This document shows, one piece after another, positions 1-32,000 of a DNA stretch of 32,000 nt (positions within the stretch are counted from its first letter, which is position 1; the number at the start of each line of letters is the position of its first letter). The notes under the pieces were generated by a model, which ran no database searches, was not told the origin of the DNA, and saw only the letters and a program-made list of their open reading frames with translations. The position numbers and the translations under genes were made by a program. The stretch covers positions 70,335 to 102,334 of the forward strand of contig JBPFEG010000056.1 in NCBI GenBank assembly GCA_051061015.1, in the 5' to 3' direction. Source of the DNA: Methylomicrobium sp. GTDB lineage: Bacteria > Pseudomonadota > Gammaproteobacteria > Methylococcales > Methylomonadaceae.

Positions 1-308
1 TTCCGCTGGCCGAGCCCGTTTTCAATCCGCCAGCGCCAATTCAGAAACGGCGTCCGGCTCAGATCGATCCGTTGTTTCTTGAATAGCCCCGACGCCGACG
101 ACGAACTGTCAGCCTTCAGCACCTTCACGCCATCCAGATCGACCAAGCGATATTGCGTCTCTCCCTTGAAGATTTGGGTTTCCCACCCTTGCAGCGACCC
201 CGACGAAAAATCATCGATCCTGATTTCATCGGCGCCCTGGGCAATATTGAATACCATCATCGACAGTGAGAGCAGCGCAAGCAATGGCCTGGAAAACGGG
301 AGAAGCAT
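1..308 (-). CDS. DUF3047-like secreted protein, N-terminal part (gene continues beyond window start)
   Basis: Absent from ORF track because it runs off the edge. Manual reverse translation from ATG (308-306) is open to position 1: MLLPFSRPLLALLSLSMMVFNIAQGADEIRIDDFSSGSLQGWETQIFKGETQYRLVDLDGVKVLKADSSSSASGLFKKQRIDLSRTPFLNWRWRIENGLGQR. Signal-peptide-like N-terminus; W..F.G.T.Y / L.WRWR pattern recalled from the DUF3047 family. Confidence 0.6.
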   Translation of the reverse strand, partial: MLLPFSRPLLALLSLSMMVFNIAQGADEIRIDDFSSGSLQGWETQIFKGETQYRLVDLDGVKVLKADSSSSASGLFKKQRIDLSRTPFLNWRWRIENGLGQR

Positions 309-548
309 GATTCTTTGCTGGGGAAATTTGTATTTTGAATGACAACAGAAGCCAATCGTTCCAACCGAAACATTAATCCCAAACACAACGGTTGGCAACA
401 GCAAAGGCATCATCCCTGCCTTAGCCCGAGCCAGTACAGACGACTTCCCCGTTTGATTTGCCGTTCTCCCTTCCGCTTTTAGGGAATAATCCTTACCTCA
501 ACAGGAGCGCAGTAAAGCCATCAATCCGAGAAAAAATCCCGTCCTACC

Positions 549-577
549 CTAGTTTATTTTCGCGATTCCTATATAAT
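549..577 (+). promoter_or_regulatory. candidate promoter of tRNA-Leu
   Basis: Perfect TATAAT at 572-577 followed by GC-rich discriminator-like cgcgactc, about 24 nt upstream of the mature tRNA 5' end; weak -35 (ctagtt). Eye-level motif only. Confidence 0.3.
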
Positions 578-600
578 ACGCGACTCATCCGTACACCGAT

Positions 601-687
601 GCCTCGGTGGCGAAATTGGTAGACGCAAGGGACTTAAAATCCCTCGGTGGCAACACCGTGCCGGTTCGACTCCGGCCCGAGGCACCA
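601..687 (+). tRNA. tRNA-Leu (anticodon UAA), long variable arm, encoded CCA
   Basis: Acceptor stem GCCTCGG/CCGAGGC, anticodon arm AGGGA-CTTAAAA-TCCCT (anticodon TAA), long variable arm, T-arm CCGGTTCGACTCCGG, discriminator A + CCA. Confidence 0.95.
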
Positions 688-720
688 TATAGCGATTTAA
701 AGACGTTCAACAAGATTCAA

Positions 721-755
721 AAACCCGCAAGTTATCTGGCTTAGCGGGTTTTTTT
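721..755 (+). terminator. rho-independent terminator after tRNA-Leu
   Basis: Stem aaacccgc (721-728) / gcgggttt (744-751) followed by a T-run. Confidence 0.7.
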
Positions 756-773
756 ATGTCCATTGAGGTTCAA

Positions 774-865
774 AAAAGTACAGTAACATTCGACAAAAAG
801 AGCAGTAAGATTTACAGTAGTTTTCAGAAACCCAAAAAAGTTACTGCAATCGAGGTTACTGCAAA
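774..865. repeat. integrase arm-type binding-site cluster (CAGTAAC-family repeats), left end of island 1
   Basis: cagtaac 781-787, cagtaag 803-809, cagtag 815-820, inverted gttactg 840-846 and 856-862, several preceded by AAAAAG. The same motif recurs at 7932-7950. Confidence 0.55.
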
Positions 866-2118
866 TGGCGAAAGAATTACTGAAACCCGCAACCGTCAGC
901 AACGCCAAACCGGGCGACAAAGACAAGCGACTCAATGACGGCAACGGCCTGTATCTGCTCATCAAACCCACCGGCGCAAAATGGTGGCGCTTTGATTACT
1001 CCGTCGACGGCAAGCGTAAAACGCTATCTCTTGGCGTTTACCCTGCCACCGGCCTGGCTGATGCCAGACGCAAAGCCGAGGAAGCCCGCGCCAAAGTCGC
1101 CAATGGGATCGATCCGAGCGACACACGCAAAGAAGCCAAAGCTGCAAAACAAGCCAAGGCCGAAAACCAAAAGCGCCTTGATGCCGGACTGCCAGCGCTG
1201 AACAGCTTCGAGCACATCACCCGCGATTGGCTAGCATCCGTTGAACATACCGTTGCCAGAAATACCCACCACAAGAAAACCCGGCTTTTTGAAATGCATG
1301 TTTTCCCGATGATCGGATACATGGGGATCAGCGATGTTAAATCCCCTCACATCTTCGAAATCGTCAAGCCGCTGATCGAGGCCGGTAAACTGGAATCAGC
1401 GCACCGCATACGCAGCGAAACCAGCGCAGCCTATGCTTATGCCATTGCTCACGGCTTCACCGATTACGACCCGGCACAAGCGGTCGCCAAACAAATCCCG
1501 GCAACGAAAGTTAAGCACCGAGCCGCCCTGAGCGACCCCAAGGACGTTGGACAGTTGATGCGGAGCATTGACAGTTATCAGGGAACGCTTGTGGTCCAAT
1601 GCGCCTTAAAAATATCGCCGCTGTTATTTCAACGCCCTGGCGAAATCCGGCAAATGGAATGGAAAGACGTTGACTTATCGGCGCGCGAATGGCGACCATT
1701 CGTCACCAAAACCAATGCTTTGCATCTTGTCCCATTATCCACTCAAGCAGTCACCATACTCGAGACGGTGAAACCGCTGACCGGATCGGGACGCTATGTT
1801 TTCCCCTCAAGCCGAAACGATGGCCGGCCAATGTCGGAAAACACGATCAGGGTAGCCTTGCTGACGATGGGATACGATGGCGACACTATGACGGCACACG
1901 GCTTTCGTGGCATGGCGTCAACCCTACTGAATGAGCAAGGCTGGAGCCCGGACGCGATCGAGCGCCAGCTTTGCCACATGCCAAGGGATCAGGTGAGAGC
2001 CGCCTACAACCGGGCGCAATACCTGGATGAGCGCCGCCGCATGATGCAGGCTTGGGCCGATTACCTGGACAGCTTGAAGCATGGCGCTGATGTGATTCCG
2101 TTTAAGCGGACTGTCTGA
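865..2118 (+). CDS. int: P4-type tyrosine integrase (DUF4102 N-terminal arm-binding domain + phage integrase catalytic domain)
   Basis: 417 aa. N-terminus LSDGNGLYLLIKPTGAKWWRFDY...GKRKTLSLGVYP is typical of DUF4102/P4 integrases. C-terminus HGFRGMAST...CHMPRDQVRAAYNRAQY carries the H-x-x-R...H...Y catalytic pattern. Adjacent to a tRNA. Confidence 0.93.
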   Translation: MAKELLKPATVSNAKPGDKDKRLNDGNGLYLLIKPTGAKWWRFDYSVDGKRKTLSLGVYPATGLADARRKAEEARAKVANGIDPSDTRKEAKAAKQAKAENQKRLDAGLPALNSFEHITRDWLASVEHTVARNTHHKKTRLFEMHVFPMIGYMGISDVKSPHIFEIVKPLIEAGKLESAHRIRSETSAAYAYAIAHGFTDYDPAQAVAKQIPATKVKHRAALSDPKDVGQLMRSIDSYQGTLVVQCALKISPLLFQRPGEIRQMEWKDVDLSAREWRPFVTKTNALHLVPLSTQAVTILETVKPLTGSGRYVFPSSRNDGRPMSENTIRVALLTMGYDGDTMTAHGFRGMASTLLNEQGWSPDAIERQLCHMPRDQVRAAYNRAQYLDERRRMMQAWADYLDSLKHGADVIPFKRTV

Positions 2119-2230
2119 GCTGTATAATCGATTTTAACCGGATAGGCCGACGGGCCAACAAGCGGGATTCATCACCCTGTTTCCGGTTAATCCCTTCGTG
2201 ATGATTGCACTTTGATGGAGTGTGCTATTA

Positions 2231-2776
2231 ATGACTTTTATTAAATACGCTGCACCAGCCTGGGAGCCTCTGCTAGTTCAAATTGGAATGATAGAAAGAC
2301 CTGACTCTATAAGTGAAATTGACTTTACAAAAAAAGATCAATGGGGAGTAGTTGAATGGTCAGCATATGCTAAATATCTGGAGAACTATAGCCAATCTTT
2401 GGTATGGAAACTATCTGCTAGTGAAACTGAATTGAAAAAACAGCGAGAGAAATTAAGCCGGAAAAAGAAAGTTACAAACACCTCTGTAAAAAATGCAACG
2501 ATGGAATCTTTCTTATCAGATATTCTATCGAGTCAACGCCGCGTAAATCCTAAGCGTGGCCGGCCAAAGGACAATAACTTAAAATCTTTGGAATATGCAC
2601 GACTCGTACTTCAAAAGCGGACCGAGCTTGAAGCACAGGGGAAAACTGTTACAAATTTACAGACATTGGAGGAAGTCTGCAAAGACCTGAACCTATCCAG
2701 AATGCAAAAGCAAACAGTAATGGGGAGGAGGAAAACAATATTCAATAGACTGAAAAGCCTTCGCTACTCCCAATAA
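2231..2776 (+). CDS. hypothetical protein, AT-rich cargo ORF between int and alpA
   Basis: ORF track 2222-2776. ATG at 2231 has GGAG 10 nt upstream, whereas the GTG at 2222 has none. Lys/Arg-rich with an RGRPKDNN AT-hook-like motif. Visibly lower GC than its neighbours. No family recognised. Confidence 0.6.
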   Translation: MTFIKYAAPAWEPLLVQIGMIERPDSISEIDFTKKDQWGVVEWSAYAKYLENYSQSLVWKLSASETELKKQREKLSRKKKVTNTSVKNATMESFLSDILSSQRRVNPKRGRPKDNNLKSLEYARLVLQKRTELEAQGKTVTNLQTLEEVCKDLNLSRMQKQTVMGRRKTIFNRLKSLRYSQ

Positions 2777-2866
2777 TTCTTAAAGGTCAGGTTTCCTTTT
2801 TTATGGGAAAAACTGGCCGCTAAAGTATCGCAAAAATCAACAATGACCAGAGAGGTTCATTATTTT

Positions 2867-3088
2867 ATGGCGATACTATCCACCCTTCCCGAAACCGGCT
2901 TTGTCCGTCTCCCTCAAATCATTGGCGACCGTAAGCGCGGCACTCCTGGCGTTTTGCCCATTGGCAGGACTTCATTCTTAAACGGCGTCAAATCCGGCAA
3001 GTACCCCAAGCCTGTCAAACTGTCCGAAAGAACCGTTGCGTGGCGCGTCGAAGATATTCGCGCCTTGATCGAATCCGCTGGACAATAA
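2867..3088 (+). CDS. alpA: AlpA-family transcriptional regulator / excisionase-like HTH
   Basis: LPETGFVRLPQIIG...LPIGRTSFLNGVKSGKYPKPVKLSERTVAWRVEDIRALI matches the Phage_AlpA pattern. Internal ATG 2867 has AGAGAGG upstream (ORF track start is 2843). Confidence 0.85.
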   Translation: MAILSTLPETGFVRLPQIIGDRKRGTPGVLPIGRTSFLNGVKSGKYPKPVKLSERTVAWRVEDIRALIESAGQ

Positions 3089-3092
3089 AAAT

Positions 3093-3126
3093 CCCGACTG
3101 ACTCTTACCAATCAGCCGGGTTTCTC
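3093..3126 (+). terminator. hairpin terminator after alpA
   Basis: cccgactga (3093-3101) / tcagccggg (3112-3120), one mismatch, followed by tttctc. Confidence 0.45.
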
Positions 3127-3216
3127 ATAGTCAAATCAAAGTTATGCGTTTAAACAGCAAGCGTATTCTATCCGATATTGACAACTGATGCACCCGGCGA
3201 AAACTGGAACTTTGCC

Positions 3217-3633
3217 ATGATCGAAAAATTCACTTCACGACTCGAAGGAGTCAAACGCACCGGACCGGGCCGGTATATCGCCAAGTGCCCGAGCCATAAC
3301 GACAAAAGCCCGTCCTTGACCGTTGCCGAGCGCGAAGGAAAAATAATTTTCCATTGCTTCGCAGGATGCGACCCTGCCGACGTTCTCGCAGCGGTCGGTC
3401 TGGCATTTGCGGACCTGTACCCGGAGCGGCCTGACTACTCGAAAGGCAGCCGTTCAGCGGCTTTTAACCCCTATGATGTGCTCAAGTGCCTGGCGCGTGA
3501 GGCCGGGATCGTCACCCTGGCGGCGGCTCAGGTTTCGACCGGGCACCCAGTGACCACGGCCGACGCTGCGCGGGTACAGTTGGCACACGAGCGGCTGCGC
3601 GATGCGGCCAAGTTGATAGGGGTTCGGCTATGA
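3217..3633 (+). CDS. CHC2 zinc-finger (primase-type) domain protein
   Basis: CPSHNDKSPSLTV...GKIIFHCFAGC resembles the DnaG/P4 CHC2 zinc finger (CP.H.[DE]K.PS...HCF.C). No Toprim motif seen. First ATG is at 3217 (track start 3178 is TTG). ATGA overlap with the next gene. Confidence 0.75.
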   Translation: MIEKFTSRLEGVKRTGPGRYIAKCPSHNDKSPSLTVAEREGKIIFHCFAGCDPADVLAAVGLAFADLYPERPDYSKGSRSAAFNPYDVLKCLAREAGIVTLAAAQVSTGHPVTTADAARVQLAHERLRDAAKLIGVRL

Positions 3634-5174
3634 ATGGTTACGTTTCGAACCTTGATGAATTGTTCGAGCAAACCCAAGCGAAGGGCGAAACTGGCGACAA
3701 ATGGCTGCAGCCGCAGCCGCAACCGCTGACAGCCAAAATTGAGCCGGAATCATACCCGCTGGATGCCTTGCCGGACGTGATCCGGTCGGCGGTCGAAGAA
3801 GTGGCCGGATTCGTCAAAGCCCCGTTGCCGTTGGTGGCCGGTTCCGCATTGGGGGCGCTGTCGCTGGCGGCGCAAGCCCATGCTGACATCAAACGCGCCG
3901 AGCGGCTAACCGGCCCGACAGGCTTGTTTCTGTTGAGCATTGCCGATTCAGGCGAACGCAAAACGACTTGTGACGGATTTTTTACCTCAGCGATTCGGCA
4001 ATATGAAGTTGAGCAAACAGAGATAGGGGCCCCTTTGTTGAAGGATTACGCGGCGGCGCTGGGAGCCTGGAACGCTGAACGGGAGGGATTGCTATCGGCA
4101 ATCAAAGACGCTGGCAAAAAGGGCAAGGATTCAACCAAGTTGCGAGATGACTTGAAACTGCTGGAACACGATAAACCCGAACCGCCACGCATTCCCCGGC
4201 TGATTTTGGGCGATGAAACCCCAGAAAACTTAGCCTATACCTTGGCTAAAAATTGGCCGTCGGCAGGCGTGGTATCGAGCGAAGCGGGCGTAGTCTTTGG
4301 GGCGCACGGCATGGGCAAAGATTCCGTTATGCGAAATCTTGGCTTACTCAATGTGATGTGGGACGGTGGCAGTCTATCGATTGGGCGGCGCACGTCGGAA
4401 TCATTCACCGTTAAAGGTGCACGGCTTACGGTAGCGTTACAGATTCAAGAAGCAACATTGCGAGCATTCTTCGATAAATCCGGGGGGCTGGCGCGTGGTA
4501 CGGGGTTTTTGGCGCGATTCCTGGTGGCCTGGCCGGAATCGACCCAAGGTTATCGACCCTTTACCGATCCGCCGGACACTTGGCCCCGGCTGGCCGCGTT
4601 CAACCGGCGAATTACCGAAATACTGAATACACCAGCACCGCTGACTGATCAAGGTAGCCTTGAACCTATCATGCTGACGTTTACCCCGGCAGCAAAACAA
4701 GCCTGGATAGCGTTTCACGATGCGCTAGAGAGTGAATTACGATCCGGGGGCGAACTCTACGATGTGCGCGACGTTGCCAGCAAGGCCGCCGACAACGCTG
4801 CACGGCTGGCGGCACTGTTTCATGTATTTAGTCATGGCTTAGAGAGTGCTGTTGATGCGGATAGTTTTGATGGGGCAAGTCAGATTGCCACATGGCATTT
4901 ATCGGAGGCGCGGCGGTTTTTTGGGGAGCTGGCTTTGCCGGTCGAGCTGGCAAATGCGGCGCGGCTGGATGCCTGGCTGATCGATCATGGAAGGCGCGAG
5001 CGAACGCATATTGTACCCCGCCGCGAAGCGCAGCGACTTGGGCCGGTACGGGACAACGAAGCCTTGAAACAAGCCCTCAATATCCTTGAGGAACTGAATC
5101 GGGCGCGATTGGTTGCGGAGGGGCGCAGGAAAGATATTTTGATTAACCCGTTAATAATGGGGGATAAAAAGTGA
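3630..5174 (+). CDS. DUF3987 / YfjI-like replication-associated protein
   Basis: 514 aa. Region ILGDETPENLAYTLAKNWPSAGVVSSEAGVVFG...MWDGGSLSIGRRTSESF is the pattern I recall for DUF3987 proteins of P4-like islands. Translationally coupled to the zinc-finger gene. Confidence 0.8.
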   Translation: MNGYVSNLDELFEQTQAKGETGDKWLQPQPQPLTAKIEPESYPLDALPDVIRSAVEEVAGFVKAPLPLVAGSALGALSLAAQAHADIKRAERLTGPTGLFLLSIADSGERKTTCDGFFTSAIRQYEVEQTEIGAPLLKDYAAALGAWNAEREGLLSAIKDAGKKGKDSTKLRDDLKLLEHDKPEPPRIPRLILGDETPENLAYTLAKNWPSAGVVSSEAGVVFGAHGMGKDSVMRNLGLLNVMWDGGSLSIGRRTSESFTVKGARLTVALQIQEATLRAFFDKSGGLARGTGFLARFLVAWPESTQGYRPFTDPPDTWPRLAAFNRRITEILNTPAPLTDQGSLEPIMLTFTPAAKQAWIAFHDALESELRSGGELYDVRDVASKAADNAARLAALFHVFSHGLESAVDADSFDGASQIATWHLSEARRFFGELALPVELANAARLDAWLIDHGRRERTHIVPRREAQRLGPVRDNEALKQALNILEELNRARLVAEGRRKDILINPLIMGDKK

Positions 5175-5668
5175 TGCTTTCCGCTTTAATCCACAAAAAC
5201 AAAACTAAGCCCATTGCGACAATGACAGTTGCGACACTTGCGACACAAGACATTGAACCCCTGCCAGCTGTCGCAAAAGTCGCAACTGTCACAGTCGCAA
5301 ACCCCACAGAGTCAAAAATTGATAACACAGACGACCGCTACCATTGCCGAGAGTGCCGAAACCTTCGAAACGGCTACTGCATCCGGCAGCGGTTCCGACC
5401 GGTCGATGACATTCCCCGGCGATGTGAGGATTTTACCGGCTACCCGGCTGAGATCGGCAAGAGCGCCAGCAGCGAGCGCCAGACCAGCGAGACCGCCGAC
5501 AATGCCCAAGGCCGCTATTTCAAGTTTCTGATTACCCGGCAGGACGGCACACAGTTCTATTCCTGCTCAATGCCAAGGATGGCAATCGAGGAGGTCCGGG
5601 AGCAGTACCCGGGCGCGACCAATATTGAACCCGTTGAAAACGAGGCTTATGACGATGACAGCGAATAA
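5171..5668 (+). CDS. Cys-rich hypothetical protein (paralog of 25824-26294)
   Basis: 165 aa. YHCRECRNLRNGYCIRQRFRPVDDIPRRCEDFTGYP and RYFKFLITRQDGTQF align with HYCRECLHFMNGFCAQQRIRLVDDIPRRCENFAGLP and RYFRFLITRPDGSQF of the island-2 ORF. GTGA overlap with the upstream gene. Confidence 0.75.
   Translation: MMLSALIHKNKTKPIATMTVATLATQDIEPLPAVAKVATVTVANPTESKIDNTDDRYHCRECRNLRNGYCIRQRFRPVDDIPRRCEDFTGYPAEIGKSASSERQTSETADNAQGRYFKFLITRQDGTQFYSCSMPRMAIEEVREQYPGATNIEPVENEAYDDDSE
5214..5300. repeat. symmetric iteron-like array: 3x TTGCGACA then 3x (T/A)GTCGCAA
   Basis: ttgcgaca at 5214-5221, 5229-5236, 5238-5245. Inverted tgtcgcaa/agtcgcaa at 5269-5276, 5279-5286, 5293-5300. Lies inside the 5' part of CDS 5171-5668 (the VAT/ATL peptide repeats). 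Confidence 0.5.
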
Positions 5669-6089
5669 CGAAAATCCTGAATCAGCAGGAATGAAGCAGG
5701 ATGGCAGATTTAAGCCGGGGCAAAGCGGCAACCCTAAAGGCCGAGCACCTGGCGCGACACCGGCGGCAAAACTCAGGAAGTCAATTGTTCAGGATATGCC
5801 GGAGATTATCAATACTTTGGTGACTCTGGCGAAATCCGGCGATGTGCAGGCGGCCAAGGTTTTACTTGATCGGGTTTGCCCGGCATTGAAACCGCAGGCG
5901 CTACCGATCAGCCTGCCGGTTAATGGCTCGCTGGCGGATCAAGGCGCGGAAATCATCCGGGCGACATTGGCCGGGCAGATACCGCCCGACATCGGCAGCC
6001 AGTTGATTACCGCGCTGGCGGCACAATCCAAAATCATTGAAATCGACGAACTCACTAAACGGGTTGAAGCCCTGGAGCAGAAAACGTGA
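5649..6089 (+). CDS. DUF5681-like protein
   Basis: FKPGQSGNPKGRAPG is the hallmark motif I associate with DUF5681. Start is uncertain: track start 5625 is TTG; ATGs at 5649 and 5655 follow GAGG; another ATG at 5691. Confidence 0.7.
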   Translation: MTMTANNENPESAGMKQDGRFKPGQSGNPKGRAPGATPAAKLRKSIVQDMPEIINTLVTLAKSGDVQAAKVLLDRVCPALKPQALPISLPVNGSLADQGAEIIRATLAGQIPPDIGSQLITALAAQSKIIEIDELTKRVEALEQKT

Positions 6090-6289
6090 GCATCAAGCAT
6101 AGAGTCGAGAAACTGGAGCAGCGGCAACCGGCCAGCACTCTGCAAAAATATGAACTGATCGGCGTCTTGGACGGCGAGACAGAGGCGCAAGCCATCGAAC
6201 GATGGAAAGCCGAACACCCGGACAAGACGGAACCGGATAACATTATCTTTTTGGTGCCGTTTGGAGATGAGAGGGGTGAAACCGCATGA
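6086..6289 (+). CDS. small hypothetical protein, mini-paralog 1 (MSIKHRVEKLEQR...)
   Basis: 67 aa, GTGA overlap with the upstream gene. Shares the N-terminal K.R[VL][ED]KLE motif with the next two ORFs. Confidence 0.55.
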   Translation: MSIKHRVEKLEQRQPASTLQKYELIGVLDGETEAQAIERWKAEHPDKTEPDNIIFLVPFGDERGETA

Positions 6290-6549
6290 CTCTAAAAACG
6301 AGACTGGAAAAACTGGAGCAACGCGCCGACAAGGAAATCAGCCTGGAACAGATCAACGCAAGGCTGAGGGTTTTGTTCGGCAAAGCCTTAGGCAAGGATT
6401 TAAGCCAGAGCAGTGAGGCCGAATTAAGCACTGCGACAGATGAATTTTTACGCCAGATGATTGAGGGCGAAACTGGGCAAGTGTGCCGAGACTGGCCCAA
6501 TCATCGGCTTTTGAGTGAATATAGGAAATTGGTTAGGGGGCCAGCATGA
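6286..6549 (+). CDS. small hypothetical protein, mini-paralog 2 (MTLKTRLEKLEQR...)
   Basis: 87 aa, ATGA overlap on both sides, same N-terminal motif. Confidence 0.55.
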   Translation: MTLKTRLEKLEQRADKEISLEQINARLRVLFGKALGKDLSQSSEAELSTATDEFLRQMIEGETGQVCRDWPNHRLLSEYRKLVRGPA

Positions 6550-6770
6550 GCATCAAGACGAGATTGGATAAACTGGAGGCGGCGGTAAAGTCGCCTTTCG
6601 GGATATGGCTGCAAATCACCACCGAAGACGGGGATTCGGCCGAGGTAATCGAGCGATTGAAAGCCGAGGCCGTCAAGGAATGGAAGCAGGCCAATCCCGA
6701 AAGAGAGTTCCCGGCGGAGTTTAACTGGATTGTTCGTAGGATCGTCGAGCCCAAACTACCGGTGCACTGA
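6546..6770 (+). CDS. small hypothetical protein, mini-paralog 3 (MSIKTRLDKLEAA...)
   Basis: 74 aa, ATGA overlap. IERLKAE..W is similar to IERWKAEHP of paralog 1. Confidence 0.55.
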   Translation: MSIKTRLDKLEAAVKSPFGIWLQITTEDGDSAEVIERLKAEAVKEWKQANPEREFPAEFNWIVRRIVEPKLPVH

Positions 6771-6847
6771 TGCATTGATGTAATAATGTAACATCCACGA
6801 CACCATAAAGCCGGGAGGATACCCAGCTTTTTTGTATTTGGCGTTTT

Positions 6848-7276
6848 CTATTTGATACGCTTGCCGGTAATCTTGCCCGATGAATAGCAGTTATTGATTA
6901 AACCAACGCGGGTTGCAGTACCTGTCAATGACTTTATAAATCCAAATGTATCGAGCTTTATCTTGCCTATTAAGGACGCGTAATTGTCGTTATCAACCAG
7001 ATAATCAGCATGGAAAGAATAGGTTAAAGTTCCAATTTGGTTGACGCTTACATTGAACACAAAATCCGGGGAAGCTTTTACCGATTGCACGTAGCCATTT
7101 AGTGTTCCATCGCCGTTAAACTTTACAAACAATGGGAGATCGTTTGAGGGAGTAACGGCAACGGGGAGCGACCCGGGGCAATACTCTGTTCCACGGCTTT
7201 GCAGCGCAAGAATTTCCCCAACAGCCATGGCTTGACTTGAAGTCCCCAATATCAGCACAGCCAGTAACTTTTTCAT
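6848..7276 (-). CDS. secreted hypothetical protein (signal peptide)
   Basis: 142 aa. MKKLLAVLILGTSSQAMA|VGE is signal-peptide-like. AT-rich. No family recognised. Confidence 0.6.
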   Translation of the reverse strand: MKKLLAVLILGTSSQAMAVGEILALQSRGTEYCPGSLPVAVTPSNDLPLFVKFNGDGTLNGYVQSVKASPDFVFNVSVNQIGTLTYSFHADYLVDNDNYASLIGKIKLDTFGFIKSLTGTATRVGLINNCYSSGKITGKRIK

Positions 7277-7456
7277 AACGCCTATCCTTCGTTAATTTGA
7301 AAGCGGCGAGTTTAGCATAAGGTAATGTCGTAATAAAATTTAGAGAACCCCTCTTTTTATGGCTGTTACTGAGGGACGCGGCGGAGCAGCACGCTTGCCA
7401 AGAAGATAAACTATCGTCTAATCTTAGTTGCAAAAATTAATCGAAAAGGGGGCGTT

Positions 7457-7831
7457 ATGAAGCGATGGATTTTTCTGGGGTTCTTTTTTTGTTCTGGTTG
7501 TGGCATTTTTGTGACTAAAGAGAATGTCAAATATGCCAGCACTGGCAATTTATGCCAATGGGCCTTTAGTGGTCTGTCATCAAAAGAAACCGCTAATATT
7601 GCTCTCAGTGAGCTGGAAAGTAGGAACGAGACTTGTTCTGGCCAGTTATCAAGTAGTTCAAGCGGACTAACATACAAACCAACACCGGCAAGTACCGAAA
7701 TGATGCGTATTGGCTCCCAATTAATGATTCAAGGCGCACCTAAACCGCTATATGTTCCGCCCCCCCCGCCAGCTCCAATAAGATGCCAGACGTTTTATAT
7801 GGGAAATTATGCTCAGACAAAATGCCAATAG
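7457..7831 (+). CDS. putative lipoprotein
   Basis: 124 aa. MKRWIFLGFFFCSGCG has lipobox-like FCSG|C. Pro-rich PPPPPAP and C-terminal Cys residues. GGGGG upstream of the ATG. Confidence 0.55.
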   Translation: MKRWIFLGFFFCSGCGIFVTKENVKYASTGNLCQWAFSGLSSKETANIALSELESRNETCSGQLSSSSSGLTYKPTPASTEMMRIGSQLMIQGAPKPLYVPPPPPAPIRCQTFYMGNYAQTKCQ

Positions 7832-7924
7832 AAGTAAGCGGAGATAAGCCGCAACGATTGCGGAGCAAAATCGCCCATCGATGAAACGTTGGCTGATTCT
7901 GCCGATTTTGGGAGGCATCGGCGA

Positions 7925-7953
7925 AAAAGCGCAGTAACTTTTACAGTAACTTT
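7925..7953. repeat. integrase arm-type repeats, right end of island 1
   Basis: aaaaagcgCAGTAACtttt and ttaCAGTAACttt (cagtaac at 7932-7938 and 7944-7950) match the repeats at 781-862. Confidence 0.55.
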
Positions 7954-8000
7954 AAAAAACAAAGCCTGAATCCCTTGATTTTGCTGGCTATTCGAAGAAG

Positions 8001-8012
8001 GCCCGAGCACCA
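8001..8012 (+). other. candidate attR: degenerate copy of the tRNA-Leu 3' end
   Basis: gcccgagcacca versus tRNA gcccgaggcacca (one-base gap). Upstream ttcga also matches T-loop ttcga. Immediately followed by a terminator. Confidence 0.5.
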
Positions 8013-8020
8013 ATAAATTC

Positions 8021-8054
8021 AAGGACTTAGGCTTTTTAACCAAGTCCTTTTTTA
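8021..8054 (+). terminator. rho-independent terminator (probably the original tRNA-Leu terminator displaced by island 1)
   Basis: aaggactt (8021-8028) / aagtcctt (8042-8049) followed by TTTTTT. Confidence 0.65.
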
Positions 8055-8175
8055 TTGCCTTTTATTTTTCCCCATTTTTGCCCCATTTAAAAAATTCCTC
8101 CGCATCTCTTACGGAATTTTAACCATTGTTAAAACTGCAAGTTAAGTACGGTTTGCAATTCATTACCCAGTCTCA

Positions 8176-9032
8176 CTAGGGACTGCTTGTTTCATGAATT
8201 TTAACTAGCTTTTTGAAATCGCTTTCACCAATGATTTTAATATTCTGGCCGTTAGCAATTAACTGCTCCACCTTTCGATGCTTAATGCTTTTGTCATGGC
8301 CGGCAAGTTTTAAAATATCTTGATCGCCAACAACAAGTATTGTTGTGTGTTTAGTGACGTTTTGCTCTACGTTACAACCAACCACCGCTGCCAAAGTTGC
8401 TGCTTCTCTGCGAGGAATCGAAAGAGCCCCGGTAAATACTAATTTTTCCCCATATAATGGACCTTCGTAATTGCCTGTCAATGTGAGGGGATAAAGAGGT
8501 TGCCTTGCCCGTTCAAGCCATTCGTCTATCGTGAGTCCTGATAACTCTATGGCTTTTAGCAAGATTTCTCCACAAGCCCTTGCATCTTCTTTGGCGTCAT
8601 GATGATTAATTTCTATATTCAGAAATGACGCAATATTGGCTAGTCCATATCCCTTATAGGTAAATTGTGGCCATGTTCTCCTTACGACTCTGGATGTATC
8701 GAGCCAAGCACAATCAAAACATCGATGTCGTTTTTTTCACATGCCTGCAATAAGGTAGTTTGGTCAAACAGTGTATGACTGACAACAATATTATTTTTTA
8801 GCCATAGCTTGAATTGTCCATAAACTTCGCCCCATTTAGGGGCATTCCTTACTGTCCACTCCCCGATTCCGTGAATAGAAGTGTTCAGAGGATCAAAGTA
8901 ATCATCTGGGTTAACTAGACTTTCCCAACTATCATAAAACACGCCGTTTTTGAAAATAGCTATTCCAACTTGGCAAATACTGGAAAAATTCGGATTTGCC
9001 GTTTCAAAGTCTATAGCAATAAAAGTAGTCAT
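8176..9032 (-). pseudogene. DEDD (DnaQ/epsilon-like) 3'-5' exonuclease fused to a BRCT domain, disrupted by a frameshift
   Basis: N-terminal ORF 8682-9032 has the Exo I motif IAIDFETAN. C-terminal ORF 8176-8562 is BRCT-like (KLVFTGALS...ILVVGD). The C-terminal frame stays open upstream as DCAWLDTSRVVRRTWPQF...HHDAKEDARACGEILL (Exo III H..DA). The frames change at the A4/T4 run 8716-8719; one extra base would give ...DIDVFDCAWLDT... Confidence 0.75.
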
Positions 9033-9393
9033 TTTTTATCCTAATTTAAGGCGCTAATTTATTACTATAAATATAAAATAATTTCAACAACCAGCCCTGA
9101 TCCGGTCATGGCTCTTTTGTCGGTTTTGTCGGTAGGAGGTGGCGACCTACCCCCATATACGCTACCAAAAATAACTTAGCAAAGTCCGTTAAATGACCTG
9201 GACGAAAACCTGCCACTAACTACAGTTCCCGTTATTCCGGGATTATTAATCACCAAACGCGGCGACTGTCTGTAGGAAATTTTACTCATATTGTTTTCTA
9301 TTATTTATTTGCAGGTACACTGGTAAAAATAGGGGTGAAATTGATGACTTTCACATACGGCTTTATAACCCAAGCATGATCGGAGGTATGTTT

Positions 9394-9729
9394 ATGACCG
9401 CATTCCTGATACACCTGATTGTGACAGCAGGCTTGCTGCTGCTTGTAGCCAACCTTGTCCGCGGCGTGCAAGTGGAAGGTTGGGGCTCCGCGCTGATCGG
9501 CGCGCTTGTTCTCGGTCTCGTGAATGCCGTCGTGCGACCGATTATGGTTCTGCTCACGTTGCCTTTTACGATTCTCACCTTCGGGCTTTTCCTGCTGGTA
9601 GTCAATGCGCTGATGCTTTGGCTGGTTGCCGCGCTCGTCTCGGGCATTCGTATTCAGAGCTTTGGGGCCGCCTTGATCGGGAGCCTCGTGCTTTCACTGC
9701 TCAATATGGGAATTGAGCTAATCATGTAG
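9394..9729 (+). CDS. Phage_holin_4_2 / YvlD-family small membrane protein
   Basis: Pattern LLLVANL.PG/RGV.V.G...ALIGALVLGLVNAVVRPIMVLLTLPFTILTFGLFLLVVNALML is typical of this family. ATG 9394 has GGAGG 7 nt upstream (track start 9376). Confidence 0.8.
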   Translation: MTAFLIHLIVTAGLLLLVANLVRGVQVEGWGSALIGALVLGLVNAVVRPIMVLLTLPFTILTFGLFLLVVNALMLWLVAALVSGIRIQSFGAALIGSLVLSLLNMGIELIM

Positions 9730-10185
9730 CTTTGGTAAAAGGCACATCCCATGGTCGAGCCTATGGCCTTGTCCGATTTTTTTATCAGTTTTTTTCAGCG
9801 GCGCTCTGATCATTTTGGTCGCTGCGGTTTATGCGGCGCTGTTCGCCTGGGAAAAATTGCGCGGCGACGCATTGTTGCACTATGATTCCTAACTGGCTTA
9901 TGGACTATTGCTGGCTTGCGTCATGGTATTCGCAAAAGCGCTGCATCTTGAAGGCCATTGGAGAATCCTGACCGTTCTGATGGTTATCGGCTATTGGTGG
10001 ATGCCGCGTTTGATATGGCGCTTATGCACGGCAACACACGCGCATGAGCAGACCTGAAGCTGTCTTGAACAGGGCGCCCTGAATCGGCCGCCCCAACTTT
10101 CCGGCTCCCGTACGCCGCACGGGAACCGGATAAAATCGCAGAAAACCCGGCGCTATACCGGGCCGTCGTCAGGTTGATAATTTAT

Positions 10186-10605
10186 TCAATCCCACCCCAC
10201 AGGTTGATACCCGCGTTCCTGAAGACATTGGTTTACGTAGTTCTCGAAAGCGGGGCTTCGTTCTGTCCTGTTGCCAAACAGCCAGTACAACAGCGAGGCA
10301 AATGCACCACTGGCCGCCCCAATCGCCGACCCGGAGCCCGCCGCCCCCACAATCGCACCGCCAACAGCGCCCGATGCAGCGCCGATAGCCGCCCCTCCGA
10401 CTGTCCTGGCAGCTCCTTGTCCCACGTTACTGCCTGAGGAATCGGCGCCGGCTACTTCTGCAAGTCGCATGCAGTTATCGATATCACGTTCAGCAGCCTT
10501 TGTTCCAGCCGTTTTGAAATGCTCATTCGGATAAAGAACCGGTCGAGTCGAAGCGCAGCCCTCCATTATAAAGACAATGACAAATATCCAAAAAACCTTA
10601 AACAT
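10186..10605 (-). CDS. glycine-zipper lipoprotein
   Basis: 139 aa. Signal/lipobox FIMEG|C. Gly/Ala zipper GGAAIGAASGAVGGAIVGAAGSGSAIGAASGA. C-terminal FENYVNQCLQERGYQPVGW is typical of the glycine-zipper family. Confidence 0.75.
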   Translation of the reverse strand: MFKVFWIFVIVFIMEGCASTRPVLYPNEHFKTAGTKAAERDIDNCMRLAEVAGADSSGSNVGQGAARTVGGAAIGAASGAVGGAIVGAAGSGSAIGAASGAFASLLYWLFGNRTERSPAFENYVNQCLQERGYQPVGWD

Positions 10606-10800
10606 GGGAATCTCCTTTGGAAGATAATGGCGTGTAGGTTTGTGTATCGGGGTTTTGCATGGCTATTTCGCAAGGGAAAATGATATTCTTGCCCCATTTT
10701 CCCGTCATCATCGATTAAACTACGACTCAGCCGCACAGAGGGTGGTTCCACATCACTCGGTGCGATAAATTTTCATCAACCCCAAAATGCCAAAAGAAAA

Positions 10801-11562
10801 ATGGGAACAGCCATACAGCTACCGATTATCGTTAAACGGCCATTCCGGATCATCGCCCACCGGGGCGCGTCTGCCTATGCTCCCGAAAATACGGGAAGCG
10901 CATTCAAATTAGCGATCGCTATGGGCATCAGGGAGATCGAACTAGATGTTCAACTGTCGAGCGATAATGAAGTAGTGATATGCCATGACTTATCGCTGGA
11001 ACGTTACGGCCACTCCGGTTATGTCGAAGGGATGTACTGGCCACAGTTATCCCGTCTCGACATGGGCTCCTGGTTCTCGCCCTATCTGTTTCATGACGAA
11101 AAACTGCTAAGGCTTCAGGACCTGTTTGAGGCATATGGTGCGGAGATTACCTACCATATCGAGCTAAAAGGCACAGCCCGGCTGCTTCCCCAACAACTTT
11201 GCCGCCTGATCGATGATTTTGCTTTACGCGACCATATCATCGTAACGAGTTTCTCCTATGAGGCCTTGAAACAGGTCAGCACTCTTGCGCCTTCTTTGCG
11301 ATTGGGCTGGCTGGTACAGAATATCGATGAGGATGTGCTATCCAAAACCGGGCAGCTTGAATTATTTCAACTCTGTCCCCGCGCAGACCTGCTCACCGAA
11401 CAAATGGTCCGTTTTGCCCATTCCGTCGTGCCTGAAATCAGAGCCTGGGGAATCAACGGCGAGCGCGAAGAGGTGTTGGCATTGATACAAAAAACCATTG
11501 CCACCGGTTGCGATGGCGTGACTGTCAATTGGCCTGACTGGATTTCTTATTCTGAGAAATAG
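10801..11562 (+). CDS. glycerophosphodiester phosphodiesterase (GDPD family, cytoplasmic UgpQ-like)
   Basis: 253 aa. IIAHRGASAYAPENTGSAFKLAI..G...IELDVQLSSDNEVVICHD is the canonical GDPD N-terminal motif. No signal peptide. Confidence 0.9.
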   Translation: MGTAIQLPIIVKRPFRIIAHRGASAYAPENTGSAFKLAIAMGIREIELDVQLSSDNEVVICHDLSLERYGHSGYVEGMYWPQLSRLDMGSWFSPYLFHDEKLLRLQDLFEAYGAEITYHIELKGTARLLPQQLCRLIDDFALRDHIIVTSFSYEALKQVSTLAPSLRLGWLVQNIDEDVLSKTGQLELFQLCPRADLLTEQMVRFAHSVVPEIRAWGINGEREEVLALIQKTIATGCDGVTVNWPDWISYSEK

Positions 11563-11592
11563 CGGCCTGGCAGAACTACAGGGCGTTCTCAA

Positions 11593-11975
11593 TTAGGGTT
11601 TAACCACAAGTTCCCGCACTTTGTATTCGTAATAGGTAGACGGGGCAATCGGCAGTTGCGGGCAAACCGACTCGACCTCGTGTGCTATCTGCTGCGCGTC
11701 TATAAAGGCCGCCATAACTTCGGTCGGCGGCCCCCTGTTTCGCCTGGGCGACAAAAGCCGCGGCTTAGCGCAATAGATCACTTGTGCCCCATGGGTATTG
11801 GCCCGTTTAAGCTCCCGATTCTCGTGTTCAAGCTCCTTCAGCCGATCCTGGTCAGCACTTGGGGTTCCGCTGCGTTTCCCCTGATTTTTTTTATTTTGAC
11901 TCACCCAACGCCGTAGGGTTTCCGCTGTACAGATTGCAGACCATGGCGATGAATACTGACCTTATTGATCAAATA
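11593..11975 (-). pseudogene. IS3-family transposase remnant (end of OrfA + first ~35 aa of OrfB only)
   Basis: ...AETLRRWVSQN..., LKELEHENRELKRAN, then ...AFIDAQQ...VESVCPQLPIAPSTYYEYK match the IS3 OrfA/OrfB junction. No DDE domain follows. Coordinates approximate. Confidence 0.7.
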
Positions 11976-12045
11976 TCAAGTGGACCAACGCTCCCGTTCT
12001 TATCGGGTATATCTCTTTGATGTGTTCATACTCCATCCTCTAAAA

Positions 12046-12346
12046 AATGGAGTCTCCGGGGCAAACCCGGGGCGGTTCATGACAGTCATGAACAATTCTG
12101 GGTGGCAAAAAGCACGTAAGCGTGCCGGATTGCCTTGTCAGAATTCATGATCTAAAGCATACGTTCGGAAGACGATTAAGAGCTGCAAACGTATCATTCG
12201 AGGATAGGCAAGATTTATTGGGACACAAATCGAGCAGGATCATGGACCATTATTCGTCTGCAGAACTGGAAAATCTAATTGCGGCGGCCGAAAAAGTCTG
12301 CGTAAAGGGTCATGCAAAACTCACGCAACGAAATCGTATGGCATAA
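12046..12346 (+). pseudogene. tyrosine integrase C-terminal remnant, frameshifted
   Basis: NNSGWQKARKRAGLP (one frame), then VRIHDLKHTFGRRLRAANVSFEDRQDLLGHKSSRIMDHYS (next frame) is the integrase R-H-x-x-R...H...Y region. Deleting one T near 12135 restores AGLPVRIHDLKH. The N-terminal approximately 250 aa are absent. Confidence 0.75.
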
Positions 12347-12350
12347 AAAA

Positions 12351-12390
12351 GGGAATCAAGACGTTGAATGTCATTGATTCCCTTGTTTTA
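12351..12390 (+). terminator. rho-independent terminator after the integrase remnant
   Basis: gggaatcaa (12351-12359) / ttgattccc (12374-12382) followed by ttgtttt. Confidence 0.6.
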
Positions 12391-12392
12391 TC

Positions 12393-12440
12393 TGGAGCTG
12401 GCGATGGGACTCGAACCCGCGACCGGCTGATTACAAATCA
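12393..12440 (-). other. 48-nt tRNA 3' fragment (tRNA-Thr UGU-like: anticodon loop to CCA), candidate att site of island 2
   Basis: Reverse complement tgaTTTGTAAtcagccggtcGCGGGTTCGAGTCCCATCGCCAGCTCCA has an anticodon loop with TGT, a T-arm (one C-A mismatch), the acceptor 3' strand and CCA. No matching 5' acceptor strand or D-arm upstream, so it is not a complete gene. Confidence 0.6.
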
Positions 12441-12559
12441 CACATTTTCTATTCCTATCCATTCCCATTCAATCTCACCTTTTACTATTTTTTATATAAA
12501 TATCATATATATAAACAAATATTGATTCCTTTTCCTCCCTGTGTTTTACTATATCTCAT

Positions 12560-12577
12560 GGTGACTTATTGGTGACT
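12560..12577. repeat. direct repeat GGTGACT x2, 11 bp apart, upstream of integrase 2
   Basis: ggtgact at 12560-12566 and 12571-12577. Near-inverted tctcacc at 12473-12479. AT-rich surroundings. Possible arm or operator sites. Confidence 0.3.
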
Positions 12578-12605
12578 CAAAAAGTAAATTAATTCACTAG
12601 GCTAA

Positions 12606-13817
12606 ATGAAGGGAATTATGGATACCGAGAAAAAGAAACTTACGAAAAAAATTGTAGATGAAGCAACCTATGTTGGAGATGCACACAGGGGCGAGCGACA
12701 CGTTATTTGGGATACGGAATTATCCGGCTTTGGCCTTCGAGTTTACCCTACCGGTAAGAAAGCTTTCATTTTGAGCTATCGCCATAATGGGCGAAAGCGA
12801 CTCATTACGCTTGGACAATATGGCTCAATTACACCAGATCAAGCGCGCATCGAGGCCAAAAAGCATCATGTTGAGATTATTCAAGGTAGAGATCCACTGG
12901 AAGAACGTCAAAAGGCACGGTCCGGCGACACCATCAAAGATCTGTGTGTAGCCTATATCGAACGACATGCCAGCAAAAAAAAATCCGCAAAAGATGATAT
13001 TCGTAGAATTGAAAGACACATCGTACCAGCCTGGGGATCGTTAAAAGCCAATGCGATCAAAAGAGCCGATGTAGCCGCCCTGCATTCTAAGATCGGCAAA
13101 AATAACGGTCAATATGAAGCCAACCGAGTTCTTGCTCTCATCTCAAAAATGTTCTCATTGGCTGAGTTATGGGGCATTGTAGATGAAGGACATTCAAATC
13201 CGGCTCGCGGTGTCGAAAAATTCAAGGAAGAGAAACGCGACCGCTACGTTACGCCGGAAGAAATGCCCAAACTGATCAAAGCCATACAGAACGAACGGAA
13301 TGAATTTGCTCGTTATGGAATTTGGCTCTATTTGCTGACCGGATTACGTAAGGAAGAATTATTACAAGCGCAATGGGACGATATTGATTATGGCCGTAAC
13401 GAAATCAAGATCAAAGAAACCAAAAAAGGCAATAAGCACTATGTGCCCTTGTCGGCGTTCGCTCGCGAACTTTTAGATAATATAACAAGAATTGAGGGAA
13501 ATCCTTTCATCATAGTCGGTAAAAATCCAGGTGCGCATTTGGTTAACATCGATAAGCCTTGGCAACGGGTTAGGAAAGCCGCAGGGATCGAAGACGTTCG
13601 GATCCATGACTTGAGGAGAACAGTCGGCAGTTGGCTAGCTCAGGCTGGCAATAGCCTACATTTGATCGGACGGGTTTTGAATCACTCGAATACTTCAACG
13701 ACCGCAATTTATGCGCGATTTGGACAAGATAGCGTAAGGGAGGCTCTTGATCGTCATGGGGAACAAATTTTAGCAACAGCTGGAGTGACACAAAACTCTG
13801 AAATTATTTCTATCTAA
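12606..13817 (+). CDS. int: tyrosine integrase (DUF4102 N-terminal domain type)
   Basis: 403 aa. HVIWDTELSGFGLRVYPTGKKAFILSYRHNGRKRLITLGQYG (DUF4102 pattern). VRIHDLRRTVGSWLAQAG...LNHSNTSTTAIYARF (R, H-x-x-R, H, Y). Confidence 0.92.
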   Translation: MKGIMDTEKKKLTKKIVDEATYVGDAHRGERHVIWDTELSGFGLRVYPTGKKAFILSYRHNGRKRLITLGQYGSITPDQARIEAKKHHVEIIQGRDPLEERQKARSGDTIKDLCVAYIERHASKKKSAKDDIRRIERHIVPAWGSLKANAIKRADVAALHSKIGKNNGQYEANRVLALISKMFSLAELWGIVDEGHSNPARGVEKFKEEKRDRYVTPEEMPKLIKAIQNERNEFARYGIWLYLLTGLRKEELLQAQWDDIDYGRNEIKIKETKKGNKHYVPLSAFARELLDNITRIEGNPFIIVGKNPGAHLVNIDKPWQRVRKAAGIEDVRIHDLRRTVGSWLAQAGNSLHLIGRVLNHSNTSTTAIYARFGQDSVREALDRHGEQILATAGVTQNSEIISI

Positions 13818-13860
13818 CCTGAGTTCGGGATATACCCTCCCTTATGTCTGAGACAACAGA

Positions 13861-14760
13861 TTAACTTGAGGTGAAAGTGGGTTTATCATGGCACGGGTAA
13901 TAAGCGATGATACCAGCCATCAGATTAACCTGGAAAACCTGGAAGTTGGAAACGGAGCGGAGGCGGGTATGCTTGATTCGACAACAGATTTTTCCATGCG
14001 TCGAAGACAGCTTAGATCAGCGCCCGTCGGCGCAGGATGGCTTCTTCGTAGTCGGCGCGAGGCACGGGCTTCATGTTCTTCCTGAGCTGGATGATGAGTT
14101 AGATCCCTTGCCTGGCCAGAGTCTCGATCAATCCTTTACCAAAATGGCCTTTGTCGGCGAATATTTGGTTGAGGATTCCTTCGCATAACTCAGGGATGGG
14201 CTGCCGATCATCGATGTTGCCGGACGTCAGTTTGAAACAGATCAGTTCGCCTTTCGAGTGGATGTTCGCATGCAGCTTGAAGCCATAGAACCAGCCCATC
14301 GAAGCCTCACCGCACGGTGAGTCCTTTGAAGACCTTATAACGCGGAGAGCGTTTGTTATCGCAGATAACCAAGGCTGTGGCATCGGTAATGCCCCCGTCG
14401 TATTCACCCTTGAGCAAAGCGGCCAGAGGCAGTGAGCGACAGAGCTGGAGTTCCTGCAACGGTAGTAACTTACATATCGAAAGTAGATCTGACACTGACG
14501 GTCTTAGTTCGGCCATTTCCGATCTCTCGTCTCCTCAACGAGCAGGTCAATGTAACGACCACTTCATTGCGCGATACATGCCTAAGAGAGTCGAGTTTAG
14601 GTCGCCAGTTCCTCGACCAAAGCTGACTGTAACTGTGCAACCAACGAAGAGGCGACTCTGACTGTCTGGTCCCGAAGTCATCGACCTTGAACTCCTTCCC
14701 CGGAACTGCCGCCTGGTTACTCTCCGACGCCGCCGACAAGCGAACCTTGATTCCAATTTT
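13861..14760 (-). pseudogene. IS982-family-like transposase remnant (in-frame stops and frameshifts)
   Basis: Pieces on the minus strand: ...ALVICDNKRSPRYKVFKG..., GEASMGWFYGFKLHANIHSKGELICFKLTSGNIDDRQP...FADKGHFGKGLIETLARQGI*LIIQLRKNMKP...RRRALI*AVFD..., then NFQVNLMAGIIAYYPCHDKP in another frame. MGWFYGFKLH and DDR...DKGY are the DDE-region motifs I recall for IS982-type elements. Ends approximate. Confidence 0.65.
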
Positions 14761-14801
14761 TACTGCCCGTCGGCGCGCAGGAATTGATCTGAGACCAAAA
14801 G

Positions 14802-15641
14802 CTAATCAAATCCTCCATCGCAGAACCATTCGCTCTGCACGAATGCTTCAAAGGTCACTGTCCGCCAACCGTTGAGCCGGGCTTGCCGGCAGCTATTTGC
14901 GCGGTCTTTCATCTCACGCCGAACAAGCTCGCTTCCGCCTAATTCGTGAATCGATCGCAGCTGGTGGCGAATGTTCAAAAGCTCATCGGCCGCTTCAGCT
15001 GCATACAAGGTCCCAAGGTTTAGCACCCGGAAGTGCAACGCCACGCGGGATGCCAAGACGTCATCCCAATGATCAGGGGCTTCTACATAAAACCGGAGTG
15101 CGGCCGGGCTTCCCTCAATAACTTCGGCATACAACCACCGATCTTCTTGAATATTGTCGTAATAAGGGTGGAGAGTTTCCTCACTCGCATTCGTGGGAAC
15201 GCTCGCCAGCTTGGATTTATTGCAATCAGTGCATGCGGGCACTAGGTTCAACGGGACGACAGCAAGGGCTGGATAGTGCGTTTTTGGCAAGTGATGATCC
15301 AACGTCGACACTGTGCGTTGGCCACACAAGGGACACTTACCTTGGGGTGCGGAATTTATGAGTTCGTCGTACGCCCCTCGGCCCGGCGCGCCCTTTTTGG
15401 CCATCCTTTGTTTATAGACAGCTTCCATCTCCGCCTTCGTCACGATGCCGCCGACGACATCGTGTTTTACGATTCGATAAAGGCGATTCGTCGATGAGAG
15501 GTTATCGAACTCCTCAGACGCCGTAACAACGTGGTCGGTGACAGAGACCAACCGTTGTTTTAGGTTCTGATCGCGAATACGGCTGATGCAGGTCTCGAAC
15601 ACATCTCTAGCGACAAGGTTGGGCCGGTTCATCTTGATCAT
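14802..15641 (-). CDS. ptuB: HNH endonuclease, Septu PtuB-like
   Basis: 279 aa. CPLCGQRTVSTLDHHLPKTHYPALAVVPLNLVPACTDCNKSK is CxxC...DH...N...CxxCN (HNH). ATGA overlap with the upstream ATPase. Confidence 0.7.
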   Translation of the reverse strand: MIKMNRPNLVARDVFETCISRIRDQNLKQRLVSVTDHVVTASEEFDNLSSTNRLYRIVKHDVVGGIVTKAEMEAVYKQRMAKKGAPGRGAYDELINSAPQGKCPLCGQRTVSTLDHHLPKTHYPALAVVPLNLVPACTDCNKSKLASVPTNASEETLHPYYDNIQEDRWLYAEVIEGSPAALRFYVEAPDHWDDVLASRVALHFRVLNLGTLYAAEAADELLNIRHQLRSIHELGGSELVRREMKDRANSCRQARLNGWRTVTFEAFVQSEWFCDGGFD

Positions 15642-17191
15642 GCGCCTGTTCCACGGTTTTCGCGGTTTGCAATCAACGCACGAACAATCGCCCGCGCCTC
15701 CCCGCCCAGCTCGCTATTGAACTTCTCCAGCACAGCTTGGAAGTTGTCGTCTTCGTCAATAGCTTCGCGGAGCAGATGATGGAAACCAGCGTGGGTCACT
15801 TCAAGCCCGAATACTTCTCTCGTCAAGACGCCAACGTTCTCACCGAACGTCTCGATTTCCGGACGTTCGACCTGAACGCTTCTACCGCTTCGCCTTACTT
15901 TCCACGCACAACTGGATGGTACCTCCTGCAGAACAACGGGTGAATGCGTGGCAATGATCGCAACACCGTTGCGATTGATGAGTAAGTCAGACAAAGCTCG
16001 GACGAATGCCGACAACAATGGTGGATGAAGATGCGCTTCCGGCTCGTCAAGTAACACCAACGTCCGTTCTTCTACAGTCTCAACGAGCTTGGTTATCGTC
16101 AACAACACGATCTTATGTCCGGAACTCAGGTCCCCGAACAGCTTCTTGGCCATTGTCTTGAGCTCCTCGTCATCGTGCGCTTCATCGGCAAGCAACGCGA
16201 CATCGGCGGCGCGGAAGATCGGATCTGCCTCGAGCATCTTCAATGCGCGACGCCATCGCACAAGGCGTGCCCCTTGGCTGCAGATGAGCACGCTCGCCCC
16301 AAAATCTATGGACAGGCGGACAGGGGACTTCGGCGCAAGTGGCTTTCCTTCTTGCGTCGTCCCTGCTCGTTTCAACCCGATATATGCGCATGGCAAGCCT
16401 TCCGACTTGTTGCGCCGATTGGGAAGCGGCTCGAAGGGATCAAATGCGCTGAAAGTCACCGAAACCAGGTTTGCGAAGAGGTCGCCATCCTCATCTCCTA
16501 CTGCCTCGAATGCCCCGACCTCGTCCCGGTTCGGCCTTTTATCGACAAGCGAACGGGACATGTTGTTGAGAAGATGGGTTTTGCCCACGCCATTGCGCCC
16601 GATCAGGACATGGATGTTTGTTGGTGGCATGGACTCGGGTTCAACGACGAAGGACAGCTTGACCGGATCTGACTTAGAGCGACTGGACTTGGGCGTGGTG
16701 TAGGTGAACTTGTACCTCGACAGGCGCACCCCGCCTTTCGCCAGTCGCGAGAACTGCCCTTGTACTGTCGCGCGTGTTACCGAGCGGAGCAGAGACACGC
16801 CGGTGACTTTCTCGTCGAGAGCGCGTATAAATCGATCCTGATCGAGCGCCAGGTCACGCAGATCACGCAGAATCCGGTCGCGCAGTTCTGGCCCCAACTC
16901 GTTGAGTTTATCGTAGTAGCTATCGTCTTGCCCCAGCGAAAAGAACTCCTCTCCGAGTTCGTCGAATTCCTCTGGAATGCTCGGCCGTCGCTGGCCAACT
17001 TTCATCCCTAGCTGACCGATCTTCACTTCACCAGCACGGAATTCTTCCCCATGCTGATCGAAGACGATGAGCACGTACATCGTGTTGTAGGTGAACCAGT
17101 CATCCCAATTGTCCGTCAACAAATAAGCCTTGGACCGCGCTCCGGCCGGCACGCGCCTACCGTGTGGCAATACCGTAAAGAATTTTGACAT
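15638..17191 (-). CDS. ptuA: ABC/AAA_15-AAA_21-type ATPase, Septu PtuA-like
   Basis: 517 aa. Walker A IGRNGVGKTHLL, Walker B LVLLDEPEAHLHP, ATHSP. An approximately 190-aa N-terminal extra domain. Paired with the HNH gene as in Septu. Confidence 0.7.
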   Translation of the reverse strand: MSKFFTVLPHGRRVPAGARSKAYLLTDNWDDWFTYNTMYVLIVFDQHGEEFRAGEVKIGQLGMKVGQRRPSIPEEFDELGEEFFSLGQDDSYYDKLNELGPELRDRILRDLRDLALDQDRFIRALDEKVTGVSLLRSVTRATVQGQFSRLAKGGVRLSRYKFTYTTPKSSRSKSDPVKLSFVVEPESMPPTNIHVLIGRNGVGKTHLLNNMSRSLVDKRPNRDEVGAFEAVGDEDGDLFANLVSVTFSAFDPFEPLPNRRNKSEGLPCAYIGLKRAGTTQEGKPLAPKSPVRLSIDFGASVLICSQGARLVRWRRALKMLEADPIFRAADVALLADEAHDDEELKTMAKKLFGDLSSGHKIVLLTITKLVETVEERTLVLLDEPEAHLHPPLLSAFVRALSDLLINRNGVAIIATHSPVVLQEVPSSCAWKVRRSGRSVQVERPEIETFGENVGVLTREVFGLEVTHAGFHHLLREAIDEDDNFQAVLEKFNSELGGEARAIVRALIANRENRGTGA

Positions 17192-17911
17192 CTGCGTACC
17201 TCCTCATTGCACTGTCAGGTGCAAAAGAACAAACTTTGAATTTATGTAACCAATAGCATAATCGGAACATAGAATAGCCGGGAATAGCCAACTCATGGCC
17301 CGATCGCGAGGTCTGTAGTCACAGACGAGCTGGCAGCAAACGGGCTTAACCAATGACGGCTCGAGAGGGTAAGCGCTCCGGCATTCCATCTTCGGATCGG
17401 CGTTTCGCATGAACACTTTTACTGCACTTCGATGGGCAGATGTCCACAGGCGAGCATCGGAACATCCGGTATCGACTAAGGGCAAGGGTCCACGCACCGT
17501 CTGATATGTAAAGCGGAAAGTTACGAGGAACCGGTCATGGCCGGGAGTGTCAGTTCGAGTATCTCGGAAGCGGACAGTCCAAAACAGCGTTGTTCGGGAC
17601 CGCGGTCTCCGTCCGCTCAGGTCGAGAAGTGTTCAGTTTAATCGCGGCTACGCAGGCTGCAATTTTGCATTAACCAATATGCTAACTCGCAGCCATAATT
17701 TATTCGGGTAGTCCAGGTGCAATCTGCCATCGTGTCAAGCACGTCAAATACCTTTGGCAAATCTTCGATTTACGCTGCTCAGGTTTCTCAAGCAGTTTAG
17801 GTTACTCTCAGAAAACGCTATCTATCGGAGCACCATCCGTCCACCATCCTCGAAGTTAGCAGCCAAAAAGCTGGAAACAATGAACTGATTTTTTTGGCCT
17901 AGTCCAGATAT

Positions 17912-18841
17912 TTAGAGTGTATGCTCCTCTTCCAATGACTTCTTTTCACGCAACCTCTCCAACAGAGTAGGTTTGTCACATCGCTCCACTATGTATAACT
18001 GCTTTGCCTGCTCCAACAGATCACCAACCAGTGGACCGGGGGCGATATCGAAGTATTCAATAATGTCTTTACCAGTTACCGGAGGTATGCTTTTGTTTTC
18101 TGAAAGCGCAGCGTCTTCTATTAATTTCCTGGCCTCAGTTTTGAAGTCAAATTCTGCGTCATAAATTTCTAAAACCCTTGCCCAATCTGAGTAATATTTT
18201 TTGCGTAGACGTATTGCATCCATTTCGGTACGCCCTATGTCTTGAAGTACCTCAGGAATGATTTCATCAAAAAGATGAGGAGGATAATATCGTCTAATCC
18301 TTTGCGCCCATTGTCCACAAATCATATCTCTGTTTTCGTCTCCTTCGATCTTCCTTACGCAATCTGTTAACACCTCAAGAAATGCCACTGCTTCACCGAG
18401 CAAATGAATTAATAAGGGCTGCCAATGCTCTTCCTCCGAAGGAAAAGAAGTTCCACATCCCTGCCTGAACCATATTTGACACGTTTGCACGACTTGTTTA
18501 TCGTGAATGGCTTCTAAGTCGAGGTTATGTACCAGGAAGGTTCTGAGATTTCTCACAATTTTATAATGCTCGGCATGATATCCGTTACATTCTAACTGAT
18601 ACACTTCCAAATATTTTAGAAGGAAGCTAACCCCGATTTTACCTGCTTCGTAGTAAAAGCCATAAAGCCAAGAAATAGACCTAATGAAACCAAGCTCGGC
18701 CGGCGAAAATTTCGGCTGGTTTAACGTCATGCTTTCGAAGACTCTTTCAATTCCGGTGATCGGGTAAACAAGCCCGTTTAATTCATCGCGGAGTCCAAAG
18801 ATGCGATACATATAATTTTCCGGTGTCATCATTATTGGCAC
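17912..18841 (-). CDS. hypothetical protein with HEPN-like Rx4H motif and CCA-enzyme-like C-terminal helical motif; partner of the 1142-aa protein
   Basis: 309 aa, starts 6 nt after the stop of the upstream gene (GTG 18841; ATGs at 18832 and 18829). IVRNLRTFLVHNLD (R100-x4-H105, nt 18527-18553). C-terminus PVTGKDIIEYFDIAPGPLVGDLLEQAKQLY resembles the G.DL...G..PGP.iG.iL motif of nucleotidyltransferase/HD-protein C-termini. No family recognised with certainty. Confidence 0.7.
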   Translation of the reverse strand: MPIMMTPENYMYRIFGLRDELNGLVYPITGIERVFESMTLNQPKFSPAELGFIRSISWLYGFYYEAGKIGVSFLLKYLEVYQLECNGYHAEHYKIVRNLRTFLVHNLDLEAIHDKQVVQTCQIWFRQGCGTSFPSEEEHWQPLLIHLLGEAVAFLEVLTDCVRKIEGDENRDMICGQWAQRIRRYYPPHLFDEIIPEVLQDIGRTEMDAIRLRKKYYSDWARVLEIYDAEFDFKTEARKLIEDAALSENKSIPPVTGKDIIEYFDIAPGPLVGDLLEQAKQLYIVERCDKPTLLERLREKKSLEEEHTL

Positions 18842-18847
18842 TCGCCA

Positions 18848-21800
18848 CTATGATTTGCTATGGTAACTCGGGTCGGCAACCGGACCGATATAATTAAATG
18901 CGATACAGAAGTTGTTGAGCGCTTGGCCTTTCCTTAAATCCCCCAATCCAAAATCTCTAGGAAAGAAATTAATTTTTTCTCGAATGCCTTCGACAAAGAC
19001 TTGTCCTTTAGCACCATCTTCCGCTACCCAGTCAACTGTACCGCTGAATAGAGTTGCTGTTCCGTCAGGATTTGATGAGACGTAACTTTTTGCGATGCGA
19101 CGACGGCCAGTAACTGAATCGGATATTCGTTGCAAATCCTTCCAAATCTCGTTCGCGTCGTGATAATAGCCTAAACTCCATGTGCCAATTGCTCGAAGAT
19201 AACGGTTCATTGGGGTCTGGTAAATCTCATCTAACGACATGAGACGATCTAAAAGCGAAATTACATATGTCCAGTCTTTTGAGTTAAACGGTAGCAACTG
19301 ACGTTCACCTCCAAAAATCGGTTTTTGCGTCTTCATCAACCACCAATAGCGCAGCAGTAAGAACAAACAACGCCCGTCCGACTCTATGTTGGTATAGTTA
19401 TTCTGTAGGTACTCCACAGCAGCGGAAATGCATTTTAGAACCGTCGGAGTTATAAGAGCAGAACCAACTTCCTCTTTCGCGATCATTAAAGCATTGAGAT
19501 AATAACCCGCTCGAGATCCTATCGCTTCAAGCTTGTCAAGTGCGTCCTGCTTAAGAGTTTCATCTTGCAATAGGTTTCCAAATTCAGCACGTCTCCGGTT
19601 GAAAATCTCCTTATCCCGCATACTCATGGACTCTTGATCGCACGATTCAAACATACTGAGGAGATCAACAATAACATCCAGGCGACTTGCATCATCAATT
19701 CGAGCTCCGATGAGTATCTCTTTAGTACTCCAAGAAATCACATCAATCGAAAATAAATCTTCAGGCTGAAAAGTGCGCGCCTGGTAAGCGTATCGCCTAG
19801 CCTCATTGAAATTATCCATAACATCTGAGGAATCACTTCCTTCTCGCAATAACTCGCGGACCTTCGTGCCAAAGGTCGAGGCGAGTTCGACAAGCAGCAT
19901 GGACCGAAGTCTCCGTGCTCTAGAGTCAGATGGAAGTGTCGTTAATGCATTTTTTAATATATCGGTGGCGCGGTTTAGCAGACTTAGCCTTTTGTCGATA
20001 GCTGTTTCAACCACTTGAGTCGCCACAACAGCCTCGCGGAGTAAGGAGGCTTCCTGAAGCATAATCCTAGGGTTCTCCACACCGCGCTCCAGGCGCAATT
20101 TGGCGAGACAAGAAGCAATATCTTCATAGTAGGAGGAGTACAGCTTTTGCTCCGGCCCATTCGGCCCCAGATTCCGAAGCAGGTCAGTTGCAAACTGTAT
20201 CTGCGAATTTTCAATACGGTCCTCTGACTCGTCGATCTCAATCAAGAGTTTCTTCGCAAACTCGATTTCCAGCCGCGGCCCCCCTAGTCGGAGTTGGCAT
20301 ATAAGCTTTGCTTCAAGCGGATGCCTTGCGCCTATAAATATGTTACCCTGGCTATCCGCATACCAACGGAAGATATCGACACTTTCAAAAATTTTATGGA
20401 AATTCGCGATTCGCGAATGTCCAAGTGTTCTAATTACCAGTTCAATGGGCACTTTCAAACCAAAGCGTCCGGGAACCATAATGAGTCCAACCAGTTCTTC
20501 AGTTGGACTAAATATTTCACGGCCTACCTCTTTTTTACCCTCTGGAAGAACCTCGAATTTACTGAGGATCCCTGCCTTCTGAAACGCGGCTGCAAGCGTC
20601 CCTCCTACAAACTCAGGCTCTAATTGTCCAGCCTTCTGTTTTAACATCAATTCGGCTGCGCTTGTTTCGCGTTGCAAGCCGTACTTTACTTGTCCACGGG
20701 TTTCGGGCAACAATCGATACAAAGCCACGAGAAAGGTCGTATCCTTCTTCTGGAGAATCTCCTCAAACCGATCACCCAAGGACGGCTCAAACTGACTCAT
20801 AAGATCTTTGAACCGTTCTGCTTCGATATCGCTGAGATTCGAGGGGGCCAATATTAAAAATCGCTGATCCGCATCGTGCATCTCAAGCTTATAGGTACTG
20901 CCCACGACGATTACATTCCGCCCCCGTCCGAGAAGATTTTTTAGGAGAGCAGTGTATTGGTCAATATGGACCATACCGTCCCAGATTATCACAGTCGCTG
21001 CGAAACCAGTATCGTCAGCCCATTTACAAAACTGGTCGAGATCTGAAGCTATTGGCCCTTGGGGTCTCCGCTCGATAAAGAGGACTGCGTATTTTTTTTC
21101 ACTCCTGATGCGATAAGCTAGCGCACCTAAAGCGACGCTTTTCCCTGTTCCCGTCTGCCCGTGCAAAATTATCGGATCATTGCCGGCCCCCTTAGTCCTT
21201 AGTCGTGACTGAACTAGGTGAAATAGATCACTTTCATAATCTCTCTCTAATGAGAATCCCGCTGCATAAGCGCCCCAAACAGGCTTGGTGCCAGAGTCAG
21301 CTAAAAAATTACGGAAGGCGATGTAACGCCCCTCATCCGATTGAATTTTTGCACACTCTAACTTAGCGTCCTCAAGAATTATTGCAGATCGATTTGTCTG
21401 TATCCATAGCTGATTTGGCACCTCAATTTCCTTGTCACCAAGTGATAAAAAATGCCCCTCTTTTTGAAGCTCTTTTCTTACATCGAAACTCAAAACACCT
21501 GAGGAATACCCTTCGTTTAAAACAGAAGCCAAGCTTTGCGCGTGAAGAACCACTTGTCCGCTATTTACCAATCTCTTGATCAAAGGATCGCTTTGAAGCA
21601 AATCAGTTGCACTAAAGAAATGGACTTGCCCCTTCTCCAATGCTAGAAGAACGGTTGCGAGTTCTCTCGATCCTAACCAGTCGTTCTTAGGTTGATAACC
21701 TTCGAGAAATAGCATGCCGAATGGTGTTACTTGTTCACTTAGGCGAGATAGTAAAATCGTGGCATCAGACGAACGTCGGATAAGGTCGATTTCGTTTAAG

Positions 21801-22276
21801 GGGGCACGCTCGTCTTCTTCCTCACGCTCTATGCATCCAAAGAGATAAGTGATATGCAAATTAGTACGGCTTCTAGGATCTGGCGAAAAGAATTTTTTCG
21901 AGAAAATTGGCTGCACATCTCGCCAATCTGTCCGAAAAGCTCGCGTCAATTGTGTGTCAATTGCAGACGAGTAAACTCCACTCCATGGCATTTTGGAGAC
22001 GATTTCTAACCATTTGGGCTCCACTAAACGACGTGACGCTTCGCTTATCCATGCACGAGCACTATGCTCATCAGCGAATTCGGTTTGCTCTAGCAGAACC
22101 TTATACGATTCGACTGACGACTTTTCCGAACTATTTTGCGGTAAATATTTAGATGATATGCTTGTGAGTAAGGGATCAATTCCGTTGTCAAGCTTTAGGT
22201 AATCTTGCCCCAAGAAAAGAAATGACGGTCGATCTGAAGCTAGATGCGAGAATATAGGTTGTAATTCTTTGATCAC
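18848..22276 (-). CDS. large multidomain NTPase: degenerate SIR2_2-like N-terminal domain + P-loop (STAND-like) NTPase + helical repeats + C-terminal cold-shock-like domain
   Basis: 1142 aa with a GTG start (GAGAG 9 nt upstream). SIR2_2-like motif series: LFLGQDY, WSGVYSSAIDTQLTRAF, ITYLFGCI, LFLEGYQPKNDWL. Walker A ILHGQTGTGKSV (K379, nt 21140-21142), Walker B-like ATVIIWDG. Long alpha-helical C-terminal half. Tail GTVDWVAEDGAKGQVFVEG...INFFPRDFG...LRKGQALNNFCIAFNYIGPVA is CSD-like. Confidence 0.75.
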   Translation of the reverse strand: MIKELQPIFSHLASDRPSFLFLGQDYLKLDNGIDPLLTSISSKYLPQNSSEKSSVESYKVLLEQTEFADEHSARAWISEASRRLVEPKWLEIVSKMPWSGVYSSAIDTQLTRAFRTDWRDVQPIFSKKFFSPDPRSRTNLHITYLFGCIEREEEDERAPLNEIDLIRRSSDATILLSRLSEQVTPFGMLFLEGYQPKNDWLGSRELATVLLALEKGQVHFFSATDLLQSDPLIKRLVNSGQVVLHAQSLASVLNEGYSSGVLSFDVRKELQKEGHFLSLGDKEIEVPNQLWIQTNRSAIILEDAKLECAKIQSDEGRYIAFRNFLADSGTKPVWGAYAAGFSLERDYESDLFHLVQSRLRTKGAGNDPIILHGQTGTGKSVALGALAYRIRSEKKYAVLFIERRPQGPIASDLDQFCKWADDTGFAATVIIWDGMVHIDQYTALLKNLLGRGRNVIVVGSTYKLEMHDADQRFLILAPSNLSDIEAERFKDLMSQFEPSLGDRFEEILQKKDTTFLVALYRLLPETRGQVKYGLQRETSAAELMLKQKAGQLEPEFVGGTLAAAFQKAGILSKFEVLPEGKKEVGREIFSPTEELVGLIMVPGRFGLKVPIELVIRTLGHSRIANFHKIFESVDIFRWYADSQGNIFIGARHPLEAKLICQLRLGGPRLEIEFAKKLLIEIDESEDRIENSQIQFATDLLRNLGPNGPEQKLYSSYYEDIASCLAKLRLERGVENPRIMLQEASLLREAVVATQVVETAIDKRLSLLNRATDILKNALTTLPSDSRARRLRSMLLVELASTFGTKVRELLREGSDSSDVMDNFNEARRYAYQARTFQPEDLFSIDVISWSTKEILIGARIDDASRLDVIVDLLSMFESCDQESMSMRDKEIFNRRRAEFGNLLQDETLKQDALDKLEAIGSRAGYYLNALMIAKEEVGSALITPTVLKCISAAVEYLQNNYTNIESDGRCLFLLLRYWWLMKTQKPIFGGERQLLPFNSKDWTYVISLLDRLMSLDEIYQTPMNRYLRAIGTWSLGYYHDANEIWKDLQRISDSVTGRRRIAKSYVSSNPDGTATLFSGTVDWVAEDGAKGQVFVEGIREKINFFPRDFGLGDLRKGQALNNFCIAFNYIGPVADPSYHSKS

Positions 22277-22578
22277 GAAAAATCTCTCTTATATCAATTC
22301 TTGAAGGTGTGCCGTACCGGCTATTCCCTACCTTAAACTCGGTAAGTCGAAATGTATTTGGGTACAATAAAATTATTTACCCTTCGCTGCTTCCAAGGTT
22401 TGTCATAGATTTCTTAATATATCAAAATTTGGAGTAAGGAGGGCTTCCGATTTTAGCGTTTCATTTGCTCTCTGTTCACAGAAGGTAACTCGACTCAGAA
22501 AATCATAATCCAGCCTTCGATGTGGGCATTTTAATGCCTACCTCGAGAATTGCTCCAGAATTTATGTTTCAATTCGAT

Positions 22579-22893
22579 CTAACACTTCACACTCATCAAT
22601 TCTTTCCAATCGGTCGCATAACGTTTCAAAATCCGTTCTACCTTCGGCTTCTATAACTGGTCGAAAGCAGTCTCAGCAATGCATGTGCTCTTGGGAAAGC
22701 GCCGATTGATTTGGTCTAAAGCCTGCATGAGATTGTCTCGATCATCCGCATTACACGCTGCAAACTCAAAAACATCGGCTTGATCCGGCAGCTTGGCAGA
22801 CTGAATCTGGCTAAGTTGAACACCGCATTTTCGATAACGGTAACCAGGCTTGAAAAATGCCTTGAGCAAAAGGCAGAACTTCCTGGGTTTTTA
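22579..22893 (-). pseudogene. umuC: umuC (Y-family DNA polymerase V) 3'-terminal remnant with internal nonsense codon
   Basis: LLLKAFFKPGYRYRKCGVQLSQI...DVFEF...LMQALDQINRRFPK...AETAFDQL*KPKVERILKRYATDWKELMSVKC* matches the UmuC C-terminus (..G.RY.KAGV.L..., LSPRYTT.W.EL..V). TAG at 22651-22653 sits where W is expected. About 300 N-terminal codons are missing. Confidence 0.7.
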
Positions 22894-23283
22894 TTCTCTT
22901 TTTGTTTCCTTTTATTTTGTAGGCTGAGCTAGACAACCTGCAAAGAGCCTGAGGTTGAGCTTATGAGGCATCGAGACGACAACTCCCTATTGTTCATATA
23001 GCGGCAACGTTTGCGCTCATCAAATAAATTTCTTGAGCAAGGACTTAACCTTTTGGGATTATTTTTTTCGACAAAGTCAAAAATATCCAAAACCATGGGA
23101 GGTCGGCCACGATCTCGATATATTCCAGTTAAATATCTTTTAACTAAATTACCCTAAAAGGTGAATTATTGACCAACTGAAACACTAGGTTTTTAATTTC
23201 ATATTTTGACCTATGAAAAACAACCAGTTAACCTAATAACTCACCTATTACTACGGAGGTATTGCTTGAAAACTCATGGGGAA

Positions 23284-23496
23284 ATGCGGCAGATTCTGCC
23301 CGAAAAACACTATACCGAAACAGAGGCGGCCGACTGCCTGGGGCTCTCCAAAAAAACGATGCAAGCCTGGCGCATTCGGGGATGCGGCCCTCGTTTCGTC
23401 AAGATGGGGCGGGCTGTTCGCTATCCTGCTTCGGCGCTGGTCGAATATCAGGCTTCGCTGTCGGTCCAGCAGTCTACCTCGGAGACAGCGGCATGA
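23284..23496 (+). CDS. excisionase/AlpA-like helix-turn-helix DNA-binding protein
   Basis: YTETEAADCLGLSKKTMQAWRIRGCGPRFVKMGRAVRYPASALVEY is the HTH_17/excisionase pattern. First ATG is at 23284 (track start 23206 is TTG). Confidence 0.75.
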   Translation: MRQILPEKHYTETEAADCLGLSKKTMQAWRIRGCGPRFVKMGRAVRYPASALVEYQASLSVQQSTSETAA

Positions 23497-23684
23497 ACGA
23501 AAATCAAACTATGAGTTTGATGATGGAAGTTTCTTTGGTTTTATCGAGTACGATAACGATATTGCATTTGGTAAGGACGAATCTGTCCCAATTGAATAAT
23601 ACAAATGATGCTATAAAAGCGATCGGAGTAGCTGAGTCAATGCTTGATCGCATTGAGGAGGATGTTGACGAGTTTTTGGGTTAA
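23493..23684 (+). CDS. small hypothetical protein (63 aa)
   Basis: ATGA overlap with the HTH gene stop. MNENQTMSLMMEVSLVLSSTITILHLV... is in frame with track ORF 23262-23684. Hairpin follows at 23695-23727. Confidence 0.4.
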   Translation: MNENQTMSLMMEVSLVLSSTITILHLVRTNLSQLNNTNDAIKAIGVAESMLDRIEEDVDEFLG

Positions 23685-23782
23685 CTAAAGATAAAAACCC
23701 GGACCGTTTGCGGCGTGTGCCGGGTTTCCATGATTCTTTTGGGTTAAGAATATGTATTTAGCATTCATAGATTAACCCAAAA
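23674..23782. repeat. 11-mer TTTTGGGTTAA x3 (two direct, one inverted) upstream of the replication operon
   Basis: ttttgggttaa at 23674-23684 and 23737-23747. Inverted ttaacccaaaa at 23772-23782. Related ttaaccttttggg at 23045-23057. Confidence 0.45.
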
Positions 23783-23812
23783 GGTTAACTTTCACAAGAG
23801 TTATGGGGATTT

Positions 23813-24151
23813 ATGAAGATAAGAAAACCGCCCTATGCCGCTAGGCTAGGGCTTAAGGATGGCTCGTGCCTAATAATTTGCACTGGAACGGGCGCATGGG
23901 AACGTGCAAAGTCGACTACTTGGTATAAAAACTGTAAGGTCGCACTACCGTATGGCGAAGATCCTGCACTGTTTGACTGGCAGTTTGTGTGTGGCCATGA
24001 CCTAGTGGTTGGCGGCTTCGGAGTCCTGGAGCCGATTGACTCGATTGCACGGCTTGGCAGCTTCTTGCTGGCGGCAGGGGCAAAGCTGATAGTTTATGCC
24101 CCCGAGCATGGCCCGATAATTCGGATCGATGCGCACCAGGAGGCATCATGA
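23813..24151 (+). CDS. hypothetical protein preceding the helicase (replication accessory?)
   Basis: 112 aa, ATGA overlap with the helicase gene, GGGG upstream of the ATG. No family recognised. Confidence 0.6.
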   Translation: MKIRKPPYAARLGLKDGSCLIICTGTGAWERAKSTTWYKNCKVALPYGEDPALFDWQFVCGHDLVVGGFGVLEPIDSIARLGSFLLAAGAKLIVYAPEHGPIIRIDAHQEAS

Positions 24152-25824
24152 CAGAATGGATTATGACTGAACCCGGTGTCATGCTCGTCGATATTCCTGA
24201 GCTTGCCGTAAATGATCCCATCATTTCAAGCGAGAATAAAAACCTCGACATTAGCGACACTATCAGCACTGACGCTGACTCAAGCAGTTCTGACTCAGCA
24301 CAAGCAACAGCGCAAAATGATAAAAAAGCCAAAGACAACAAGCTAACCGATAGCCGGCTGGCGGAAAAAGTGGCGGATGTATTGCGGGATATCATTGCGA
24401 TAGATGAAACAACTGGCGAGTGGTTCATGTGCAAAAACGGCATTTGGCAACCTATTGGAAATGTCAGAGCCACCAAGATCATCAATAAGTCGCTTCATGC
24501 CTTTTTGCCGGAAGGCTTCAGCAAGGCAAGATTGAACGCTATTGAAGGATTTTTGAAACTTTATTTGTCTCTGGAAAAGTGGGAGTCTAAGAAAACCTTA
24601 CTACCCTTGCAAAACGGCGTTCTTGATACAGACACGATGACGCTTCTGCCCTACTCACCCGAGCATAAGTTCAACTGGCAACTGCCTTATGAGTATGATC
24701 CCCTGGCAGAAATCAAAATTATCAATCAGTGGCTCTGGGAGGTTACTAATCAGGATATCGAGATCATCAATATCGTTCGTGCCTTTTTCAAAATTACTAT
24801 GGTCGGAGGCGAGGTTCAGAAATTCCTCGAAATCATAGGGCCAGGCGGTACGGGCAAATCGACATTGATCAGACTCTTGATCATGCTGGTCGGTGAAGCC
24901 AATCATACAGCGACTGACTTGAAGAATCTCGAGCAGAATCGCTTTGAAGCCGCCACCCTGTATGGGAAACGTCTTGCGGTCATTTCTGATTCGAGCAGGT
25001 ACGGCGGAGAAGTCAGCGTGTTGAAGGCAATCACAGGCGGCGACCCCGTACGGCACGAGCGCAAGAATCAACAGCAGAACGGCGCTTTTGTTTATTGCGG
25101 CACTGTCGTTATTGCGTCGAATGAAGCGATTCAATCGACCGATTACAGCAGCGGCCTGGCTCGGCGCCGGATGCCGATAGCTTTCGTTCGAAAAGTGACC
25201 GATGAAGACAAAGCCAAATGGCGCTCATTCGGAGGCATCGAAAAAGCGATGCAGGCTGAGTTGCCAGGTTTACTGAATTGGATACTGGCAATGACCGATG
25301 CCGAAGTCAATGACTGCCTGAGCATTATCAACGGTACTTTGAACAAATCACAGCGCGAACACTTGATCGAAACCAACAAGCTTGCCGCGTGGATCGATGA
25401 CAATTTGATCGTAAAAGAAAACAATGTCCTTTATGTTGGCGCCAGCACGAGTGGGCAAAAAGATCCACGTGCAGTCGATCATGACTGCAATACCAAGCTG
25501 TATCCCAATTATTTGCGCTGGTGCGGCGAAAATGGCGTTCAGGCCATTGCGGTTCAACGCTTCTCAAACAATCTCGTTGACATTGCTGAGCATTGCAAAT
25601 TACCTGTGAAGGCAATCGGTAGGGACAGTAACGGCCGAAGAGTTGCCGGTTTCAAGATCAGAACCATCAGCGATGGTGCAACGGCAACCCCAATAACGCA
25701 AACCTTGTTGAATGCCGTGCAATGTCAAGTCCATGCCGATACCCATAGCCTTGAATCCTGCGTAAGTGCTGATAGTGCTGAAGCTGTCGCTGAAAACTCA
25801 TTGCCAGATATGGAGGTATTTTAG
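24148..25824 (+). CDS. phage/plasmid primase P4-family C-terminal region: D5_N + SF3 helicase
   Basis: 558 aa. Walker A IIGPGGTGKSTLIRL. LPLQNGVLDT...LLPYSPEHKF...YEYDP (D5_N-type). Walker B AVISDS. No obvious Toprim/AEP primase motif. Acidic low-complexity N-terminus. Confidence 0.85.
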   Translation: MTEWIMTEPGVMLVDIPELAVNDPIISSENKNLDISDTISTDADSSSSDSAQATAQNDKKAKDNKLTDSRLAEKVADVLRDIIAIDETTGEWFMCKNGIWQPIGNVRATKIINKSLHAFLPEGFSKARLNAIEGFLKLYLSLEKWESKKTLLPLQNGVLDTDTMTLLPYSPEHKFNWQLPYEYDPLAEIKIINQWLWEVTNQDIEIINIVRAFFKITMVGGEVQKFLEIIGPGGTGKSTLIRLLIMLVGEANHTATDLKNLEQNRFEAATLYGKRLAVISDSSRYGGEVSVLKAITGGDPVRHERKNQQQNGAFVYCGTVVIASNEAIQSTDYSSGLARRRMPIAFVRKVTDEDKAKWRSFGGIEKAMQAELPGLLNWILAMTDAEVNDCLSIINGTLNKSQREHLIETNKLAAWIDDNLIVKENNVLYVGASTSGQKDPRAVDHDCNTKLYPNYLRWCGENGVQAIAVQRFSNNLVDIAEHCKLPVKAIGRDSNGRRVAGFKIRTISDGATATPITQTLLNAVQCQVHADTHSLESCVSADSAEAVAENSLPDMEVF

Positions 25825-26294
25825 TGAGTGCGCTAACAAAAATCAGGCAAGCCGGTTTTTCGATTGATCTGGTGGGTGACTCTTTCGCTATCAGTCCTGC
25901 GAGTGCATTGACACCCAATCAGCGAGAATTTTTGAGAGCGCATAAAGCTCAAATCATTCAGGAACTGTCTGCCTATAATGCGAGAATCATCACTCCCCCG
26001 CCAACTGTCGATGATGATCGCCATTATTGCCGTGAATGTCTTCATTTCATGAATGGCTTTTGTGCTCAACAGCGGATTAGGCTAGTCGACGATATCCCAA
26101 GGCGTTGCGAGAACTTTGCCGGCTTGCCGGAGGCAGAGTCCCGCTATTTCAGATTTCTGATAACGCGGCCGGACGGATCACAGTTTGAGTCCTATTCAGT
26201 ACCCTTTAGAACGATTACTGAATCCCGCATCGAATACCCTGATGCCCTCACTTTAGAGCCAGACAAGAATGATTTTTATGCAGATGACTCATAA
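25824..26294 (+). CDS. Cys-rich hypothetical protein (paralog of 5171-5668) with TubC_N-like N-terminal motif
   Basis: 156 aa, GTG start with GGAGG 8 nt upstream. IRQAGFSIDLVGDSFAISPASALTPNQREFLRAHKAQIIQEL resembles TubC_N-type docking domains. The Cys-rich core aligns with the island-1 protein. Confidence 0.75.
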   Translation: MSALTKIRQAGFSIDLVGDSFAISPASALTPNQREFLRAHKAQIIQELSAYNARIITPPPTVDDDRHYCRECLHFMNGFCAQQRIRLVDDIPRRCENFAGLPEAESRYFRFLITRPDGSQFESYSVPFRTITESRIEYPDALTLEPDKNDFYADDS

Positions 26295-26382
26295 TCTCTA
26301 GATACAACAAATTATTGGCTCTAGCCGATAAAACAAGAGCTGCTATAAAAACTGGCAGCCCTCACGCTTCAATTAAAAAGAA

Positions 26383-26553
26383 ATGATTATGGCTGAAGAT
26401 ATTAAAGCAACCGCAACGATAATTCCGTTTCCTAACCAAACAAGAGAATCAGAATCCATAGAAAAAATTCAAGATGCCTTGCTTGAATTGGAGGATAGTG
26501 AACTGGATGAAGTCTACTTTTGGCTCAAAAATATGGGTATTGAAGCGGAGTAG
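26383..26553 (+). CDS. possible small acidic ORF (56 aa)
   Basis: Below the track cutoff. Manual reading MIMAEDIKATATIIPFPNQTRESESIEKIQDALLELEDSELDEVYFWLKNMGIEAE*. No clear RBS. Confidence 0.3.
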   Translation: MIMAEDIKATATIIPFPNQTRESESIEKIQDALLELEDSELDEVYFWLKNMGIEAE

Positions 26554-26604
26554 CAAAAGAACTTACAACAGACAATAGCTTTGCCATTCATTTATCCCAA
26601 ACCT

Positions 26605-27321
26605 TCAATAGTCCCAGACTTCATGCCGAACTGGTAACTGATTCAGTTGTTCCCGGTACCTCTGCCAGTTCGGCATAAAGCGATCCATCAGTGCGACGAA
26701 GCGCGCATTGTGCGTTGGCTCTAGCAGGTGTGCTAATTCATGCACGACGATATATTCGAGGCATTCGGGCGGCTTTTTGGCTAATTCGGTATTGAGGCGG
26801 ACGCTGCGATTGATCGGGTTGCAGCTGCCCCACTTCGTCTTCATGCGCTGCACGAAAAACGCCCCCACTTTGACGCCGATCAGCGGCTCCCAGCGGGCAA
26901 TTAAATCGGCGGCGGCCGCCTTGAGTTGTTCGCGGTACCAGCCTTCCACCATCGCCTGCTTTTTTTCTTCATCGGTTCCCGGTCGGACTCGCAACACCAG
27001 TGCGTTGTGCTTTAGTTCGATTCCCGGTGCGGCGTTGCCTTCCACGACTTTCAGCAGATAGTGTTTCCCCCACACGTAGTGGCTTTCGCGGTCCAGATAT
27101 TCGCGCGGAGTCTCGCGGTCCTGGCCGCGCAGTTTATCTTGTTGCTGCTTAATCCAGCCCAGTTTAGAAATGGCGAAGACACGGACAGTATCGAGGTTCA
27201 TGCGGGTCGGCGCCGAGATGCGGACCTTGCCGTCGGGCGGATAGACGCTGAGATGGATGTTTTTAATGTCCTTGAACACGACGTCCACCGTGAGGTTGCC
27301 CAAGTTGATTTGGGTGGCCAT
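26605..27321 (-). CDS. YgjP/DUF45-type zinc metallopeptidase (often annotated as M48-family), coupled to hsdR
   Basis: 238 aa. KWGSCNP...I.LN..L...P...LEYIVVHELAHLLEPTHNARF has HExxH in the DUF45 context. Its start shares one nt with the hsdR stop (TGATG). Confidence 0.85.
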   Translation of the reverse strand: MATQINLGNLTVDVVFKDIKNIHLSVYPPDGKVRISAPTRMNLDTVRVFAISKLGWIKQQQDKLRGQDRETPREYLDRESHYVWGKHYLLKVVEGNAAPGIELKHNALVLRVRPGTDEEKKQAMVEGWYREQLKAAAADLIARWEPLIGVKVGAFFVQRMKTKWGSCNPINRSVRLNTELAKKPPECLEYIVVHELAHLLEPTHNARFVALMDRFMPNWQRYREQLNQLPVRHEVWDY

Positions 27322-30300
27322 CAGTACTCAAGTTGGGCTTTGACAATCAGGAAAATACGCTCGACTTCGGCGATATCCTGTAAAACGCCATACAACGCGG
27401 CCTTGATAATTTGCTCGCGCGCCTGGACGCCACGCCAACCATCGGGACGGACCTGTTTAATGGTTTCGTCAATCTTTAGGGTTAGCGCCTCATTTTGGTC
27501 CAGGTTATTGTACAGCGCGCGTTTTCCCGGGGTATCCAGTTGCTCGGGGGTATCCTCGCTTTTACTCGCTTCAACTTTCTTCGCGACTTCGGCAATCCGC
27601 TTCAAGTACTCTTCATACTCAATCGCTTTGGCTTTGCGTGCCGCGATGATTTCGTCGAGCAGTGCCGACATCTTTTCGAAAAACGCCGGGTCGTTCAGAT
27701 GCTCCTTGATGATCTTGCGGCGGACGTTGTTCTCGATGGTTTCGGCGATCGCATTCTTATTGCCCTTGAGCCCGCCTAATTGCTTATTGATTGCTTCGGC
27801 AATGCCGGTTTTCACGATCAACTCCAGCAACGGCAGGTCGTCGAACGGCGAAATCTTGCGCGGCTCGTCGGCCTGGATATAGGTATCGATCAGATGCCGC
27901 ATGTCAGCTTCGTAGGCTTTCAGATCGAGGGTTTCACCGCTGGCCTTGCGGATGATTTCGCGGATGGCTAAATAATGTTCGAGCTTCTGCTTGATGCGGC
28001 CGATCTCAGTGTTACTGTAACCGGCAGGCGCCATCTCATCGGCGATCGTCGCGTAAGCGCGGACCAGGGCTGCCGTCGCCTTATAGAGCGCGGTGCGTTG
28101 CGGCTCCCGTTCTTCCAGATCGGAAGGCATTTCGGTATTGCCGCAAAAATAATGGATATGTTCCAGCTCGCCTTTCGGTGGCTTCACCGGTTCGCACAGC
28201 AGCGCGATGGCTTCCAATGCCTGGTCGAGCCGCTCCTTGCCCTTCTGCAAACGGTCATGCAACAACACATCCGGATCGGCGCCGCCGGCGCTGCGGTCCA
28301 GTTCCGAGGTGTACACCGAAATGGCGTTTTCGACTTTTTTAAATAAGTCCTTATAGTCGACGATGTAACCGAAATCCTTGTCCTCCCCGTCCAGTCGGTT
28401 GGTGCGGCAGATGGCCTGGAACAGCCCGTGGTCCTGCATTGATTTGTCGATATAAAGGTAGGTGCAGGGCGGCGCATCGAATCCGGTCAGCAGCTTATCC
28501 ACCACAACCAGCAGCTTCATATTGGCCGGCTCCTTCGTGAACAAGGCTTTCGCCTGTTCCTCATAGGTTTCGGTTTTCGTCATCCCCGGTTTCGCGGTGA
28601 TGTCTTTCAGCAGGTCGGTGTAGGTGTTGTAGATGAACTGCTTATCGGTGTCGGTATTCGCGCCTGTTTCTTCCTTGGTCACATCCTGCGCCTGCGGATT
28701 ATAGGATGTGATTAAGGCGCACTTGCCCTTGAATAACGTTTTCTGAAAGAGCGTTAAATATTTGCAGGCTTCATAGATGCTGGAGGCGACCAGAATCGCA
28801 TTGCCGCGCGCGCTGGATAGGCGCGGTTTGACGCTGAAATCGAAGATGATGTCTTCCACCACCCGCTCCATGCGCGAGCGCGAACTGAGCACCTTCTGCA
28901 TCGTGCCCCATTGCTTTTTCAGCTCGTCCTTCTGCCAGTCATTCAAGCCCTTGGTCTTGGCTTCGAACCAGGCATCGATCTTGTCCACCGAGCCGAGCTT
29001 TTGATCGATGTCGCGTGCCTCATAAACCAGATCCAGTACCACGCCATCCTCGACCGCCTCGCCGAATTTATAGGTATGGATGTAGCCACCAAAGACTTCC
29101 AAACTGGTCGCCTTGTCTTTCTTCAATAACGGCGTGCCGGTGAAACCGATGAACACCGCATTCGGCAGCATCGCCTTCATCACCCGGTGCAGCTTGCCGC
29201 TTTGGGTGCGGTGACACTCGTCCACGAACACAAAAACTTCGCCGACTGCCGGGCTGGGCTGTGATTCCAGTTCTTTAATGAAGGCGTCGAAATCGTCCAC
29301 ATCCTTCCTGCCGAACTTATGGACCAGCGAACATAACAGCCGAGGCGTCGCCTGGCCGAGCTGACTCATCAAGTCGCGGCCGCTCTGGGTGCGTTTGATC
29401 GCTTCGCCCGCTTCGTTGAAGACGCGCTCGATCTGTTTATCCAATTCGTCGCGGTCGGTAATGAGCGCGACCCGGGCATGCGGGTTATTTTCCAGGATCC
29501 ACTTGGCCAACAACACCATCACGATGCTCTTGCCGCTGCCTTGGGTATGCCAAATAATGCCTCCCTGACGCCGACGTACATAGTCCTGCGCCGCCTTAAT
29601 CCCGAAATACTGATGCACGCGCGGCAGCTTCTTGACGCCGCTATCGAACAGCACAAAGTCGTGCATCAGTTCGATAAGGCGGCGTTTCTCGCACAGCTTG
29701 AGTAGATATTTGTCCAGTTTATAGCGGCTGTTGTCCTCTTCGTCCTCTTTCCACTTTAGGAAATATTTCTCTGGCGTACCGATGGTGCCGTATTGCAAGC
29801 CTTCCGAATCGTTACCGGCGAAAACGAACTGCACCGTGCTGAAAAAACCCGCATTGAATTCCGGCTGCTGGTTGGAAAGGTTTTGCCGGATGCCGTCGCC
29901 GATTGAAACCCGGCTATTCTTGAGTTCCAGCAGGCCGACCGCAATGCCGTTCACATACAGGACGATATCCGGCCGTCGTTCGTGATTGCCCTTGAGCGTG
30001 ACTTCCTCGGCAATCGCGAAGTCGTTTTTGTCCGGTTCTGTCCAGTTGATCAGGTGGACGGTTTCAGTGGCCTTACCCGCTTCGGTTTTGACCGGGACCC
30101 CGTAGCGGAGCAGTTTATAAACGGCTTGATTATTGTGGTACAGGTTACGGCTGTGATTGTCAGCTTCGGCACGCAGCTTGTGCAGTGCGCTGCCGATTTG
30201 CGCTGGGCTGTAGCCGCTTTTGTCCAGGTAGGCGGAGAGCAAGCATTCCTCGATGGGGCTGTTGCCGTTGCGATCGGTCCAATCGCCGAGATAGCGGTAA

Positions 30301-30371
30301 TCGAGTTCCTCTCGAAACAAGGTAATCACGCGATTCTGCGTCGCGCGTTCGGGTTTGCCTATGTCGCTCAT
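27321..30371 (-). CDS. hsdR: type I restriction endonuclease subunit R
   Basis: N-terminus ERATQNRVITLF...LGDW is HsdR_N-like. Nuclease region RPDIVLYVNGIAVGLLELK. Helicase motifs IIWHTQGSGKSIVM and VFVDECHRTQ. ATG 30371 forms an ATGA overlap with orf181 (track start 30404). Confidence 0.95.
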   Translation of the reverse strand: MSDIGKPERATQNRVITLFREELDYRYLGDWTDRNGNSPIEECLLSAYLDKSGYSPAQIGSALHKLRAEADNHSRNLYHNNQAVYKLLRYGVPVKTEAGKATETVHLINWTEPDKNDFAIAEEVTLKGNHERRPDIVLYVNGIAVGLLELKNSRVSIGDGIRQNLSNQQPEFNAGFFSTVQFVFAGNDSEGLQYGTIGTPEKYFLKWKEDEEDNSRYKLDKYLLKLCEKRRLIELMHDFVLFDSGVKKLPRVHQYFGIKAAQDYVRRRQGGIIWHTQGSGKSIVMVLLAKWILENNPHARVALITDRDELDKQIERVFNEAGEAIKRTQSGRDLMSQLGQATPRLLCSLVHKFGRKDVDDFDAFIKELESQPSPAVGEVFVFVDECHRTQSGKLHRVMKAMLPNAVFIGFTGTPLLKKDKATSLEVFGGYIHTYKFGEAVEDGVVLDLVYEARDIDQKLGSVDKIDAWFEAKTKGLNDWQKDELKKQWGTMQKVLSSRSRMERVVEDIIFDFSVKPRLSSARGNAILVASSIYEACKYLTLFQKTLFKGKCALITSYNPQAQDVTKEETGANTDTDKQFIYNTYTDLLKDITAKPGMTKTETYEEQAKALFTKEPANMKLLVVVDKLLTGFDAPPCTYLYIDKSMQDHGLFQAICRTNRLDGEDKDFGYIVDYKDLFKKVENAISVYTSELDRSAGGADPDVLLHDRLQKGKERLDQALEAIALLCEPVKPPKGELEHIHYFCGNTEMPSDLEEREPQRTALYKATAALVRAYATIADEMAPAGYSNTEIGRIKQKLEHYLAIREIIRKASGETLDLKAYEADMRHLIDTYIQADEPRKISPFDDLPLLELIVKTGIAEAINKQLGGLKGNKNAIAETIENNVRRKIIKEHLNDPAFFEKMSALLDEIIAARKAKAIEYEEYLKRIAEVAKKVEASKSEDTPEQLDTPGKRALYNNLDQNEALTLKIDETIKQVRPDGWRGVQAREQIIKAALYGVLQDIAEVERIFLIVKAQLEY

Positions 30372-30913
30372 TGATATCCCTCCCAGTATTTTTCGATCGC
30401 CCATAGTGGAGCATCGGCTGGCAAGACATGCCTAACGAGCTCTATTACAGCTTGGTAGGTTTTCGCGTCATATTTGGACCAGCGGATTTTATCGAAAGCT
30501 TGCCATTTGCTTTTGCACTTCCCTATATCTTCCTGTGCTAATTTTTGTAGTAATTGGCTATCAATCGGAGGATGTAGACATATAACTCGTCGATCTGTAC
30601 TACAGCCACCACAGACGAAACGGCTTTTAAGGTAGCAGTTGATAAGTTTTGCTGCTACGCCATGCGTAAAACTTTTACCTTGCTCTTCGGCAGCTTTAAT
30701 TATTTTAATCCGCCATTGCTCGTGGATTTGGTCAATGAGCTCCGGTTCCGGCAATTGCTCAATCGTAAAAGAAGCATTAAAACCACCCTTCTCAAGAATC
30801 TTTACACCAACTTCCACATCAAAGCGACACAATGGACTTGATCTTGCAGCAGTTGATGCCGCCCATGCGGAGAAGCGATGACTGTGTTCTTCAATTGAGT
30901 AAATGGATGTCAT
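30368..30913 (-). CDS. hypothetical 181-aa protein embedded between hsdS and hsdR
   Basis: ATGA overlaps at both ends (30910-30913 and 30368-30371). Sequence HRFSAWAASTAA..., FTHGVAAKLINCYLKSRFVCGGC...ICLHPPID. No family recognised. Confidence 0.7.
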   Translation of the reverse strand: MTSIYSIEEHSHRFSAWAASTAARSSPLCRFDVEVGVKILEKGGFNASFTIEQLPEPELIDQIHEQWRIKIIKAAEEQGKSFTHGVAAKLINCYLKSRFVCGGCSTDRRVICLHPPIDSQLLQKLAQEDIGKCKSKWQAFDKIRWSKYDAKTYQAVIELVRHVLPADAPLWAIEKYWEGYQ

Positions 30914-32000
30914 ATTAAGCGTATCCTTCCGGTTAAGAGTTCCTGCATCATGCCTTGCTTGATGTGTCGGGCTTTGGCGAGTTTGGCTTCGAGTGCGGAG
31001 ATATCGGCGTCCATATCATCAAGGATTTCAGCGATAGCGGTTTGTTCGGGAAGCGGAGGAATTGGAATCGTGAAATCTTTAAGCCAGCGGAATTCTATGC
31101 TCTCCACGGTCGTTCCAGATTTGAGGCACCGAGAGAGAATTCGATCTCCGTTGTAATTAAGCGAATGCAGCAAATAGTCAGGCTGAACATTGCCATTAGG
31201 CAAAAGCGCCTTAATATCCTGATTTATTGCCATAGGAATTATATTCATTGCAACAGGGAGATATCTTCGGAGGATGCCACTTCGAGTGACTACAATAATA
31301 GATTTTGCCGGAACAAGTGTTGTAGTCCCTTCCTTAATTGCGTATTCTGAAATGGCGAGCGCGGTGGTAGTAAGCCTGACAGATTTGACATCTCCGGAAG
31401 AAAGCCAAGGTACCGTTCCCGATTGCCAATAAGCCGGATTTCCCATCGACGGCGTCATGCCGCCAGTCCATCGACCAAGTTCATCAAGTCGCTTCACCTT
31501 CCACTTCTCACAAAAACCCATTAAACGCCTTTTGCCGGTGAGCAATTCCCGCATCGTGCCTTGTTTGATCTGGCGCTTTTTGGCGATGAGTTGCTCCAGG
31601 GATTCGATCAGCGCATCTGCATCGCTCAATACCTCAGCAATGGCTTCTTGTTCGGCTTTGGTAGGCGGAAGTGGAATACGATATTGGCGTAGGCTTCCTA
31701 CTAATACATTTGGCTGGCTTGAGCTTGCATTAAATCGAGAAACTTCCATTTCCCCAAGGGAGCTCATGAGGAAGTTTGCCAAATATTTCGAACAAATTGC
31801 TGCAGAATTTGGAGTTATACGTGCAATGTTCTGTTGAATGTGATATTTGTTGTCTTCATTGATTACCACTGCATTTCCAATCGATCCTACGCAGGGATAA
31901 ATTACATCACCTTTGCAAAGACGGGAGCGTTTGAGCTTAAGGGAAAGTTCGTTTGAAATCCGCACAAAGTCCTTTTCGATTATCCTACCTCTTCCAATAT
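30910..32000 (-). CDS. hsdS: type I R-M specificity subunit, N-terminus beyond the window
   Basis: Two TRD/conserved-helix units: LPPTKAEQEAIAEVLSDADALIESLEQLIAKKRQIKQGTMRELLTGKRRL and IPPLPEQTAIAEILDDMDADISALEAKLAKARHIKQGMMQELLTGRIRLI. The frame stays open upstream of the track start (GRGRIIEKDFVRISNE...) to position 32000. Confidence 0.92.
   Translation of the reverse strand, partial: IGRGRIIEKDFVRISNELSLKLKRSRLCKGDVIYPCVGSIGNAVVINEDNKYHIQQNIARITPNSAAICSKYLANFLMSSLGEMEVSRFNASSSQPNVLVGSLRQYRIPLPPTKAEQEAIAEVLSDADALIESLEQLIAKKRQIKQGTMRELLTGKRRLMGFCEKWKVKRLDELGRWTGGMTPSMGNPAYWQSGTVPWLSSGDVKSVRLTTTALAISEYAIKEGTTTLVPAKSIIVVTRSGILRRYLPVAMNIIPMAINQDIKALLPNGNVQPDYLLHSLNYNGDRILSRCLKSGTTVESIEFRWLKDFTIPIPPLPEQTAIAEILDDMDADISALEAKLAKARHIKQGMMQELLTGRIRLI

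Follow-up and report, generated by a model that had tools for sequence, protein, structure and literature searches.

A mobile two-gene cassette in Methylomicrobium sp., probably a two-gene variant of the SAMD9-like antiviral STAND class

Two adjacent reverse-strand genes in a 32,000-nt window (the whole stretch of DNA analyzed here) from Methylomicrobium sp. raise the question of whether they form an antiviral system and, if so, which of the two proteins would sense and which would act. The window contains an integrase (12606-13817), PtuA/PtuB (Septu), a D5_N/DUF5906 primase-helicase, and then YgjP, HsdR and HsdS (type I R-M). An earlier, sequence-only reading had placed the pair in an integrase-bounded defense island; the integrase, Septu, the replication module and type I R-M are present, but inside the window the island has an integrase on one side only. 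An ORF check on the window revealed that the proposed 1142-aa and 309-aa frames are both real:

18848 to 22276, reverse strand: large gene, 1142 aa, GTG start (from the ORF list; the same as NCBI protein P0001)
17912 to 18841, reverse strand: partner gene, 309 aa with GTG 18841 as the start codon or, as is likelier, 306 aa with ATG 18832

The NCBI model on the same contig has the identical GTG start for the large gene and gives the partner (P0121) 306 aa from ATG 18832. Judged from the sequence, ATG 18832 is more likely than GTG 18841 to be the partner start; it agrees with the N-termini of partner homologs, and a Shine-Dalgarno-like GGCGAG lies 8 nt upstream. Because this start is favored, the intergenic gap is more likely to be 15 nt than 6 nt, the spacing proposed earlier, which applies if the partner starts at GTG 18841. 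The GC content is 0.42 in the partner gene and 0.455 in the large gene; the AT-rich composition that had been thought to separate the pair from both neighbors is sharp against PtuAB on the left (0.535-0.557), but the right flank (22277-24147) is similar (0.443).

The pairing of the two genes is obligate. Of 55 large-gene loci, 54 have a partner homolog as the next gene downstream in the same orientation, the exception being a truncated contig; this set comprises 31 clusters at 60% identity from many bacterial lineages and one archaeon (a Methanosarcinaceae MAG). The co-occurrence proposed as a check was therefore strict, and in a reverse search the partner homologs P0133, P0129, P0142 and P0173 were all found behind a large-protein homolog. 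The intergenic gap ranges from -40 to +23 nt in 45 intact loci with a mode of -4 nt (21/45), and pairwise identities among the large proteins rise with those among their partners (Spearman 0.69).

The large protein is a STAND NTPase, which is proposed to be the sensor and switch. As the sensor logic read from the sequence had implied, it matches Pfam nSTAND_NTPase5 (PF25199) above the cutoff (E 6.7e-12, aa 329-467). A Foldseek search with its AlphaFold (AF2) model (pLDDT 82.5) gave human SAMD9 cryo-EM structures as the top match (E 1.5e-19, TM 0.46, ~1300 aligned columns), followed by EfAvs5 (9jap_A, E 5.9e-15) as the best bacterial match, and then by DSR2 and ThsA. A profile search against PDB sequences did not find any SAMD9 chain. 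The AF2 model and Foldseek place the domains in the order SIR2-like, NOD, winged helix, TPR-like helices and OB fold, which backs every element of the earlier domain reading (SIR2-like, P-loop NTPase, winged helix, helical repeats and beta tail):

21482 to 22234, reverse strand: SIR2-like Rossmann domain, aa ~15-265, catalytically degenerate (Foldseek, alignment)
20162 to 21271, reverse strand: NOD module, aa ~336-705, with nucleotide-binding domain, helical domain, winged helix and helical domain (Pfam PF25199, AF2)
21137 to 21160, reverse strand: Walker A GQTGTGKS, aa 373-380, with K379 at 21140-21142
20975 to 20995, reverse strand: Walker B-like strand TVIIWDG, aa 428-434, with D433
19103 to 20161, reverse strand: TPR-like helical repeats, aa ~706-1058, presumed sensor (AF2, Foldseek)
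18863 to 19069, reverse strand: C-terminal OB/cold-shock-like beta barrel, aa ~1070-1138 (AF2, Foldseek position)

In the AF2 secondary structure, the NOD contains a P-loop alpha/beta core (369-477) and winged-helix hairpins (582-650), and the C-terminal half consists of an unbroken paired-helix array (710-1055) and a barrel of five strands (1077-1136). G373, G378 and K379 of Walker A are invariant in 72/72 relatives, bearing out K379 as the key lysine, and the Walker B-like strand retains D433 in 71/72 and W432 in 65/72. The TPR-like region matches STAND-TPR 6mfv, IFIT1 and other TPR proteins in Foldseek, and the barrel, earlier described as a beta-rich CSD-like tail, falls where the OB domain lies when the model is aligned globally with SAMD9 in Foldseek; the SAMD9 architecture including this domain has been described (PMC5445408, PMC13600222). 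Query coverage is at least 84% in 115 of the 120 listed relatives; relatives with this coverage are 955-1275 aa long, and no N-terminal effector domain was present in those of them that were scanned with Pfam. Based on the model, the large protein most likely corresponds, in prokaryotes, to the core of SAMD9 and carries no effector domain itself.

The same core in the same order (non-enzymatic SIR2-like domain, NOD, TPR region, OB fold) is found in human SAMD9/SAMD9L, an antiviral STAND protein that carries an anticodon nuclease for tRNA-Phe. Activation contacts in SAMD9 are made by its SIR2-like and OB domains, and tRNA cleavage is its output (PMC13600222, PMC10246899). Unlike SAMD9, the large protein contains neither a SAM domain nor an AlbA_2 tRNase domain, and its presumed effector is encoded separately, as an unrelated protein, instead of being fused to it. 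The likeness is structural, with no similarity detectable at the sequence level, and may reflect either homology or convergence; for Avs9, Legrand et al. have made the case that it is convergence (PMC12680541).

The partner is predicted to be all helical in its AF2 model (pLDDT 89), and nearly all of its matches are stand-alone proteins of ~300 aa. Its features are as follows:

18647 to 18649, reverse strand: E62, candidate catalytic or structural acidic residue
18527 to 18544, reverse strand: Rx4H motif RTFLVH, R97-H102 in the 306-aa numbering (R100/H105 in the earlier numbering)
17924 to 18097, reverse strand: C-terminal module, aa ~246-303, similar to the tail found in CCA-adding enzymes of class II; candidate unit for binding tRNA/RNA

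Among 221 homologs, E62 is conserved in 205, R97 in 214, T98 in 209 and H102 in 215, in agreement with the earlier choice of R100/H105 as key residues and with the earlier view that a small Rx4H protein is coupled to the large one. Neither R97 nor H102 varies in two further partner alignments, and E62 is invariant across 85 diverse partner sequences. The HEPN label given to the partner is confined to this motif, as neither Pfam profiles run on 20 and 85 members nor structure matching gave a HEPN match. In defense systems, HEPN RNases are switched on by a sensor or an NTPase partner and often target tRNA. The partner resembles them (PrrC/RloC anticodon nucleases, Cas13/Csm6) in bearing an Rx4H motif in an all-helical domain, a likeness at the motif level only, without a Pfam profile or solved-structure match.

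The C-terminal module connects the partner with tRNA-processing enzymes. The partner profile matches residues 356-411 of human TRNT1 (4x4w, E 6.4e-5), and 20/20 and 60/85 partner members match Pfam tRNA_NucTran2_2, none of them reaching the curated cutoff (best E 7e-7). The match is confined to the final ~55 residues of the partner; there, as in the class II CCA-adding enzymes human TRNT1 and Bacillus CCA, a helix-turn unit reads 'P-[IV]-[TS]-G-x-D-[IL]...G-x-x-P-G-P-x-[VI]-G'. The tail region of these enzymes contacts tRNA. In contrast to them, the partner lacks both a nucleotidyltransferase head and the catalytic carboxylates of the polymerase-beta fold, and the rest of the chain shows no similarity to them beyond insignificant matches, which were the only ones obtained by whole-chain Foldseek. 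Rare partner variants bear a C-terminal TIR or PNP (PNP_UDP_1) domain, typical immune effector domains; they are still located behind the STAND gene and retain the Rx4H motif.

With moderate confidence, we propose that the pair is an abortive-infection anti-phage operon of the Avs (antiviral STAND) type, in which the partner would be the output subunit, possibly an RNase acting on tRNA. A rather unlikely alternative retains a two-gene SAMD9-like Avs system but regards the partner as a non-catalytic adaptor or regulator, with E/R/T/H forming a binding site and no active site. Such a partner would bind the STAND protein and perhaps also an RNA (tRNA or some other) that serves as cofactor or guard signal, and would either bring an effector (the fused TIR/PNP or, elsewhere, an unlinked host factor) or hold the sensor inactive. 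The missing HEPN profile or fold match is consistent with an adaptor, as is an RNA-binding tail module as the only detectable partner homology. Because the TIR- and PNP-fused variants retain Rx4H, the motif has not simply been replaced by another effector, and this retention fits an adaptor as well as a nuclease. However, E plus R-T-x3-H is kept at the above frequencies in homologs down to ~17% identity, which is more active-site-like, and two of the few motif-less variants have acquired other C-terminal domains. Furthermore, nearly all pairs have no other recognizable effector in either protein, and therefore an adaptor would leave the defense output missing.

The two genes are one horizontally mobile operon. 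DNA homology between the window and a Sideroxydans locus (80% identity) is limited to 17946-22299, exactly the two genes. Other loci contain integrase/AlpA/DUF927, type II R-M, an integrase with a reverse transcriptase, or recombinases with IS elements. Neighbors at 28 loci (125 proteins scanned) are variable and include transposases and matches to AbiEii, PDC-S02, SoFic, SngA and DrmD. Mobile or defense-island settings, which had been anticipated, were thus seen at several loci, an association judged on a limited locus set without a background statistic. A non-immune role of the cassette in signal transduction or RNA metabolism (e.g., stress-responsive tRNA control), carried on mobile elements, appears improbable. 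Such a role would be in keeping with the generic signal-transduction functions that Mekhedov et al. proposed for bacterial SAMD9 homologs (PMC5445408), with ordinary metabolic neighbors at some loci, and with the lack of cassette copies in the phage and plasmid collections searched; the E. coli collection had none either. Against it stand the patchy spread over distant lineages, the end of DNA homology at the cassette borders, the nearby integrases, transposases, R-M and Septu, the fusion of partners to TIR and PNP, and the frameshifts that have turned several copies into pseudogenes. Moreover, both SAMD9 and Avs5, the closest relatives to have been characterized, are antiviral; Avs9 is a predicted defense protein that kills cells (PMC12680541, PMC11897194).

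The SIR2-like region finds the SIR2 domains of DSR2, ThsA and KomC in Foldseek. In a weak alignment with ThsA (E 0.47), 'TSsiD' of the family lies over 'TTNYD' and 'yLfG' over 'KLHG'; the catalytic Asn position (column 105) is A/S/T and the catalytic His position (column 146) is F/Y, with N or H at these columns in 0/72 aligned relatives, and 'GQ' replaces the nucleotide-binding loop 'GAG'. The domain has lost its catalytic residues, as its inactive look had suggested. Avs5 (AVAST type 5; EfAvs5, PaAvs5) likewise carries an N-terminal SIR2, a STAND NTPase and a repeat sensor in one chain, and its sensor clusters with SAMD9 (PMC13581612). It is a one-gene system with an active SIR2 NADase as the effector (PMC11897194, PMC12931631), whereas the large protein is without the catalytic Asn and His and has a dedicated partner. 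The NOD profile of Avs5 is nSTAND3; the window protein matches nSTAND5 instead, although divergent relatives also match nSTAND3, and this, with EfAvs5 as the best bacterial structural match, accords with the earlier guess of a divergent SIR2-STAND (Avs-type) relative. An effector role of the SIR2-like domain (NADase as in Avs5), with the partner as an accessory regulator or immunity factor, is very doubtful, for although EfAvs5 ranks so high and one relative (P0094) reaches the Pfam SIR2_2 cutoff, the Asn/His positions and GAG loop are replaced, and the homologous SAMD9 domain is described as a non-enzymatic assembly interface unable to bind NAD (PMC13600222).

The SAMD9-family architecture (SIR2-like, NOD, TPR, OB), which the earlier reading did not recognize, has bacterial relatives already named Avs5, Avs6 and Avs9 (PMC5445408, PMC12680541), and therefore the large protein belongs to a known class and what appears to be new is the pair. 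The earlier suggestion of an unnamed system holds in this narrower sense: no description of the gene pair was found in the literature, and PADLOC, as expected, gave no significant call for either gene and matched no Avs model. In Avs6 and Avs9, bacterial STANDs of the SAMD9-like kind, an AlbA_2 or PNP effector is fused at the N-terminus (PMC12680541); they have the SAMD9-like core in common with the large protein, and their effector domains are swappable. PNP occurs in the present family too, but on the partner; the STAND protein has no effector at its N-terminus, and the candidate output is in trans.

The pair is thus probably a two-gene variant of the SAMD9-like Avs class, the function of which we infer as follows. 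The resting large protein would be kept closed, and a phage-derived ligand may be sensed via its TPR/OB region, upon which it would open, oligomerize, and recruit or activate the co-translated 306-aa partner. E62 and R97-T98-x3-H102 of the partner would form a putative metal-independent RNase site of the HEPN kind, and the CCA-tail-like module may dock tRNA; activation would therefore drain the tRNA pool and halt translation, as SAMD9 does with its fused tRNase. The rare TIR or PNP partners would deplete NAD+ or ATP instead.

Regarding the organization of the cassette, the two ORFs on the minus strand are as the sequence-only reading had given them, with a large gene at 18848..22276(-) encoding 1142 aa and a small partner gene at 17912..18841(-) encoding 309 aa, each opening with GTG. 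In the public record of the same contig, from a Methylomicrobium sp. MAG (139,683 bp), the NCBI gene model of the large gene is identical, and the small gene starts at ATG 18832, giving 306 aa, the numbering used here. This ATG agrees with the N-termini of the homologs and with a GGCGAG element 8 nt upstream, and therefore the intergenic gap is 6 nt or, more likely, 15 nt. Within 17100-23300, promoter-like sites do not exceed their frequency in shuffled sequence, and terminator-like sites exceed it only slightly (10 vs 6.2 ± 2.3 expected). An Rfam scan gave no match inside this region.

A scan of one genome per species revealed 52 loci with a relative of the large protein (26-82% identity), and three more from look-ups brought the set to 55, which falls into 31 clusters at 60% identity. 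In 54 of these 55 loci, the gene next downstream, in the same orientation, encodes a partner homolog detected by HMM; the one exception is a contig cut off within the large gene. The question of co-occurrence that the earlier reading had raised is answered by this count. A reverse search starting from the partner gave the same pairing picture. The intergene gap ranges from -40 to +23 nt in 45 intact loci, most commonly as a 4-nt ATGA overlap (21/45), and the pairwise identities of the large protein and the partner are correlated (Spearman 0.69). The window matches a Sideroxydans MAG at 80% DNA identity over 17946-22299, and the match ends at the cassette edges. The large gene and its partner are one co-inherited unit.

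According to the record titles, the loci belong to Gamma-, Beta- and Alphaproteobacteria, Desulfobacteria, Myxococcota, the Bacillus group and Lachnospiraceae, and further to Acidobacteriota, Dehalococcoidia, cyanobacterial-lineage MAGs, Saprospiraceae, Emticicia, Latescibacterota and a Methanosarcinaceae archaeon; members of the partner family come from soil, groundwater and gut bacteria and from one archaeon. The cassette thus reaches beyond environmental Proteobacteria, being present in the Methanosarcinaceae archaeon MAG and common in gut Lachnospiraceae (loci L008, L025-L027 and L044; protein P0322); one partner cluster bearing the name of Anaerobutyricum soehngenii occurs on 160 contigs. 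The cassette had no megablast match in complete E. coli genomes, and the partner had no tblastn match in plasmid or phage collections. Five loci (L024, L048, L052, L053 and L055) carry a frameshifted large gene split into two to five ORFs, and in L052 and L055 the partner is broken up or degraded as well; all five have the look of decaying copies.

The large protein was assigned to the STAND NTPases by Pfam nSTAND_NTPase5 (PF25199), which covers aa 329-467 above its cutoff (45.9 bits vs 34). K379 in the GxxGxGK[ST] motif is invariant among 72 aligned relatives, and D433, which follows a hydrophobic strand, is kept in 71/72 sequences. An AF2 model built with the 72 sequences as input (mean pLDDT 82.5) opens with a Rossmann-like domain, which is followed by a P-loop alpha/beta domain, helical and winged-helix domains (the hairpins lying at 582-650), a presumed C-terminal repeat sensor of ~350 residues in paired helices, and a five-stranded beta barrel. 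This barrel identifies the "CSD-like tail" of the sequence-only reading as an OB fold. Foldseek against the PDB placed six human SAMD9 cryo-EM chains at the top ranks (best E 1.5e-19, about 1300 aligned columns, TM 0.44-0.46, the value of 0.46 being normalised on the query), followed by EfAvs5 (SIR2-STAND, E 5.9e-15), the STAND-TPR protein 6mfv and the SIR2 proteins DSR2, ThsA and KomC. Together with the Pfam match, the Foldseek matches to EfAvs5 and SAMD9 uphold the STAND-type assignment proposed from the sequence. According to the model, the large protein has a predicted SAMD9 core architecture, that is, SIR2-like, NOD (the nucleotide-binding, helical and winged-helix module), TPR and OB in that order, as defined by Mekhedov et al. 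(PMC5445408) and viewed by cryo-EM (PMC13600222).

A word-based homolog search with the large protein gave 121 clusters, and query coverage was at least 84% in 115 of the 120 listed; relatives with this coverage are 955-1275 aa long, with identity down to 20%. No extra effector domain was found in those relatives that were scanned with Pfam. When the 72-sequence profile was compared with all PDB sequences, SAMD9 chains included, no SAMD9 match appeared at E <= 1. PADLOC, NCBIfam and PDB sequence searches with both proteins retrieved no named system. A weak match to mad8 (E 0.0064, zero stretches passing) was taken as P-loop noise, and no call for the cassette was significant in PADLOC DB v2.0.0 (2023), where none or a partial one had been anticipated.

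The N-terminal 320 residues gave a weak profile alignment with ThsA (E 0.47), which is supported by a Foldseek match of the SIR2-like domain to ThsA chain 7uxt_A (E 2e-5). In the ThsA alignment, "TTNYD" lies opposite "TSsiD" of the family, and "KLHG" lies opposite "yLfG". Among 72 relatives, the Asn position is occupied by A/S/T and the His position by F/Y, with N or H never seen (72/72), and the "GAG" loop is replaced by an invariant "GQ". The SIR2-like domain is thus predicted not to be an enzyme, and the loss of the catalytic Asn and His columns in 72/72 relatives bears out the earlier suspicion of an inactive domain. For SAMD9, too, the SIR2-like domain is described as unable to bind NAD, and it serves there as a surface for assembly with the OB domain (PMC13600222).

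The partner protein is all helical in its AF2 model (pLDDT 89). Its first ~235 residues have no match in Pfam, PADLOC, NCBIfam or the PDB, and its last ~55 residues resemble the C-terminal tail of class II CCA-adding enzymes in a profile search. The partner profile aligned with residues 356-411 of human TRNT1 (4x4w) at E 6.4e-5, and the TRNT1 chains 4x4w, 8cbm and 1ou5 span E 6.4e-5 to 4.4e-4. Pfam tRNA_NucTran2_2 (PF13735) matches 60 of 85 partner members, all under the curated cutoff. The partner thus shares the tail module with class II CCA-adding enzymes, whereas their nucleotidyltransferase head is absent, as Pfam detected no polymerase-beta-type head and the AF2 model contains no beta sheet. 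NCBI names P0129, a partner homolog of Burkholderia cepacia (locus L002), "HD domain-containing protein"; no HD-domain match was obtained here, and the name, which looks misleading, probably stems from the similarity to the CCA-enzyme tail.

A partner profile search of 1.84 billion representatives yielded 717 clusters at 50% identity, 305 of them with E <= 1e-30 and nearly all of ~300 aa. Four polar residues are kept in most of 221 homologs, namely E62 (205), R97 (214), T98 (209) and H102 (215), so that the conserved set comprises an Rx4H motif (R97-x4-H102) and the acidic residue E62. Of the HEPN-motif partner proposed from the sequence, the motif stood (R 214/221, H 215/221), and the HEPN fold is a putative assignment, with no HEPN match from permissive Pfam scans of 20 and 85 homologs, two PDB profile searches or whole-chain Foldseek. 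A profile search with the A6 alignment for other architectures of the partner N-domain returned only stand-alone proteins of ~300 aa. Three variants carry C-terminal additions: a PNP_UDP_1 phosphorylase in P0142, a TIR domain in P0173 and a LuxR helix-turn-helix in P0205. The PNP_UDP_1 (619 aa) and TIR (581 aa) forms, located at L059 3849-5708, L060 1053-2798 and L061 628-2373, retain Rx4H, and each lies directly behind a large-protein homolog. Because PNP and TIR are domains typical of immune effectors, their fusion to the partner places it on the output side. In P0205 (LuxR/GerE helix-turn-helix) and P0254 (an unannotated extension of ~270 aa), the R...H motif is lost and other C-terminal regions are gained.

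The surroundings of the cassette are as the earlier reading had described them, with an integrase, Septu, the cassette, a primase-helicase and then type I R-M genes. The features of the window are as follows.

Features flanking the cassette in the window
601-687, tRNA-Leu(taa), site of a separate integrative element (601-5174)
865-2118, tyrosine integrase of this first element
2135-2203, int-alpA sRNA (Rfam RF02996)
3630-5174, DUF3987 protein
11641-11759, minus strand, ALIL pseudoknot (Rfam, 56.6 bits, gathering score 50), inside ORF 11593-11904
12606-13817, tyrosine integrase
14802-17191, minus strand, PtuA (517 aa) and PtuB (279 aa), a complete Septu pair (PADLOC PtuA/PDC-M01A and PDC-M01B)
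24148-25824, D5_N/DUF5906 primase-helicase, of a type known from phage satellites and integrative elements
26605-27321, strand opposite to the primase-helicase, YgjP-like metallopeptidase, abutting HsdR
27321-30404, strand opposite to the primase-helicase, HsdR
30910-31965, strand opposite to the primase-helicase, HsdS specificity subunit

The separate tRNA-Leu element at 601-5174 means that the window holds two integrase-associated islands. The ALIL pseudoknot is an element of IS3-family frameshift sites, and since the match lies immediately upstream of the second integrase, an IS remnant may mark the island border. PtuA matches PADLOC PtuA/PDC-M01A at E 1e-201 to 7e-211, and PtuB matches PDC-M01B at E 4e-114, with a weak HNH Pfam match (E 0.0023). 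The GC content is 0.42 in the small gene, 0.455 in the large gene, 0.535-0.557 in the Septu genes on the left and 0.443 in the right flank. The composition had been read as unlike that of both neighbours; this is true of the left but not of the right, so the sharp difference is on one side only. The Septu genes, ~10 points above the adjacent cassette, point to a separate acquisition. The 720 nt between the partner gene and PtuA (17192-17911) contain a 97-aa ORF at 17204-17497 (-), which matches no family and lacks a counterpart in all related loci, and beyond it 414 nt without an ORF of 80 aa or more. A third conserved gene was rejected, since this ORF, the ORFs of 23262-24151 and the primase have no counterpart beside the pair elsewhere. 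The window ends ~35 nt past the HsdS start, which places any methylase gene outside it.

Defence or mobile neighbours are found in the window (Septu, type I R-M, integrase) and at four other inspected loci: integrase, AlpA and DUF927 in Pseudomonas; a type II R-M pair and a transposase in Desulfosudis oleivorans; integrase, AlpA and a reverse transcriptase in Telluria; and recombinases and IS elements in Rossellomorea. In the A3 sequence set, a scan of 125 neighbours of 28 loci, read as plain occurrences, detected Mutator, IS21 and IS66 transposases and resolvases, along with AbiEii, PDC-S02, SoFic, SngA and DrmD model matches. The cassette contexts are variable and mobile.

Bacterial SAMD9-like STANDs have already been named as Avs5 (SIR2 effector), Avs6 (PNP) and Avs9 (AlbA_2) (PMC12680541, PMC13581612). 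Avs8 and Avs10-21 were screened for triggers by co-expression with a phage gene library (PMC13581612). Avs5 is a single gene with an nSTAND3 NOD and an active NADase (PMC11897194, PMC12931631), and all three features are missing from the cassette family. The window protein matches PF25199 instead of PF20720 (nSTAND3), and it matched none of the PADLOC Avs models at E <= 0.01. The family is nevertheless related to Avs5, because its divergent members P0117 and P0094 touch PF20720. With SAMD9, the large protein shares the ordered core of SIR2-like, STAND NTPase, TPR and OB domains; in contrast to SAMD9, it has no detectable sequence homology to that protein and no N-terminal AlbA_2 tRNase effector, as Pfam gave no AlbA_2 match and the SIR2-like domain begins at once (first strand aa 18-22). 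The partner gene is not mentioned in the papers on the named Avs systems (PMC12680541, PMC13581612, PMC11897194, PMC12931631) or in Mekhedov 2017 (PMC5445408). Literature and accession (A8ZZL7 / WP_012176500) searches retrieved no description of the pair; the large-protein clade may appear, partnerless, in supplementary tables of the 589-clade STAND survey (PMC13581612) or of Legrand et al. (PMC12680541), which lay outside the search.

The cassette is most likely a two-gene defence system of the Avs type, and on sequence and model grounds the earlier interpretation of a candidate two-gene system, perhaps a divergent Avs-type relative, appears to hold. Beyond the co-inheritance of the two proteins, we infer every step of the following scheme. 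Sensing and switching would fall to the large protein, which would stay closed until a phage-derived ligand reaches its TPR/OB region; once open and oligomerised, it would engage the partner, possibly by way of its dead SIR2 and OB surfaces, in the manner of SAMD9. The E/R/T/H site of the partner would then cleave RNA, with the CCA-tail-like module steering it to tRNA, and translation would stop. This specific tRNA-nuclease output is proposed tentatively, its probability falling somewhat short of even. A bolder reading, less likely than not, is that the partner founds a class of nucleases, so far undescribed, that act on tRNA and are licensed in trans by a STAND sensor of the SAMD9-like kind; a new helical catalytic domain (E...R-T-x3-H) would there be combined with a tRNA-docking module borrowed from CCA-adding enzymes. 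The main rival, a partner serving as a non-catalytic adaptor, is rather improbable. A non-immune role of the cassette is unlikely, with the genomic context and the characterised relatives against it, and an active SIR2 NADase as the effector is contradicted by the residues at the catalytic Asn and His columns. If the nuclease reading were true, the cassette would be a split prokaryotic SAMD9 mechanism with a dead-SIR2/OB sensor core coupled to a tRNase output, and the SAMD9-type core would be a switch indifferent to its effector, capable of driving those carried by a second protein, TIR and PNP among them.

The cassette is best filed as a two-gene addition to the SAMD9-like Avs class; its partner family has no earlier description in the literature searched, and its function is predicted. 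What makes it interesting is the partner, along with the parallel to human SAMD9. It would bring a two-gene architecture to the group of Avs5, Avs6 and Avs9, together with a candidate effector or adaptor family of ~300 aa, and the TIR and PNP fusions show that effector swapping in this group is possible on the second gene. In humans, SAMD9 and SAMD9L act as restriction factors; gain-of-function mutations in them lead to severe disease, and the structural basis of their activation is only now emerging. As a predicted compact bacterial form of the SAMD9 core, the cassette could be a tractable model of how this core senses and transfers activation, because its output would be a separate small protein.
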